From Planctomycetota bacterium (lineage in GTDB: Bacteria > Planctomycetota > Phycisphaerae > Phycisphaerales > Phycisphaeraceae): a stretch of 64,000 nucleotides of DNA. A model generated the notes under the pieces. That model ran no database searches, was not told the origin of the DNA, and worked only from the letters and a program-made list of their open reading frames with translations. Position numbers and translations under genes: made by a program. How positions within the stretch are numbered: the stretch's first letter is position 1; the number at the start of each line of letters is the position of its first letter. This document shows positions 1 to 64,000 of this stretch, one piece after another. The DNA is taken from NCBI GenBank assembly GCA_039025195.1, contig JBCCOW010000010.1:7909-71908 (forward strand), in the 5' to 3' direction.

Positions 1-142
1 AGCGTTCTCGGGTCACTTCGGGCAGAGCCCGTCGGCGTACCGGCTGGCGTTGGATTCAGAATATCCAGCTTGAGGTTCAGCGCTGCTATGGGCTGGGTCA
101 GCTGGGGGTCGTAAGGTCTTCGCATCTTTCAAGGAGACTCAT

Positions 143-964
143 GTGCTGACCGAACTCAACGAATCGCAGTGGCTGGAATACGTGGACAAGGGTTACCTCC
201 GGTTGGGCAGGCTGCTCGATGCCGAGCGGCTCGCGTCGCTTCAGGAGCGGATCGATCAGATCATGCTCGGCACCGCGGATGTGGACTACGGCCGGATGCT
301 GATGCAGGAGGACAGCACCACCGGGGAGTACGCCGACGCAGGGGCGATGACCAAGGGCCACAAGGGCAGCCACCTGAACTACCGGAAGATCGAGCAGCTC
401 GAGTTCGACCGCGTCTTTCTGGAGTTGATGCAGGAGCCGATCTTCGAGCACTTGTGCAATCGGATTTATGGAGCGCACGTGCCGGTGGGCTGCTTCCGCG
501 CGATGTTTATGAACAAGCCCGCCAACCGCGGGACGTTCCTGCCTTGGCACCAGGACCGGTGGAAGTATCTGGACCGCGACCCGCTGCTGACGGTGTGGGT
601 CGCGCTGGACCCGGCGACACGCGCGAACGGGTGTGTCCAGGTCGTGCCGGGCACGCACCGGTACGGCGTGGTCAACGACGCGCACACGTCGGGGTTCATG
701 TCGGAACAACAGGTGGAGGAGATGTGTGACCCGTCGAAGCGCGAGTATCTGGAACTCGAGGCGGGTCAGGTCGTGATCCTGCACAACTGGCTGATGCACG
801 CGTCGGACCGGAACAACAGCGACCAGTCCCGGCGGGCGTTCTCGGTGTGCTACCTGGACGCGCGGACGCGGAACGCCAACGGCGGGGAGATGGATTTCCC
901 GACCGTGTTCGGTCCAGGCGCGTTGATGGCCGACGACTTGCCGGTGGGTGCGCCGGTGGCGTGA
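143..964 (+). CDS. Phytanoyl-CoA dioxygenase (PhyH) family Fe(II)/2-oxoglutarate-dependent oxygenase
   Basis: 273-aa ORF with a GTG start about 6 nt after AAGGAG (131-136). HxD of the facial triad is in LPWHQDRW and the distal His is in NWLMHASD. Overall layout is PhyH-like. Confidence 0.8.
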   Translation: MLTELNESQWLEYVDKGYLRLGRLLDAERLASLQERIDQIMLGTADVDYGRMLMQEDSTTGEYADAGAMTKGHKGSHLNYRKIEQLEFDRVFLELMQEPIFEHLCNRIYGAHVPVGCFRAMFMNKPANRGTFLPWHQDRWKYLDRDPLLTVWVALDPATRANGCVQVVPGTHRYGVVNDAHTSGFMSEQQVEEMCDPSKREYLELEAGQVVILHNWLMHASDRNNSDQSRRAFSVCYLDARTRNANGGEMDFPTVFGPGALMADDLPVGAPVA

Positions 965-1024
965 ACGTACCCGTCTCCCTGAGACTGCCGGGATGACTTG
1001 CGGGTCCGCCTCCCTTGAGACGGG

Positions 1025-2170
1025 TTATGGGTTCGGCTGAGCCGTGGCGACCGGGGTCTGTGCGATGCTGGTCAGGACGAGGGACTCCCAGCTCGGGAGT
1101 TGAGCGTGCGGGGCGTCGAGGAGCTGGGCGAGCAGGGGTGTGAGCTGAGGCTCGTAGAAGACGGCGTCGGCGAGGAGCGAGGTGGCTTGTTGGGGTTCAT
1201 AGAGCCGACCGATGCGATACTTTTCGAGTCCGGCGGCGGCGCGACGCCGGTCGAGATCGACACGGCTGTGGACCCATTCGCGGTGCTGCTTTTCGCCGGT
1301 GGCATAGGGGATGATGTATTGAACGGACTTTTGGACAGAGCCGCCGTTGGGTGAGGTCCAGTGGTAGAGGGCGTCGGGGTGCTTGCCATCGAGGAGGATC
1401 GAGAGCTGGATGAGCGGGCGGAGTGCGCTGCTGTGATAGGTCAGGGTGTCGCGTTCTCGGAGGTCATGGCTGGTGCCATCGGGGAAGAGGCTGGCGGCGA
1501 TGAAGCGCTGGGCGCCTTGGCGGGCGGTTTCGGTCCAGTCGGGTTTGTCGAGGATGCGTCCGGTGATGACGACGAGCCGAAGGGACTTGGTAAAGCGGTT
1601 GTTGAGACGGTTGCTGCGTTGGGCTTCTCGGGCGTGGTGCTTGCCGAGGGCGAGGACCCAGGCCTCGACGCGCTCCTGCTGCGGGGCGGTGAACTGTTCG
1701 CGGAGCGCGAGGTAGGCGACCAGCAGGGGGTAGAGCTTGTTCTCGTTGACGTCGTTGCCGGTGGGTTCGTACGTGTCTGCCCAGGCGATGATGATCTGCT
1801 GGAGTTTCGCGGCGAACGCGGAGTCTGAGGTCGCCTGCCAGGCGCGGAGGAGCCGGGCGGTGTCGCTCATCTGCCGCAGGGATTCGACGGCTTTGATGCG
1901 TTTGGGGTGGGTGTTGACCAGGCCCTCGTAGTGGATGACACGGAGCGGGGTGAGGGGCCGGTCGAGGGTCGCGCGGGCGGCGTCGATTTCCAACTGGGCG
2001 AGTTCGGCGGCGCGGGGGTTGGTCTGGATCAGTTGCTGGAGCTGGTGCTGCTGCTCGGCGGTGAGCGGCAGGACGGGGGCGATCTTGAATTCACCGACCT
2101 CTGCAGACGTGACGGGGGCGAGCAGGGCGAGTGCGAAGACGCAAGGGATGATCCGGGTTGAGACAGGCAT
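1025..2170 (-). CDS. Secreted polysaccharide-lyase-like protein (alginate-lyase-family-like); function tentative
   Basis: The track ORF extends to 2332, but that extension overlaps the guaA 3' end. The internal ATG at 2170 gives a signal peptide (MPVSTRIIPCVFALALLAPVTSAE). The family call comes from weak recollection of the alginate_lyase fold (NNRF.., LTYHSSAL). Confidence 0.45.
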   Translation of the reverse strand: MPVSTRIIPCVFALALLAPVTSAEVGEFKIAPVLPLTAEQQHQLQQLIQTNPRAAELAQLEIDAARATLDRPLTPLRVIHYEGLVNTHPKRIKAVESLRQMSDTARLLRAWQATSDSAFAAKLQQIIIAWADTYEPTGNDVNENKLYPLLVAYLALREQFTAPQQERVEAWVLALGKHHAREAQRSNRLNNRFTKSLRLVVITGRILDKPDWTETARQGAQRFIAASLFPDGTSHDLRERDTLTYHSSALRPLIQLSILLDGKHPDALYHWTSPNGGSVQKSVQYIIPYATGEKQHREWVHSRVDLDRRRAAAGLEKYRIGRLYEPQQATSLLADAVFYEPQLTPLLAQLLDAPHAQLPSWESLVLTSIAQTPVATAQPNP

Positions 2171-2225
2171 GGGGTCCAATCCAATTTGGTGTGGCTGAGC
2201 AGGGGTTGTCCCGAGCGGGTCGGGC

Positions 2226-3833
2226 TTACTCCCACTCGATGGTGGCGGGGGGTTTAGAACTGATGTCGTAGACGACGCGGTTAACGCCACGGACCTCGTT
2301 GATGATGCGGTTGGAGATCTTCGCCAAGACATCGAAGGGGATGCGGGCCCAGTCGGCGGTCATGAAGTCCTGGGACTCGACGGCACGGATGGCGACGACC
2401 TGTTCGTGAGTACGACCATCGCCCATCACGCCAACGGCTTTGACGGGCAGGAGGACGGCGAAGACCTGGGCGGTCTTGCGGTAGAGCTGGTTGGCGACGA
2501 TCTCTTCGAGGAGGATTTCGTCGGCGTCGCGGAGCAGATCGAGTTGGGGTTTGGTGACTTCGCCGAGGACGCGGACGGCGAGGCCGGGGCCGGGGAAGGG
2601 GTGTCGCCAGACGATGGCGTCGGGGAGGCCGAGGACGGTGCCGAGCTGGCGGACTTCGTCCTTGAAGAGATTGCGGAGGGGCTCGATGAGGTCGAAGCCG
2701 AGCTGCTCGGGGAGGCCGCCGACGTTGTGGTGGAGCTTGATGTTGGCGGCGGTGCCGGCGTAGCCGTGGCCGGACTCGATGACGTCGGGGTAGAGGGTGC
2801 CTTGGGCGAGGAACTTGGTGTCGGCGTCGCCGGTGAGTTTGGCGGCTTCTTCCTTGAAGACATCAATGAAGCGGTGCCCAATGCGGGTGCGTTTCTCTTG
2901 CGGATCGGTGATGCCGGCGAGGTCGCCGAGGAACTGGGACTCGGCATCGGCAACGCGGAGGTCGATGTCGAAGTGGTCGCGGAAGGTCTGTTCGACGAGG
3001 CCGCGTTCGCCTTTCCGCAGCAGGCCGTTGTCGACGAAGATGCAGGTGAGCTGGTCGCCGATGGCCTTGCTGAGCAGGGCGGCGACAACGGAGGAATCGA
3101 CCCCGCCGGAGAGGCCGCAGATCACGCGGGCGTCGCCGACCTGCTCCCGGATGCGCACCGCCTCGGCGTTGAGGAAGTCGGCCATCTTCCAACTGCCCTT
3201 GCAGTCACAGACGGAGAAGAGGAAGTTGCGGAGGATGTCCTGGCCGTGGGGCGTGTGGGTGACTTCGGGGTGGAACTGGACGCCGAAGAACGGTCGGTCG
3301 CGGTGCCGGACGGCGGCGTAGGGGCAGGTGCTGGTCTGGGCGAGGGGGATGAAGGAATCGGGCAGGGCGTTGACCTGGTCGCCGTGGGACATCCAGGCGG
3401 TGGTGTGCTGGGGGACGGCCTTGAGGAAGGGGTCGTTGGGCTCGGTGAGGGTGAGCTTAACGCCGCCGTATTCGCGGGCGGAGGCGTTGCGGACGTCGGC
3501 CCCGAGGAGGTCGCAGGCGAGCTGCATGCCGTAGCAGATACCAAGGACGGGGACGCCGAGGTCGAGGAGCCTGGGGTCGCAGGCGGGGGCGTCGTCTTCG
3601 TAGACGGAAGAGGGGCCGCCGGAGAGGATGATGCCCTTGAGAGATAGCTTGGCGAGCTCGTCGGGGTCGACGCCGGGGCCGACCATCATGGAATAGACGC
3701 CGGCCTCACGGACGCGTCGGGCGATGAGCTGAACGTACTGGGAGCCGAAGTCGACGATGGGGACGACCTCGCGGACGCCGGCGGGGAGGGGTTCCAGCGG
3801 TGGGGTTTCGGTGGCGGTGGGGGGGGTGGGCAT
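2226..3833 (-). CDS. guaA: GMP synthase (glutamine-hydrolysing)
   Basis: 535 aa. It has the GATase-1 domain (GICYGMQL), the ATP-PPase P-loop ([10 protein letters not shown]) and the canonical C-terminus PPATIEWE. Confidence 0.95.
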
Positions 3834-3954
3834 GGGTGTTGGGGAGATGAGGGAAACCGAGGAGGATAACGCAGCGGCGGGTTGGCCGGGCCGACACGGC
3901 CCGGCTTGCTGATCCGGCTCGCTGGGCGTGAGGGTGACTTGTTAGATTGCGGGG

Positions 3955-5409
3955 ATGCCTGAACCTGCTGTGACACCGGAACGCCCGAACTTGCTCCTGA
4001 TCACGACGGACCAGCAGCGCTGGGACGGGATGCGGCTCAACCGCCCGGAGGTGCCGCTGCGGACGACGAACATGGACTGGCTGGCGTCGTCGGGGACGAA
4101 CTTCACGCGGGCCTACACGACTTGCCCGGTGTGTGTGCCGGCGAGGCGGACGCTGTTGACAGGGCTGCACCCGACGACGCACGGGCTGACGTGTTACGCG
4201 GAGCGGGAATGGGACCCGCCGTTCACGGTGCCGGGGCTGCTGCGGGACGCGGGGTATCAGACGCAGCTGATCGGGAAGCTGCACCAGTACCCGCAGCGGA
4301 AGCGGTTTGGGTTTGAGCACATGGTGCGGTCGGAGTCGCCGAACCATCGGCCGACGTCGCCGACGCAGCCGGTGAACGACTACACCGACTGGCTGCTGAA
4401 GCGTGATCCTGGGATTCAGCCGAACAACCACGGCATCAACGGGAACTCGCGGATTGGTCGGCCGTTCAATCTCGACGAGAACCTGCACCACAGTTCGTGG
4501 CTGGCGGATGAGGCGATCGACTTCCTGACGCAGAAGCGCGACCCGTCGTGCCCGTGGTTTTTGCACTTATCGTTCTGGGCCCCGCACCCGCCGCTGATCC
4601 CGCCGCAGGCGTACTGGGATTTCTATAAGGACACCGAACACGAGCCGGTGATCGCGGGGTGGGCGAAGGCGATCGGTGGCGGCGCGATCGGGCAGCCGCC
4701 GGACGCTCGGCTGGGCGACTTTGACCGTGAAGAGCTTCGGCGTGCGGTGGCCGGTTACTACGGGCTGATCCATCACATCGACGACCGGATCCGAGCGGTG
4801 CTGGAGCGCTACTTCGAGTATGGCAACCCCCGGAAAAACGAGCCGGTTCTGATCGTGTTTACTTCGGACCACGGGGAGATGCTGGGGGACCACCATCTGT
4901 TCCGGAAGTCGCTGCCGTACGAGGCGTCTGCCCACGTACCGTTCTTCGTGCACGGCTACAATATGGGGCTGCCGGGCGGGATCACCAGCGACGCGTTGGT
5001 CTCGCTGGAGGATGTGGGGGTGACGCTGCTGGACGCGGCGGGGGTGGCCTTGCCTGGAGCGTTGGACGGGCCGAACGAGGGCAAGTCGCTGATGCCGATC
5101 GTGCGGGGTGAGGGCGGGACGACGCGGGAGGTTCTCTTTGGGCAGATCGAGGCGGGGGGGTGCTCGCACCACTACGTGGTCAAGGGGCCGATGAAGTACG
5201 TGCGGTTTCAGCACACAGGCGAAGAGCAGCTGTTCGATGTGTTGAGCGATCCGGACGACACGACCGACCTGTCGGGGGATGCGGAACGGTTGGGCGCGAT
5301 GCGCACGGTGTTGGACGCGCAGCTGCAGGCGACAGGGCAGGTGGTGCGGGATGCAGGGGAGTTGGAGCCGTGCGCGGGGCGGTGTCCACGGCAGTTGATG
5401 ACGGGGTGA
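3955..5409 (+). CDS. Formylglycine-dependent sulfatase (arylsulfatase family)
   Basis: 484 aa. N-terminal LLLITTDQQR and the CxPxR signature in CPVCVPARRTLLTG. C-terminal sulfatase core SDHGEMLGDH. Confidence 0.9.
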   Translation: MPEPAVTPERPNLLLITTDQQRWDGMRLNRPEVPLRTTNMDWLASSGTNFTRAYTTCPVCVPARRTLLTGLHPTTHGLTCYAEREWDPPFTVPGLLRDAGYQTQLIGKLHQYPQRKRFGFEHMVRSESPNHRPTSPTQPVNDYTDWLLKRDPGIQPNNHGINGNSRIGRPFNLDENLHHSSWLADEAIDFLTQKRDPSCPWFLHLSFWAPHPPLIPPQAYWDFYKDTEHEPVIAGWAKAIGGGAIGQPPDARLGDFDREELRRAVAGYYGLIHHIDDRIRAVLERYFEYGNPRKNEPVLIVFTSDHGEMLGDHHLFRKSLPYEASAHVPFFVHGYNMGLPGGITSDALVSLEDVGVTLLDAAGVALPGALDGPNEGKSLMPIVRGEGGTTREVLFGQIEAGGCSHHYVVKGPMKYVRFQHTGEEQLFDVLSDPDDTTDLSGDAERLGAMRTVLDAQLQATGQVVRDAGELEPCAGRCPRQLMTG

Positions 5410-5479
5410 GGCATCGGGCACGCCAGGTGCCCCCGGGCAGAGCCCGGGGCTAACGGGGGGAGTGATTTACAATCGGTGG

Positions 5480-6373
5480 ATGGCCCGCGTCGTGGTTTGC
5501 ATCGTGATCGTTTGTGCGTCGCTGCCGGTGTTTGCGGTGCCGGAGCTGACGGCCGGGCAGCGGCGGCAGCTGGACGCGACCGTGGACGGGGACGACCGGT
5601 TTGATGAGGGGCCGTTGTACGCGTTGCTGTCGGCGGCGGTGGGCTGGCCGAATGGCGACGAGGGCGGAGCGGTGTTGATGGGTGCGGAGCAGTGGGCAGC
5701 GGTGCGGGCGGAGCCGGGGGACTGGCGGGGGCGTGCGGTGGTGTTCGCGGGGCAGGTCAAGCGGGTGCGGGATGTACGTCTGCAGCGGTCGGGGGCGTGG
5801 GGGGAGTCGGTGACGGAAATCGCGCTGGCGGTCGAGGGGCTGGATGAGGCGGGGCAAGGGCGGGTGGTGCTGGTGTATTGGGTGGGGCAGGCGAGCCCAC
5901 AGAATCCCTCGGCTTCTGTGGGCTTGGGAGAGGGCGACCGGGTGCGGTTGGCGGCGTGGTTCTACAAGTGGTGGCGGGAAGAGCTGGGGCAGTCGACGGA
6001 CGGGGAGTACGCGATGTTTGTGGGTGGATCGGTGGTGGTGACGGAGAGCGCTTCGGGGCCCGGTGCGGGGACGGGTGGGGCGGGTGGGGTGGGTGGGGTG
6101 AACCGGGTGTGGCTGGTGGGGGCGATGGTGCTGGCGGGGCTGGTGGGGCTGGTGCTGGTTCGGCGTTACAAGGCGGCGAGGGTGACGCCGGTGCTGCTGC
6201 CGAGTCAGCGGCTGCGGGACCGCCGGCTGGCGCGGGAGGCGGCGGAGGCGGAGCGGGAGGCGTTGTTGGAAGAGGCGGAGTTGGCGGGGCTGCCGGAGGA
6301 CGCGGCGGAGGCGTTGGGGGTGTTGGAGTCGCGGGGGGAAACCACAGAGGCGCAGAGACACAGAGAAGGGTGA
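5480..6373 (+). CDS. Hypothetical exported or membrane-anchored protein
   Basis: An in-frame ATG at 5480 gives the signal peptide MARVVVCIVIVCASLPVFA. There is a Gly-rich linker, one C-terminal TM (VWLVGAMVLAGLVGLVLV) and a charged tail. The last ~10 codons are supplied by a REP-like repeat. Confidence 0.5.
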   Translation: MARVVVCIVIVCASLPVFAVPELTAGQRRQLDATVDGDDRFDEGPLYALLSAAVGWPNGDEGGAVLMGAEQWAAVRAEPGDWRGRAVVFAGQVKRVRDVRLQRSGAWGESVTEIALAVEGLDEAGQGRVVLVYWVGQASPQNPSASVGLGEGDRVRLAAWFYKWWREELGQSTDGEYAMFVGGSVVVTESASGPGAGTGGAGGVGGVNRVWLVGAMVLAGLVGLVLVRRYKAARVTPVLLPSQRLRDRRLAREAAEAEREALLEEAELAGLPEDAAEALGVLESRGETTEAQRHREG

Positions 6374-6390
6374 TCTGTGGTGTGTTTTGA
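6342..6390. repeat. REP-like element copy A (core GAGACACAGAG, flanking inverted CCACAGA/TCTGTGG)
   Basis: Core at 6355-6365. A 7-bp inverted repeat lies at 6342-6348 and 6374-6380, followed by a GGTGTGTTTT tail. It is similar to the elements at 6834-6908. Confidence 0.7.
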
Positions 6391-6402
6391 GTTAGTGTTG
6401 TT

Positions 6403-6789
6403 TTAGCGGGTGAGCGGGGTGAGTTTTCGGAGGGCGGGGTAGCGGAGGAAGAGGGCGAGCCAGGCGACGATGCCGAAGGCGAGGGGGACGGGCCAGTCGG
6501 GCAGATCGATGCGGACGTAGGTAGCGATGGCCCCGCCGAAGTAGCCGACGATGAGGGTCGCCCCGAGGACCGCGGTTTTCGGGAACAGGAACAGGGCGAC
6601 GCAGACGAACTCGATGACGGCAAGGGTGGGGAGGTTGTCCTGGGTCCAGCCGATCTTCTCGACGGACTCGAGGTAGCCGGCCGGGGCGATGAGCTTGACG
6701 ATGCCGGAGCCGGTCATGGCAGCGGCGATGAGGGCGGTGAGGATCCAGCCGGTGATGTGGGCGGGTTTGCCGGGTTTGGTGGTGGCCAT
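6403..6789 (-). CDS. DoxX-like family small membrane protein
   Basis: 128 aa with four predicted TM segments. Sequence is DoxX_2-like (GSGIVKLIAP..., FVCVALFLFPKTAVLGATLIVGYFGGAI). Confidence 0.7.
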   Translation of the reverse strand: MATTKPGKPAHITGWILTALIAAAMTGSGIVKLIAPAGYLESVEKIGWTQDNLPTLAVIEFVCVALFLFPKTAVLGATLIVGYFGGAIATYVRIDLPDWPVPLAFGIVAWLALFLRYPALRKLTPLTR

Positions 6790-6833
6790 GTTGATTCCCT
6801 TGTGGTGTGGACAGGCGTCGGTATGACAGCGTT

Positions 6834-6908
6834 AAGGAGACACGGAGACACAGAGGAATATTCCGGAGATCACCGGTTTGGTGTTTTTCTCTGCGTCTCT
6901 GTGTCTCC
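6834..6908. repeat. REP-like element copies B/C (inverted pair, core GAGACACAGAG)
   Basis: GGAGACACAGAG at 6844-6855 is the reverse complement of CTCTGTGTCTCC at 6897-6908, giving a 12-bp stem with a 41-nt loop. There is an extra GAGACAC half-copy at 6836-6842. The loop carries GATC...GGTGTTTTT, as in copy A. Confidence 0.75.
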
Positions 6909-6977
6909 AAATCTCCGTGATATCAGATCGTGGCGGAGCCGGATGCAGCGGTGCGTTGACGGGGGTAGATTGCGGAA

Positions 6978-8096
6978 ATGGCGATAGTTTCGATCGAGTT
7001 GAATGACGGTGGGGGTGATGGGCGGGGGTATGACGTGGTGGTGGAGCTGGGGGTGTTGGAGCGGCTGGGGTCGGTGGTGGCGGAGGTTGCACGGCACGGG
7101 AAAGCGGCGGTGATTGTGGATGAGGGGGTGGAGGCGGACTGGGGGCGGCCGGTGGCGAAGGCGCTGCAGGGGGCGGGGTTTGAGACAGAAGTGGCGGTGA
7201 TGCCGGTGAGCGAGAAGAAGAAGACGCTGGGGACGGTGCGGAACCTGTACGAGGTGCTGCTGGAGGCGCAGCTGGAGCGGGGGAGCCCGGTGGTGGCGGT
7301 GGGGGGTGGGATCACGGGGGACGTGGCGGGGTTTGTGGCGGCGACGTATCTGCGGGGGGTGCCTTTTGTGAACGTGCCGACGAGTCTGCTGGCGATGGTG
7401 GACGCGTCGGTGGGCGGGAAGACGGGGGTGAATGTGCCGCAGGGGAAGAATCTGATCGGGGCGTTCTGGCAGCCGAGGGCGGTGGTGATCGATCCGAACG
7501 TGCTGGAGACGCTGCCGGATCGACAGCTGCGGTGTGGGCTGGCGGAGTGCGTGAAGCACGGGGTCTTGGGGGACGAAGAGCTGTTTACGTGGATCGAGGA
7601 GAAGGCGGAGGCGATCCTGGCGAAGGAGCCGATGACGCTGGCGGAGCTGATCGAGCGGAACGTGCGGATCAAGGCGGCGGTGGTAGAGGCGGACGAGCGG
7701 GAGGCGGGGGTGCGGGCGCACCTGAACCTGGGGCACACGTTCGGTCACGCGATCGAAGCGACGAACCGGTACTCCGGGCTGATGCACGGCGAGGCGGTGT
7801 CGGTGGGGATGATCGCAGCAGCGAAGCTGGCGGTGGCGCGTCGGCTGTGTTCGCCGGAAGTTGAACAACGGATCGGCGTGTTGTTAGAGAGGTTGGGGTT
7901 GCCGACGGTGGTGGAGCTGGCGCCGATCGACTTCCTGATGCGGGCGATGCGGCTGGACAAGAAGGTGAAGGACGGGAAGGTTCGGCTGGTGCTGCCGACG
8001 CGGATCGGCGAGGTGGTGGTGGTGGACGACGCGACGGAGTCGGAGGTGGAGGCGGCGTGGGCGGGGGTGTCGGCGGAGGGTGTTGCGGGGAGTTGA
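6978..8096 (+). CDS. aroB: 3-dehydroquinate synthase
   Basis: 372 aa. Glycine-rich NAD site GGGITGDVAGFVAATYLRG, followed by PTSLLAMVDASVGGKTGVN and metal ligands HLNLGHTFGHA. Confidence 0.93.
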   Translation: MAIVSIELNDGGGDGRGYDVVVELGVLERLGSVVAEVARHGKAAVIVDEGVEADWGRPVAKALQGAGFETEVAVMPVSEKKKTLGTVRNLYEVLLEAQLERGSPVVAVGGGITGDVAGFVAATYLRGVPFVNVPTSLLAMVDASVGGKTGVNVPQGKNLIGAFWQPRAVVIDPNVLETLPDRQLRCGLAECVKHGVLGDEELFTWIEEKAEAILAKEPMTLAELIERNVRIKAAVVEADEREAGVRAHLNLGHTFGHAIEATNRYSGLMHGEAVSVGMIAAAKLAVARRLCSPEVEQRIGVLLERLGLPTVVELAPIDFLMRAMRLDKKVKDGKVRLVLPTRIGEVVVVDDATESEVEAAWAGVSAEGVAGS

Positions 8097-8148
8097 CCGC
8101 ATGAAACGGGACGCTTCGCGTCTTCCGCTACACGGGACGCGGTCGGGA

Positions 8149-8859
8149 CTATTGGCTGCGGTCGGCGCCGCTGAAGAAGAAGTCGCCGAGGCCCGAGGCG
8201 AAGATGAGGATGCCGAAGAGGCTGTGCTCGATGCTGGAGAGCAGCAGCGAGCGGTGTCGGTATTGGGTGAGGGTGAAGAGGGTGCCGCCGACGAGGGTGA
8301 GGACGATGGCGATCCAGTTCTCGAAGAGCAGGTGCATGTACGAGAAGGTGACGATGGCGATCACGATCCGGGTGGCGTCGCGCGGGACGAGCTGGCGGTA
8401 GCGGTGCAGGAGGAAGACCCGGCAGATTACGCCCTGCGGGTAGACCGAGAGGATGGGGTACCCGACGGTGATGATGAGCATGATGTGCGGGGCGTCACGG
8501 ATGAGCGAGGCGAAGCGGTCGGGCATGAACAGGTAGACGCCGGCGGTCAGGGCAGAGCCGAGGATCAGGAAGCGGAGCAGGACGAGCCGGATGCCTCGGG
8601 GGACGGCGGTGGCCCGCCAGAGATCGCGTTTGTCGAAGGTGGGGTCGCGGAGCAGGTGCCAGAGGCAGTAGGCCATGGCCGCCCAGAGGATGGGGAACGG
8701 GCGGATGCGGGCGACGTCGTGGTTGTGGATGTACCAGACCACCAGGGGGACGAGCCCGGCGAGGACGAACAGCTCGACGCTGAGCCAGAACCGCCGCTGC
8801 GGCGTGAAGGGCTTGCCGGGGGTGTGCCGTGTCTCCGCAAGGGGTATTGCAGCACTCAT
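8149..8859 (-). CDS. CPBP (CAAX-protease)-like intramembrane protein; catalytic Glu-Glu motif not evident
   Basis: The ATG at 8859 overlaps the lipB stop (ATGA), which argues against the longer track ORF. It is a multi-TM protein with FSYMHLLFENW and SIEHSLFG motifs resembling CPBP motifs 2 and 3. The motif-1 position reads PQGVICRVF rather than EExxFR. Confidence 0.5.
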   Translation of the reverse strand: MSAAIPLAETRHTPGKPFTPQRRFWLSVELFVLAGLVPLVVWYIHNHDVARIRPFPILWAAMAYCLWHLLRDPTFDKRDLWRATAVPRGIRLVLLRFLILGSALTAGVYLFMPDRFASLIRDAPHIMLIITVGYPILSVYPQGVICRVFLLHRYRQLVPRDATRIVIAIVTFSYMHLLFENWIAIVLTLVGGTLFTLTQYRHRSLLLSSIEHSLFGILIFASGLGDFFFSGADRSQ

Positions 8860-9602
8860 TGAGGGTTGGGGCAGCAGGAGGCCGGGGGGTTTGCGAGGTG
8901 TCGTTGGAAGGCTTGGTAGAGGGTCTGCTGCACCGTCGCGTGATCGGGGCAATCGGGGCCGAGGAGGTGTTGGAGGCTGGTGACGGGTCGGCCCGGGAGG
9001 CCGCAGGGGACGATGGTGTCGAAGTGGGCGAGGTTGGTGGTGAGGTTGAGGGCGAGCCCGTGGAGGGTGGTGTTTTTGCGGATGCGGACGCCCATGGCGC
9101 AGAGCTTGGCGGGGGCGTTGGGGTTTTGAGGGTCGTTGGCCCAGACGCCGGTGGCACCGGCCTCGGTGTGGCCTTTCACACCGAAGGCGGCGACGGTGTC
9201 GAGAACCACGGCTTCGAGCAGCCGCATGTATCGGCCGAGGTTGAGCCCGAAGTCGGCGAGGCGGAGGATGGGGTAAGCGACGAGCTGGCCGGGGCCGTGG
9301 TAGGTGATGTCGCCGCCGCGGTCGGTCTCGTGGACCGCGATGCCGAGGGCTTCGAGTTGCTTCGGGGAGGCGACGAGGTGTTCGCGGATGCCCTTGCGTC
9401 GGGTGAGGGTGATGACGGGGGGGTGTTCGACGGTGACGAGGACGGGGCCGGACTCGCCGGTGGCAACGCGTTGATTGAGAGCGCGTTGGCGGTCGAAGGC
9501 CTCGGCGTAGTCGAGGGTGCCCCAGTCGTCGAGCGTCAGAGTGTGAACCCTGGAGTTGGGTGGGACGGGTGGGGAGGTCTCCGGCGTCGCGGTGTCCATC
9601 AC
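8856..9602 (-). CDS. lipB: Lipoyl(octanoyl) transferase
   Basis: 248 aa. Contains RGGDITYHGPGQLVAYPIL and KLCAMGVRIRKNTTLHGLALNL (catalytic Cys/Lys region). Confidence 0.9.
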   Translation of the reverse strand: MMDTATPETSPPVPPNSRVHTLTLDDWGTLDYAEAFDRQRALNQRVATGESGPVLVTVEHPPVITLTRRKGIREHLVASPKQLEALGIAVHETDRGGDITYHGPGQLVAYPILRLADFGLNLGRYMRLLEAVVLDTVAAFGVKGHTEAGATGVWANDPQNPNAPAKLCAMGVRIRKNTTLHGLALNLTTNLAHFDTIVPCGLPGRPVTSLQHLLGPDCPDHATVQQTLYQAFQRHLANPPASCCPNPQ

Positions 9603-9699
9603 GGCATCATAGACCTCGGGCCACTACCCTACCGCTGCTTAGCGGTGCGCCGACGGCACCCTGGCCCGCAAGATCACCCTGCTGAAAGCCCCCTCGGCG

Positions 9700-10503
9700 A
9701 TGCCGACGATCCACCCCACCTCTCAAGTCGATCCCGAGGCCGAGCTGCACGACTCGGTTGAGGTGGGCCCGTTTTGTGTCATCGGGGCGGGCGTGCGGTT
9801 GGCGGAGGGGAATCGGCTGTTGGGAAGCAACTACCTCAACGGGCCGTTGACGATGGGGCCGGGCAACACCGTCTATCCGCACGCCTGCATCGGGTATGCC
9901 CCGCAGGACCGCAAGACCGACCCGGACGAGGCGGGGCACGGCACGGTGATCGGCAGCGACAACGTGATCCGCGAGGGCGTCACGATCCACCGCGGGGTGA
10001 TCAAGCGGCCGACCAAGGTGGGCGACCGGAACTACCTGATGGTGAATACGCACCTCGGGCACGATGTATTGCTCGGCTCGGACACGATGCTGGCCAACGG
10101 GGTGCTGCTGGGCGGGCACGTCACGGTGGGCGACCGGGCGGTTCTGGGCGGCAACGCGGCGGTCCACCAGTTCATGCGGATCGGTCGGCTGGCCATGATC
10201 TCCGGGGTCGCGGCGGTGACCAAAGACCTTCCCCCGTTCTGCACGGTGTTTCAGACCAAGTCGGTGGGCGGGCTGAACCTGGTGGGCCTCCGCCGCGCCG
10301 GGCTGCGGGAACACATCGGGCCGTTGCAGAAGGCGTTTGATCTGTATTACCGCCGCGGGCTTGCAAGGCCGACCGCGTTGGAACGCATGCGGGCCGAGGT
10401 GGGCGACGACCCGATCGCGTCGGAGTTCATCGCGTTCATCGCCTCGAGCGAGGCCGGGGTCACGCCCTACGCCCGGCGGGGTGCGGCAGCCCCGTCGGAG
10501 TGA
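9700..10503 (+). CDS. lpxA: Acyl-ACP--UDP-N-acetylglucosamine O-acyltransferase
   Basis: 267 aa. N-terminus IHPTSQVDPEAELHDSVEVGPFCVIG, left-handed beta-helix hexapeptide repeats, and a C-terminal helical domain (LVGLRRAGL...). Confidence 0.9.
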   Translation: MPTIHPTSQVDPEAELHDSVEVGPFCVIGAGVRLAEGNRLLGSNYLNGPLTMGPGNTVYPHACIGYAPQDRKTDPDEAGHGTVIGSDNVIREGVTIHRGVIKRPTKVGDRNYLMVNTHLGHDVLLGSDTMLANGVLLGGHVTVGDRAVLGGNAAVHQFMRIGRLAMISGVAAVTKDLPPFCTVFQTKSVGGLNLVGLRRAGLREHIGPLQKAFDLYYRRGLARPTALERMRAEVGDDPIASEFIAFIASSEAGVTPYARRGAAAPSE

Positions 10504-10514
10504 ACAGGTCGGGC

Positions 10515-11501
10515 TCAGTACCCGATGCCGAACTGCTCGATGATGATCTGGTCGCTGTCTTCGAGGATGTCCCCGCGGAGGCGGTAGCGGTAGACGCTGT
10601 TGATGAGGGCTTCATCGATGTCGGCGTAGCCAGAGCTTTGGAGTGTGACGACGCGGTCGACGCGGCCGTTGCGGTTGAAGTGGATGTCGAACACAGCGAC
10701 CCCGCGGGCGGCGAAGATGGCGGAGTTGACACGCTCGGGGCGTTTGGTGATGAGCTCGAAGCCCTGGCCGACAAAGACGCCGTTGGCCCGTTTCTGCAGG
10801 TCGGTGTAGCGGATCGTGACCGGCGGTGACTCGGCGTCGGTGCGTGGGGCAGCGGTCGGATCGGGCGGCTCGGTCGTGGGCGGAGCTGGGTTGGGTTGAG
10901 GGTCGGGGTTGGGCGTCTCTGGGGGTGACGGTTGGGGCGTGGGCGGTGGGTTAGGGGTGGTGACCGCCACGTCGCCCGTTGGGGGGGGCGGTACTTCGGC
11001 GATGAGCGGGGCGGGCGGTGTTGGGGGGCGCGGCGCCGCTTCGGGCTGCGGGGTGGTGGGGGTGGTGGGTATGGGTGGACGAGTAACGATGATTGGAGGT
11101 GTTGGCGGGGAGGCGGGCGAAGGTGGCGTGGGGTTGAGCACATCACGCGGCGCGTCGGGGGTCGGGTCGGCGTCGTCTTGCTGCGCGGCCTGCGTGACGC
11201 GTCGCTGCTTGGCGACCAGCTCCTCGAAGTCGTCGTGACCGATCCACGCGATGGTTTGGACCGGCGGCGCTTCGAGCCGGCCGAGTTCCAGCGTGGGTTG
11301 TGGCGTATCGGCGTCGTCGAGGTCGTCACGCTTGGTGGTTGCGGTGGGCTTGTCGGTCCCTACCCGCGGCGAACCGCTGTAAGCGACCAGTATCACCGCG
11401 GTCTGCGGCATTGCGACCAGGTAAAGCCCCAATGCCAGCACCAGAGCAATCGCCAGCCGAAGCCACAGGCCGGACGGCTCAAGCGTCACCGAAGAACTCA
11501 C
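10515..11501 (-). CDS. TonB-like energy-transducer protein (N-terminal TM anchor, long Pro-rich spacer, TonB_C-like domain)
   Basis: 328 aa with a GTG start overlapping the exbD stop. TM segment LWLRLAIALVLALGLYLV, a Pro-rich region of more than 120 aa, and a C-terminal beta-rich domain ending SVYRYRLRGD. Confidence 0.6.
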   Translation of the reverse strand: MSSSVTLEPSGLWLRLAIALVLALGLYLVAMPQTAVILVAYSGSPRVGTDKPTATTKRDDLDDADTPQPTLELGRLEAPPVQTIAWIGHDDFEELVAKQRRVTQAAQQDDADPTPDAPRDVLNPTPPSPASPPTPPIIVTRPPIPTTPTTPQPEAAPRPPTPPAPLIAEVPPPPTGDVAVTTPNPPPTPQPSPPETPNPDPQPNPAPPTTEPPDPTAAPRTDAESPPVTIRYTDLQKRANGVFVGQGFELITKRPERVNSAIFAARGVAVFDIHFNRNGRVDRVVTLQSSGYADIDEALINSVYRYRLRGDILEDSDQIIIEQFGIGY

Positions 11502-11995
11502 GGCTCACCCCCTTCCGGCAGGCCCACCAGCGACCATCGCTCAACCCCGGCGCGACGCAGGCGTTGCATCAGGTCGAACATCACCGGGCCTCGATCGACC
11601 GGCGGCTGGTCGGCTGCGGCCCCCGCGGTTCCGGAACCGGCGACCGCATCGGGCAGACCTTCCGCCGCCATCGTGATGAACAGCACATCCTTGGGTTGCT
11701 CGGAGTTGGCCTCATCGGACTTGCCGAGTTCCTTTAGGCGTTTGTCCAGCTCCTCGGGGCTGAGCACTCGGCCGTCCCAGATGTATTCACCACGGGGTCC
11801 GATGGCGAGGATCTGCAGTCCCGCCGACTCGGGCCGCTGCCCGCCCGTGACCTCGGCCAGCTCGAACGGCAAGACCTCGGCCTGCACCATCAACGCGATC
11901 GCGTAGATGAAGAAGGTCAGCAGCAGGAACACGACATCGATGAGCGGCATGAGCTCGATGCGTGGGGACAGGTCGTGTCGGGGCCGTTTCCGCAC
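11498..11995 (-). CDS. exbD: Biopolymer transport protein ExbD/TolR
   Basis: 165 aa. N-terminal signature IELMPLIDVVFLLLTFFI and a periplasmic domain. Confidence 0.8.
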   Translation of the reverse strand: MRKRPRHDLSPRIELMPLIDVVFLLLTFFIYAIALMVQAEVLPFELAEVTGGQRPESAGLQILAIGPRGEYIWDGRVLSPEELDKRLKELGKSDEANSEQPKDVLFITMAAEGLPDAVAGSGTAGAAADQPPVDRGPVMFDLMQRLRRAGVERWSLVGLPEGGEP

Positions 11996-12042
11996 AGACG
12001 CATTGTAGAGGCAGGGGTCGGTTAGCCCGAGTATGGCGTGGC

Positions 12043-12831
12043 TCAGGGCACACGGACGAGGCTCGACCGCAGCTGGTCCTCTCGGCCGTCCTTGCGGACG
12101 ATCACGCTTCTGCCGTTGGCGGTGTGGAAGGGGAATTCGTCTTGTGCGGATTTGATGCGTGGGCCGTAGCCGCGGACGCCCTGTCGGCTAATGAAGTCGT
12201 TTTCGGTGAAGAGGCCAACAGTGACCATGGAGACGTTCTGGCCGTGGTAGAAGTAGGCCTCGGTGCCGTCGTCGCGGAGTGCGGCGGCGGCGTCCTCAGC
12301 GGCCCGGCGGAAGCCGTCGCCGAACTGGGCGTCGTAGTAGCCGATCTGCAGGCTGTAGAACCCGGCGTGCTGCTTGAGGTCTTTGGGGTCTTGGGTGGCG
12401 GTGGCTTCGCGGGCTCTGGAGACATCGACGAATCGGGCGTCGGCGAAGGGCGTGCCGCCGTCGAGCTGGGCGGCGCGGACTTGCCGCAGGGCCATGGTGG
12501 CGTCGGGCAAGCGGGGTGAGCGGAATCGGCCGTGGTAGACCGTGGAGACGGTGCCGTCGTCGGCGTACCAGAGGTCACCCAGGTCGGACTCGCGGTTGAG
12601 CCGACGGACCAGGCGGTAGGCATCGCGGAACCGGTTCGCCCCCTCGAAGCGGTCCAACGCGATGGCCCAGTTCCCGAACAGGACTGGTGTATCCCGTTGC
12701 TCGGTCCTTTGTGCACCGGGGAAGCTGTCCCACGACGAGGTCCGCGAGATCTCCTGCATACAGCCAGGGATGACGCATACGACCAGACCCGCCAGAGCGA
12801 GGAATGCTGCCACGCTACCCGAGCGGGTCAT
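12043..12831 (-). CDS. Lipoprotein with two SPOR-like repeats (tentative)
   Basis: The ATG at 12831 gives the lipobox signal AFLALAGLVVCVIPGC. There are two modules of about 80 aa (WAIALDRFEG...VYHGRF and YSLQIGYYD...VTVGLF) with a SPOR-like pattern. Confidence 0.4.
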   Translation of the reverse strand: MTRSGSVAAFLALAGLVVCVIPGCMQEISRTSSWDSFPGAQRTEQRDTPVLFGNWAIALDRFEGANRFRDAYRLVRRLNRESDLGDLWYADDGTVSTVYHGRFRSPRLPDATMALRQVRAAQLDGGTPFADARFVDVSRAREATATQDPKDLKQHAGFYSLQIGYYDAQFGDGFRRAAEDAAAALRDDGTEAYFYHGQNVSMVTVGLFTENDFISRQGVRGYGPRIKSAQDEFPFHTANGRSVIVRKDGREDQLRSSLVRVP

Positions 12832-12907
12832 CGCGTTAGATCGATTCGTGGTTCGGCCAGCACGCACGGTCTGATTTTAAGCCCTGTGACGGTAACTAAT
12901 CACAACA

Positions 12908-13978
12908 GTGGACTTGACCCACCCAATGGCCGATATACCATTCGTACATCCGGATAGACAGATGGTCCAATTGCCCGCAGCACATCCCGACACGTTTGAC
13001 GCAGCAGTAGCCGCTTCTACGCCGCAGCCCAACAGCCTGCAGGGGTGGACCCAAAGCCTGGCTGCTGTATCTGACCCTATCCGTCTGCGATTGCTGCATT
13101 TACTGGAAGCCCACGAGCTCGGCGTCTCCGAGCTCTGCGACGTCACCCAGCTGCCCCAGAGCACCGTGTCCCGGCACCTCAAAGTCCTCGGCGAAGACCA
13201 CTGGGTCGTCTCACGCCGGCAGGGCACCACAAACCGCTACCGGATGCTCCTCGACGAGCTGAGCGCGACCCAGCGGGCGATCTGGCTGCTCTCTCGGCAG
13301 CAGACGACCGGCGGGGCGACCCTCGAACAGGACGGGCTTCGGCTGACGCGTGTTCTTGAGCGTCAGGCCGGGCCAGCCGGCTTCTTCGATCAGGCCGCCG
13401 ACGCCTGGGATCAGACCCGTGAAGAGCTCTACGGGCGATCCTTCACCACCCGATCCTTCGCCGGCCTCCTGCCCGATCACTACACCGTCGTCGACCTCGG
13501 CTGTGGCACCGGCTCCACGCTTGCCGACCTCGCACCCTGGGTGACCCAGGTCATCGGTATCGACCGCTCCAAGCCGATGCTCGAAGCCGCCGCCGCCCGC
13601 ACCGCCGACCTGCCCAATGTTGACCTCCACCACGGCGATCTCGAAGCCCTCCCCATCCCGGATCAATCCGCCGACGCTGCGCTGCTGATCCTAGTGCTTG
13701 CCTACCTCGACGACCCCGCCCCCGTCCTCGCCGAGATGCACCGCATCCTCAAGCCCGGCGGCATCGCCTTGGTCATCGATCTGCTTGAACACGAACGTGA
13801 CGACTTTCGCCGAGACATGGAACAAGTCCGCTGCGGCTTTGCTCCCGCTCACCTGACCAACCTCCTGACCTCCGCCGGTTTCACCACGCCCCGGGCTCAC
13901 CCGCTCCCCCCCGAACCCCACACCAAAGGCCCCGCTCTCCTCATGGCCACTGCCTATAAGCCCGGCCACCGAAACTAA
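12908..13978 (+). CDS. ArsR-family HTH regulator fused to a SAM-dependent methyltransferase-fold domain (SahR-like)
   Basis: ArsR wHTH ([37 protein letters not shown]) plus methyltransferase motif I ([10 protein letters not shown]) and post-I/II motifs. The start is ambiguous: GTG 12908, ATG 12926 or ATG 12962. It lies 52 nt upstream of ahcY. Confidence 0.75.
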
Positions 13979-14030
13979 ACAACTGCTTACCCCTTACTCC
14001 GTACTTCTTACTCCTCCTAAAAGGAACCCC

Positions 14031-15560
<1,530 letters not shown>

Positions 15561-15596
15561 ATCTGTCTGGCTGCGTGTCAGATCCGTTAACAAGCA

Positions 15597-15635
15597 ACAA
15601 GCCCGCGTCGAAAAGACGCGGGCTTGTTGTAGTTT
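15597..15635. terminator. Bidirectional intrinsic terminator between convergent ahcY and the ECF operon
   Basis: A 13-bp perfect stem, ACAAGCCCGCGTC (15597-15609) and GACGCGGGCTTGT (15615-15627), with loop GAAAA, followed by TGTAGTTT. Confidence 0.7.
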
Positions 15636-15650
15636 AAGAACTGCGCTTAG

Positions 15651-16115
15651 TTAATCATCAACCTGGAGGATCAGTGCTCGGAGGTGTTCCTTGACCTTTT
15701 CGGGTTGGTCCAGCTCGCTGTAGGCATCGATGAGCTTGAACCGGATCACCCGCTGCACCGTTTCGTCGTCGGATTCTTCCAGTAACGGCTCAAGCATCTC
15801 GACCATCTCGCCAGGCCCCTCGACGTGGTCTTCCACGCCCATCACGGCAGCGACGGCTGAGAGGGTCGGCGAGTCGGCGATTTCTTTCATGGTTTCCACC
15901 AGCCCGAGCAGACGCTCGAACAGCTCGATATCCAGCAGGAAGCCCTCGACTTCTTCCTCCTCTTCGTAGTGTTCGTCCTCGTGGTCATGGTCGTGATCAT
16001 GGTCGTCGGCCAGAAGCGGCGTAGCGGGCATCGCGAAGAGCATGGCGGCCAGCGTCAGGATGCCCAGACGGGCGAGCCAAGCGATGGCGTACGGGTGGTG
16101 AGCATGTTTCTTCAT
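15651..16115 (-). CDS. Exported His/Asp/Glu-rich helical protein (putative metal-binding), third gene of the ECF operon
   Basis: 154 aa. Signal peptide (LGILTLAAMLFAMPATPLLA) followed immediately by DDHDHDHDHEDEHYEEEEE. Its start overlaps the upstream gene's stop by 4 bp. Confidence 0.55.
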   Translation of the reverse strand: MKKHAHHPYAIAWLARLGILTLAAMLFAMPATPLLADDHDHDHDHEDEHYEEEEEVEGFLLDIELFERLLGLVETMKEIADSPTLSAVAAVMGVEDHVEGPGEMVEMLEPLLEESDDETVQRVIRFKLIDAYSELDQPEKVKEHLRALILQVDD

Positions 16116-16645
16116 AACAAGGACTCCTGGGGGTGAGGGACAAACGGGTTGTTGGAAGCCCCCGAACGGTTCGGGGCTTCGGGCTCAGGGGTGGGCCGGC
16201 GGAGCGTCCAACGCAGACGGGGCCGGCTGATGCGTTGCTGGATGGGGGTGAGGTCGGGCAGCTGAGTCAGGGCAACGCGGTCCTGTAGGCGGTTGGGCCG
16301 CGAGGCCGGTGTGAAGCGGATGGCGGGCAGTTTGCTCTTGACCACGGCAGGGGGTGCTTCGGTCTTCGGTGTCGAATCCGAGGGTCGGCTGGTGTGGGCG
16401 GTGGTGTCTGGGCTGCCGGTATCCGGATGGACCATCAGCAGTAGGCCGGCGGTGACAGCAATGACTGCAGCGGTCAGGCCCGCCGCCACCCCGAAGACGA
16501 CACGCAGAGCCCGGCGTCTTTGCAACGGTGTCAGAGGACCTCGCCCGCTCTGACCCATCACTTGGCCAGCCAGATCGCCGGGATAGTGCTGCTGGTGGTA
16601 AGCCTTCCCCGCACGCTCAAGCTGTTCACGCAGAGGGCTGCTCAT
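16112..16645 (-). CDS. Putative anti-sigma factor (single-pass membrane protein)
   Basis: 177 aa with a 4-bp overlap with the sigma gene. It has a short cytoplasmic N-terminus, one TM (VVFGVAAGLTAAVIAVTAGLLLMV) and an extracytoplasmic tail. The call rests on position and topology only. Confidence 0.5.
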   Translation of the reverse strand: MSSPLREQLERAGKAYHQQHYPGDLAGQVMGQSGRGPLTPLQRRRALRVVFGVAAGLTAAVIAVTAGLLLMVHPDTGSPDTTAHTSRPSDSTPKTEAPPAVVKSKLPAIRFTPASRPNRLQDRVALTQLPDLTPIQQRISRPRLRWTLRRPTPEPEAPNRSGASNNPFVPHPQESLL

Positions 16646-17241
16646 GCTCGGGCCTCCAGCTGACCACGCAGCTTGCGGAGTGCCTGCGACAGCGTGGCTT
16701 TCACGGTCCCCGGTGAGCAGGCCATCGCCTCGGCGGCCTCGGCGGTGCTCAGGCCCTCGAAGTAACGCAGCACGACCGCTTCCCGTTGGCGGTCGGGCAA
16801 CGCCTCGACCACGCGGTATAAGGCCGCCTGGTCTTCACGATCCACCGCCTGATCAGCTGGCCCTGCCGCGTCGTCACGGACCAGCCGGAGGCTGGGCTCG
16901 CCAGCAAGTTTCCTTGGGCACTTCCGCTGCAGCTCCCGGCAGACGTTGGTGGCGATGCCCAGCGACCAGGTCCGCAGCCGGCTCGCCCCCCGGAACTGAG
17001 CCAGTCCCGCCAAGAAGCGTCGAGCTGTCTCTTGGGTTGCGTCTCGGGCCATCTCGTCGTCTCGCAGCATCGACCAGCAGTAGCGGAACCACACGTCCTG
17101 TAGTCCGCGGATCAGCGACGCCTGGGCGTCCCGGTCCCCGAGCTGCGCTCTTTCGAGCCATCGCGGGTCGTCTGCCGGGGGCGGTTCCGGGGTTGATTCC
17201 GGGGGTAGTTCCGGGGGCGATTCCGGGGGCGTCACACCCAT
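16642..17241 (-). CDS. ECF-type RNA polymerase sigma-70 factor
   Basis: 199 aa. Region 2 (DATQETARRFLAGLAQFRGASRLRTWSLGIATNVC) and region 4 (ALPDRQREAVVLRYFEGLSTAEAAEAMACSPGTVKATLSQALRKLR). Confidence 0.88.
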   Translation of the reverse strand: MGVTPPESPPELPPESTPEPPPADDPRWLERAQLGDRDAQASLIRGLQDVWFRYCWSMLRDDEMARDATQETARRFLAGLAQFRGASRLRTWSLGIATNVCRELQRKCPRKLAGEPSLRLVRDDAAGPADQAVDREDQAALYRVVEALPDRQREAVVLRYFEGLSTAEAAEAMACSPGTVKATLSQALRKLRGQLEARA

Positions 17242-17265
17242 GAGTGCATCTCCGCTCCGATGGGT

Positions 17266-18153
17266 TTAGCCCGCATGCGAGCCGCGGCGGAATTCGCGTG
17301 GGCTGCAGCCCCGGAGCCGACGGAACACGCGGTTGAAGTTCGAGAGGTTGGTGAAGCCCGAGTCGGCGGCGATCCGCGTGACGGGGTGATCGGTACCGGT
17401 CAGGGCCTGGCAGGCGTGGGCGATCCGGAGCTCGTGGAGGTACTGGATGAAGGTCTTGCCCATGGTGCGTTTGAACAGCCGGGCGAAGGCGGAGGGGGTC
17501 AGGTGGGCGGCGTCGGCCGCGTCGTCGAGGGCCATCGGCTGATCCCACCTTTCAGCAAGCAGGCCCCAGACCGGGTCCAGCCGGCTGGTGTTGCGGCGGC
17601 GGGTCTGGCTGGCGAACCCCGAGGGGTCCAGCGCCTCGGTCGGCGTCTCGCTGATCTCGGCCAGCAACTCCAACAAACCGAGCACCCGCCTCGCCCCGCT
17701 GCCCTCGTGCATCGCCCGCATCGCATCGGCCAGCCGCTGCCGCTCCGTCGCCCGCCAACGCTCATTCCCGATCAGCAGCCCGTGCTCCGCGGTCTGGAGC
17801 AACGCCCGAAGCCCCGCAAAGTCCGCGTGGGCGATCACCTCTTGGCCCAGCCTATCGCTGTCGAACTGCGCGACCCAGGCCTCCATCCCACCCGCCTCAT
17901 CCGCCTCATCGCTCCGCGTATCCAGCACCCAGAGGTGCGGCACACCCCCGCCCAGGAGCACAAAGTCGCCCGCCCGGTACGGCTGCACGGACGCTCCCGC
18001 AAACCGCTGACCCCGGCCCTTCACAATCAGCGTCAGCTCGGCCTCGGGGTGCCAGTGCCAGCGGTGGGGCATCGCATGCTCCCGTACGTGGACCGTGTGC
18101 ACCAGCCCGCCGTCCTTGGAGACTCTTTCGCGTTCCGGCCGCAGCATGGTCAA
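17266..18153 (-). CDS. AraC-family transcriptional regulator with N-terminal cupin domain
   Basis: 295 aa. Cupin region (HRWHWHPEAELTLIV) and C-terminal double HTH (LTPSAFARLFKRTMGKTF...IAADSGFTNLSNFNRVFRR). Confidence 0.88.
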   Translation of the reverse strand: MTMLRPERERVSKDGGLVHTVHVREHAMPHRWHWHPEAELTLIVKGRGQRFAGASVQPYRAGDFVLLGGGVPHLWVLDTRSDEADEAGGMEAWVAQFDSDRLGQEVIAHADFAGLRALLQTAEHGLLIGNERWRATERQRLADAMRAMHEGSGARRVLGLLELLAEISETPTEALDPSGFASQTRRRNTSRLDPVWGLLAERWDQPMALDDAADAAHLTPSAFARLFKRTMGKTFIQYLHELRIAHACQALTGTDHPVTRIAADSGFTNLSNFNRVFRRLRGCSPREFRRGSHAG

Positions 18154-18243
18154 AATCGTATCGGAAACTGCCGAGATTCATGCAGATTCGGCCCAAATTT
18201 CGGGCAACATACGCATTCTCGCATTCACCTCAGGAGTCCCCCT

Positions 18244-19083
18244 ATGACCGCTTCCCCCTCTGCCCCGTCCCCCAGCCTGGCGGGCCTCGACCTCGACACG
18301 CCTTACGCATTGAACCCCGACGACATCGCGCGGTTCCGGCAGGACGGGTTCATCCGCCTGCCCGCGGTGTTTTCTGCTGAGGAGCTCGCCGCGATTGATG
18401 GTGTTCTTACCCCCCTGACCCTCGCCGAGGCCCCGGAGACCGACCTCGAAGACCGCAACACCTACGGCAAGGCCTTCATCCAGGTCGGCAACCTATGGGA
18501 GAAGGCCCAGGACGCCAAGACCATCACGTTCAGCAAACGCCTCGCCCGGATCGCCACCGAACTGCTCGGCACCGCCGGCGTCCGCCTCTACCACGACCAG
18601 TGCCTGTACAAAGAGGCCGGCGGCGGGTTCACGCCCTGGCACGTCGACCAGCAGTACTGGCCGATGGACAGCCCGCTGTCGGTGACCGCCTGGTTCCCGT
18701 TCCAGGCGACCACGCTCGACATGGGCCCATTGTGTTTCGGCAAGGGCTCGCACCTCCGCAAGATCGGGCGTGAGCTCGAGATCTCCGACGAATCCGAGCG
18801 CCTGATTCAGGCCGAGGTCAAGAAACAGAAGATCGTCGAAATCTACGAGCCCTACGGCCTCGGCGACGTGTCCTTCCACTACGGCTGGACCCTCCACCGG
18901 GCCGGCCCCAACACCTCCGACAAGCCCCGCAAAGTCCACACCGTGATCTACATGGACCAGGACATGAAGCTCATCGAGCCGAAGACCCAGGCCCACCGCA
19001 ACGATTGGAACAACTGGACACCTTCGACCAAAGTCGGCGAGGTGATGGACGACCCGAAGAACCCCGTGCTTTACTCGGCATGA
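18244..19083 (+). CDS. Phytanoyl-CoA dioxygenase (PhyH) family oxygenase
   Basis: The ATG at 18244 (MTASPSAP...) lies within a track ORF whose 5' part is antisense to the AraC gene. HxD is in FTPWHVDQQYW and the distal His in FHYGWTLHRAG. It is divergent from the AraC regulator. Confidence 0.8.
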   Translation: MTASPSAPSPSLAGLDLDTPYALNPDDIARFRQDGFIRLPAVFSAEELAAIDGVLTPLTLAEAPETDLEDRNTYGKAFIQVGNLWEKAQDAKTITFSKRLARIATELLGTAGVRLYHDQCLYKEAGGGFTPWHVDQQYWPMDSPLSVTAWFPFQATTLDMGPLCFGKGSHLRKIGRELEISDESERLIQAEVKKQKIVEIYEPYGLGDVSFHYGWTLHRAGPNTSDKPRKVHTVIYMDQDMKLIEPKTQAHRNDWNNWTPSTKVGEVMDDPKNPVLYSA

Positions 19084-19193
19084 CCGAAGCGAGCCGGCCC
19101 GTGTCGGGCCGGGGTTCCACGCAAAACTTCACGCACCCGTCACCCCGCCGGGGCGACACGCCCCGGCTCGCTTCGTGCGCGTATGCTGAACCG

Positions 19194-19658
19194 GTGCAAG
19201 ACGACGCGTACTACATGCAACTCGCCCTCGACCGGTGTCGGGAGGGCATCGAGAACGGTCAGTCCCCGTTCGGGGCCGCGATCGTGTCCGCGGATGGTGA
19301 GTTGCTGGCGGTCGAGCACAACACCTGCCGTGCAGACCACGACCCGACCGCCCACGCCGAGGTGCAGGCCATCCGCGCCGCGTGCCAGAAGCTGCAGCAT
19401 CGCTATATCGACGGCGCGACGGTCTACGCCACCACCGAGCCTTGCCCGATGTGCTTCACCGCCAGCCACTGGGCCAGTGTGAAGCGCATCGTCTACGCCG
19501 CGTCCATCGCCGACGCCGCCCGCTTCGGTTTTCGCCAACTCGAAATCTCCACCGAACAACTCAACACGCTGGGCCGTGCCGACATGGAAATCGTGCCACA
19601 CTTCATGCGGGCCGAGTCGGTCGCCCTCTTCGAGCTGTGGCGTGACAAGCAGGCTTAG
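19194..19658 (+). CDS. CMP/dCMP-type zinc deaminase (guanine or tRNA-adenosine deaminase-like)
   Basis: Zinc motifs HAEVQAIR and PCPMCFTA are present. The likely start is GTG 19194 or ATG 19215. The longer track ORF overlaps the PhyH gene. Confidence 0.8.
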   Translation: MQDDAYYMQLALDRCREGIENGQSPFGAAIVSADGELLAVEHNTCRADHDPTAHAEVQAIRAACQKLQHRYIDGATVYATTEPCPMCFTASHWASVKRIVYAASIADAARFGFRQLEISTEQLNTLGRADMEIVPHFMRAESVALFELWRDKQA

Positions 19659-21118
19659 CCACTAGCGGGTGGTGTGTCGCTTCCGTTGCCGTTGGCGGCT
19701 TGGAGGGCGGCTTGGCCAAAGGTAATGGCGTTCTTGCCCTGGCGTTTGGAGGACATGGCCATCTGGTCGGCCTTGTCGAGCAGGACGTCGGGGGTCTGGC
19801 CGTCCCAGGGGAAGGCGGCGAGGCCGCCGGAGATGGTGAGCGAGCCGTGGGCTTCTTCGAGGAGCTTGGGGAACTGGTGGGTGCAGACGGCGTGCTGGAA
19901 CCGGCGGGCGATGTTGAGCACGTCCTGCGGGTGTTGGGAGCCGACACGGCGGGTCTCGCCGTGGTCCCAGAAGATGACGGCGAACTCGTCGCCGCCGATG
20001 CGGGCGACGACGTCGTGGTCGCGGACGACGGACTGCATGAGCCGGGCGGTCTCGGCGAGGACCTCGTCGCCGACGCCGTGGCCGTACTTGTCGTTGTAGC
20101 TCTTGAAGTTGTCGATGTCGAAGACCAGGACGGTGACCTGCTGGCGTTCGGTGCGGGCGCGTTCGAGGATGCGGGTGAGGAAGCGGTTGAAGTACCGGCG
20201 GTTCCAGACGCCGGTGAGCTCGTCGCGCATGGAGAGGTCTTTGAGCTGGGCGAGGCGCTGGTCGAGGGCGAGCCAGCGCGCGAGCCAGGCGGCCCACGCG
20301 GCGAGGGTGTCGTTGGGGACGGGGGTGGGGGCGTGGAGGTGGCCGAAGTGTTCGCCGAGGTAGTCGACGCTGAGGGCGGCGTGGTTTTCGGGGGGTGTGT
20401 CGTTGGGGTCGGCGAGGGTGACGCCGGGGATCTGGGACTGCTGGGCGAGGAGGTCGAGGGCGAGGGGCTTGAGCTGGCCGTGCGCGGCGAGGGCGGCGTC
20501 GATGAGGTCGGTGTCGGCGAGGGTGGCACCGGGGGCCTGCGGGGAGGTGGTCGGCGGCGTCGGGATGGCAACGGGCTGTGACGCGGGTGGAGCGGGTGAG
20601 GCGGGCGGGGTGGTGGGGGCCGTGCGTGGAGGCAAGGGGTGGCCGATGGCTTGGAAGAACTCGGCGGCGGTGGGGTTGCGGGGGAGCGTGATAAAGCCCG
20701 CGTCGTGGAGCTCGGCCACGGTGTCGGCGGGGGTATCGGGATCGGTGAGTGCAACGAGCCGGGTGTGCGGCGCGATGCGGGAGAGAGCCTGTCCGGTGGA
20801 GGCGATGACGTTGGGCATCGCGTTGGCGGGGCCGACGACGGCGGTGGCGGGCTGGGAGACGAGCTCGCCGAGGGCGGCGAGGAAGCCGGGGACGACCTTC
20901 GTGTCGAGGCGGAGGGCGTGATGAGGTGCGGTGTTTGGGGTGGGGTGCGCCGCGTGGTGGAGGCGGTCGGCGAGGGTCTGGTCCTGGATGACCAGCAGCC
21001 GGAGCGGCGTCGGGCGGGGCGCGATGGGCGGCAGGCCCGGCGGGGTGATGAGCTCGGTCGGAGCGGTAGGGGGGGCGTCTTGCGGCGATCGGGATGTCGG
21101 ATGCGGGGCGCTCGACAT
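19655..21118 (-). CDS. Diguanylate cyclase (GGDEF) with N-terminal degenerate receiver-like domain
   Basis: 487 aa. Contains RDELTGVWNRRYF and the active site ARIGGDEFAVIF. An RxxD I-site (RDHD) lies 5 residues upstream. The N-terminal LRLLVIQDQ...AVVGP...RLVALT pattern resembles a receiver that lacks the phospho-Asp. Confidence 0.88.
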   Translation of the reverse strand: MSSAPHPTSRSPQDAPPTAPTELITPPGLPPIAPRPTPLRLLVIQDQTLADRLHHAAHPTPNTAPHHALRLDTKVVPGFLAALGELVSQPATAVVGPANAMPNVIASTGQALSRIAPHTRLVALTDPDTPADTVAELHDAGFITLPRNPTAAEFFQAIGHPLPPRTAPTTPPASPAPPASQPVAIPTPPTTSPQAPGATLADTDLIDAALAAHGQLKPLALDLLAQQSQIPGVTLADPNDTPPENHAALSVDYLGEHFGHLHAPTPVPNDTLAAWAAWLARWLALDQRLAQLKDLSMRDELTGVWNRRYFNRFLTRILERARTERQQVTVLVFDIDNFKSYNDKYGHGVGDEVLAETARLMQSVVRDHDVVARIGGDEFAVIFWDHGETRRVGSQHPQDVLNIARRFQHAVCTHQFPKLLEEAHGSLTISGGLAAFPWDGQTPDVLLDKADQMAMSSKRQGKNAITFGQAALQAANGNGSDTPPASG

Positions 21119-21122
21119 CGGT

Positions 21123-21743
21123 TCACTCGGCGGCCCGCTGGGGGGGCACGGGCGGGAAGGAAGGGGGGGTGGACCCGATGAGCATGGCCAGCTCGTCCTT
21201 GGTCACGATCGGCCCAGGCTCGCCCTCGGCGAAGAGTCGGGGCGGGTTGGTGGGCAGCGGCTTGCTGGCGTTATCTGGTTTGGTGGATTCGGCGGGTTCG
21301 GCGGCTTTCAGAGGGTCGCCTTGGATGGCGTTGAGCTGGGGTTGGCCGTGGTGGTCGGTGACCTGCCAGAGCGCGAGCCGGGGGAAGTAGCAGCGGACGG
21401 TGTCGATGAGTTCAGCACCTTGGGGTTGGTGGGCTGGCTCGACGACGAGCAGGGCGGTGGCCTGGGTCTCGATGGCTTCGAGCAGCGCCGAAGGGGCGTC
21501 GGCGGCGACGGACATCTGGAAGCCACGCCGGCTCATGATCTGGACGAGCGTGCCGGGCACAGGGTGGTCTTGGGCGGCGAGGAGGACGCAGCGGGTCTGG
21601 CTTGCGGCGGACGGCGGCGTGGAGCCCGCCGGGGGTGACGGGCTTGCCGAAGGATCGCTCGCAACGCCTTGCGCGTCGGGCGGCCCGTCGCCGGGGCGCG
21701 GGGGGTGGTGGGGGTGGTGGGGAGGTCTCTCCATTCCAGTCAA
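21123..21743 (-). CDS. Hypothetical protein with pseudo-receiver-like core (start uncertain)
   Basis: 206 aa, ending 4 nt upstream of the GGDEF gene. The core CVLLAAQD...ATALLVVEP...has a receiver-like beta-alpha pattern with Glu in place of the phospho-acceptor Asp. Confidence 0.4.
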   Translation of the reverse strand: MTGMERPPHHPHHPPRPGDGPPDAQGVASDPSASPSPPAGSTPPSAASQTRCVLLAAQDHPVPGTLVQIMSRRGFQMSVAADAPSALLEAIETQATALLVVEPAHQPQGAELIDTVRCYFPRLALWQVTDHHGQPQLNAIQGDPLKAAEPAESTKPDNASKPLPTNPPRLFAEGEPGPIVTKDELAMLIGSTPPSFPPVPPQRAAE

Positions 21744-21969
21744 AGTCTACGCCACGATCGGACGCTGCCCAAATCGGGTGTTGCCCACGATGGACGGTGG
21801 GGAAACGTGCGTGGGTGCGGGGTTGTTGCCGGTTGACGGGGCTCGGATTGGACCGGCATGTCGAGCCTGGTGGGAAGAAAGAAAGGAGATAGGGTTTGCA
21901 CGGATCATGCGGGTTGGCGCGGTCTGGTAGAGTCTGCTGTGCAGGGAGGTATTCTGGAGTGCTCGATCG

Positions 21970-23865
21970 ATGAACATCCCGGTATCACTGGCGGCTGGGG
22001 CACTGACGGTGTCGGAAATCACGGTGCTGCTTGTCGCGCTAGGCGTGCTGCTTGGTACGGCCCGGCTGTTCGGTGAGATCGCCAAGCGGTTCGGGCAGCC
22101 GACGGTTCTAGGCGAAATCCTGGCCGGCGTGGTGCTCGGGGCGACGCTTCTCGGCAACCCGATGTTCTTCGGGGAGGACGGCTGGAATGTGCGGGTATAT
22201 GAGTTTCTGTTCCCGCAGTACCTGACCGAGCCGGACACGGGCGAGAAGGTGCAGGTGGTGGAGCTGGACAACCAGGGGCAGCCGATCCTTGAGGAGGTAG
22301 AGGACCCCGAGACAGGTGAGGTCACGCAGGTCGAGAAGCAGCGGACGATCGCGCACCCGGTGCGGTTCGGGTTGGAGACGTTTTTAACGCTGGCGGTGGC
22401 GTTCTTGTTGCTGACTGCGGGGCTGGAGGTGGACCTGTCGGTGGTGGTGCGGCAGGGGAAGGCGGCGGCGTTGGTGAGCGTGATGGGGATGGTGGTGCCG
22501 TTGGTGCTGGGTTTTGCGTTGGCGATGATCTTGCCGAGGCAGCTGGGGTTCGACCCGGACTATGGGGGATCGTCGCTCCCGTTCGCACTGTTTTTGGGCA
22601 TCGCGATGTCCATCACGGCACTGCCGGTGATTGCGAAGATTCTGCTGGACCTGAACATGTTCCGGTCGGATATGGGCATGCTGATCATGTCGTCGGCGAT
22701 GGTGAACGACCTGCTGGGGTGGATCTGCTTCGCGTTGGTCCTAGCGATGGTGATCCCGCCGGAGCAGGCGACGCTGGATTTGCCGGTGGTGATCGGGGCG
22801 ACGCTGGTGTTTGTGGCGTTTGTGCTGACGGCGGGGCGGTGGCTGGCGAACAAGGCGGTGCTGTGGGTGCAGGCGCACGCGTCGTGGCCGGGCGGGATCC
22901 TGGGGTTTGTGTTGGTGATGGCGCTGCTGTGCGGGGCGATCACGGAGTGGATCGGGATCCACGCGATCTTCGGGGCGTTCTTGGCGGGGGTGGCGATCGG
23001 GGACTCGAAGCACCTGCGTCAACGCACGCGGGAGGTGATCGAGCAGTTCATCACCAACGTGTTTGCGCCGGTGTTCTTTGCGGGGATCGCGCTGCGGGTG
23101 AACTTCATCGACAGCTTTGATTGGTTTGCGGTCGTCGTGGTCCTCGTGGTGGCGATGATCGGGAAGATCTTCGGCTGCTACTACGGGGCCAAGTGGGCGG
23201 GGCTGGACAAGAAGGAGAGTTGGGCGATCGGGTTCGGCATGTCGGCTCGGGGGGCGATGGAGATCATCCTGGCGCAGATCGCGTTGGACTTCGGGCTGAT
23301 CACCAAGGAGCTTTTCGTGGCGATCGTGGTGATGGCGATCGCGACGTCGGTGCTGGCGGGGCCGATGATGCAGCGGGCGCTGGGCCGGAAGCAGAAGCGG
23401 GGGCTGTTGGATTTGATGCACCCGAAGGCGGGGTTTGTGGGCAAGCTCGAGAGCGCCAATCGCGAGGGGGCGATCCGGGAGCTGACCGCTGCGGCGGCCG
23501 AGGCGCTCGAGCGGCCTGCCGAAGACCTGTTCGCGCTGGTCTGGGCGCGGGAGCAGATCATGTCGACCGGCCTGGAGCAGGGCCTGGCGGTGCCACACGC
23601 CCGGGTGACCGGCCTGGACCGTGCGTTCATCTTCGTGGGCATCTCGCCGCCGGGGATCGACTTCGACGCGAAGGACGACCAGCTGGCGGAGGTGGTGTGC
23701 CTGATCCTGTCACCGGTCGAGGACGGTGCGGCACAGGTTGAAGCGCTGACCGCGGTGGCGGGCGGGTTCACGGACGAGGAAGCCCGACGCCGGGTGGTAG
23801 AAGCAACGACCGGCACCGAGTTCCGCGCGGCGTTGGCGACGGTGAGTAGTGGCGAGGCGCACTGA
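21970..23865 (+). CDS. CPA2-family cation:proton antiporter fused to a C-terminal PTS EIIA type-2 (EIIA-Ntr-like) domain
   Basis: 631 aa. There is a multi-TM Na_H_exchanger core (GEILAGVVLG..., AFLAGVAIGDS). The C-terminal ~150 aa carry the EIIA-2 signature GLAVPHARV and FIFVGISP. Confidence 0.85.
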   Translation: MNIPVSLAAGALTVSEITVLLVALGVLLGTARLFGEIAKRFGQPTVLGEILAGVVLGATLLGNPMFFGEDGWNVRVYEFLFPQYLTEPDTGEKVQVVELDNQGQPILEEVEDPETGEVTQVEKQRTIAHPVRFGLETFLTLAVAFLLLTAGLEVDLSVVVRQGKAAALVSVMGMVVPLVLGFALAMILPRQLGFDPDYGGSSLPFALFLGIAMSITALPVIAKILLDLNMFRSDMGMLIMSSAMVNDLLGWICFALVLAMVIPPEQATLDLPVVIGATLVFVAFVLTAGRWLANKAVLWVQAHASWPGGILGFVLVMALLCGAITEWIGIHAIFGAFLAGVAIGDSKHLRQRTREVIEQFITNVFAPVFFAGIALRVNFIDSFDWFAVVVVLVVAMIGKIFGCYYGAKWAGLDKKESWAIGFGMSARGAMEIILAQIALDFGLITKELFVAIVVMAIATSVLAGPMMQRALGRKQKRGLLDLMHPKAGFVGKLESANREGAIRELTAAAAEALERPAEDLFALVWAREQIMSTGLEQGLAVPHARVTGLDRAFIFVGISPPGIDFDAKDDQLAEVVCLILSPVEDGAAQVEALTAVAGGFTDEEARRRVVEATTGTEFRAALATVSSGEAH

Positions 23866-23904
23866 TTTTCGCAGGACTGTGTGCGTAAGGTGATTGGACA
23901 AACC

Positions 23905-25209
23905 ATGACTAGGACGGCCCAAGTGACCGAAACGCTTTTGAATTCAGATGCTTTCCCGCGGTGGGAAGAAGGACGCACACGTGTACCGGTGTGGTGTGTG
24001 ACGCCGGGGATAGACCGTGCGTTGCATCGGTTCTTTATGAACAGCCCGTTTTCGCCATCGGGGCGGTACTTGGCGGTGCTGCGGTTGCCGTATGAGGACC
24101 GTCGGGTGGAGCCGGGGGATGTGGCGGAGGTGTGGGTGGTGGACCTCGGTTCTGGAGCAGAGCGACGGGTGGCGGAGACGCGGGGGTGGGAGATGCAGTT
24201 GGGGGCTAACATCCACTGGGGGGCGGACGATTCGGAGCTGATTTTCAACGATGTGGAGGTGGGCGAGTGGGAGCCGTTTGCGCGGGTGGTTGATCCGGCG
24301 ACGGGAGCGGGTCGTCGGCTTGAGGGGACGGTGTATACGGTGTCGCCGGATGGCCGGTACATCGCGTCGGCGGACATGCGGGCGATGCGTCGGACGCAAG
24401 CGGGGTATGGGGTGGTTCTGCCGGAGGCGTTGGTTCCGGCGCGGCCCGGGTTGAGCGATGACGACGGTTGTTGGGTGACGGATGTGCAGACGGGCAAGCG
24501 GGAACTCGTCGCGTCGATCCGTCGGCTTGTTGAACAATCACAGAATGGTTTTGAACTGGATGATCCTGAGAAGTACGACATCTACGGGTTCCACTCGAAC
24601 TGGAGCCCGAAGGGTGACCGGCTGATGTTTACGGTGAGGTGGACGCCGCGGGAGGCTCGGGGGCTTACCGACGTGACGGAAAATATCCCGCGGTTCCACA
24701 GTGTCCTGACGCTGAAGCCGGACGGCAGCGATATCTACGAGGCGATCCCGAATTCGCGCTGGGTGCACGGCGGGCACCACACGTATTGGGCTCCCGATGG
24801 CGAGTACCTCACCGCGAACCTGCGGTTCCCTGACAGGGAAGGTCTTCGGCTGATCCGAGTGAGGTACGACGGCAGCGGGCTGGAGCGTCTTTCAGACACG
24901 GTGCACGGGTCCGGCCACCCGTCGATGCTGCCCGGCGGCCGATTCATGATCACCGACACCTATACCGATGAGAACGGGTTCTGTGACGACGGGTCGTCGC
25001 TGCTGCGTTGGATCGATCTGGAGGAGCACACGGAGCGGGAGCTGGTGCGTTTCCGGACGAAGCAACCGACGCCTCGGGGTGAAGCGCGGGTGGACCCGCA
25101 TGTCGCGTGGGACCGAGACGGTCGGTACGTCGCGTTCAACGGGTTTATGGATGGGACCCGACGGGTCTACGTAGCGGACTTGGCGTCGGTGATGCCGGGT
25201 GTTTCGTAG
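23905..25209 (+). CDS. TolB/oligogalacturonate-lyase-like beta-propeller protein (function unknown)
   Basis: About 434 aa from the ATG at 23905. It has repeated PD40-like strands (SPSGRYLAV, VSPDGRYIAS, WSPKGDRLMF, WAPDGEYLTA, WDRDGRYVAF). Confidence 0.5.
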   Translation: MTRTAQVTETLLNSDAFPRWEEGRTRVPVWCVTPGIDRALHRFFMNSPFSPSGRYLAVLRLPYEDRRVEPGDVAEVWVVDLGSGAERRVAETRGWEMQLGANIHWGADDSELIFNDVEVGEWEPFARVVDPATGAGRRLEGTVYTVSPDGRYIASADMRAMRRTQAGYGVVLPEALVPARPGLSDDDGCWVTDVQTGKRELVASIRRLVEQSQNGFELDDPEKYDIYGFHSNWSPKGDRLMFTVRWTPREARGLTDVTENIPRFHSVLTLKPDGSDIYEAIPNSRWVHGGHHTYWAPDGEYLTANLRFPDREGLRLIRVRYDGSGLERLSDTVHGSGHPSMLPGGRFMITDTYTDENGFCDDGSSLLRWIDLEEHTERELVRFRTKQPTPRGEARVDPHVAWDRDGRYVAFNGFMDGTRRVYVADLASVMPGVS

Positions 25210-25270
25210 CCGCATGAGCCATCCTACGGGCCGTGTGCGCCGGGCAGAGCCATGGACTCATAGCGGGTGG

Positions 25271-25948
25271 TTACTTGGTGGCCCACTCCATGCCGCGGAC
25301 GACGATCTCCTTGGCTTCTTCGATGTCGAAGTCCTTGTCGGTGTGGCCCCACATCGCACAGAAGACGCGGGCCTTGCCCCAGGTCTTGGTGTAGGCGTAG
25401 GGCATGACCGCGCCCTGGGTGTAGAGCGACGGGTTCTCGTGGCCCTGGTCGAAGATGGTGTGGCAGAGGATGTTGTTGCCGGGGTCGGTGTGGCAGTAGT
25501 ACTGCTCGGTGTTGAGCAGGTCGAAGTCGTCGAGGCCTGCCGTGATGGGATGAGCATCGTCGGAGATGTAGACGCGGTAGCGTTCGATGCAGCCGCCGGG
25601 GTGGGCGACCCACTGGGCGCCGGTCATCCACTGATACTCGGTGTTGCTGCGGAACGCGTCGATCATGCCGCCGTGGAACCCGGCGAGGCCGACGCCGGAT
25701 TGGACAGTCGAATTCAGGGCGGCCCACTGCTCCTTGCTGATCTCGCCCATGGTCCAGATGGGGACGATGAGGTCGAGCGAGCCCATGAGGGATTCGTCGA
25801 GATAGGCGTCGAGGGTGTCCTTGACGGTGACGTCGTAGCCGCGGTCGGTCAGGGCAGTCGCGCAGACCTCGGCCGATTCCTTGGGGGTGTGTCCGGGCCA
25901 GCCGCCCCAGACGATGAGGGCCTTCTTCTTGGTGGGGGTATCGCTCAT
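25271..25948 (-). CDS. ThuA domain-containing protein
   Basis: 225 aa. Contains KKALIVWGGWPGHTP and GLAGFHGG motifs typical of the ThuA-like GATase-fold family. Confidence 0.8.
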   Translation of the reverse strand: MSDTPTKKKALIVWGGWPGHTPKESAEVCATALTDRGYDVTVKDTLDAYLDESLMGSLDLIVPIWTMGEISKEQWAALNSTVQSGVGLAGFHGGMIDAFRSNTEYQWMTGAQWVAHPGGCIERYRVYISDDAHPITAGLDDFDLLNTEQYYCHTDPGNNILCHTIFDQGHENPSLYTQGAVMPYAYTKTWGKARVFCAMWGHTDKDFDIEEAKEIVVRGMEWATK

Positions 25949-26007
25949 GCGCGGGAGGGTAGCGGAAGGAGGTGGGGTTTGCGCGGGAGCGGGTGGGGGG
26001 ATGACCG

Positions 26008-26030
26008 GCGACGCGTCGCGTCGCGGTTAG
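26008..26030. repeat. GC-rich palindromic element GCGACGCGTCGCGTCGCGG(T/C)TAG, copy 1
   Basis: Matches 63502-63524 at 22 of 23 positions and contains the 12-nt perfect palindrome GCGACGCGTCGC. It is intergenic, between the ThuA and VWA genes. Confidence 0.8.
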
Positions 26031-26054
26031 AAACGACCGGCTTGGTGGGTGGGG

Positions 26055-27245
26055 TTAGTGGACGAAGGTCTTTCTCTTTTTGCCGGTGAGGTAGGACTCG
26101 ACGATGGTGGAGCCGAGGTCTTCGGAAGTGCAGTAGTAGGCGACGCCGCGGGTGAGGCGGGTCATGTGGTCGACGAAGCCGACCCAGTCCATGCCGAAGT
26201 AGTCCTCGATGAGGGCGAAGGTGGCGATGCGGATGCCGGACTGCTGGCACTTCATCGCTTCCTGGAGCGTGATATCGCGGGTGCGGGTGGTGGGGGGGTA
26301 GAGGAGGTAGAGCATCTCCTCGCCGGACTCGGGGGAGGTCTCGGCGTGGGCGGTGGGTTGGCCGTCGGTGATGACGAAGATCTGCTTGTTGACGGCCCCG
26401 CGTCGGGCGAGGACGCGGCGGGCCTCGCGTAAGCCGAGGTGGAGGTTGGTGAAGTGCAGCGGCAGGCGGTCCTTCTGGGAGTAGGCCTGTTCGAGGGGGA
26501 CGCGGAGCTTGACCTCGTAGTCGTGGATCGTGACCGGCTTGGGCATGACTAGCGGCAGGTCCTTCTCCTGGATGGACTCGGCCAGCGAGTAGAAGGTCAC
26601 GTAGTCGATGGTGTCCAGCGGGAACCGGCCGCGGATCAGGGCCTGCATCCCGAGGGCAACGCGTTTGGCCTGGATGAATCGGCCGTAGCGGTACATCGAG
26701 CCGGAGAGATCGATGAGGAAGACAGTCGCGCAGTCGGCGGAGCCCTCGGTCTGGTGTAGCTCGAAGTCGTTCATGTTCAGGTCGAGTGGTAAAGGCGTCT
26801 TGCCGGAGGGGGGGCGCTGACGGGACATGGCGTTGCGCATAGTGGCGCCGAGGTCGACGTCGGAGAGGGGGTCGCCGAAGGCGTAGGCCTTGGTGCCCTC
26901 GGTGCGTTCGGTGGTCTTGCCGATCTCGGGGGAGCGGTGGCCGTCCCGGCTACCCTTCTTGAGGTTCTCGAAGACCTCTTCGAGGCAGCGGTGCTGCATG
27001 CCCTGGAGCATGCGGGGGGTGAGGCGGAGCCGGGTGTTGCCGTCCTCGTCCTGGTATTCCTCGAGGAGGCCGGCCTCGAGCATCTGCTGGATGAGTTCCT
27101 GCTCGTTTTCGCCCTCCATGTTCTGCAGGGCGTCGAGGGCGTCGTCGCCGTATTTCAGGAGGAAGTCCATGACGGCCGGCTCGGGGAAGAGCTGGTCGGG
27201 GCTGAGAAAGGGCTGGCCGTCGAAGGCGGAGTATTCGTGGTCCAT
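26055..27245 (-). CDS. von Willebrand factor type A (VWA) domain protein
   Basis: 396 aa. MIDAS-type motif in VFLIDLSGSM, and the later FVITDGQPT. Confidence 0.7.
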   Translation of the reverse strand: MDHEYSAFDGQPFLSPDQLFPEPAVMDFLLKYGDDALDALQNMEGENEQELIQQMLEAGLLEEYQDEDGNTRLRLTPRMLQGMQHRCLEEVFENLKKGSRDGHRSPEIGKTTERTEGTKAYAFGDPLSDVDLGATMRNAMSRQRPPSGKTPLPLDLNMNDFELHQTEGSADCATVFLIDLSGSMYRYGRFIQAKRVALGMQALIRGRFPLDTIDYVTFYSLAESIQEKDLPLVMPKPVTIHDYEVKLRVPLEQAYSQKDRLPLHFTNLHLGLREARRVLARRGAVNKQIFVITDGQPTAHAETSPESGEEMLYLLYPPTTRTRDITLQEAMKCQQSGIRIATFALIEDYFGMDWVGFVDHMTRLTRGVAYYCTSEDLGSTIVESYLTGKKRKTFVH

Positions 27246-27266
27246 GGGGGATGTTAGGCGTTTGAA

Positions 27267-27288
27267 CCATCCCGCTTAAGCGGGATGG
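27267..27288 (-). terminator. Hairpin downstream of rsmG (weak terminator candidate)
   Basis: CCATCCCGC-TTAA-GCGGGATGG, a 9-bp perfect stem. No clear U-tract follows on the minus strand. Confidence 0.35.
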
Positions 27289-27299
27289 CTTGGCATCAA

Positions 27300-28004
27300 T
27301 CAGAGTGGGGTCTTCTTGGGGACGCCGGGGGCGCGGGGGTAGTCGCGGGGGGTGCGGCGGTCCTTGAGGATGCTGACGATGACCAGGTCGTTGTCGAAGC
27401 CGTCGGGGTAGGCGTCGAACACGGCGACGTCGCCGGCCCCGAGGAGGTCGAGGGCGTCGCCGGCGTCTTGTAATTCCTGTTCGGCTTTGGGGCCTTTCAT
27501 GGCGAGCAGCTGGCCGGCCACGCTGACCAGCGGGAGGGTGAGTTCGAGCAGGACGTTCATCGGGCCGACGGCCCGGCAGACCACGGCGTCATACGCCTCG
27601 CGGTGCTTGGCGTCGTGGCCGAGGGTTTCAGCCCGGCCTTGGAGGACAGTGGTGTTGCTCAATCCAAGCGACTCGGCGGTGCTGCGGACATGGTCGGCCT
27701 TCTTGCCGGTGGCGTCGACGAGCGTGAAGCGGAGCTGGGGGCGGGCGATGGCAAGGGGCAGGCCGGGGAAGCCACCGCCGGTGCCGAGGTCGAGCACCGT
27801 GGCACCGTCGTTGAGCTGGTCAAGCCCAGGCAGGGCGGTGAGCGAGTCGAGGACCATCCGGGACGCCACACCCTCGCGGTCTTTGATCGCGGTGAGGTTC
27901 AGGCGTTGGTTGGCGTCGAGCGTCAGATCGACGAGTTGGTCGAGCTGGTTGACCTGTTCAGGGGAGAGGCCGGGGGCGATGGTGTTGAGGTGCGCGTTGG
28001 GCAT
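27300..28004 (-). CDS. rsmG: 16S rRNA (guanine527-N7)-methyltransferase
   Basis: 234 aa. Contains LNLTAIKD and the SAM motif VLDLGTGGGFPGLPLAI. Confidence 0.9.
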   Translation of the reverse strand: MPNAHLNTIAPGLSPEQVNQLDQLVDLTLDANQRLNLTAIKDREGVASRMVLDSLTALPGLDQLNDGATVLDLGTGGGFPGLPLAIARPQLRFTLVDATGKKADHVRSTAESLGLSNTTVLQGRAETLGHDAKHREAYDAVVCRAVGPMNVLLELTLPLVSVAGQLLAMKGPKAEQELQDAGDALDLLGAGDVAVFDAYPDGFDNDLVIVSILKDRRTPRDYPRAPGVPKKTPL

Positions 28005-28063
28005 GCAAGCTGCTAGCGGTTAGAGCCTGGAGCTTAGGAGGCGTGTGGGGTTTGTGGTGTGGG

Positions 28064-28399
28064 TTACTTTTCGTCGTCGGCGAGGTCGTCGGCGAGGGTG
28101 CCGGACCACTGCTCAGCCCCGTCACGGTGGGCGGCCTTGGCGAGGATGTGTGAGCCGATGGGCGTGGCGACAAAGGCGAAGACGATGGTGAGCAGGGCCT
28201 TGGTGGCGACGCCGAAGGTGCCGACATGGAGGACGGCCGCGAGGAGCAGGCCGAGGAGGCCGAGGGTGGTGGCCTTGGAGGCGGCGTGGATACGGTGATA
28301 GACATCGGGGAGTCGGACGAGGCCGAGCGCGCCGACCATCATGAAGAAGAGCCCGAAGGCGAGGCTGATGAGGGCGAGGATGTCGAGGACCCAGTTCAT
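28064..28399 (-). CDS. mrpG: Na+/H+ antiporter Mrp/Mnh subunit G
   Basis: 111 aa. Contains GALGLVRLPDVYHRIHAASKATTLG, the PhaG/MnhG signature. Confidence 0.88.
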   Translation of the reverse strand: MNWVLDILALISLAFGLFFMMVGALGLVRLPDVYHRIHAASKATTLGLLGLLLAAVLHVGTFGVATKALLTIVFAFVATPIGSHILAKAAHRDGAEQWSGTLADDLADDEK

Positions 28400-28863
28400 A
28401 CGTGGGTCTCCGGCGGCGGGGTGTTGGTTGTGGTGTCGTCGGTCTTGCGGCGTGCCCCGATGTATTGCGAGAAGGCGACGGTCGAGGCGAAGCCGATGAT
28501 GGCGACGACGAGGGCGGCGTCGAAGAACAGGTCCGACTCGAGCATCACGGAGAACACCGCGACGATCCCGACGACGATGATGGCGATGGTGTCCCCGGCG
28601 AGGACACGGTCGGCGAGGTGCGGCCCGCGGATCATGCGGTAGATGCAGAGGCAGACCGCGATCAGCAGGACGGCCACGCAGATCGGTGCTGCGACATCGA
28701 CGATGAACTGGCCGAGCGCGGTGCGATCGTCGTGGTGCGAGGGCATGTTCTCGCCGACGGTCTGAGCTACTTGGGCCGCTTTGGCTGCGTACGCGGGTGC
28801 GCTACAGAGCAGGAGACTGACCACGGTGAGCAGGGTCGGGATGACCAGGCGGAGGCGTGTCAT
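28396..28863 (-). CDS. mrpF: Na+/H+ antiporter Mrp/Mnh subunit F (with ~55-aa N-terminal extension)
   Basis: The ATG at 28863 overlaps the mrpE stop (ATGA). The C-terminal ~95 aa (IYRMIRGPHLADRVLAGDTIAI...) form the MnhF core. The longer 456-aa track ORF is out-of-frame shadow over mrpE/mrpD. Confidence 0.8.
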   Translation of the reverse strand: MTRLRLVIPTLLTVVSLLLCSAPAYAAKAAQVAQTVGENMPSHHDDRTALGQFIVDVAAPICVAVLLIAVCLCIYRMIRGPHLADRVLAGDTIAIIVVGIVAVFSVMLESDLFFDAALVVAIIGFASTVAFSQYIGARRKTDDTTTNTPPPETHV

Positions 28864-29342
28864 TGGGCGAAGACGTCCTCCATGAGTCGGTTGCGGAGCT
28901 CGTCGAGGGCGGCGAGGGCTTTGTCGCGGTCCTCGGCGTACATCGCGTGGATGTACAGGGTGTTGCCGTCGTCGGAAACGTCGGTCGAGAGCGTGCCGGG
29001 CGTGAGGGTGATCGCGGAGGCGAGGGTGGTGGTCTGCACCGCGTCGAGCTCGGAGACGTCGTAGCGGATGAAGCAGGGCTTCATCGAGTGGCCGGGCGTG
29101 AGGATTTCTTTGGCGACCTCGATGTTGGCCTCGATGAGGATGCGGATGAAGTAGCCCAGGAACCGGACGCGGGTCCAGAGCCGGCCGAGGTAGTTCCCCT
29201 GACCGAGCGCGATCGCGAGGATGTGCGTGATCAACGCCCCGGCGAGGAAGCCCATCAGCAGGTGGAAGAAGCTCGCATCCTGATTCAGGATGATCCAGAC
29301 GCCGGCCAGGACGAGATTGAGCAGGAACAGCGGGAGGGTCAA
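28860..29342 (-). CDS. mrpE: Na+/H+ antiporter Mrp/Mnh subunit E
   Basis: 160 aa. Contains LANIEVAKEILTPG-like IEANIEVAKEILTPGHSMKP and ITLTPGTLS. Confidence 0.88.
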   Translation of the reverse strand: MTLPLFLLNLVLAGVWIILNQDASFFHLLMGFLAGALITHILAIALGQGNYLGRLWTRVRFLGYFIRILIEANIEVAKEILTPGHSMKPCFIRYDVSELDAVQTTTLASAITLTPGTLSTDVSDDGNTLYIHAMYAEDRDKALAALDELRNRLMEDVFAQ

Positions 29343-31012
29343 GGCAGCACCTCCGCGGGTTGAGTGGTCGCAGGTGCGTCAACGGGTGCGGGGCCGTCGA
29401 GGTTGGCGATGCCTTCGGGGCCGAGTACGGCTTCGATATACGCGGTGCGGTCAGCGATCTGGTCGCCGGCGTTGAAGGCGATCTCGTAGACCGCCTCGCT
29501 GCCGAACCCGAGGAACAGGGCGATCGCGACGAGCAGCGCAACGCCGAGGTAGGCCGATCGGTTGGTGGCCTTGACGTGCGAGGGCTGGCGAGCGACGGGG
29601 GCCTGGTCGGGGTTCCAGAAGCCGTAGCTCCAGATCTTGAGCATGGACAGAAGCGTGAGGGCCCCGGTGAGCAGCCCGAGCACGGATAGCACCCAGAGGT
29701 TGGACCAGCCGGCCTGGATGATGACGATCTTGCCACCGAAGCCCGAGAGCGGCGGGAACCCGACAAGGCTCATCGCGGCGATGAAGAAGAGCACCGCGAG
29801 GAAGACGTCCCGCTTGAGCAGGCCGCCGAGCTTGTCGAGGTCGTCGGTGCCGGCGTGCTTCTCCATGAGGCCGCAGCAGAGGAACAACGCGCACTTCACG
29901 ATGATGTTGTGGACCATATGGAACACGCAGCCGCCGATCGCAAACGCGGCGATGGTCCGTCCCGTGAGTTGCCCGCCGAGCACCGCCCCGCGGTCGACCC
30001 ACACCGCGACCGCAATACCCGCCGCCATGTATCCGACCTGGCTGATCACGTGCACCGCCAGGATCTTCCGGACCCGGTGCTGCGAGACCGCGCCGAGCAC
30101 GCCGAGGAACATCGTGACGCCTGCCGTGATTGCGAGGGTGACGGCAATCACGTCGCTGCTGCCGCCGGCCCCGTCTGATGCGAAGACGCCGGGGAATAGC
30201 CGGACGATCGTGTAGACCCCGACCTTGGTCAGGAGCCCGCCGAAGAGCCCGCCGATCGCGATCGGCAGGGTGTAGTACGTGTCGGGCAGCCAGAACCAGA
30301 GCGGGAAGAACGCGCCCTTGACCGCGAAGACCAGCAGCAGCATCACGGACAATGCGGTGAACCCGGCGGGGAGTTCGCGGGTCGGGTCGGCCTCGATCTC
30401 GGCGATGATCCGTGCGAGGTCGGCCATGTTCAGCGTGCCGAACATCCCGTAGGTCATGCCCGCGGACATGAGCAGGATCGTGCCGGCGAGCACGTTGAGC
30501 AGGACGTACTTGTACGCCTGCCGGAGCTGCGCCCTGCCCGAGCCGATGGTCAGCAGCGCGTAGCTGGCCATGAGCATGACCTCGTAGCCGACGAAGAGGT
30601 TGAACAGGTCGCCGGTGACGAACGAGAGGTTCACGCCGACCAGCAGGAACTGGAACAGCGGGTGGAAGTATCGGCGTTCAACGCCCGGGTCGAGGCTGGA
30701 GAAGCTGTGCAGGTAGGCGGCGAGCGCGGTGACCATCGCCGCGGTGACGAGGATGCCCGAGAGGCTGTCGTAGATGACGACGATACCGAAGGGTGCCTTC
30801 CAGTTGCCCATTTCGGAGACGAGCACGTCGCCGCCGTTGGCGGTGAGCTGCAGGAGCAGCCCGAGCGCGAGCCCGAGCGTGAGCAGGATGCTGGACACGC
30901 CGATGGCCCGCGACCAGAAGCGTGAATTGATCACAGCCAGGGACAGCAGCCCCGCCACCAGCGGGATCACGATCAGCAGGGCCACGAGGTCGTGGACGGG
31001 CGGGACGCTCAT
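29339..31012 (-). CDS. mrpD: Na+/H+ antiporter Mrp/Mnh subunit D (NuoM/N-like proton-conducting subunit)
   Basis: 557 aa, multi-TM, with Proton_antipo_M-type motifs. It has 4-bp overlaps with mrpC and mrpE. Confidence 0.88.
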   Translation of the reverse strand: MSVPPVHDLVALLIVIPLVAGLLSLAVINSRFWSRAIGVSSILLTLGLALGLLLQLTANGGDVLVSEMGNWKAPFGIVVIYDSLSGILVTAAMVTALAAYLHSFSSLDPGVERRYFHPLFQFLLVGVNLSFVTGDLFNLFVGYEVMLMASYALLTIGSGRAQLRQAYKYVLLNVLAGTILLMSAGMTYGMFGTLNMADLARIIAEIEADPTRELPAGFTALSVMLLLVFAVKGAFFPLWFWLPDTYYTLPIAIGGLFGGLLTKVGVYTIVRLFPGVFASDGAGGSSDVIAVTLAITAGVTMFLGVLGAVSQHRVRKILAVHVISQVGYMAAGIAVAVWVDRGAVLGGQLTGRTIAAFAIGGCVFHMVHNIIVKCALFLCCGLMEKHAGTDDLDKLGGLLKRDVFLAVLFFIAAMSLVGFPPLSGFGGKIVIIQAGWSNLWVLSVLGLLTGALTLLSMLKIWSYGFWNPDQAPVARQPSHVKATNRSAYLGVALLVAIALFLGFGSEAVYEIAFNAGDQIADRTAYIEAVLGPEGIANLDGPAPVDAPATTQPAEVLP

Positions 31013-31500
31013 GCGGGCTCCCCCCTCTCCGGGTCGTTGCCGCGGTCGGGCTGCGGGCCGTGCGTAGTGCGGTTCTCGTCGTCTTCGGATAGCACCGGCA
31101 CCGGTGGGTCGTCGGCCTCGGCGGGCCGCGCGAGCTCATCGAGGTCAAGCGTGCCCTGCGACCGGGAGGTCTTGACCAGCAGCGTGAGCAGGAATGCCAT
31201 GACGCCGAAGCTGATCACGATGGCGGTCAGGATGAGCGCCTGCGGCAGCGGGTCGACCAGCAGGTCGAGCGGGGCGGCCGCGGGTTCGCCCTGCCCGAGG
31301 ATGGGCGGGCGTTTGACGCTTTCGACCATGCCGTCGTCGCCGACGATCAGCGGGCTGCCGGACTGGGCGAGGATGCACAGGTTCGCGGCGTGCCCGAGCA
31401 GGAACACACCCATAGCGACGGACTTGAGCTCTTTGCTGAGCATCAGGTAGATGCTGGTGCCGAAGATGACCGCGACGCAGACGGAGACGATGAGCGTCAT
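31009..31500 (-). CDS. mrpC: Na+/H+ antiporter Mrp/Mnh subunit C (NuoK-like) with acidic/Pro-rich C-terminal tail
   Basis: 163 aa. NuoK-like N-terminal ~115 aa (FGTSIYLMLSKELKSVAMGVFLLGHAANL) plus a ~45-aa tail. Confidence 0.85.
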   Translation of the reverse strand: MTLIVSVCVAVIFGTSIYLMLSKELKSVAMGVFLLGHAANLCILAQSGSPLIVGDDGMVESVKRPPILGQGEPAAAPLDLLVDPLPQALILTAIVISFGVMAFLLTLLVKTSRSQGTLDLDELARPAEADDPPVPVLSEDDENRTTHGPQPDRGNDPERGEPA

Positions 31501-31976
31501 ACCGCACCCCCTTCGCCACCCGCCTCTTCCGGTGATGCACCGGGGGGATCATCGAGATCCTCGCACTCCTCGGAGAGCCGGGTGATCATGCCGACGGACA
31601 CGCCAATGACGACGAAGACGACGCCGAGATCAAAAACGAGCGCGGTGGCGAGGTGGACGGTTTCGCCGAAGAGCAGGGGGACGTCGCCGGTCCAGGAGGT
31701 GAGCACGGGCAGGCCGAGGAGCATCGGGCCGAGCGCGGTGAGGGTGGCGAACCCGAGGCCGAGCGTGACCAGGACGCGGGGGTGCACGGGGATGATGTCC
31801 CAGAGCGAGCCGGGGCCGGCCGCCATGCGATAGAGGGCCAGCGCGGTGGCGAGGATGAGCCCGCCGATGAAGCCGCCGCCGGGCTCGTTGTGGCCCTTGA
31901 TGGTCATGTAGACGCCGAAGAGCAGGGTGAGCGGGAACAGCAGCCGCATCGCGGTCCGCAGGAGCATGGAGCTCAT
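31497..31976 (-). CDS. mrpB: Na+/H+ antiporter Mrp/Mnh subunit B
   Basis: 159 aa. Contains the GHNEPGGGFIGGL signature of the MnhB domain. Confidence 0.88.
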   Translation of the reverse strand: MSSMLLRTAMRLLFPLTLLFGVYMTIKGHNEPGGGFIGGLILATALALYRMAAGPGSLWDIIPVHPRVLVTLGLGFATLTALGPMLLGLPVLTSWTGDVPLLFGETVHLATALVFDLGVVFVVIGVSVGMITRLSEECEDLDDPPGASPEEAGGEGGAV

Positions 31977-34525
31977 GCCACGCCCCCTTCCGCGATGTGC
32001 GGGTTGGCGTTACGGCCCTCGCTGACCAGCGTGCGGTGCGGGCCCGGGTTGAGGTCGGGCCGGCCACGCTTCCGCCGAGGCAGCATCGACCACACACCGA
32101 TGGCCGCAAGCCCGAGGACCGCGATCTCGCCGTAGGTGTCGAGGGCCCGGAAGTCGACGAGGATGACGTTGACGATGTTGTCGCCGCCGCCGCCGCGGGT
32201 CGTGTCCAGCGGGGTGGGTTGCAGCTGGACCTTCTCACCGGCTTCGTTGTATTCGTAGTTGCCGTAGCTGTGCTGAGCGAGGGTTTCGCCGACGCGGAAC
32301 TGTGGATCGGAGCTTGCGGCCGTGAGTGTCATCCACCCGAACGCCAGCCCAACGCTCGCCGCGATCGCCACCCGGCCGAGCCTGCCCACCAACACCTGCT
32401 TGACCCTTTTCTCCTTCGGCAGCAGCCGCAGCACGATCACGAACAGGATCACCGAGATGATCTCGAACATCAGCTGCGTCAGCGCGAGGTCCGGGGCCTG
32501 GTAGACGATGTAGATGCCGACGACGGAGAACCCGGTCGCCCCGAGGAACACGACGCGGATGATGCGGGACTTGGTGAACGGGATCGCCAGGGCGGTGAAG
32601 CAGGTGATGGCCCCAAGCAGGATGCCGATGCCGTAGCCCGAGCCGGGGGTGAGGGCGATCATCTGCCGCATGGCTTGATCGGGCAGGGCGGCCCAGCCAA
32701 AGGTCAGCAGGAAGAAGCCCAGGATGAAGAGCATGTAGTGCTTGAGGTTGCCGGTCTGGACGAGCCGGAAGACCCGGCCGCCGCCCGTGACCGACAGGAA
32801 GTAAGCGAAGGGGTAGATGTGGTCGTGGATGTCTTTGTGCTCGTGCCGGGCGAGCTTGCTGATGCCGAGCAGCACGCCGCCGCCGATGGCCAGGAACGAC
32901 ATCAGCAGCGGTAAACTTGGGTGCGTGATCGCGTACCAGAGGCTCGGCACGCCCTTGTCCATCGAGAAGTAGTTCGCGTTGATCTCGAACGGCAAGAACA
33001 GGGCGTCCCACACGGGCGGGATCAGTCCGCCGACGTATTGCAGCGAGACGATCAACAGGCCGGGCAGCCAGATCATCGCGGCCATGAGGCCGTGCTCGTG
33101 GTGATGCTCGTAGTGGTGGTCGTCGTGGTTGTCGTGGTCGTGCGGCTCGGCCTTGAGCCCGAACCGCCAGCCCATGAGGGTCGTGAGCAGCCGCACGAAG
33201 ATCGCGACGTTGCACATCGCGGTGGCCACCGTCATCGCCATCACCAGCCATAGCCAACGTGCTTCCTCTGCGGCGTGATAGACCGCGTAAAGGAACAGTT
33301 CTTTGGCTGGGAAGCTGATCGTTCCGGGCCCCGCCGCCAAGGCGTAACCCGCCAGCAGCATCGTGATGCAGATCGCCTTGTGCTTATGGAAAGCCCCGAA
33401 CAACTCGGGCAGCTGCCGCGACGCGACGTGCCCGATCGCCCCGGCCGCGATGAACAGCGGGGCCTTGTAGAACGCGTGGTTGGCGATCTGCGTGATATCG
33501 AAATCGATCGTCGGCGAGCCCTTGTAGGTGTAGCCGGCGAGCCCGTACATGGTCATCAGCAGCCCGAGCTGCGAGACCGTTGTGTACGCGAAGATGCGTT
33601 TGAGGTCGTACTGATTCAGGGCCAGGACCCCACCGATCAGCATCGTCACCGCCCCGAACGGCACGATGACCCCCGCCCAGACATCCACCGCCGCGAACGC
33701 GGGCATCAGCCGGCCGACCAGGAACACGCCCGCCTTCACCATGGTCGCCGAGTGCAGGAACGCCGAGACCGGCGTCGGCGCCGCCATCGCCCCGGGCAGC
33801 CAGTAGTGCATCGGCCACTGCGCCGACTTCGCCGCTGCCCCGATAAACATCAGCACGAAGGCCCACATCACCCCGTCATTCCCCCAGTCGATCGACCCCG
33901 CGCCCTCGAGCATCGTGCTCCACCGCCACACACCCGTCGAGTCCCCGAACAGCAGGATGCCGCCCAGCAGCGCGAGCCCGCCCAGCCCCGTGGTGAAGAA
34001 CGCCTGCATGCCGAGCTTCACCGCGTGCTTGTTGTACCGGTCCCAACCGATCAGGAAGAACGAGCTGATGCTCGTCATCTCCCAGAACAGCAGCGTGAGC
34101 AGCGTGTAGTCCGCCAGGACCAGCCCCACCATCGCGGTCATAAAGAAGCCCAGCAGCGGGTAGAACCGGGCCAGGTCTTCTTTCGACGTCGGGCCCTCTT
34201 TGCCAAAGTAGCCGCGGGCATACAGCACGATCATCGCCCCGATCCCTGAGACCAGGAGCCCGAAGAAAGCGCCTAACCCGTCGGTCAGGAACGCCAGGTT
34301 GATGTTCAGCGACGGCAGCCAGCCGACCTCGCCGTTCGGCGTCCGGTCCAGTCCGCCCAACGACAGTGACGCGAGGATGCAGAAGAATGCCGTGAGAGGT
34401 CCGCACAGCGCCACCGCGACCCGCAGCGCCACCACCGACTTCGGCAGCCACATCGTCGCCACCCCCGCCGTGACCGGCGCGAGCACCGCCACCAGAATCA
34501 ACCAGACTGACGCGTGCTCAGGCAT
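31973..34525 (-). CDS. mrpA: Na+/H+ antiporter Mrp/Mnh subunit A (NuoL-like domain plus MnhB-like domain)
   Basis: 850 aa. NuoL-like proton-conducting core, C-terminal MnhB-type domain, and a His-rich loop (HDHDNHDDHHYEHHHEH) encoded at about 33091-33147. Confidence 0.9.
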   Translation of the reverse strand: MPEHASVWLILVAVLAPVTAGVATMWLPKSVVALRVAVALCGPLTAFFCILASLSLGGLDRTPNGEVGWLPSLNINLAFLTDGLGAFFGLLVSGIGAMIVLYARGYFGKEGPTSKEDLARFYPLLGFFMTAMVGLVLADYTLLTLLFWEMTSISSFFLIGWDRYNKHAVKLGMQAFFTTGLGGLALLGGILLFGDSTGVWRWSTMLEGAGSIDWGNDGVMWAFVLMFIGAAAKSAQWPMHYWLPGAMAAPTPVSAFLHSATMVKAGVFLVGRLMPAFAAVDVWAGVIVPFGAVTMLIGGVLALNQYDLKRIFAYTTVSQLGLLMTMYGLAGYTYKGSPTIDFDITQIANHAFYKAPLFIAAGAIGHVASRQLPELFGAFHKHKAICITMLLAGYALAAGPGTISFPAKELFLYAVYHAAEEARWLWLVMAMTVATAMCNVAIFVRLLTTLMGWRFGLKAEPHDHDNHDDHHYEHHHEHGLMAAMIWLPGLLIVSLQYVGGLIPPVWDALFLPFEINANYFSMDKGVPSLWYAITHPSLPLLMSFLAIGGGVLLGISKLARHEHKDIHDHIYPFAYFLSVTGGGRVFRLVQTGNLKHYMLFILGFFLLTFGWAALPDQAMRQMIALTPGSGYGIGILLGAITCFTALAIPFTKSRIIRVVFLGATGFSVVGIYIVYQAPDLALTQLMFEIISVILFVIVLRLLPKEKRVKQVLVGRLGRVAIAASVGLAFGWMTLTAASSDPQFRVGETLAQHSYGNYEYNEAGEKVQLQPTPLDTTRGGGGDNIVNVILVDFRALDTYGEIAVLGLAAIGVWSMLPRRKRGRPDLNPGPHRTLVSEGRNANPHIAEGGVA

Positions 34526-34703
34526 GGGCGTGGATCAAACCGTCCCCGTCGGCAACATCACCGACACCCCACCCGCCAAACAACCCCTCCGAGTACAGAG
34601 GCCATCGGTCCGCCAACGAGTCCGACTCAAGTTATCCCTCCCCGCCCGCCCAAAGTTGTAACCGGACACCCTTCACCCTCCCCGCGCTCGCTACGCTGGC
34701 CCT

Positions 34704-35261
34704 ATGCCCGACTCCCCCCAAAACCTCTGGGCCCCCTGGCGGATGGCCTACCTCGAAAACCTCTCCGAGCCCGGCCCCGACCCGGAAGCCCCGCCGCCGC
34801 TGCAACGTGGCAACGGCTGCTTTCTCTGCGACGCCGCCCGTGACGACCTCACCCAACAAGAAGCCGACGATCGCCTCGTCCTCCGCCGATACCCCAGCAC
34901 CGTCCTCCTGCTCAACCGCTACCCCTACGCCAACGGCCACCTGCTCATTGCCCCTCACCAACACGCCGCCGAGCTCTCCGAACTCACCCCGCAATGCCGG
35001 GCCGAGCTCATGGAGACCGCCGAGCTCGCCACCCGCCTACTCAAGGCCGCCTGCCACTGCCAGGGCGTCAACCTCGGGCTCAACCTCGGGCGTGCCGCCG
35101 GCGCCGGCGTCCCCGGCCACCTCCATCTCCATGCCGTCCCCCGTTGGAACGGCGACACCAATTTCATGCAGACCATCCCCGGCGTCCGCGTCATCCCCCA
35201 GGCTCTCGAACAGTCCTACACCCGTCTGCGTGAGACACTGGCCTCGATGGACGACGTGTAG
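34704..35261 (+). CDS. HIT-family nucleotide hydrolase/transferase (Ap4A phosphorylase/GalT-like branch)
   Basis: 185 aa. Contains the CxxC-like GCFLCD, LLNRYPYANGHLLIAP and the histidine triad PGHLHLHAVPRW. Confidence 0.85.
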   Translation: MPDSPQNLWAPWRMAYLENLSEPGPDPEAPPPLQRGNGCFLCDAARDDLTQQEADDRLVLRRYPSTVLLLNRYPYANGHLLIAPHQHAAELSELTPQCRAELMETAELATRLLKAACHCQGVNLGLNLGRAAGAGVPGHLHLHAVPRWNGDTNFMQTIPGVRVIPQALEQSYTRLRETLASMDDV

Positions 35262-35283
35262 CGGGTGACGCGGAGCGTCCCGC

Positions 35284-35652
35284 TCACCCCGCCAAACGCC
35301 CGACCGTTTCATCCAACTGGATGCCGATCCGCCAACCCGAGCCATCACGCCAGCAGTTCACCACCTCACCACCCATCGCAAACCCCGCCTCGTAGCCGTG
35401 CGGCGGGAAGAACACGCTCATCCGCGTGCCGCGCGTGATTTCCTGATCGCAGCGGGCACCCAACCCGTTGGCCGAGCCGTCGACCAGCGTGAGCGACCGG
35501 ATCCGCTTGAGGTTCCCTTCACCGTCTTCCGGTTCCAGCAGGGCCGTGACCCGGCCGTTCATCTTCCGTCTGGGCGAAGACCGCCGCTCGAAGAAATAGC
35601 TGTCCGTTGGGGTCGCGTCCGGGTCCACGTAGCGAAGCGGTGCTGCCGACAT
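35284..35652 (-). CDS. PilZ-domain (c-di-GMP-binding) protein
   Basis: The ATG at 35652 is preceded by AAGGAG 7 nt upstream. RxxxR is present in RRSSPRR and DxSxxG in DGSANG. Confidence 0.7.
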   Translation of the reverse strand: MSAAPLRYVDPDATPTDSYFFERRSSPRRKMNGRVTALLEPEDGEGNLKRIRSLTLVDGSANGLGARCDQEITRGTRMSVFFPPHGYEAGFAMGGEVVNCWRDGSGWRIGIQLDETVGRLAG

Positions 35653-35759
35653 GATGCGTGCTCCTTTGAAGAGAGTCCCCCTTACTGCACGCATCGTCGT
35701 GACAGCCCTTATGGTTAACCGCTACCGCCCGAACCACCCCAAAAACCCGCACAAACCCA

Positions 35760-37364
35760 GTGACTGATCCCGCCCAACACCCATCTGCACCCGATAACCC
35801 GGCCCCATCAGTCGGCTTCGTCAGCCTCGTCGGGGCCGGCCCCGGCGACCCCGGCCTCCTCACCGTCCTCGGGCGGCAGCGTCTCCAACACGCCACCGCC
35901 GTTGTCTTCGACGCTCTGGCCAACCCCGTCCTGATGGACCTCGCTCCGCCCGCCGCCAAGCGGATCGACGTCGGCAAACGCGCGAAGCTCCACAAGGTCA
36001 AACAGCCCGACACCAATCAGCTCCTGGTCGACCTCGCCAAGCAGGGCCACCGCGTCGTCCGCCTCAAGGGCGGCGACCCCTACCTCTATGGACGCGGTGC
36101 GGAAGAGGCCGCGTTCTGTGCGAAACAAGGCGTCCCCTGCGAGGTCATCCCCGGCGTCACCGCCGGCATCGCCGCCCCCGCCTACGCCGGCATCCCCGTC
36201 ACCCACCGCCACCTCGCCTCGACCCTCACCTTCGTCACCGGCCACGAAGACCCCACCAAAGACCAGACCGCGATCGACTACCCCGCACTCGCCGCCCTCA
36301 TCGCCGCCGGCGGCACCGCCTGCTTCTACATGGGCGTCTCCCGCCTGCAAGCCATCTGCGACACCCTTGTGTCCCACGACCTGCCCCGAACCACCCCCGC
36401 CGCCATCGTCCAGTGGGGCACGCTCCCCAAACAACGCCACGTCACCGGCACCCTCGACACCCTGCCCGACAAGACCACCGCCGCCGGCATCAAAGCCCCG
36501 GCCATCATCGTCGTCGGCCCCGTCTGTGCCATCGACGAGCCCGGCCTCGACTTCTTCTTCGACCCCACCCACAAACCGCTGTTCGGCAAGCGTGTCCTCA
36601 TCACCCGTACCCGCCAGCAGGCCAGCGCCCTCCGCGACGCTCTGGCAGCCCTCGGTGCCGAAGTCCTCGAAGCCCCGACCATTGAGATCCACCCACCCGA
36701 CAGCTACGACGAAGTCGATCAGCAGCTCCTAGCCCTGGATCAAACGGACTGGCTCGTGCTGACCTCCGCCAACGCGGTGGGCGTGCTCGCCGACCGGCTC
36801 GATGCGATGAACCTCGACGCCCGCGCCCTCGCCGGCACGAAGCTCGCCGTCGTCGGGCAGGCCACCGCCGACGCCCTGCAGCAACGCCTTACCGTCCGCC
36901 CCGACTTCATCCCCGAGCGTCCTAACGCCGCCGCCCTCGCCGACGAGCTCGCGGACCACACAGACCTGGCCGGGCTGCGCATGTTGCTGCTCCGGGCCGA
37001 CATCGCCGCCGACCCGATCGTTGACGCCCTGTCCGCCGCCGGAGCCCGTGTCTCGACCGTCACTGCCTACCACACCCGCCCCGTCGCCGAGCTGCCCGAG
37101 GCGGTCTGCGAGGCCTTCGACACCGGCAACATCGACGCCGTGACCTTCACCAGCTCTTCCACCGCCCGCAACCTCCACGCCCTGCTGGGCGACAAGGCTG
37201 CCGAGTTGCTCAACACGCCGACCCTCGTCTCGATCGGCCCCATGACCAGCCAGAACCTCCGTGATCTGGGCACTCCCCCCGACGTCGAGGCCGAGCAGCC
37301 CAGCCCCGCGGCCCTTGCTCAGGCCCTGGCTGATCACTTCCGCAAGACCCCCGTGTCGCCGTAA
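35760..37364 (+). CDS. cobA: Bifunctional uroporphyrinogen-III C-methyltransferase / uroporphyrinogen-III synthase
   Basis: 534 aa with a GTG start. N-terminal TP_methylase domain (VSLVGAGPGDPGLLT, GGDPYLYGRG) and a C-terminal HEM4/HemD domain (KRVLITRTRQQA...). Confidence 0.88.
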   Translation: MTDPAQHPSAPDNPAPSVGFVSLVGAGPGDPGLLTVLGRQRLQHATAVVFDALANPVLMDLAPPAAKRIDVGKRAKLHKVKQPDTNQLLVDLAKQGHRVVRLKGGDPYLYGRGAEEAAFCAKQGVPCEVIPGVTAGIAAPAYAGIPVTHRHLASTLTFVTGHEDPTKDQTAIDYPALAALIAAGGTACFYMGVSRLQAICDTLVSHDLPRTTPAAIVQWGTLPKQRHVTGTLDTLPDKTTAAGIKAPAIIVVGPVCAIDEPGLDFFFDPTHKPLFGKRVLITRTRQQASALRDALAALGAEVLEAPTIEIHPPDSYDEVDQQLLALDQTDWLVLTSANAVGVLADRLDAMNLDARALAGTKLAVVGQATADALQQRLTVRPDFIPERPNAAALADELADHTDLAGLRMLLLRADIAADPIVDALSAAGARVSTVTAYHTRPVAELPEAVCEAFDTGNIDAVTFTSSSTARNLHALLGDKAAELLNTPTLVSIGPMTSQNLRDLGTPPDVEAEQPSPAALAQALADHFRKTPVSP

Positions 37365-37513
37365 GCCCCTGTATGGGCCCGCTGAAACCCGCACCCCGCG
37401 TTTGCCGCCTCGTGAGCGGCTCGTTAGGCTACCAACCCCGTTTTACGGCTTGTACGCGGGCCTGTCCCCTTGCCCCGCCTGATCCCACCTATCCCCCCTC
37501 TCTGGAGAACCCC

Positions 37514-37693
37514 ATGCTCGAGACCTACGAACAGCTCAAATCCCTCATCGCTGCGGTTGAAGACGATGTCCGCAAGTCTGCAGGTGGTAACCGCGCGGCC
37601 GGCACCCGTGTCCGCAAGGCCATGCAGGACGTCAAGAACACGGCCCAGGAGCTCCGCAAGCAGGTCCTCGAGAGCCGTAACGACGAGTCCTGA
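37514..37693 (+). CDS. Histone H1-like Hc1-family small nucleoid protein (N-terminal domain only)
   Basis: 59 aa from the ATG at 37514 (GGAGAA upstream). The segment GGNRAAGTRVRKAMQDVKNTAQELRKQVL parallels, from memory, the chlamydial Hc1 segment GNKAAAQRVR...YRKESI. Confidence 0.7.
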   Translation: MLETYEQLKSLIAAVEDDVRKSAGGNRAAGTRVRKAMQDVKNTAQELRKQVLESRNDES

Positions 37694-37782
37694 TCGTCGG
37701 CCCGCCCGGCCATCAGGCCTACACCCCCATAGCCCCGTAGACCCCGCCCGCGTCGCCCCCGCTGCGGCGTGCTTCCCTTGAT

Positions 37783-38265
37783 ATGGCCCCCTCCGCGCTG
37801 CTGTTTGATATCTCGAACGCCTGCTTCGATACCCCGCTGCTCAGCATCGAGCAGATCGAGGCCATCAACCCGCACCGCGGCAACATGCGGCTGCTCGATG
37901 GCGTGGCCTACGAGAGTGACGACCGAACCGACCTCGTGGCCTACAAGGAGATCGGCGACGACGAGTTCTGGTGCGATGGCCACATCCCCGGTCGACCGAT
38001 CTTCCCCGGCGTGCTCATGATCGAGACCGCCGCCCAGTGCGCCTCACTCCAGGCCCAACGCATCATGCACGACCATGCCTTCGGGTTCATTGGGTTCGTC
38101 GGTGTCAACAACGTCAAGTTCCGCGGCCAGGTCGTCCCCGGCGACCGCCTGGTCATGCTCTCCAAGGCCATCGAGGCCAAGCCACGCCGCTGCAAGACCC
38201 TCGCCCAGGGCCTGGTCGACGGCCGTGTCGTCTTCGAGGGCCAGATCACCGGCATGCCCATCTAG
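37783..38265 (+). CDS. FabZ/FabA-like 3-hydroxyacyl-ACP dehydratase (hot-dog fold)
   Basis: 160 aa. Catalytic motif GHIPGRPIFPGVLMIETAAQ. Confidence 0.75.
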   Translation: MAPSALLFDISNACFDTPLLSIEQIEAINPHRGNMRLLDGVAYESDDRTDLVAYKEIGDDEFWCDGHIPGRPIFPGVLMIETAAQCASLQAQRIMHDHAFGFIGFVGVNNVKFRGQVVPGDRLVMLSKAIEAKPRRCKTLAQGLVDGRVVFEGQITGMPI

Positions 38266-38301
38266 CCCACCACACTTTCCCCACTCTCCGGTAACCCGCC
38301 C

Positions 38302-39510
38302 ATGCCCAAGCCCCTCAACGTCGGCCTCATCGGCTCCAAATTCATGGGCCGAACCCACTCCAACGCCTACCTCAAGGCAGGCAAGTTCTTCGACCTTCCG
38401 CGTGACCCGGTGATGCACACCATCGCCGCCCGCGATGCCGAAGACCTCAAGTCCTTCGCACCGCGTTGGGGCTGGCAGAACTGGACGACCGATTGGCGTG
38501 AGCTGGTGCATCACCCCGAGATCGACCTGGTCGATGTGGGCACGCCCAACCACGTGCACCGCGACATGGCGATCGAGGCCCTCGAGGCCGGCAAGCACGT
38601 CGCCTGTGAGAAGCCGCTGGCGAACACGCTCGACGCGGCCCGTGAGATGCTGCAAGCGGCGAAGAAGGCGGCTTCCGGGGGGAAGAAGCAGAAGACCTTC
38701 GTTTGGTACAACTACCGCCGCTGCCCCGCCCTCGCTCTCGCCCACCAGCTTGTGAAGGAAGGCCGACTCGGACGCATCTACCACGTCCGCGCGTTCTATC
38801 TCCAGGACTGGGCCGGCCCCGACACCCCGATGCTATGGCGCTTCAAGGGCAACGTCGCCGGCTCCGGCTCGCTCGGCGATCTCTGCGCCCACTCCATCGA
38901 CGCCGCCCGCTTCGTCACCGGCGACGAGTTCGCCAACGTCAATGGTGCGATCCTCAAGACGTTCATCAAGGAACGCACCGTCCTCGAGGGCGGGGCCGGC
39001 GGCGAAATCTCCGGCCGGGGGGCAAAGACCAAGAAGGCCAAGAAAGCCAAGTCCACCGTCGACGACGCCGCCCTCTTCACCGCCGAGTTCAAGGGCGGTG
39101 CCGTCGCCACCTTCGAGGCCACCCGCCTCTCCACCGGCGACAAGAACGGCAATAAGCTCGAGGTCCACGGCGAGCACGGCGCCATCAAGTTCAACTTCGA
39201 ACGCATGACCGAACTGCAGTGGTACGACAACACCCTCCCCGAGAAGCTCCAGGGCTGGTCTACCATCAACGTCTCCAATGGCGACGCCGGCCATCCCTAC
39301 GCCCACGCCTGGTGGCCCACCGCCCACGCCATCGGCTATGAGCACGGCTTCATCAATCAGGCCGCGGACATGTGCCTCGCCCTGTCCAACCGCAAGCCCG
39401 TCGTCCCCATCCCCGACTTCGCCGACGCCTACCAGACCCAACGCGTCCTCGAAGCCGTCACCCTCTCCGCAAAGCACCGCAGCCCGGTGAAGCTCTCCGA
39501 AGTGAAGTAA
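38302..39510 (+). CDS. Gfo/Idh/MocA-family NAD(P)-dependent oxidoreductase
   Basis: 402 aa. N-terminal Rossmann region LNVGLIGSKFMGRTHSNAY and the EKP motif (HVACEKPLA). Confidence 0.85.
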   Translation: MPKPLNVGLIGSKFMGRTHSNAYLKAGKFFDLPRDPVMHTIAARDAEDLKSFAPRWGWQNWTTDWRELVHHPEIDLVDVGTPNHVHRDMAIEALEAGKHVACEKPLANTLDAAREMLQAAKKAASGGKKQKTFVWYNYRRCPALALAHQLVKEGRLGRIYHVRAFYLQDWAGPDTPMLWRFKGNVAGSGSLGDLCAHSIDAARFVTGDEFANVNGAILKTFIKERTVLEGGAGGEISGRGAKTKKAKKAKSTVDDAALFTAEFKGGAVATFEATRLSTGDKNGNKLEVHGEHGAIKFNFERMTELQWYDNTLPEKLQGWSTINVSNGDAGHPYAHAWWPTAHAIGYEHGFINQAADMCLALSNRKPVVPIPDFADAYQTQRVLEAVTLSAKHRSPVKLSEVK

Positions 39511-39522
39511 CCCGGCCTGCTC

Positions 39523-40581
39523 ATGGACCTCCGGCACCTAAGCATTCTTGACACGCACCAGTCGCGCGCGATCACGCCCGAGAACTTCACCGGTGAGAAG
39601 GGCAAGGGGGCGATGGCCACGACCGGCACCGGGGCCCACGCCGCCCGCGACCTCGGTCCCGGCTGGAAGGTCTCTCCCTCTGTCCAGATCGAGCCGGGCC
39701 AGACCTTCACCCTCGCCGACATCACCGGCCCCGGCTGCATCGAGCAGGTGTGGATGACCCTCCGCGGCACCTGGCGTTTCGCCATCCTCCGCATCTACTG
39801 GGACGATCAGGAGCAGCCGTCCGTCGAGTGCCCGCTCGGCGACTTCTTCGCTTGTGGCTGGGGCCAGTTCTCCCCCGTCTCTTCGCTCGCCGTCTGCGTT
39901 AACCCAGGCAGCGCCTTCAACTGCTACTGGCCGATGCCGTTCCGGCATAGCTGCCGCGTTACCCTCGAGAACCTCGAAGAGCAGCCCCACACGCTCTACT
40001 ACCAGATCAACTACGCCGAGGGCGAGCAGCCGCCCGACGCCGCCTACTTCCACGCCCAGTTCCGCCGCGTCAACCCGCTGCCCTACAAGCAGGACTACAC
40101 CATCCTCGAGGGCGTCGCCGGCCGAGGCCGATACGCCGGGACCTACCTCGCTTGGGGCGTCAACCACTCCGGCTGGTGGGGCGAGGGCGAGGTCAAGTTC
40201 TTCCTCGACGGCGACACCGAACACCCCACCCTCTGCGGCACCGGCACCGAGGACTACTTCTGCGGCTCCTACAACTTCGAGAACAAGCAGACCCACCAAT
40301 ACCAGGAATACACCACGCCCTACGCCGGCCTGCCCCAGGTGCTCCGGCCCGACGGCCTCTACCGATCGCAGACCCGTTTCGGTATGTACCGCTGGCACCT
40401 CACCGACCCCGTTCGCTTCCGGCAGGACCTCCGCGTCACCGTCCAGGCCCTCGGCTGGCGCAGCGGCCAGCGCTACCTGCCCCGCCAGGACGACATCGCC
40501 TCCGTCGCCTACTGGTACCAGACCCTCCCCACCGTATCGTTCCCCGCCCTGCCCGACAAGGACCACCTCGAAGTGATCTAG
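39523..40581 (+). CDS. DUF2961 (GH172-like) domain protein
   Basis: 352 aa. ITGPGCIEQVWMT and GTGTEDYFCGSYNF are typical of DUF2961. Confidence 0.8.
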   Translation: MDLRHLSILDTHQSRAITPENFTGEKGKGAMATTGTGAHAARDLGPGWKVSPSVQIEPGQTFTLADITGPGCIEQVWMTLRGTWRFAILRIYWDDQEQPSVECPLGDFFACGWGQFSPVSSLAVCVNPGSAFNCYWPMPFRHSCRVTLENLEEQPHTLYYQINYAEGEQPPDAAYFHAQFRRVNPLPYKQDYTILEGVAGRGRYAGTYLAWGVNHSGWWGEGEVKFFLDGDTEHPTLCGTGTEDYFCGSYNFENKQTHQYQEYTTPYAGLPQVLRPDGLYRSQTRFGMYRWHLTDPVRFRQDLRVTVQALGWRSGQRYLPRQDDIASVAYWYQTLPTVSFPALPDKDHLEVI

Positions 40582-40683
40582 CCCACACTTCAGGCTCACC
40601 GTCGCACCACACCACGCCGCGAAACGGGCTATCTTCTCCGACCCGACTCAAACCGTTTTTGCCCGACCCAAAAGAGGACCCCC

Positions 40684-41733
40684 ATGCCCAAGATCGTGAA
40701 GTACGGCGTCATCGGCGGTGGCGCAATCGCCCAGCGCCGCCACCTCCCCGAGATCCACGCCCACCCCGACTCCGAAGTCGTTGCCATCGCCGACCCCGTC
40801 AAGGACCGCGTTAAGGCCCTCGGTGAGGAGTACGACGCTCAGCCGTTCCGTGACTACAAGCAGATGCTCGAGCTCAAGGAGATCGATGCGGTCGTCGTCG
40901 CGGGCCCCAACGCCCTGCACGCACCGATGACGGTCGACGCCCACAAAGCCGGCAAGCACGTGCTCTGCGAGAAGCCGATGGCCGGCACGCGGGCCGAGGC
41001 CAAGAAGATGATCGCGGCGGCGAAGAAGGCGCGGAAGTACCTCATGATCGGCATGAACCAACGCCTCATGTCGCCCCACGCCAAGGCCAAGGAAGTCCTC
41101 GACACCGGCAAGCTCGGCAAGGTGCTCACCTTCGAGACCACCTTCAAGCACCCCGGGCCCGACGGCTGGTCCGTCGATGGCGCGTCGTCCTGGTTTTTCA
41201 AGAAGGGCCCCGCCGTCATGGGCGTCTGTGGCGACCTGGGCATCCACAAGGCCGACCTGCTCCGTTTCCTCCTCGGCGAGGAGATCACCAAGGTCGCTGG
41301 CTCCGTCCGCACGCTCCACAAGAAGCAGCCCAACGGCAAGCCCATCCCCGTCGATGACAACGCCTTCTTCACGCTCGAAACCGCCTCCGGCGCACTCGGC
41401 ACCATGACGATCTCCTGGACCAACTACGGCCGCTTCGAGGACAACGGCACCACCCTCTATTGCGCCAACGGCGTCATGCGGATCGCCTCCGACCCCGAGT
41501 ACGGCGTCATGGTCGATTACGCCAACGGCCAGAAAGAACGCCACATCACCGGGGCGGTCGCCACCAACGAAAGCCAGGTCGGCTCGGGCATCCCCGACAT
41601 GATGACCGCGTCGATCCTCAACCGGCGGAAGCCGGAGATCGACGGCGAAGAGGGTTACAAGGCACTGAACGTCATCCTGACCGCGATCGAGGCCTCGAAG
41701 GAGGGCAAGTCCAAAACGGTTTCTTCCCGCTGA
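40684..41733 (+). CDS. Gfo/Idh/MocA-family NAD(P)-dependent oxidoreductase
   Basis: 349 aa. Contains YGVIGGGAIAQRRH and the EKP motif (HVLCEKPMA). Confidence 0.85.
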   Translation: MPKIVKYGVIGGGAIAQRRHLPEIHAHPDSEVVAIADPVKDRVKALGEEYDAQPFRDYKQMLELKEIDAVVVAGPNALHAPMTVDAHKAGKHVLCEKPMAGTRAEAKKMIAAAKKARKYLMIGMNQRLMSPHAKAKEVLDTGKLGKVLTFETTFKHPGPDGWSVDGASSWFFKKGPAVMGVCGDLGIHKADLLRFLLGEEITKVAGSVRTLHKKQPNGKPIPVDDNAFFTLETASGALGTMTISWTNYGRFEDNGTTLYCANGVMRIASDPEYGVMVDYANGQKERHITGAVATNESQVGSGIPDMMTASILNRRKPEIDGEEGYKALNVILTAIEASKEGKSKTVSSR

Positions 41734-41746
41734 GTCGGCCGGCCGT

Positions 41747-41774
41747 TTGACACCCACGGCCATTGCGATACGCT
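41747..41774 (+). promoter_or_regulatory. Candidate sigma-70-type promoter for tRNA-Asp
   Basis: TTGACA (41747-41752), a 16-nt spacer, then TACGCT (41769-41774). It lies about 50 nt upstream of the tRNA. Confidence 0.35.
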
Positions 41775-41825
41775 AAGCGGCTCGCTGGTAAGCGACCCCA
41801 CCCGCCCCGACCGTGATTCGGATTT

Positions 41826-41899
41826 GGGGGTGTAGCTCAATTGGTTAGAGCATCGGACTGTCGATCCGAAGGTTGCGGGTTCGAGCCCCGTCACCCTCG
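41826..41899 (+). tRNA. tRNA-Asp (anticodon GTC)
   Basis: Hand-folded cloverleaf. Acceptor GGGGGTG/CACCCTC (one G-U), D-arm GCTC/GAGC, and anticodon stem TCGGA/TCCGA. The anticodon loop is CTGTCGA, the T-arm GCGGG-TTCGAGC-CCCGT, and the discriminator G. CCA is not encoded. Confidence 0.9.
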
Positions 41900-41918
41900 C
41901 TTACCCCACTCCTTAACG

Positions 41919-41949
41919 CAGCCCCGCTCCCCGGCGGGGCTGTTTTTTT
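41919..41949 (+). terminator. Intrinsic terminator after tRNA-Asp
   Basis: CAGCCCCGC-TCCCCG-GCGGGGCTG (9-bp stem) followed by TTTTTTT. Confidence 0.75.
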
Positions 41950-42061
41950 ACTGGTACGACTAGGGGCTTCGTCCATGACGATACCCCTCAGTGGGGCATC
42001 CGGATATTCTCTTGGGGTCTGCACGTCACCCCGATGCTTCTCTCGTCCTTCTGAGAACCCC

Positions 42062-42820
42062 ATGCACCGCCGCTTCACCTCTGCTCTGACCGGGTTGTTG
42101 ATCCTGATGGCCGGGGTGTCGGGCTGCGAGACCGACCCGCCGGTGACGTGGTCGCAGTGGCAGCAGACCCCGGTGAAGCCCGACTGGTGGTTGCCCAAGG
42201 CAGACGCGATGCCGCTGCCCCTCGAGAAGCTGACGGTCGAGCCATCCTACTCCGCAGGGTACGAGCCGGGCGACCCCGCACGGGCGGGCAACGGCTTCGA
42301 CCTCGCGCTGCGGCACCCCGACTTCCCCAACACCTTTATCCAAGACGTGTTCATCGACCTCACCGATGGGCGTGCCCACACCCGCATCGTCTGGGCCGGC
42401 CCCGAGGCCGCCGAGCCGATCGACCTGGTTGCCGAACTGGAGCCCACGCCGATCCCGACCGGCCCCTGGCGGGTCAGCGGTGGCCGAGGCGTCCCCGGCA
42501 CCGACTGCAACGACCCCGAAACCTCCAACACCAACGACACCCTATGCACGCCCAAGGGCACGTTCGTCGTCGCAGGCTTCGCCGACCAGCTCTACTCCGT
42601 CCCGACCTGCCACTACGCCACGTGGGTCGTCCACTGGCCCCGCTACATCGCCATCCACTCCCACACCACGATGCCCCGCTACCCCGCCTCGGGCGGCTGC
42701 ATCCGAATGAACTACGGCGTCGCCAAGCTCATCCACAACAACAGCGTTACCGGCGTGACCCGTGTGCACATCGGTGGCCGGTGGAAGCCGCACGACCCAA
42801 TGAGTTCCATGGACTTTTGA
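42062..42820 (+). CDS. L,D-transpeptidase (YkuD-domain) lipoprotein
   Basis: The ATG at 42062 gives the lipobox signal LLILMAGVSGC. Catalytic motif IAIHSHTTMPRYPASGGCIRM. The 5' part of the track ORF overlaps the tRNA. Confidence 0.8.
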   Translation: MHRRFTSALTGLLILMAGVSGCETDPPVTWSQWQQTPVKPDWWLPKADAMPLPLEKLTVEPSYSAGYEPGDPARAGNGFDLALRHPDFPNTFIQDVFIDLTDGRAHTRIVWAGPEAAEPIDLVAELEPTPIPTGPWRVSGGRGVPGTDCNDPETSNTNDTLCTPKGTFVVAGFADQLYSVPTCHYATWVVHWPRYIAIHSHTTMPRYPASGGCIRMNYGVAKLIHNNSVTGVTRVHIGGRWKPHDPMSSMDF

Positions 42821-42873
42821 TCGAGCTTCTTGTGATATAGCCGGGTCGCTACGCGACGCGGCCGTGTATCCGT

Positions 42874-43761
42874 TCACTTCGTGAAATCAACCGGCTCCGG
42901 CGCAGTCGGCGCTTCGCCCGCCTCGACCACCCCCGCACCCACAGGGGCTGCCGCCTCTTCTTCAGCCGGTTCTTCCGCCACGGTCGGCTTCACCAACGGC
43001 ACGAGGAAGATCTCGACCCGCCGGTTCGCTTCTGCCCCACGCGGGCCGTTAGGCACAACAGGCTGGTGCTCGCCGTAGCCCGCGATGCTCAGGCGGCCGT
43101 TGGGGATGCCTTTACGGGTGAAGGCGTCCTTGACGGCGATCGCACGGAACGCCGAGAGCTCCCAGTTGTTGTTGAACCGCCGGCCGGGCCGGGCACGCAC
43201 CCGTACGTTGTCGGTGTGCCCGACGATGCGGACCTCATACGGCTCTGCGGTCGGGTCTTGCAGCACGTCCGCCAGCTTCGCCAGCGCGTCCGCCGCAGCG
43301 GGTCGAAGTTCGATCGAACCGGAGCTGAACGTCAGGTCGCTCCGCAGGCGGATCATGTTCCGCGTCTCGTCCCACTCCATCAGCTCGGGGTTTGCTCGGG
43401 CCAGTGCTTCGAGCTTGCTCGCCAGCTGCACGTCGATGCCTTCCAGCCCCGGCCCGGAGATCGCCGCGATCAGGTCGGCCTCGGCCTTGGTCAGAGCGGC
43501 CTGCAGCGTGGCGATCTGCTGTTCCAGCTGCGCGATGCGTTGTTGGAACGCCGCCTCCCGCGCTTCTTCCGCCGACGCCCCGCTGCGGAGTGCTTCGAGC
43601 TCGTCCTGCAACGCCTGGATCCGGGCCCGCAGCCCGAAGTTGGTTTCTTCCTGGGTCCGGTTGATCTGCAGCAGCTGGTCGTACTCGGATTGCGGCACAC
43701 AGCCGGACAGGGCGGTCACGCCGGCCAACGCCAGCACGAGGGTCAGGGCGGATTTGTTCAT
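42874..43761 (-). CDS. OmpA/MotB-family peptidoglycan-binding lipoprotein with coiled-coil N-terminal region
   Basis: The ATG at 43761 gives LVLALAGVTALSGC. The OmpA_C domain carries VGHTDNV...NWELSAFRA...NRRVEIFL. Confidence 0.85.
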   Translation of the reverse strand: MNKSALTLVLALAGVTALSGCVPQSEYDQLLQINRTQEETNFGLRARIQALQDELEALRSGASAEEAREAAFQQRIAQLEQQIATLQAALTKAEADLIAAISGPGLEGIDVQLASKLEALARANPELMEWDETRNMIRLRSDLTFSSGSIELRPAAADALAKLADVLQDPTAEPYEVRIVGHTDNVRVRARPGRRFNNNWELSAFRAIAVKDAFTRKGIPNGRLSIAGYGEHQPVVPNGPRGAEANRRVEIFLVPLVKPTVAEEPAEEEAAAPVGAGVVEAGEAPTAPEPVDFTK

Positions 43762-43917
43762 CGAAGGGATCCTTGTTCCGGGTGGGGTCACGGCCGGCGC
43801 TGCCGGCTGCCGGAGGTTTGAAGTTGACGGAGTTTAAGGCGAGCGGACGACGCCTGCACCGCACGCGCAGGCCCCAACCGCTTGTGTTACGACTATCGGG
43901 AGCCCCGCGAGCGTCGC

Positions 43918-45135
43918 ATGAATGATGGACCGATAAGCCTGATCCAAGCCCGTGCGGTCCGAGATGCCGTCGGCGTCCGTTTCGATGACGGGGCAGCCAT
44001 CGCTGTCCAGGGCGGCCGCATCCTCGCCGTCGGTCGACCGGCCGACCTCCCCAGCCCAACAGAGGATACGCACGACCTCGGCGACGCGCTAGTCACCCCC
44101 GCACACGTCAACGCCCACGCCCACCTCGAACTCTCCGCGATTGGCTCTCAGCCTTACCCCGGCGACTTCATCCCGTGGGTCACCCTGCTCCGCCAGGCAG
44201 CCCCGCCTGACGATCACGGCTGGTTCGCCAACGCCGCCCGCGATGCCGCCCAGGCCAGCCTCGACGCCGGGGTCGGCACCATCGGTGACATCACGTCAGG
44301 CCTCGATGTCCATCACGCCCGGCAAGCCGCGGGCCTCCACGGCATCACCTTCCTCGAACTCTTCGGGCTCGCCGAGCCTTTCGACCAGCCCGCGCTCGCC
44401 CGCATCCCGCACGTCGTCGCAGCCGATGACGACACCCTCGGCTTCCAGCCGCACGCGCCCTACTCCGCCGGGCCCCGCCTCTTCGCCGCCGCCGCCAAGT
44501 CCAACCGCCCCGTCTGCACCCACCTCGCCGAACTCCCCGAAGAGCTCCGCTTTGTCGCCCACGGCGACGGTCCGTTCCGCGACTTCCTCCAACAACTCGG
44601 CAAGTGGAATGACGCATCCGCCGCCGCCTACGGCCAAGGCCTCTCTCCCGTTGCCTGGATGCGGCCACACCTCGAACAATCGCCCTGGCTCATCGCCCAC
44701 GGCAACTACCTCACCGACGACGACATCGCCATCCTCGCCGGCACTCAAACCTCGGTCGCCTACTGCCCCTTCGCCAGCGCCTACTTCGGCCACACCGATC
44801 ACCGCTACCGCGACCTCCTCGCTGCCGGCGTCAATGTCTGCCTCGGCACCGACTCCATCGTCTGCCAGCCCGCCGACGAACCGCAGCCGCTCGGGCTGCT
44901 GCCTCAGATGCGCTTCCTCCACCAACGCGACGGCACCGACCCTGACACGCTCCTCGCCATGGCCACCACACACGGTGCCACTGCACTCGGACTCCCCCGC
45001 AACACCGCAGCGCTCACCCCCGGTGCCCCCGCCGCGTTCTGTATCACGCCTCTAGTCAACAACCGTATGAACGATCCGTTGGCATCGGTTCTAAACAGTG
45101 ATGAATCCGCAACGGGAATGTTCATCAATGCCTAA
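43918..45135 (+). CDS. Amidohydrolase-superfamily deaminase/chlorohydrolase-like protein
   Basis: Starts at the ATG at 43918. Metal motif HVNAHAHLELS, then later HLAE and GTDS motifs, as in the MtaD / aminofutalosine-deaminase-type family. Confidence 0.75.
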   Translation: MNDGPISLIQARAVRDAVGVRFDDGAAIAVQGGRILAVGRPADLPSPTEDTHDLGDALVTPAHVNAHAHLELSAIGSQPYPGDFIPWVTLLRQAAPPDDHGWFANAARDAAQASLDAGVGTIGDITSGLDVHHARQAAGLHGITFLELFGLAEPFDQPALARIPHVVAADDDTLGFQPHAPYSAGPRLFAAAAKSNRPVCTHLAELPEELRFVAHGDGPFRDFLQQLGKWNDASAAAYGQGLSPVAWMRPHLEQSPWLIAHGNYLTDDDIAILAGTQTSVAYCPFASAYFGHTDHRYRDLLAAGVNVCLGTDSIVCQPADEPQPLGLLPQMRFLHQRDGTDPDTLLAMATTHGATALGLPRNTAALTPGAPAAFCITPLVNNRMNDPLASVLNSDESATGMFINA

Positions 45136-45282
45136 TCGCAGCGCAGCGCACAGCCCGCATGAATCGGGCATTGCTCAAACTAGCGGTTTTTCTGGGTTAG
45201 TAAGCCCACGGGAACATCTCAAGGCGTTGCCGCGTTTGTATAATGCAAGAGCTCTCGAGTCATAGACCGCAAGGAGGCCTGT

Positions 45283-45693
45283 ATGCCGTTTCTCCGCCCG
45301 GCTCATCCGCAGCACGACGCCCCACAGACCGCGGTTGCGGCGGACCACACGCTCCGCCTGCCGTTCTTCTATCGGCCCGTCTGCTTCCCGCACGCCTACA
45401 CCTGGATTGTCTTCCTCTCGGCGATGGATGTCCTGTTCACAAAGGTCGTCCTGGCCCTCGGCGGACGCGAGGTCAACCCCGTGGCCGAGACGGTGATCAA
45501 CGGCTACGGCCTGCCGGGCACCCTCCTATTCAAGTTCACCCTCGTCGTCGGCTTCCTGCTGATCTGCGAATACGTGGGACGCCAGAGCGAATCGACCGGC
45601 CGATTCATGTCCCGCACCGGGCTCGTCATCGCGGCGTTTCCCATCGTCTGGTCCTCGCTCCTGCTCGCCTCGGTCATCACGCTTGCGTGGTGA
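45283..45693 (+). CDS. DUF5658-like small membrane protein
   Basis: 136 aa, preceded by AAGGAGG (45271-45277) and a TATAAT box (45239-45244). Contains FTKVVLALGGREVNP and several TM segments. Confidence 0.5.
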   Translation: MPFLRPAHPQHDAPQTAVAADHTLRLPFFYRPVCFPHAYTWIVFLSAMDVLFTKVVLALGGREVNPVAETVINGYGLPGTLLFKFTLVVGFLLICEYVGRQSESTGRFMSRTGLVIAAFPIVWSSLLLASVITLAW

Positions 45694-45807
45694 GCCTCGG
45701 CCCCATGCGTTCGTCACCACGCTGACCTGGCACGCGGCTTGCCGAGCGGCCGATATAGTCCGCGTGGACCCCTGCATCGCTCCCCCCTCCTGCACCTGCG
45801 ACCCGTC

Positions 45808-47421
45808 ATGACCCAGCCCGACCTCTCGCCCTACGGCATCACCGTCGAAGACATCCGCCACAACCTCGGCCCGGCCCGCTTCTACGAAGACGCCCTCCGT
45901 TTCGAACCCCTCTCCTCGCTCTCCGACTCCGGCGCCCTCATCGCCTACTCCGGCGAGAAGACCGGCCGATCCCCCAAAGACAAACGCGTCGTCCAGCAGC
46001 CCGACTCCCAGGACGACGTCTGGTGGGGCACCGTCAACATCCCCATCGACGACCGCACTTTTCTGATCAACCGCTCCCGCGCGATCGACTACCTCAACAC
46101 CCGCCCCCGCCTCTACGTCGTCGACGCCTTCGCCGGCTGGGACCCCGAGCACCGCCTCAAAGTCCGCGTCATCTGCGAACGCCCGTACCACGCCCTGTTC
46201 ATGTGGACCATGCTGATCCGGCCCACCCCCGAAGAGCTCGCCGACTTCGGCGAACCCGACTGGGTCATCTTCAACGCCGGCCAGTTCCCCGCCAATCCGC
46301 TCACCGCCGGCATGACCTCCACCACCTCCGTCGATCTCAACATCGGCGACCAGCAGTTCGTTATCCTCGGCTCGGGCTACGCCGGCGAAATGAAGAAGGG
46401 CATCTTCACGGTCATGAATTACCTCATGCCCAAGCAAGGCCACCTCTCCATGCACTGCTCCGCCACCTGCGACGAGCACGGCAAAAACACCTCCGTCCTC
46501 TTCGGGCTCTCCGGCACCGGCAAGACCACCCTCTCCGCCGACCCCAACCGCCAACTCGTCGGCGACGACGAACACGTCTGGACCAACAACGGCGTCTTCA
46601 ATATCGAAGGCGGCTGCTATGCCAAGGCCTTGGACCTCTCCGAAGAATCCGAGCCCGCGATCTTCAACGCCCTACGCTTCGGGGCCGTGCTCGAGAACGT
46701 TCGCTTCGAGCCTGAAGACCACCGCGTCGACTTCGGCGACACCTCCATCACCCAGAACACCCGCGCCGCCTACCCCGTCGAGGCCATCGACAACGCCCGC
46801 ATCCCCGGCACCGCCGACCACCCCACCGACATCATCTTCCTCACTTGCGACGCCTTCGGCGTTCTGCCCCCCGTTGCCGAGCTCTCCCCCGAGCAGGCGA
46901 TGTATCACTTCATCTCCGGCTACACCGCCAAGGTCGCCGGCACCGAGATGGGCGTCGTCGAACCCGAAGCCACCTTCTCCCCCTGCTTCGGCGGCCCCTT
47001 CCTCGTCTGGCACCCCGCCAAATATGCCGAGCTCCTCGCCGAAAAGATGAAGCAGCACCAGACGCGTGTCTGGCTGGTCAACACCGGCTGGGCCGGCGGC
47101 ACCGCGTCTTCTGGAGCCAAACGTATTTCGCTCAAGTACTCCCGCGCCATCATCGACGCCATCCACACCCACGCCCTCCGCGAAGTCCAAACCAGCCCCG
47201 ACCCCATCTTCGGTATCGCCGTCCCCGACCACGTCCTCGGCGTCCCCGATGCCATCCTCAAACCGCGAGATGCCTGGGCTGACGCCACGGCATACGACGC
47301 TCAGGCTGCCGACCTCGCCAAGCGCTTTCACGATAACTTCGCCCAGTATGCTGATGGCGTGACTGATGCCGTCCGCGCCGCCGGCCCCGCCAAGCTCCAA
47401 CCCCAGAAAGAACCCGCCTGA
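45808..47421 (+). CDS. pckA: Phosphoenolpyruvate carboxykinase (ATP)
   Basis: Starts at the ATG at 45808 (MTQPDLSPYG). Kinase-1a P-loop GLSGTGKTTLS and the DDEHVW motif. Confidence 0.93.
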   Translation: MTQPDLSPYGITVEDIRHNLGPARFYEDALRFEPLSSLSDSGALIAYSGEKTGRSPKDKRVVQQPDSQDDVWWGTVNIPIDDRTFLINRSRAIDYLNTRPRLYVVDAFAGWDPEHRLKVRVICERPYHALFMWTMLIRPTPEELADFGEPDWVIFNAGQFPANPLTAGMTSTTSVDLNIGDQQFVILGSGYAGEMKKGIFTVMNYLMPKQGHLSMHCSATCDEHGKNTSVLFGLSGTGKTTLSADPNRQLVGDDEHVWTNNGVFNIEGGCYAKALDLSEESEPAIFNALRFGAVLENVRFEPEDHRVDFGDTSITQNTRAAYPVEAIDNARIPGTADHPTDIIFLTCDAFGVLPPVAELSPEQAMYHFISGYTAKVAGTEMGVVEPEATFSPCFGGPFLVWHPAKYAELLAEKMKQHQTRVWLVNTGWAGGTASSGAKRISLKYSRAIIDAIHTHALREVQTSPDPIFGIAVPDHVLGVPDAILKPRDAWADATAYDAQAADLAKRFHDNFAQYADGVTDAVRAAGPAKLQPQKEPA

Positions 47422-47747
47422 TGTCCGAACCGCAAACACAATCCACCACCGACCCAGCCGGCCAGCAGGTTCAGCTCCAGCTCGACCGCAGCAAACAGAC
47501 TACCACCTACGTCAACGCCTTCCACACCCAGATGAACACCGACGAGCTCATCCTCGAGCTTGGGCTTAACGCCGGCCCCGTCCCCGGTGCCGAGCCCCAG
47601 CGGGTGCTTGTCGAGCTCAGTGAGCGGCTGATTCTTTCATATCCCACCGCCAAACGCCTCGCCGCCGCCCTGGTTCAGAACGTTAACCAGTACGAGCAGC
47701 GCTTCGGCGAGATCAAGCCCCCCCAGGCACCGTCATCAGCGACCTGA
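47421..47747 (+). CDS. DUF3467 domain protein
   Basis: 108 aa. The ATG overlaps the pckA stop (TGATG). YVNAFHTQMNTDELILELG is typical of DUF3467. Confidence 0.6.
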   Translation: MSEPQTQSTTDPAGQQVQLQLDRSKQTTTYVNAFHTQMNTDELILELGLNAGPVPGAEPQRVLVELSERLILSYPTAKRLAAALVQNVNQYEQRFGEIKPPQAPSSAT

Positions 47748-47790
47748 TGTCCGCCTACTCCCACCTTCTCTTCACCGCCGCCCCGTAGGC

Positions 47791-49254
47791 TCAATGTCGA
47801 GCCAGCCCCGGCAGATCACTCTCCACGTCCACCGCTCCGACGCCTTGCCCACGCGCCACCCGTGCCTTGAACCCTTCAGCCATGACCACGCTCCCCCGCG
47901 TCGTCAAGCGTACCCGCTTCCCCGCCCAACGCTGCTCGAGCAGGTCCATCTCCCCCTCTCGCACGTACCGACACCCTTCCAACTGCACCGTCGTCTGCGT
48001 GCTTTCCCTACCGTCCGCTCCGACCTCGCCCTTGTCGTGCACCAACACGCCGCCCGCCCCCAGCGTTACCCGGCTCAGTGTCACCACATCTACCGGCGTC
48101 CCGATCAACAACACCGGCGAGTCCCCGCCGTGGAACACCCGCACGTCCTCCATCACCAGCCCCCGCTGCACCGGCGGCTCACTGCCGGGGTAGTACGACC
48201 GGCTGTAGCGATCCCGATCGAAATGCACCGAAAAGCCCGGCCGAGGCTTCTCCAGCGTGATGTCTCGGAACACCACATCACGCACCCCCGCCGAAGCCTC
48301 TACGCCCTCCTGCATCATCAGCCACGGGATCCCATCCACCACCTCAACACCCGCGTCGTGCGATGGGCACGTCCGCGACACATACCGCGTCCCGTCCGGC
48401 TCCGCCTGCACGCGGTACAACCGCCCGCCGCCCGGCAGCCCGTCGCCCCGCATCACCACCGTATCCGACTGCTGCACCGACATCCCTCCCCGCCAGTCTC
48501 CCCAAGACCCCGCCAGCACCCGGCAAAAATACCCCACCGATTCGTGCGCTTTCCCCGCCGGTGCCGCGAGGTCGTAACACCGCTCCACGACCCCCTGCTC
48601 GATCCAGCCCAGCTCCGGGTTCGACGTCGCATAGTCGTGAGCATTAAGCGCGACCGCATCATCTCGGGTCTGAAACACGCAGCCCCGGACCGCAAACCGC
48701 TTGCCCCGCCCCAGGTGTACCCCGTCCTTGTCGCCCTTGATGATGCAGTCCTCGACCACCAGGTCTTCGAACGTGCAGACATGCACCCCGAACTGCTGCG
48801 GCCCCAGGTCGTCGCACCGCAGCCCGATCACCCGCACGTCCGACGCATAGAAAAACGCCACCTGCCCCCGCAGCCCCGGCACCGTGTCGCTCCGCACATC
48901 CACACCATTCACCATCAGCCGCAACCCCTCTACCCGAACCCGCCGGTCCCACGTCTTCGTCAACGCGCCCTTGTTCAGAATCACGTGTGAAAACCCGCCG
49001 GCTTCCTCGGTCTTCCGCACGATCACCCCGGCCCCGAACACCAACGCCGTATCACTCCCCATATACACCGTCCCCGCCAGGTCATACACCCCAGCCCGCT
49101 CGACCCGCACCGTCCCCCCAGCCGCGCCCAACGCATCGATCGCCCCCTGCAACGCCGCCCGGTTCGCCACCCCGTTGTTGCCCGGCTCGAACCCCACAAC
49201 CCCCGACCCGCCGACCGCGGGTCCCGTCTCCGTATTTATCGTTGTCTCTGTCAT
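47791..49254 (-). CDS. Right-handed beta-helix (pectin-lyase-fold, GH28-like) protein
   Basis: 487 aa. N-terminus NRAALQGAIDALGAAGGTVRV is typical of pectate_lyase_3-type domains. It has repetitive beta-helix coils with no clear signal peptide. Confidence 0.5.
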   Translation of the reverse strand: MTETTINTETGPAVGGSGVVGFEPGNNGVANRAALQGAIDALGAAGGTVRVERAGVYDLAGTVYMGSDTALVFGAGVIVRKTEEAGGFSHVILNKGALTKTWDRRVRVEGLRLMVNGVDVRSDTVPGLRGQVAFFYASDVRVIGLRCDDLGPQQFGVHVCTFEDLVVEDCIIKGDKDGVHLGRGKRFAVRGCVFQTRDDAVALNAHDYATSNPELGWIEQGVVERCYDLAAPAGKAHESVGYFCRVLAGSWGDWRGGMSVQQSDTVVMRGDGLPGGGRLYRVQAEPDGTRYVSRTCPSHDAGVEVVDGIPWLMMQEGVEASAGVRDVVFRDITLEKPRPGFSVHFDRDRYSRSYYPGSEPPVQRGLVMEDVRVFHGGDSPVLLIGTPVDVVTLSRVTLGAGGVLVHDKGEVGADGRESTQTTVQLEGCRYVREGEMDLLEQRWAGKRVRLTTRGSVVMAEGFKARVARGQGVGAVDVESDLPGLARH

Positions 49255-49282
49255 CGCCGTAACCTAACGGAGTCCACCCACC

Positions 49283-49576
49283 ATGCCCATCACCCACAAC
49301 GCCAACACCACCCGCTTCCTCCTCCCGCTCGACAACGCCGACGATGCTTATCTCCTCTACGAACCGCTCGACCCCAATAGCTGCCCCGACCAGATCGCCT
49401 TCATAAGCGTCTACGTCCCCGAGTCGCACCGCGGCCAGGGCTTCGCCGCCCAGCTTGCCGACGTCGCCTTCGCTCACGCTCGCGCCGCTAGCTGGACCGT
49501 CCACCCCGTCTGCCCATACCTCCGCGCGGCGTATCTCCCCCGCAACCCGCAGCACGCCGACCTTCTCGCTGGCTGA
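49283..49576 (+). CDS. Small GNAT-fold N-acetyltransferase (YjdJ-like)
   Basis: 97 aa. Contains VYVPESHRGQGFAAQL and the C-terminal HPVCPYL motif. Confidence 0.65.
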   Translation: MPITHNANTTRFLLPLDNADDAYLLYEPLDPNSCPDQIAFISVYVPESHRGQGFAAQLADVAFAHARAASWTVHPVCPYLRAAYLPRNPQHADLLAG

Positions 49577-49692
49577 CCGCTCCACGGTTCGGTTTCCAGG
49601 CCGTGTCCCGTAATCTGGAGCCGATCCGCACGTCTAACCCCAGCACCCCACCAAGCCCGCATCCAGACCAAGCGCTCATCAGGAGGTCCCCC

Positions 49693-51024
49693 ATGCCCAA
49701 CCGTCTGCTCCGCCCCGTCCTGACCAGCCTTGCCACGGCGGCTGTGCTCGCCCTGCCCGTCGCCGCCCAACCCAAACAGCCCGGCGGCACCCCCACCACT
49801 CCCAACGGCCCCGTCCAGCCCGGTACCGCTGCTGCACCCTCCGCCGAGCTCTTCCCCGAAGCCGCTACCCTCCCGGCTCCCGACTGGATCAAGCCAGGCC
49901 TCACCCTCACCTGGTCTATGACCTCCATGTCCGGCAACGTCCAGGTCCCCGTCTTCAAACCCAACGCCGACACACCCGCGATCCCCAAGCTCCAATCCAC
50001 CAAGGGCAACAAGACGGGCGCCGCCCTCATCCAGGACTACGTCCTCGCCGTCGAACCCAAGCGTGTGGTCATCATCCGCTCCGTCTACGACAAGCCCAAC
50101 CTCGGCGGCCTCGTCCTCGCCAAGACTCAGGTCATCCTCGGCAGCCCCGGTGCTCCGGGCCTCGAAGGCACACACTGGGTCAACCCCAAGGCCTTCGACG
50201 GACCCCTCAAACGCACCGCCGAAGAGTTCAAAACCCTCCAGGAAGAAATCCGCACCGGGAAGAAGCCCGCCGACCACACCCTCAACCGCGCCTACCGCCG
50301 TGGCCCCATCACCCTCAGCGGTACCCCCTACGACGCCGTCGCCGTCACCGACCGCACCGTCACGAACGGCCAGCAGTCCGCCGAACGCATGCTCACCTAC
50401 GACGCCGACTCCGGCGTCCTTCTCAATGCCGCCCTCGGCCAAAAGCAGCCCAACCGCGGCATGGACGCCTTCATCACCGCCTACCTCGACTTCCTCGGCT
50501 CCGACACCGTCGCCCTCCCCTGGGCCAACGACCCCCTCCCCGCTTGGACTCAAACCCTAAACACCCTCACCTACACCGTCACCACCTCCTCCGTCTTCCA
50601 GGGTATGCCCACCCAGGGCAAACCCGTCACCCTCGAGATGACCCCCGAACTCCGTGGCCCGGACTACCTGATCCTTAACGCTAAACCCAAGGGCCAGCAG
50701 GGCACGCAGGGGGGTAGCGGGCAAAAGATCGCCGCCGGTTCCAACCTCATCGGCCTCGTCCTCCCCGCCTCTGCCGCTAACCGTCTTCGCAAGGGGCAGG
50801 TCCTGCTCAACGACCGCTTCACCGGCTCCAAGACTCATGTCGAATACGTCGGCCCCCTCGACAACGGCCAGCCCGGCTTCATGCTGGTCACCACCGACGC
50901 CAACAGCACCACTCAATCCATTTACGAATCCACCCGCGGCCTGATGGTCTATCAACGCTCCACCACCCAAGACCCTTCCGGTATGACGGTCGTCCGTGAA
51001 ACCACGTTCGTCCGTCATAAGTGA
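49693..51024 (+). CDS. Hypothetical secreted protein
   Basis: The ATG at 49693 lies 6 nt after AGGAGG (49681-49686). Signal peptide LTSLATAAVLALPVAAQ. No recognisable domain. Confidence 0.55.
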   Translation: MPNRLLRPVLTSLATAAVLALPVAAQPKQPGGTPTTPNGPVQPGTAAAPSAELFPEAATLPAPDWIKPGLTLTWSMTSMSGNVQVPVFKPNADTPAIPKLQSTKGNKTGAALIQDYVLAVEPKRVVIIRSVYDKPNLGGLVLAKTQVILGSPGAPGLEGTHWVNPKAFDGPLKRTAEEFKTLQEEIRTGKKPADHTLNRAYRRGPITLSGTPYDAVAVTDRTVTNGQQSAERMLTYDADSGVLLNAALGQKQPNRGMDAFITAYLDFLGSDTVALPWANDPLPAWTQTLNTLTYTVTTSSVFQGMPTQGKPVTLEMTPELRGPDYLILNAKPKGQQGTQGGSGQKIAAGSNLIGLVLPASAANRLRKGQVLLNDRFTGSKTHVEYVGPLDNGQPGFMLVTTDANSTTQSIYESTRGLMVYQRSTTQDPSGMTVVRETTFVRHK

Positions 51025-51034
51025 CCGACCGGTA

Positions 51035-51913
51035 TTACCGGATGCCGCCGTCCCACCAGTCGTTGTTGGCGGTATCGCCCTCGTAGAGGTCGCCCAGACC
51101 AACCGCAACCGCGTCAGGGTCGGAGACGGCGTGAGGCTCGAAACGGACGGATTCGCTGCTGGCGCTCCCGTCGGCCCATGACACATTGGCGGACTGGGCG
51201 GCGTGCCGGCCGTGAACGGTGGGCGAGCCGGAAGTGGTGCCGCGCCCGATAGTGGTGTAGGGCGGCAGCGTGTAGGGGACAGGCTGTTCGAGTTCGTACT
51301 CCGGCGAAAAGACGATATCGCCCTCAAAGGTGTCGAGGTAGATGCCCGCGTCGGCAAACATGACGGTCTCTGAAGTCGGGATGATTTCGGAGAGCCGGAA
51401 GCCGGTCCATGTGGCGTTGCCCAGCGGCGGGCCGGGTACGCCGAGCATACGGCCGTTGTACGCGTAGTCGATCGGCGGGAGTTCTACGCCCAGCGAGGTC
51501 GCCAGCAGGTCGATGTAGGCGGGGTCGACATCGAAGCTCGGACAGCCGCCGATCTGGCTCACGTCATTGAGGTAAGGCCCCAGCATGCTGTTGGCGAAGA
51601 CCGTGTTGACATCGGCCTGCGTCTCCACGACGCACCAAGACACTTTGGCTCCAGCGGTGATCGGGGCACCGGGCGGGAGCGGGCCCGTGAACCCGAACTT
51701 GGAACTGACCGATGCGTGAGGCGGGATGCGCTCGTCGTGATCGCTGGCATAGACATGGGTCGCCAGGCCGATCTGCTTGATGTTTGACAGGCAAGCGGAT
51801 TGCCGTGCCGACTCGCGGGCCGAGCCCAGGACCGGGAGAAGGATGCTGACCAGCAGTGCAATGATGCTGATGACAACCAGTAGTTCGATCAGGGTGAAGC
51901 CGTGCTTCTTCAT
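51035..51913 (-). CDS. DUF1559 protein with prepilin-type N-terminal cleavage/methylation domain
   Basis: The ATG at 51913 gives [21 protein letters not shown]. The downstream [13 protein letters not shown]...YASDHD is typical of the planctomycete DUF1559 / H-X9-DG family. Confidence 0.85.
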
Positions 51914-51986
51914 GGTTAAGACCCGCTGGGAAAGCGAGAGGGCCGGGGACTCAATGCCCGCGACAAGCTGTGACCACCACGCGGCT

Positions 51987-52937
51987 TTAGCGGCGTCGGC
52001 GTTGGACAGGTAAAACACTCAGAGCACAGGCCACAAGCAGAGCCAGGCCTGTGGGTTCGGGCACTACCAGCGACGCCGTGCCCGACCGATTCAGGATGAA
52101 ATTAACGCCTCCAAAGATACCGGCCGAATCCGTACCGCTGACGTCAAAGACGTAACTCAGCGGGTCGCCGAGGCTGCCGCCGGTGAGGGTCCCGGTGTAT
52201 TCCAAGGAGCCAAGACCTGCAAACGGGGCGACAAAGGTATTCACGGTGACGTCGCCGATGAAGTCCATCTCGGTGAGTTCACCGTTGACAAAGGTGAGAC
52301 CGTCGCCGGTCACGTTGCTGATCGAGATCAGGTGATAGAACTGAGCGTTGCCGGCACCGCTACCGTCGTTAAAGGGTGTCTGGACCGGGGAGAGCGGGGA
52401 GATGTTGACCGGGTCCACGGTCCAGTTCGATCGGGGGTCGCCGGTCTGGTCGGGGGTGATCGTGCCATCCCAGGCAAACGTGTTGAAGTCAAAGGTCAGG
52501 GCCGAGACGGGGACCACGCCGCTGCCATTGACGAGTGTGCTGTCGTCGTAATCGATCCGGCCCGAACTCAGGGTCGAGAAGTCGGACTGGGTGATGTTCT
52601 GGTTGTTGACCTGAAAGCTCGACCCGCTAAACCCCGAGCCGAAAGCGGCGAAGGCGGAGTAATCGGACGTGGTGGACTGGGGGCCGGCGATGATGGCGGT
52701 GTAGTTGCCGTTGGCGAGCTGGTAGTTGGGATACTCCGGCAGGCCGTTGTGAAGAGGGTCGAAGTTACCGCTCGCGTCCTTGCCCTCGATGCCGTTCTGG
52801 GTGGTCGAGTTCTTGGCGTTCGACAGCGCGGCAAACCCGGTAGCGGGGCCGGCGAGATCGATGAACTCCGCGGCAAGCAGGCTCGGGGTCCAACCGATGG
52901 CCGCGGCAATACAGGCGGTGGTGAGGGCGTGATTCAT
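51987..52937 (-). CDS. PEP-CTERM sorting-domain surface protein, paralog 1
   Basis: 316 aa with a signal peptide. C-terminal [25 protein letters not shown] (PEP motif, TM segment, Arg cluster). It aligns with 53047-53997 over its full length. Confidence 0.85.
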
Positions 52938-53046
52938 GAGGTTTCCGTTGTTTTTACGAGCCGTAGCGGTGGGGCAGCCGATATGGAGGCCATCCGCCAG
53001 AACAAAAGCGGGTCAGGCGATTCCTCGCGTGACCCGAAAGGCTTGA

Positions 53047-53997
53047 TTACCCCTGTTCATCGAAGTCTTCACCCCGCCGGCGACGGCGAGCCAAGGTGAT
53101 CAGGCCGCCGAGGCCCAGCAGTGCGAGGGCGGCGGGTTCGGGGACGAGCACCGCGGTGCCTGAACGGTTCATCAGGAAGTTGGTGTTGCTGAAGAAGGCC
53201 AGGGTATCCGTGCCGCTGACGTTGAACTCGTAGCCGAGGCCGTCCGCGGTTAGTGTCCCGGTGTACTCGAAGGAGCCGAACGCGGCGAACGGCGCGACAA
53301 ACGCATCGACGGTGATGTCACCCGCGAAGTCGATATCGGTGAGCTCGCCATCGACGAAGGTCAGGCCGTCGCCCGTCACGTTGTCGATCGAGATGAGGTA
53401 ATAGACCTGGGCGTTGCCGGCCCCGGAGCCGTCGTTGAACTTGGTGAAGACCGGGGAGAACGGCGAGACATCGATCGGCGCGTTCGGGAGCTGGAAGTTC
53501 GACCTCGGCTCGGCATCGACGACCCCGTCCCACTCGAAGGTATTGAAGTCGAAGCTCAGATCGGCCACCGGGATGTTGACGTTGCCGACGGTCGAGTAGA
53601 GCGAGTTATCGAAGCTGATCCGGCCGGCGCTGAGGCGCGAAAAGTTGGCCTGCGACACGGTCTGGTTGTTGACCGTAAAGGTCGGGCCGGTGAAACCAGA
53701 GCCGAAGTTGGCGAAGTCGGAGTAGTCCGAGCCGGCGTCGAGGGGTGAAGCGATGATGGCGGTGAAGTTCCCGTTGGCCATCTGGTAGTTGGGGTAGTCG
53801 GGCAGGCCGTTGTGGTTGGGGTTGAAGTCGCCGTTGGCGTCCAGGCCCTCGATGCCGTTCTGGCTGCTCGAGTTCTTGAAGTTGGACAGGGCGGCATAAC
53901 CGGTGGCGGGGCCGCCGAGCTCGACCGCGAATTCGGCGTGTACGGTGGTGCTGGCAGCAAGGGTCAGGCAGGTGGCGAGGGTCAGCTTCTGAATCAT
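53047..53997 (-). CDS. PEP-CTERM sorting-domain surface protein, paralog 2
   Basis: 316 aa with a signal peptide. C-terminal VPEPAALALLGLGGLITLARRRRR. It shares blocks such as GPATG(F/Y)AALSN, NGLP(E/D)YPNYQ(L/M)ANGN(Y/F)TAII and [11 protein letters not shown] with paralog 1. Confidence 0.85.
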   Translation of the reverse strand: MIQKLTLATCLTLAASTTVHAEFAVELGGPATGYAALSNFKNSSSQNGIEGLDANGDFNPNHNGLPDYPNYQMANGNFTAIIASPLDAGSDYSDFANFGSGFTGPTFTVNNQTVSQANFSRLSAGRISFDNSLYSTVGNVNIPVADLSFDFNTFEWDGVVDAEPRSNFQLPNAPIDVSPFSPVFTKFNDGSGAGNAQVYYLISIDNVTGDGLTFVDGELTDIDFAGDITVDAFVAPFAAFGSFEYTGTLTADGLGYEFNVSGTDTLAFFSNTNFLMNRSGTAVLVPEPAALALLGLGGLITLARRRRRGEDFDEQG

Positions 53998-54070
53998 GGT
54001 GTCTTTCTCGTGCGTCTAACGCATTGGGTCCGTGAAATAATGTGAAAAGGGAAAGTAAGTAGGGGGGCGC

Positions 54071-54937
54071 TTACGCGTCGGGCTTGCGTCGCCGTCCGAG
54101 GAAGGTGGCCGCGCCGAGGCCGATCAGGGCCAGGGACCCGGGTTCGGGGATGACGAAGGAGGACGACAGGGTGCCGTTGAGGTCCCAGCCAGCCTGCGGT
54201 GCGGCGAAGCCGAGATTGATCAGGTCTTGGGCACCGGTCAAATCCAGCTCACCGCTCGGAAGCAGGGGGACATTGACCAAGACATCCCATTCGTTGCCGG
54301 ACAGGACAAGATCGCCGGTGAACACGAAGTCGCCGCCGCCGAACCCTCCGACGTAGGTGAAGGCGATATCTGCGGTCACATCGAACGAATCGACCGCGCC
54401 ATCGACGAAGGTGATCGTGCCGTTGATGTTGCTGATCGCGGTGTCGTAGCCCATATTTGTCACGAAGTCGCCGTCAGCGACATCGGCGTCGAAGTCGAAA
54501 TCGAGGGCTGTGACATCGCGTACTTCCGTACCGGCTCCCGTTACCGGGATGCTGTCGTCGAAGGTCAGCGTGTAGGAATCCGAGAAGTCGTTGTCGTTCA
54601 CGAAGATGTTGGCCGCGCCGAACAGGTTGGACGGGTTGGTGATCTGGAAGAATCCGTCGTTCGTGCCCGGGACCGATTCGGTAGGCACGGGAGGCGTCAC
54701 GCCGAAGACATCCGGCGTGCCGGGATCGTTGTCGTCATCAAAGAACGAGGTGTGCTGCTGCCCCAACTCGCCGAAGGCGTCGGAGAAGTAGTCGTACCAC
54801 CGGGAGCCGTCGGCCGCGGTGAGGTCAAGGCTGATCGTGTTCTCCGCCTGAGCGGTGCCCACGCAGAGCCCGGCATGGGTCGCGACCGCCAGAGCTGCAA
54901 GCCGAGCTGTAGAAACGTAGGGGGACTTGGAAATCAT
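54071..54937 (-). CDS. PEP-CTERM sorting-domain surface protein, distant paralog 3
   Basis: The ATG at 54937 gives the signal peptide ...ALAVATHAGLCVGTAQA. C-terminal IPEPGSLALIGLGAATFLGRRRK. The module ISNINGTITFVDGAVDSFDV resembles [21 protein letters not shown] of paralogs 1 and 2. Confidence 0.8.
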   Translation of the reverse strand: MISKSPYVSTARLAALAVATHAGLCVGTAQAENTISLDLTAADGSRWYDYFSDAFGELGQQHTSFFDDDNDPGTPDVFGVTPPVPTESVPGTNDGFFQITNPSNLFGAANIFVNDNDFSDSYTLTFDDSIPVTGAGTEVRDVTALDFDFDADVADGDFVTNMGYDTAISNINGTITFVDGAVDSFDVTADIAFTYVGGFGGGDFVFTGDLVLSGNEWDVLVNVPLLPSGELDLTGAQDLINLGFAAPQAGWDLNGTLSSSFVIPEPGSLALIGLGAATFLGRRRKPDA

Positions 54938-55595
54938 CTCTCTCCAATGTGTGGAAGGGTGGAAAATCATGGCCAGGGGGTGGCCGCGAAGGTGCTCCGC
55001 CAGCAGCTTCTGACAGCACGCTACCAGTACTGCGACTGCTTCGCAACAGGGTCTCGCAAGGTCTCGCGCATTTTTTTTGTTTTACTCGCGCGACTAGGGT
55101 GGATGCCCTAAGTCGCTTCTGCTTAGTGTTTAAGGTCAGGCCATGACAGCGGCGCTGGGCTGGCATGAGCCACCTGATAAATCAGCATGACGCCCCAGCA
55201 GGAGCTGCTGGTCGTTGTTTAGCGGCCTCCCTGCCGCGAGTCAGACCGCGTCGATTGCCGAGGGATTGTTGGTGCTCGTCAGGAGCGATCGATAGACGTG
55301 CCGAGGGCGGTGTTTAGCCTCCCCAGGTGGGCCTAATGAGCAGCCCGGCGTTGACGTGGGTGTAGGGTTGGGACACACCACCTGATGAGCGTGTGGGTGC
55401 GTCACCTGGACGGCACGGGCACCGGCGACGAGGACTCCAGGGTGTAGCACGTGACCTTGGCCGAACTCCAAACGAAACGCGACGCCATCAGGCCGCAGGC
55501 CTGGTGTCCGATCAAGCATCGCGCGGCAAGCCTAGCGGAGTCGATGGTGGTGCGGGTGCAGGTGGGGTTCGGCTTCGGCGGTTGATCTGCTCTGC

Positions 55596-55867
55596 TGACC
55601 GGTGAATTAGTTTGCTGCGCGGGTCATTTGCGGCGTTGGACCGGTCAAACGAGTCATTCGACCGGTCATGAGCGAAGAAAGACCGGTAGAACGCGGCATT
55701 TGACCGGTCATCTGAGACGTTTGACTGGTACAGAAACACAAATGACCCTGTTTTTTTGCACTTGACCGGTCAAACGCGGCGATTGACCGGTGATGTGGCG
55801 TGAAACACCGGTAAGGAGAGCTATTTGACTGTCATTAATGCGGAGTTGACCGCTGCGCAGTTCGACA
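55596..55867. repeat. Phased tandem array: 13 units of 21 bp with palindromic core TGACCGGTCA
   Basis: Core centres fall every 21 bp. One interval is 20 bp, and the two around the 9-nt core at 55826 are 20.5 and 21.5 bp. Perfect cores are at 55701 and 55763, and one-mismatch cores at 55596, 55638, 55659 and 55784. Spacers are also related (AACGCGGCATT / AACGCGGCGAT / TTTGCGGCGTT). Confidence 0.9.
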
Positions 55868-56026
55868 CGTCGTACGTGTCATTGACCTGAAGCACTACGC
55901 TGACAAAAGGCACCAGCTTTGTCTGTGCTACCGAGGAGACTGGGTGCGATGGGTCACAGGAGATGTTCGAGCGTGCTGTAACACTGACTGACAAAACAGG
56001 TTTTTTCAGTGCCACTCGCCGGGTGG

Positions 56027-56713
56027 TTAGGGATAGTCCAAGGCTGCGGGAAGATCGTCGAGAGAGCGACAACAACGCTCCGCATCCGGATGGGTCCTAC
56101 GCACCAAAACAGCTGTTATCCCAGCCCGCGCTGCGCCGCTAATGTCCGCTGCCCAGCTATCACCCACCATCACAAACTCTACTGCGTCTTTAAAATGCTC
56201 TTGGACCAGCTTGAACGCCAGCGGATTCGGTTTTTCCACGCCGGTCACCCCGGATGAAAAGACCGCATCAAATCGGGGCGAGAGACCCAACGCTTTAAGC
56301 AGCTCAGCAAGCTCTGGGACATGATTGGAGAGGATGGCATGACGCCAGCCATTCGACGACAGCACATCCAGGCAAGGCAACACATCTTCAAAAACACGCC
56401 ACCGATCGGGTCGCGTGTAGACCTGACGCACACGGCGAGCAATGGCTGAAGCTTTCGTTTCTTCAACCCCGAGGGCGGCCGTGCAAGCCTGCGTGAAAAG
56501 GGGTTCCAGAGATCGCCACCAATGCGCGGCGTCAATATCGGGACCGCGGACGACGTCTGGTGAGTGCCAGGGGAACCCCTGATGGAGGTGTGGGCGCAAG
56601 GCTTCGCGTTCAGCGGAGACTCCCTCGATCTCAGCAGCTTCTGCCAACGCCCCAGTCCACATCCCGCTGCGTTCTGCGAGCGTACCGTCAAAGTCCCAGA
56701 TAATGCATCGCAT
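56027..56713 (-). CDS. HAD-superfamily hydrolase (subfamily IA-like)
   Basis: The ATG at 56713 gives MRCIIWDFDGTL (motif I DxDGT). Motif II is ILSN and motif IV is MVGDSWAADI. GC is about 48-55%. Confidence 0.8.
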   Translation of the reverse strand: MRCIIWDFDGTLAERSGMWTGALAEAAEIEGVSAEREALRPHLHQGFPWHSPDVVRGPDIDAAHWWRSLEPLFTQACTAALGVEETKASAIARRVRQVYTRPDRWRVFEDVLPCLDVLSSNGWRHAILSNHVPELAELLKALGLSPRFDAVFSSGVTGVEKPNPLAFKLVQEHFKDAVEFVMVGDSWAADISGAARAGITAVLVRRTHPDAERCCRSLDDLPAALDYP

Positions 56714-56923
56714 CGAATACTTAGAATACAAGGCTCAGTTACCGGCCGCAGATCGCTCCCGTGTCACAATCGGTTTACTCTGAAACGCCTGCAGTTTTCC
56801 GTTCCGGCACTGCGCCACTGAATGAATCGCGGGGAGCGACTTTCCTGCACTGGCCGACAGAGCTTACGAGTGCCAACTTGCTGGCCAGAGCCGAAACAAG
56901 GAAGCGTTAGATCAAGCATCTGC

Positions 56924-57487
56924 CTAACCGGCGTCACTTGCTAGTAGCGACCGCACCTGTGCATTGCTCATCGCTGTACCCAACTTCCCTTCCATGTACC
57001 GCCACGATATTTCGTGGTGTTCAGCGTCATGGGAGTCGATGCATTCACTGGCAAGGATGATTTCGTAATCTCGCTGGTATGCGTCCACCACTGTGCTGCG
57101 AACACAGGCATGGGTATTGATTCCTGCGATCAGAAGTCGATCGGGTTTCAAACGTGCGAACAGTTTGTCGAGATGTGTGCCAAAGAAAGCGCTGTACCGT
57201 TTCTTGACTACATACGTGTCAGACAACCCTGCTTTTAGTTCAGGCAAGAGCGAAGCGCCCGGGGTGCCTGCCACGACAATGTGTATTCCTTTGGCGCGAA
57301 CTTCACGTGAGGCGTCGCTCAGGTCGGGCATGAACTCTTGTGTTACCCAAATGATATGACTGTCTCCAGCGCGGCAAATCTCCGCAAGCTCATTGGTACA
57401 GTGCGTCAGTTTCGCACGATGGTTCTTCAGTCGCTCATGCCGGAAGAAATCCTCCTGCATATCGATGATTAACAGGACGCTATTCAT
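56924..57487 (-). CDS. Isochorismatase-like cysteine hydrolase
   Basis: The ATG at 57487 gives MNSVLLIIDMQEDF. Catalytic Cys context LLIAGINTHACVRSTVVDA. GC is about 50%. Confidence 0.8.
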   Translation of the reverse strand: MNSVLLIIDMQEDFFRHERLKNHRAKLTHCTNELAEICRAGDSHIIWVTQEFMPDLSDASREVRAKGIHIVVAGTPGASLLPELKAGLSDTYVVKKRYSAFFGTHLDKLFARLKPDRLLIAGINTHACVRSTVVDAYQRDYEIILASECIDSHDAEHHEISWRYMEGKLGTAMSNAQVRSLLASDAG

Positions 57488-57565
57488 GAGTTCTGTGATT
57501 GGACGCCAAATGTTGAAGACTTGGTTGCCGAGAGTACCGAGAGTCGGCATCCGATCTATTCGGGA

Positions 57566-58354
57566 TTATCCATCGCCGGTATCGCCGGTATCGCCGGTCA
57601 ACTGCCGTTGGTGGTGAGTTGTGGCACCGTTGTCGACAGCCGGTCCGAGATAACGGCTGTCTAAAGCGACTTCGCTGACACCCGTTACGGATCGGGAAAC
57701 AATGTATGCGCCTGATTCCGCCCGGGACGATACGACACCGGCGAGTTCTGTTCCGACGTAATACAATGCGACTCCGTCATCCGCAGCTACACCATTCAGC
57801 AGTTGACCTTTGGCCACCATCGCGTGATAGGCGGGGCGACGGTCTGACTCGCCGTCAAAGTGCGGGCAGGCGCTGCCAGGCAGGAATCCAAGGCCGTCGT
57901 TCAGCGCGGCAAGGGGACCAAAGGAGTCGGTCACACCGCCTTCGAACCAACAGATCATGCCAGCACTCAAGCCGGTAAGGATCACGCCGTGCTCCCATGC
58001 TTCTCGAAGGATGCGGTCTACGCCGTGTAGTCGCCAGATGGCGAGCATATTGGCGGTGTTCCCTCCTCCGATATAGATCACTTGCTGCCCCAAGAGAAAG
58101 TCGCGTAGATTCGTTTGTTTACGCTGGAACAAAGCGAGATGAGACGCCTCAGCACGGGCTTTGCGGAATACGAAGTAGAACTTGTCGATGTACCACTGAG
58201 CATCACCGCTCGCGGTGGGCACGAAACAGACACGAGGCCGCTCCACACCGGTCAAGCCGAGTGTGTAGTTGTCCAGAAGTGGTACATCCGGCTCCATGGA
58301 GAAGCCGCCGCCGCCGAGTGCGACGATCTGTTTTTTGATCCGGTGATTTGTCAT
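57566..58354 (-). CDS. Peptidase S51 / type-1 glutamine-amidotransferase-like (dipeptidase E / cyanophycinase family)
   Basis: Starts at the ATG at 58354. Contains IVALGGGGF, IYIGGGNTANML and the nucleophile context LTGLSAGMICWFE. The C-terminus is (TGD)3G. Confidence 0.8.
   Translation of the reverse strand: MTNHRIKKQIVALGGGGFSMEPDVPLLDNYTLGLTGVERPRVCFVPTASGDAQWYIDKFYFVFRKARAEASHLALFQRKQTNLRDFLLGQQVIYIGGGNTANMLAIWRLHGVDRILREAWEHGVILTGLSAGMICWFEGGVTDSFGPLAALNDGLGFLPGSACPHFDGESDRRPAYHAMVAKGQLLNGVAADDGVALYYVGTELAGVVSSRAESGAYIVSRSVTGVSEVALDSRYLGPAVDNGATTHHQRQLTGDTGDTGDG
57572..57598. repeat. 3 x 9-bp perfect tandem repeat ATCGCCGGT (encodes the TGDTGDTGD C-terminal tail)
   Basis: Units at 57572-57580, 57581-57589 and 57590-57598 are identical. 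Confidence 0.9.
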
Positions 58355-58464
58355 TGTGAAGAACCTCACGTCAACCGGTTTTGTACTCGGTTGTCATTGG
58401 GAGTCGACGCCCAACCGATGACCTAATCCCTCGAAGGCGATGCCGGTTAACCGCGTTACACCAT

Positions 58465-60489
58465 TTAGACCGGGGCAGATGTGTCGCCAATGGGTAGAAG
58501 TTCGTCTTCGATGTAGGGGTCGAAGGTGGGTTTGGGGTTGCGGCCGTCGAGGAGGTCGGCGGTGCGTTTGTCGTGACGGAGGCGATCGAGGGTGGCGGCG
58601 TAGCCCATGCGGTGGATGAAGGGGCCCATGCCCCCGGAAGATGAGGTTTCGCCATTCAATCCGGTTTGTGATGGGGATTCCTTGAGGTACCAGTCGAAGA
58701 GGGTGGCGCAGACGTCGGCGACGCGGTCGCGGGGGACCATGGATAGGTAGTGTTTTTCGCCGTCGGTGAGGTAGTGGCCCTGGGTGGAGCCGTCCTCGGA
58801 GCCGCCGAGCTTGAGGGCGTAGTTGTCGCCGCCGGAGCCGACCCAGCCGAGGGTTTTGGTGGCGGGTCGGAAGCATTGTCGTTCGCAGCCGGTGATGCCG
58901 ATGGATTCGGCGAGGTGGCCGTAGCCGCGGTCTTCGAGCTGGTCGAGGAGCTCGGGCTCGAACTGCTCGGAGTCGGTGTAGGAGAGCCGGCAGGTGGGGA
59001 GGCCGACGCAGGCGCCGGAGAGGACGCGGAGGGTGGAGTAGGTTTTGCCGCGGCGGGTGCCGTGGCCGAATTCGGCGAGGCACCCCCGGAAGTCCTCCTT
59101 TGCGTCTTCTTCGATATTCGTAAACAGCAGGTCTTGGTTGGCGGTGACCATGACTTCGGTGCCGGGGAAGCGGTTGAGGGCTTCTTTGATCATGGAACGG
59201 AGGCGGGGGTGGTCGGTGGTCGAAGCCCGGGGGTGGCTACCCCCGGGCTTTAGGGGTTTGTTGCGTTCGGCGGCGAGTTTGTCGGCGTCGATGTAGCGTT
59301 CGTCGACGAGGCGGCCGCACTCGATGTAGGCGCCGTAGGCCCACTTGTTGTTGGACTCTTGGAGGGTCCAGCCGTGGTGCAAATCGCGGATACCGGGGAG
59401 GGCGTCGGGGCCGGTGCCTTCGCAGCGGGGGTCGTTGCCGGAGAAGTCGGCGCCGAGGTTTTTGACTTCGTTGCGGTACCAGTCGATGCCCTGTTTCCAG
59501 ACGACGTATTTCATGCGGGCCCAGACGCGGTTCTTGCGGTCGCCCCATTGCTTGTGGACGTCGACGATGGCGCGGAGGCCGGGGAGGAGTTGATCGGGGG
59601 TGAAGGTGCCGAAGGGCTTGCCGTGGGCGGCGAAGGTGGGCTTGCCTTTTTTCTCGCCCTGGCCGCCGCCGATGTAGACCTGGTAGGCGACGACGTGAGC
59701 GTCGGATCCGGTGCCCTCGACGATGGGGGCGATGCCGATCTCGTTGGTGCGGATTTCGGAGCAGTTGTCGTAGGTGATGCTGCCGGTGTCGGGGTTGCGG
59801 TGGGCGGCGGAGAAGGCGATCTTGAACTTGCGGTTGAGGAGCTGCTTGCCGTAGTCGTATTGGGCGTCGGGGTCGGCGATGTGGTCGGGGTTGACGGCGA
59901 AGACCTGGATGTGGGAGGAAGCGGGGAGGCGGAAGTATTCGCCGAACTGGTGGGCGAGCTCGAAGCTGTTGGCGCCGGGGATGGTGGTGAATTTGGAGAG
60001 GGGGCAGCCCATGACGTTGCGGACGTTGTCGCCGCAGCCGTTGAGGGTGTAGAAGCCGGTGGAGGCGAGTTTCTGGACGAGGGACATGACCTGTGGCTTG
60101 AGGAGCCAGTGGTATTGGATGTTTTGTCGGGTGGTGAGCCGGAGGGAGGGTCGGCCGTAGGGGTTGTGGTCGCAGAACTCGTCGGCGACTTCGTCGAAGA
60201 CGGCCCATTGGTCGCGGGTGAAGGCGCCGCCGCCGGGGATGGTGGCGCGGACCATGTACATCCAGTCTTTTTCGGTGCCGGTTTTGGCGCGGTTGTATTC
60301 GAGGTAGAGGCCGTGGGACTTGGAGAGGAACTCGGACTCTTTTTCGACGTCGGGGGTTTGGTGGTCGCGGTAGCGTTCGGGGAGGGGGCCGACGACGCCG
60401 TTGGAGTTGATTTTGAAGTGCTCGTCGGCGGAGAGCTGGTCGGCGGGGGTGTTGAGGAGGGGTTGGGGGAGTTTGGTGGGGCGGGGCAT
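58465..60489 (-). CDS. Sulfite/nitrite reductase hemoprotein (ferredoxin-dependent sulfite-reductase-like, siroheme/4Fe-4S)
   Basis: 674 aa. NIR_SIR ferredoxin-like and 4Fe-4S/siroheme domains. Cys cluster contexts are NGCGDNVRNVMGCP, GACVGLPTC and ITGCERQC. Confidence 0.88.
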   Translation of the reverse strand: MPRPTKLPQPLLNTPADQLSADEHFKINSNGVVGPLPERYRDHQTPDVEKESEFLSKSHGLYLEYNRAKTGTEKDWMYMVRATIPGGGAFTRDQWAVFDEVADEFCDHNPYGRPSLRLTTRQNIQYHWLLKPQVMSLVQKLASTGFYTLNGCGDNVRNVMGCPLSKFTTIPGANSFELAHQFGEYFRLPASSHIQVFAVNPDHIADPDAQYDYGKQLLNRKFKIAFSAAHRNPDTGSITYDNCSEIRTNEIGIAPIVEGTGSDAHVVAYQVYIGGGQGEKKGKPTFAAHGKPFGTFTPDQLLPGLRAIVDVHKQWGDRKNRVWARMKYVVWKQGIDWYRNEVKNLGADFSGNDPRCEGTGPDALPGIRDLHHGWTLQESNNKWAYGAYIECGRLVDERYIDADKLAAERNKPLKPGGSHPRASTTDHPRLRSMIKEALNRFPGTEVMVTANQDLLFTNIEEDAKEDFRGCLAEFGHGTRRGKTYSTLRVLSGACVGLPTCRLSYTDSEQFEPELLDQLEDRGYGHLAESIGITGCERQCFRPATKTLGWVGSGGDNYALKLGGSEDGSTQGHYLTDGEKHYLSMVPRDRVADVCATLFDWYLKESPSQTGLNGETSSSGGMGPFIHRMGYAATLDRLRHDKRTADLLDGRNPKPTFDPYIEDELLPIGDTSAPV

Positions 60490-60727
60490 GGCGGTTGGTG
60501 GGTGGTGAGGGGTCGGTTTGAGGTGGGGCGGGGCGGGCTGGTTTTTTGCGTTTGGGTCGCAGAAAGGTTGTGTGTGACACGGTTTGTGTCGGATCGTTGA
60601 GTGTAGACGATGGGGTGTGCGTGGGGTAGGGGTTTTGGGGGTTGGAGTTTTCGGACGTGGGGCGGGGCGGGGGAGGGGTTTGGGGGATTGGGCCGATGTT
60701 CACGGGGATATCGATGCGGGTGGATTT

Positions 60728-61663
60728 ATGGAGACGCAAGCGATGAGTCAGGCAGGACAGGTGACGCCGGGGCAGCGGTTGGATGCGATTCTGGCGCCGT
60801 TGCTGGCGGAGCGGGCGGCGTTGGAGGAGGCGGTGGCGGCGGAGGAGGCGAAGATCGCGGCGATCCAGGCGAAGCTGAGCCAGTGCCACGCGGCGATCGG
60901 GACGCTGGCGGGCCAGATGGCGAACACGGTACGAGCGTCGGCGGGGGCGGACCCGGTATTGTCGGCGATCTTTAATCCCCCGGCGACGGTGGTGGGTGGG
61001 CAAGCGGCGGCTCCGGCAGCGCCCGCGGCTCCGGCGGCTCCTTTGGCGACACCCGAACCTGTGCCGGTGGCTCCCGCTGCGGCGACACCCGCCCCACCCG
61101 CCTCACCTGCAGTGGTGCCCGAGCCTGCGGTGCAGGCTGCACCGGTCGCAGCCTCGGCGGCCCCGCCAGTTTCAGCTGCACCGGCACCTGCACCGCCAAT
61201 CGCAGAGCCGGTACCGGCCGCGGTCGCGGCGGCGGCGGCGAGTGTGGTGGTGGATGAAGCGGAGACGGTGGTGGTGGGTGAGCCGGCGGCGGTGGCGGCT
61301 GCTTCGGCTCCGGCGGTGGAACCCGAAGTCGCACCTGCTGTGGCGGAACCGGTTGTCGAGGCCGCTGCGGCTACAGCTGAGCCCGAACCGGTGGCGACGC
61401 CTGCAGAAGCAACGCCTGCGGCCCAACCCGTAACACCTGAAGCTGCGGCTGAGGAAGACGATGCAGACGTGACGCCGGAGGAGGCGGCGATGCTGGCGGA
61501 GATGGGGATGTCAGCGGATGCGTTGTCGGCACAGCTCGCGGCGAACGCGGCGGAGGAGGTTGAGGAGCCGGCACCTGAGACGGCATTGGAGGAGAAGCCG
61601 AAGAACGCGGTAGACCCCGCGGCGCTGGACCGGATCTTGGCGGAGGCGAAGGCGGCGGGATGA
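60728..61663 (+). CDS. Hypothetical Ala/Pro-rich low-complexity protein with N-terminal coiled-coil segment
   Basis: Starts at the ATG at 60728. The ~60-aa helical N-terminus is followed by about 170 aa of A/P/V/E repeats (AAPAAPAAPAAP...) and an acidic C-terminus. Coding status is supported mainly by length and codon bias. Confidence 0.5.
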   Translation: METQAMSQAGQVTPGQRLDAILAPLLAERAALEEAVAAEEAKIAAIQAKLSQCHAAIGTLAGQMANTVRASAGADPVLSAIFNPPATVVGGQAAAPAAPAAPAAPLATPEPVPVAPAAATPAPPASPAVVPEPAVQAAPVAASAAPPVSAAPAPAPPIAEPVPAAVAAAAASVVVDEAETVVVGEPAAVAAASAPAVEPEVAPAVAEPVVEAAAATAEPEPVATPAEATPAAQPVTPEAAAEEDDADVTPEEAAMLAEMGMSADALSAQLAANAAEEVEEPAPETALEEKPKNAVDPAALDRILAEAKAAG

Positions 61664-61718
61664 GTCCGAGTGGTTGGCGGGACGGCTGCGGGTAGGTGTG
61701 CCCGCAGCTAGCTAAAGA

Positions 61719-61748
61719 CAACGCCCGATCGGACTGGATCGGGCGTTG
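61719..61748. terminator. Hairpin between convergent genes (candidate bidirectional terminator)
   Basis: CAACGCCCGATC-GGACTG-GATCGGGCGTTG, a 12-bp perfect stem. A T-run follows 10 nt downstream on the plus strand. Confidence 0.5.
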
Positions 61749-61773
61749 AGCGGTTGGGTTTTTTGATTGTGCG

Positions 61774-62298
61774 TTACGCGGCGGGGGCGAGGCCGAGCTC
61801 GTTCTTGAGCTGTTCGCACCAGTCCTTGACGCGTTGTTCGGTGAGCTCGGGCTGGCAGTCGTCGTCGCAGGCGAGGCCGCAGAACTGGCCGTCGATGATG
61901 CCTTTGGAGGCTTCGAACTCGTGGGTGTCGGGGTCGGTGAAGCCGATCTTGCCTTCGGCACCGCGTTCGAGCATCTTGAGGTAGACGATGCCGAGGGCGT
62001 CCTGGTAGGTGTCGGGGTAGCCGGCCTGATCGCCGGTGCCGAAGAAGGCGACCTTGATGCCGGCCATATCGACCTCGTCGAGCTGGTCGTAGATGTCCTG
62101 CCAGTCGTACTGGATCTCGCCGACGTCCCAGGTGGGGATGCCGCAGAGCAGCAGGTCGTAGCCTTCGAGGTCTTTAGGTTCGATCTGGGAGACGTCTTCG
62201 TAGGTGTCGATGAGGTCTTCGCCGAACTCGTCGCGGATTTGCTCGGCGACGGCTTCGGTTTTGCCGGTGCAGGTGCCGTAGAACAGTCCGATTTTCAT
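61774..62298 (-). CDS. fldA: Long-chain flavodoxin
   Basis: 174 aa. FMN-phosphate loop MKIGLFYGTCTGKTE, then GIPTWDVGE and FFGTGDQAGYPD. Confidence 0.9.
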   Translation of the reverse strand: MKIGLFYGTCTGKTEAVAEQIRDEFGEDLIDTYEDVSQIEPKDLEGYDLLLCGIPTWDVGEIQYDWQDIYDQLDEVDMAGIKVAFFGTGDQAGYPDTYQDALGIVYLKMLERGAEGKIGFTDPDTHEFEASKGIIDGQFCGLACDDDCQPELTEQRVKDWCEQLKNELGLAPAA

Positions 62299-62417
62299 AG
62301 CGTGTTGCTCCTTTGCTGAATGCGAGAGTTTAGGCGGTTGCGATCGGTTTTCAAGCGGTTCTGGGGCATGAACCGGCGATGCGTTGCATTGCGGCGATCA
62401 CGGCTGCGGGGTCTAGG

Positions 62418-63470
62418 TCAGACACGGTGCGGGTGCGGGCCAAACTTGGCCTCATAGAACGGTTGCACGAAAGTGCCAGGGGGTGCGGCTTCGTCGATCT
62501 TGCGGCGGTCGTCGTCGGTGAGCTGGAGATCGAGAGCGGCGAGGTTGTCGGTGAGCTGGTTGAGGGTACGGGGGCCGATGATGGGGCTGGTGATGCCGGG
62601 CTGGTTCATGCACCAGGACAGGGCGACCTGGGAGACGGGGCGGCTGTGGGCATCGGCGATAGCTTCGAGGGTTTCGAGGATGTCGAAGGCGCGGTCGTTG
62701 TCGAGCATGGTGCGGCGGGGGTGGGTGGAGCCTTTGCCGAAGCGGGCGTCGCCGGGGCCGAGGTTGTTGCGTTTGTATTTGCCGGAGAGGAAGCCGCCGG
62801 CGAGGGGGGACCAGGGGATCAGGGCCATGCCGAAGGTCTGGGCCATGGGGATGAGCTCGCGTTCGATGCGGCGGTCGAGGGGGTGGTAGGGGGGTTGCTC
62901 GGTGACGAAGCGGTTGAGGGCGAGTTTTTCGGCGGTCCAGTGGGCTTCGACGAGCTGCCAGGCGGCGAAGGTGGAGGTGCCGAGGTAGCGGACCTTGCCG
63001 GCGGTGACGAGGTCGTCGAGGGCGCGGAGGGTTTCGTCGATAGCGCACTCGGGGTGGGGGCGGTGGATCTGGTAGAGGTCGATGTAGTCGGTTTGGAGGC
63101 GTTTGAGGGAGGCCTCGCACTGCTGAATGATTTGCCTCCGGGAGTTACCGAAGCGGTTGGGGTTGAGTTTGTCCTGGAGGGCGGTGGCTTTGGGATTGCC
63201 GGTGCCTTCTTTGAACATGTTGCCGTGGCACTTGGTGGCGAGGACGATGTGGTCGCGGTGTCCGTTGCGTTTGAGGGCTTCGCCGGTGACGACCTCGGCG
63301 TTGCCGGTGGCGTAGACGTTGGCGTTGTCGAGGAAGTTGACGCCGGCGTCGATGGCGTGGTCGATGATCTGTTGGACTTCGTCGGGGGGCGTGCGGCCGC
63401 CGAACATCATGCAGCCGAGGCAGAGGGGGGAGACGCGGATGCCGGTTCGGCCGAGGTAGCGGTATTCCAT
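62418..63470 (-). CDS. Aldo/keto reductase
   Basis: The ATG at 63470 gives MEYRYLGRTGIRVSPLCLGCMMFG. Contains the DNANVY and YIDLYQIHRP motifs. The 5' extension in the track ORF has no support. Confidence 0.9.
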   Translation of the reverse strand: MEYRYLGRTGIRVSPLCLGCMMFGGRTPPDEVQQIIDHAIDAGVNFLDNANVYATGNAEVVTGEALKRNGHRDHIVLATKCHGNMFKEGTGNPKATALQDKLNPNRFGNSRRQIIQQCEASLKRLQTDYIDLYQIHRPHPECAIDETLRALDDLVTAGKVRYLGTSTFAAWQLVEAHWTAEKLALNRFVTEQPPYHPLDRRIERELIPMAQTFGMALIPWSPLAGGFLSGKYKRNNLGPGDARFGKGSTHPRRTMLDNDRAFDILETLEAIADAHSRPVSQVALSWCMNQPGITSPIIGPRTLNQLTDNLAALDLQLTDDDRRKIDEAAPPGTFVQPFYEAKFGPHPHRV

Positions 63471-63501
63471 GGGTTGCTCGTGCGGTTGTGACGGAGGGCC
63501 T

Positions 63502-63524
63502 GCGACGCGTCGCGTCGCGGCTAG
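63502..63524. repeat. GC-rich palindromic element GCGACGCGTCGCGTCGCGG(T/C)TAG, copy 2
   Basis: Matches 26008-26030 at 22 of 23 positions. It overlaps the stop codon of the upstream membrane-protein gene. Confidence 0.8.
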
Positions 63525-64000
63525 GAGATCGTACTGGGTTGTTTGTGGGTGGCGTCGCGGAGGAGGAGGGTACCGGTGATCGTGAAGACGATGGCGAGGA
63601 TTGTCGCAGCGGTCCACTGGTGGAGGACGAGGGTCATGGGGAGGAGGAAGGTGGAGACCTGCCAGGTGAGGGCGAGGGCGAGTCGGGTGAGGTCGGCGGT
63701 GTGTTCGCGCTGGTCGGGGGCTTTCCAGTCGCGGGGCCAGAGGCCGAGGGGTTTGATCTGGTGGTAGAAGCGTTTCAGTTGGTCGTTGGGGGTGGCGGGG
63801 GCGAGGTAGGTGCCGGCGACGCAGCCGAGGAGTGAGGCGAGGCCGACGGTGGAGAGGGTGAAGATGTCGGTGAACTGGCCATTCTGAATCAGTGGGCCGA
63901 ATTGCTGGAGGGGGATCATTTCACTGCCAGCCAGGGAGTAGTCGTAGAAGCCAAGCGTGGCGGGGCTCTTGACGAAGGTGAGTCCGAAAGCAGCGGCGAA
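63521..64000 (-). CDS. Partial CDS (C-terminal part; 5' end beyond the window): multi-TM transporter, sodium:solute-symporter-like
   Basis: The reading frame stays open from 63919 to the window edge (hand translation ...FAAAFGLTFVKSPATLGFYDYSLAGSEMIPL...). TM segments are hydrophobic. The family call is tentative. Confidence 0.45.
   Translation of the reverse strand, partial: FAAAFGLTFVKSPATLGFYDYSLAGSEMIPLQQFGPLIQNGQFTDIFTLSTVGLASLLGCVAGTYLAPATPNDQLKRFYHQIKPLGLWPRDWKAPDQREHTADLTRLALALTWQVSTFLLPMTLVLHQWTAATILAIVFTITGTLLLRDATHKQPSTIS

Follow-up and report, generated by a model that had tools for sequence, protein, structure and literature searches.

An array of 13 dyad-symmetric units set in a 21-bp register lies between two co-directional operons of the window (i.e., the whole stretch of 64,000 nucleotides analyzed here), with cores that are selectively conserved relative to the intervening spacers and a base composition that oscillates along it with the period of the double helix (Table 1). 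The feature is real and statistically robust; it is confined to a single locus in the 64 kb, is not conserved in the nearest relative and is without an identifiable partner. With moderate confidence, we propose that it is a cis-acting double-stranded-DNA platform, on which dimers of a sequence-specific protein, its gene lying elsewhere in the genome, would bind cooperatively.

Table 1. The array, its parts and its surroundings in window coordinates.
Feature	Position	Strand	Remarks
Whole array	55596..55867	.	13 x 21-bp units (one of 20 bp; one with a 9-nt core); consensus core TGACCGGTCA
Left sub-array	55596..55731	.	units 1-7; strong: 1, 3, 4, 6; includes the 42-bp super-period of Tandem Repeats Finder
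Central degenerate segment	55732..55762	.	A/T-rich, AGAAACACAAATGACCCTGTTTTTTTGCAC; carries a 1-bp phase slip; divides the array in two
Right sub-array	55763..55857	.	units 9-13; strong: 9, 10; decaying: 11-13
Longest extended palindrome	55759..55797	.	19-nt arms, 84% complementary; two cores and the palindromic spacer AACGCGGCGAT
Separate hairpin just beyond the array	55864..55880	.	7-bp stem, GACACGT-CGT-ACGTGTC
First PEP-CTERM gene (P0001)	54071..54937	-	288 aa; array 659-930 bp upstream of its start
HAD hydrolase gene	56027-56713	-
Isochorismatase gene	56924-57550	-
S51 peptidase gene	57566-58369	-
Low-GC island	55590..58450	-	48-60% GC, atypical codon GC3; array with HAD, isochorismatase and S51 genes
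Variable segment	49570..58491	.	8.9 kb, missing from the nearest relative

Laying out the region in rows of 21 nt reproduces the positions and sequences of the 13 units as they had been listed in the preliminary description. Six of the units are strong, their cores departing from TGACCGGTCA by one mismatch at most; four or five are moderate (units 5, 7, 11 and 12), with about three mismatches or a 1-bp deletion; and units 2, 8 and 13 are marginal (3–4 mismatches), each being still improbable at an exactly phased position. The hexamer ACCGGT occurs eight times in 55598–55807 (at 55598, 55640, 55661, 55682, 55703, 55765, 55786 and 55807), all copies falling in one common 21-bp register that is set back once, by 1 bp, between 55703 and 55765; the register of the array as a whole contains two 1-bp slips. 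Across the 64-kb window, seven sites match TGACCGGTCA with no more than one mismatch as compared to 3.0 ± 1.7 in shuffled sequences, and six of these seven are packed into 198 bp of the array. The seventh, at 15283, lies within the S-adenosylhomocysteine hydrolase gene, leaving no copy of the motif in non-coding DNA of the window outside the array. Thus, both the clustering and the phasing of the sites are far beyond chance. Tandem Repeats Finder reports a 42-bp period at 55622–55730 (2.6 copies, 70% matches), and a repeat search recovers copies 42 bp apart along with several extended palindromes. Three or four of the latter span 29–39 nt; those at 55639–55667 and 55681–55709 are similar to the longest one. 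The best units had been said to extend to the 12-bp palindrome TTGACCGGTCAA; this holds for one unit (55762), the palindrome being perfect in no other. The separate hairpin beyond the array has no T-run, and hence is not terminator-like. An independent Logan assembly of run SRR22824307 is identical base for base to window positions 47068–58623; therefore, the array is not an assembly artefact.

When the 13 units are aligned and mismatches counted against the consensus, the cores show 26 mismatches in 129 positions versus 74 in 142 for the spacers (Fisher p = 5e-8), which bears out the earlier claim that the cores are the better conserved part. Columns 2–8 (GACCGGT) are conserved at 83–100% and the spacer columns at 31–69%. 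The seven GACCGGT columns together have just 10 mismatches, and none of 20,000 row-wise permutations yielded a count as low in any seven adjacent columns (P < 5e-5). An apparent asymmetry within the core between G2 (11/13) and C9 (6/13) is not significant. The spacers had also been described as related to each other, and their likeness does exceed that of random columns (plurality sum 68 versus 58.5 ± 3.5; P = 0.008), but it is weak and the excess is carried by units 2, 3, 5, 6 and 9. The spacers of these five units resemble AACGCGGCRTT, itself an odd palindrome. Given that only about half of the units are intact and that two 1-bp slips have accrued, the selection acting on the array may be relaxed or gone.

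The spacers retain A/T towards both ends and G/C between them, such that A/T and G/C alternate with a very strong periodicity of 10.5 bp over the ~26 helical turns of the array. The normalised power at 10.5 bp is 21 in the array as opposed to 0.1–1.5 in flanks of equal length, and shuffling the spacer positions within units lowers it from 23.1 to 6.3 ± 2.6, with none of 5,000 shuffles reaching the observed value. Correspondingly, A/T content is heterogeneous among the spacer columns (chi-square p = 4e-4). In columns 11, 13, 20 and 21, A and T swap freely and yet A/T-ness is retained in 10–12 of the 13 units. Such free exchange with retention of A/T-ness suggests a constraint on the groove width or bendability of the double helix rather than on RNA pairing or codons. 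Taken with the conservation of the core, it points to a probable constraint at the level of double-stranded DNA, namely recognition of the dyad combined with bending or wrapping. This periodicity was absent from the preliminary description and is new in the present analysis.

The array sits in a gap of ~1.05 kb between the stop of the HAD gene (56027) and the start of the first PEP-CTERM gene (54937 or 54970), in agreement with its earlier placement in a low-GC block between the HAD, isochorismatase and S51 genes and the PEP-CTERM cluster. All the flanking genes are on the minus strand. At 150-bp resolution, GC content is 62–67% at 55200–55600 and drops to 48–58% exactly at the start of the array, with low values continuing through the HAD, isochorismatase and S51 genes to ~58450; the GC3 of these three genes is 0.57–0.63 versus 0.8–0.9 in neighboring genes. 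The nearest start codon is at least 626 bp from the array. A distance of more than 620 bp is unusual for a simple operator. As had been noted, open reading frames run through only part of the array, with none crossing the whole of it in any frame, and no gene is called there in the independent assembly. Most of the small ORFs of the 1.05-kb gap have non-coding GC profiles and none has a Pfam match; a 44-aa ORF at 55451–55585 has host-like GC3 and is otherwise unsupported. In tblastx comparisons, the flanks of the array are not similar to those of relatives in any part.

The rest of the window is mostly housekeeping chromosome, with genes for GMP synthase, dehydroquinate synthase, an LpxA-like acyltransferase, S-adenosylhomocysteine hydrolase, RsmG, an apparent multisubunit cation antiporter, PEP carboxykinase, HemD/CobA, sulfite reductase and flavodoxin. 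Consistent with the earlier remark that no cognate DNA-binding gene adjoins the array, no DNA-binding, partition, replication or recombination gene was found within ~8 kb of it. Among the ORFs of the 64-kb window that were scanned with Pfam, there was likewise no rep, par (parA/parM/parR), integrase, transposase or TetR-type gene; a RAYT gene was not seen in the window either. From the array, it is more than 12 kb to the nearest DnaA-box-like site and 14 kb to the sole tRNA gene, and no direct or inverted repeats convincingly bound the island. Within the array, no promoter-like site was found; the best Rfam matches have E = 2.5–7.7, far below the gathering scores, and a terminator scan of the array region returned nothing significant.

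The organism is a marine planctomycete of Phycisphaerae type. The sulfite reductase encoded in the window shares 72% identity with the Phycisphaera mikurensis enzyme and 76% with the one from an Algisphaera MAG. The nearest relative (L333; GCA_039025855.1) matches the window at 84–87% nucleotide identity over 42576–49569 and 58492–63872, on either side of the variable segment. This segment comprises the S51, isochorismatase and HAD genes, the array, three PEP-CTERM genes, a DUF1559 gene and one unknown, all of which, including the array and its low-GC flanking genes, are absent from L333. At the same place, L333 has an unrelated set of genes over 3.0 kb, coding for two unknowns and a CheW-response regulator, and across its 22 kb it has no core site even when one mismatch is allowed. 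Hence, the array is carried by an accessory segment that is specific to the strain or species and occupies a variable hotspot. It arrived with horizontally acquired accessory DNA. Two homologues of the first PEP-CTERM gene (47–50% identity) and two of the HAD gene (at most 56% identity) are non-syntenic, lack the motif and have upstream regions that cannot be aligned with the present one, and three more distant relatives found through the sulfite reductase show no synteny. Accordingly, none of the relatives examined has an orthologous array.

Looking further afield, we found the pattern GACCGGT-N14-GACCGGT-N14-GACCGGT at at least 120 loci of bacterial genome contigs, as generic, near-perfect 21-bp minisatellites; no locus among the matches listed contains two or more copies of TGACCGGTCA. 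In viral contigs, the listed matches to three successive ACCGGT copies are exclusively tandem repeats that look coding, judging from the sequence alone. Perfect TGACCGGTCA pairs within 30 bp in viral contigs favor start-to-start distances of ~11, 21–23 and 32–34 bp (18 of 27), and blastn of the array against plasmid and phage collections gave no match. In metagenome contigs, however, a search for TGACCGGTCA-N11-TGACCGGT yielded, among the matches listed, loci with 3–5 phased cores separated by unrelated spacers. In one (L304), five GACCGGTC dyads with A/T flanks at 21-bp spacing come immediately downstream of two ORFs, one of 107 aa and one for a truncated ATPase of the ParM-type partition family (PHROG 691 ‘partition protein’, E = 1.7e-15; ParM structure PDB 6izr, E = 4e-3; Pfam below threshold). 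Another (L287) has five dyads between a tyrosine integrase gene and an HTH_17 excisionase-type gene, and its homologue (L320) has three dyads in the same arrangement. At a further locus (L319), three dyads precede an ORF that by eye resembles an ABC-transporter ATPase. Phased GACCGGTC arrays would thus appear to serve mobile-element modules and at least one promoter. The proteins beside these arrays, including the ParM-like ATPase and the 107-aa ORF, have no tblastn match in the window. Since the search pattern itself imposed the 21-bp spacing and there is no homology to the present locus, these analogues speak for plausibility and not for relationship.

Proteins that read this core are also known. 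The TetR-type repressor PaaR of Burkholderia acts via ACCGACCGGTCGGT (PMC2770484), and in Thermus the TetR-family protein SbtR (TGACYrnnyRGTCA) and TTHB023 bind TGACC...GGTCA palindromes (PMC7022988); dimeric helix-turn-helix proteins recognizing such a core therefore exist. The preliminary description knew of no element with this motif and geometry, a statement that has to be softened given the phased GACCGGTC arrays in metagenomic mobile-element contexts and the core that TetR operators share (PMC2770484, PMC7022988).

A generic platform of phased dimer-binding sites, which had been put forward from the outset, is the reading best supported by the conservation of the core, the two-turn register and the A/T periodicity of the spacers. 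Mechanistically, each dyad, with its GACCGGTC core and A/T flanks, would take up one dimer; the 21-bp spacing, being two helical turns, would place every dimer on one face of the helix; and the A/T patches recurring each 10.5 bp would allow the DNA to bend or wrap, potentially giving a continuous nucleoprotein filament or superhelix over ~270 bp. Regarding the role of such a complex, the lack of a cognate gene nearby and the decay of about half of the units make an orphaned, eroding site the most likely. Our best guess is that the array is a partly eroding centromere-like or operator-like site left by a former mobile element. Slightly less likely than this, in our view, is a platform that represses or insulates the adjacent PEP-CTERM operon over a long range. 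In a stronger form of the idea, for which we see an outside chance, the 13 dyads and the 10.5-bp bendability would make the array an active chromosomal nucleation site of a Phycisphaerae bacterium, at which a regulator with its gene elsewhere would form a wrapped, filament-like complex silencing or insulating the PEP-CTERM operon or marking the acquired segment. If so, it would represent a large phased operator platform of a kind not described in Planctomycetota.

Competing with a protein-binding platform is the possibility that the array is a functionless, decaying minisatellite, in which slippage would have multiplied an ancestral palindromic unit of 21 or 42 bp whose copies are now being lost to erosion, with the apparent conservation of the core a by-product, for example, of recurrent slippage or gene conversion seeded at the palindrome. 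We consider this unlikely. In its favor, minisatellites of 21 bp with GACCGGT are common in bacterial genomes (the at least 120 loci above), some spacers are clearly related, Tandem Repeats Finder detects its 42-bp period, the ends and center of the array are degenerate, a partner gene is missing and L333 has no such array. However, the core/spacer difference rejects uniform neutral decay (p = 5e-8; permutation P < 5e-5): the cores are ~80% intact when the spacers are almost randomised, and the A/T–G/C pattern of the spacers outlasts their base identity. Moreover, the copies in other genomes, among the matches listed, are near-perfect whole units, unlike those of the array. A coding origin, in which the array would be a pseudogene remnant encoding heptad repeats (Thr-Gly or Asp-Arg-Ser each seven residues), draws on the equivalence of 21 bp to seven codons, on the partial ORFs with TG- or DRS-containing repeats that cover part of the array and on the coding appearance, from sequence alone, of most of the listed 21-bp arrays elsewhere. 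It is nevertheless highly improbable: no frame stays open across the array, in which the two 1-bp slips change the reading phase; conservation is concentrated in seven contiguous positions and lacks a 3-bp periodicity; Pfam has no match to the partial ORFs; and neither tblastx of the flanks against relatives nor the gene calls of the independent assembly lend it support.

The array might instead act in single-stranded form, as a transcript or as ssDNA, with stacked hairpins in the manner of REP/BIME elements serving as an RNA stabiliser, an attenuator or a structure-specific site; a minus-strand transcript could belong to the S51–isochorismatase–HAD operon as its 3′ tail, or precede the PEP-CTERM genes as a long 5′ leader. 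Its position between two co-directional operons and its three or four extended palindromes of 29–39 nt fit this proposal, and the folding that had prompted a structured-RNA alternative earlier on is indeed strong, exceeding that of shuffled sequences on both the plus (−126 kcal/mol, z = −5.5) and minus (−116 kcal/mol, z = −7.0) strands. But strong folding follows automatically from the repetition of any palindrome, most of the spacers are non-palindromic and the free A<->T exchanges in the core flanks are uncompensated. In addition, the 10.5-bp composition periodicity would be meaningless for RNA, there is neither an Rfam match nor a terminator-like T-run, and the 64 kb contain no dispersed copies, all of which render a single-stranded element rather improbable. 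The remaining alternative derives from the iterons and partition centromeres to which the preliminary description had likened the array, an attribution that no defining partner feature supports: neither a rep, parA/parM/parR or integrase gene nor a DnaA box was found with it, and the surroundings are largely housekeeping chromosome syntenic with a relative. One might still regard it as the iteron set of a plasmid-type origin, or as end or att-arm sites left by an integrated element after the loss of its other genes. The unit length of ~21–22 bp and the tandem order are iteron-like, the array is at the exact edge of a compositionally foreign island, and the analogues L287 and L320 present a comparable cluster of sites between int and xis genes. 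Set against these are the want of rep, integrase and transposase genes among the scanned ORFs of the 64 kb, of a nearby DnaA box, of an adjacent tRNA and of repeats bounding the island, as well as units that are dyad-symmetric instead of directional and a count of 13 units that far exceeds the usual number of arm or end sites; we therefore deem this origin very improbable.

Should a protein bind the array as we propose, it would offer a handle for finding a sequence-specific DNA-binding protein in the Phycisphaerae, a group with almost no characterised cis-regulatory elements within a phylum that has been little studied, and its 13 sites make it suited for use as bait in DNA-affinity capture or DAP-seq. 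It would then constitute a natural long, helically phased and intrinsically bendable platform located on a chromosome rather than a plasmid, and might shed light on the control of PEP-CTERM surface-protein genes or of DNA gained recently. Even as a mere relic, the array would be a marker for one boundary of an island that was acquired horizontally and lies in a recombination hotspot.

Among known systems, the type II partition centromeres provide a close geometric parallel. In these, parC is bound by ParR, with R1 parC containing two sets of five iterons and pSK41 parC consisting of 20-bp tandem repeats. Like the array, they are tandem, helically phased short repeats, and parC recruits dimers cooperatively and wraps DNA; further, R1 parC and the array are both split into two sub-arrays by a central segment. 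The array displays the tandem phased repeats of type II partition sites, with 13 units in a 21-bp register, as a resemblance of geometry only. The differences are that parC repeats are near-identical and situated upstream of a par operon, whereas the array has 10-bp dyads with variable 11-bp spacers, no parM or parR beside it (its neighbors being the HAD, isochorismatase, S51 and PEP-CTERM genes) and no plasmid or phage replicon context, in that its flanks are syntenic with a related chromosome-type contig and no plasmid or phage match was obtained by blastn. The sopC centromere of the F plasmid has 12 repeats of 43 bp, and the arrays bound by SopB, ParG and omega form cooperative nucleoprotein complexes. 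Both sopC and the type Ib centromeres are akin to the array in having ~10–12 tandem units with short inverted repeats, 43 bp being close to 2 x 21; they differ in their motif, in adjoining parA/parB-type genes and in being on plasmids, with the sopC repeats being nearly identical.

The iterons of theta plasmids (R6K, RK2 and pPS10) are 17–22-bp repeats at a spacing of ~22 bp, and match the array in unit length, tandem order and helical phasing. Iterons are directional and near-identical, and the units of the array are dyad-symmetric with diverged spacers. Theta origins also have rep, DnaA boxes and an A/T-rich unwinding region beside the iterons; none of these neighbors was found at the array, the A/T-richer DNA in it being limited to the 31-bp segment. 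REP/BIME elements occur in hundreds of dispersed copies, are not strictly phased and are often found with the RAYT transposase. They share with the array the form of extragenic imperfect palindromes between co-directional operons with strong predicted hairpins, in contrast to which the array is at one locus in 64 kb and has a strict 21-bp register and a 10.5-bp composition periodicity. As for other repeat classes, a CRISPR array was rejected on account of the 10-bp core and 11-bp spacer as against repeats of 23–47 bp with spacers of similar length, and of the absence of cas genes, and Tn7-like ends, att arm sites, integron attC and phase-variation repeats were discarded because their defining genes or geometry are missing.

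At the level of the motif, the PaaR operator has the same central palindrome GACCGGTC as the array but differs in its flanks, which are TT/AA in the array versus ACC/GGT (PMC2770484), and the SbtR and TTHB023 operators share the TGACC half-site, with half-site spacing or flanks that differ (PMC7022988). TetR-type operators are palindromes of ~14–16 bp recognised by a TetR dimer, and these three are dimer-binding dyads of a size similar to those of the array. They are nonetheless single or double sites between −35 and −10, adjacent to the targets of the regulator, and none of them is a 13-unit phased array; no promoter-like site was found in the array, and no TetR gene among the scanned ORFs of the window. 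Given that the defining neighbor genes were sought and not found, we do not assign the array to the par centromeres, the iteron origins or the TetR operators. What it shares with ParR–parC, SopB–sopC, the omega-type centromeres and cooperative repressor arrays is an organization in which dimers would sit on one face of the helix and the DNA be bent or wrapped. The array belongs to this known class, i.e., phased arrays of dyad binding sites, and the helical periodicity built into it is unusual.

Along the array (window 55594–55866), the A/T versus G/C pattern has a period of 10.5 bp that is exceptionally pronounced (normalised power 21–23), with the 21-bp fundamental being almost absent, and the spacers add to this A/T signal despite their near-random sequence. 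At the sequence level, such a periodicity suggests that the array DNA is intrinsically curved or wrap-prone. The best-preserved spacers, those of the AACGCGGCRTT type, are themselves odd palindromes, which indicates an ancestral 21-mer with a pair of dyad axes separated by 10.5 bp. These paired axes may reflect either ancestry or a second binding face, the only explanations at hand.

Positions of features within and at the edges of the array
Feature	Window position	Remark
44-aa ORF	55451–55585	stops 10 bp short of the array
Best-preserved spacers, AACGCGGCRTT type	55606–55616, 55627–55637, 55648–55658, 55690–55700, 55773–55783	
Isolated hairpin, GACACGT CGT ACGTGTC	55864–55880	7-bp stem, 3-nt loop; directly after the last array unit

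The codon GC profile of the 44-aa ORF resembles that of the host (0.64/0.51/0.80); no homology was found for the ORF and no gene is called at the site. The ORF may be what remains of a gene at the boundary of the low-GC island that comprises the array and the three adjacent hydrolase genes. The isolated hairpin at the array edge lacks a T-run.

The array belongs to a variable hotspot between conserved sulfite-reductase and GNAT-acetyltransferase genes (window 49570–58491 versus 11981–15001 in L333, a contig of the nearest relative), which in this genome holds 8.9 kb with three hydrolases, the array, three PEP-CTERM genes, a DUF1559 gene and one unknown, as compared to 3.0 kb with two unknowns and a CheW-response regulator in the relative. 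The HAD, isochorismatase and S51 peptidase genes (56027–58369) show a GC3 of 0.57–0.63 as against ~0.85 in neighbouring genes, a low value that points to their probable recent horizontal acquisition. Among 5.8 billion proteins, the best homologue of the HAD reaches no more than 56% identity, and the homologue loci inspected all lack the three-gene arrangement. At its 3′ end, the S51 peptidase gene carries a perfect 9-bp tandem repeat in three copies (ATCGCCGGT, 57572–57598), coding for the C-terminal tail TGDTGDTGD.

Elsewhere, the window encodes a histone H1-like Hc1 protein (37373–37693; Pfam PF07432, E=3e-21), a nucleoid protein of chlamydial type here found in a planctomycete, and an ArsR-type HTH fused to a SAM-dependent methyltransferase (12908–13978), immediately upstream of an S-adenosylhomocysteine hydrolase gene (14031–15560).

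Among viral contigs (L325–L360), perfect TGACCGGTCA pairs no more than 30 bp apart prefer start-to-start spacings of ~11, 21–23 and 32–34 bp (18 of 27 pairs, kinship among contigs being ignored), which are multiples of the helical repeat. Phased dyads of the same core also occur in metagenome contigs, as analogues rather than homologues recovered with a pattern that imposed the 21-bp spacing. Two homologous high-GC elements carry 3–5 phased TGACCGGTCA dyads (L287 1335–1440 and L320 3659–3722), flanked on one side by a tyrosine integrase and on the other by an HTH_17 excisionase-type gene, and these dyads may be recombination-directionality or regulator sites. In L304 (363–468), five (C/T)GACCGGTC(A/G) dyads, spaced at 21–22 bp and flanked by A/T tracts, follow a 107-aa ORF and a fragment of a ParM-type partition ATPase on their downstream side; the dyads probably constitute an uncharacterised parC-like centromere sharing the core of the array.
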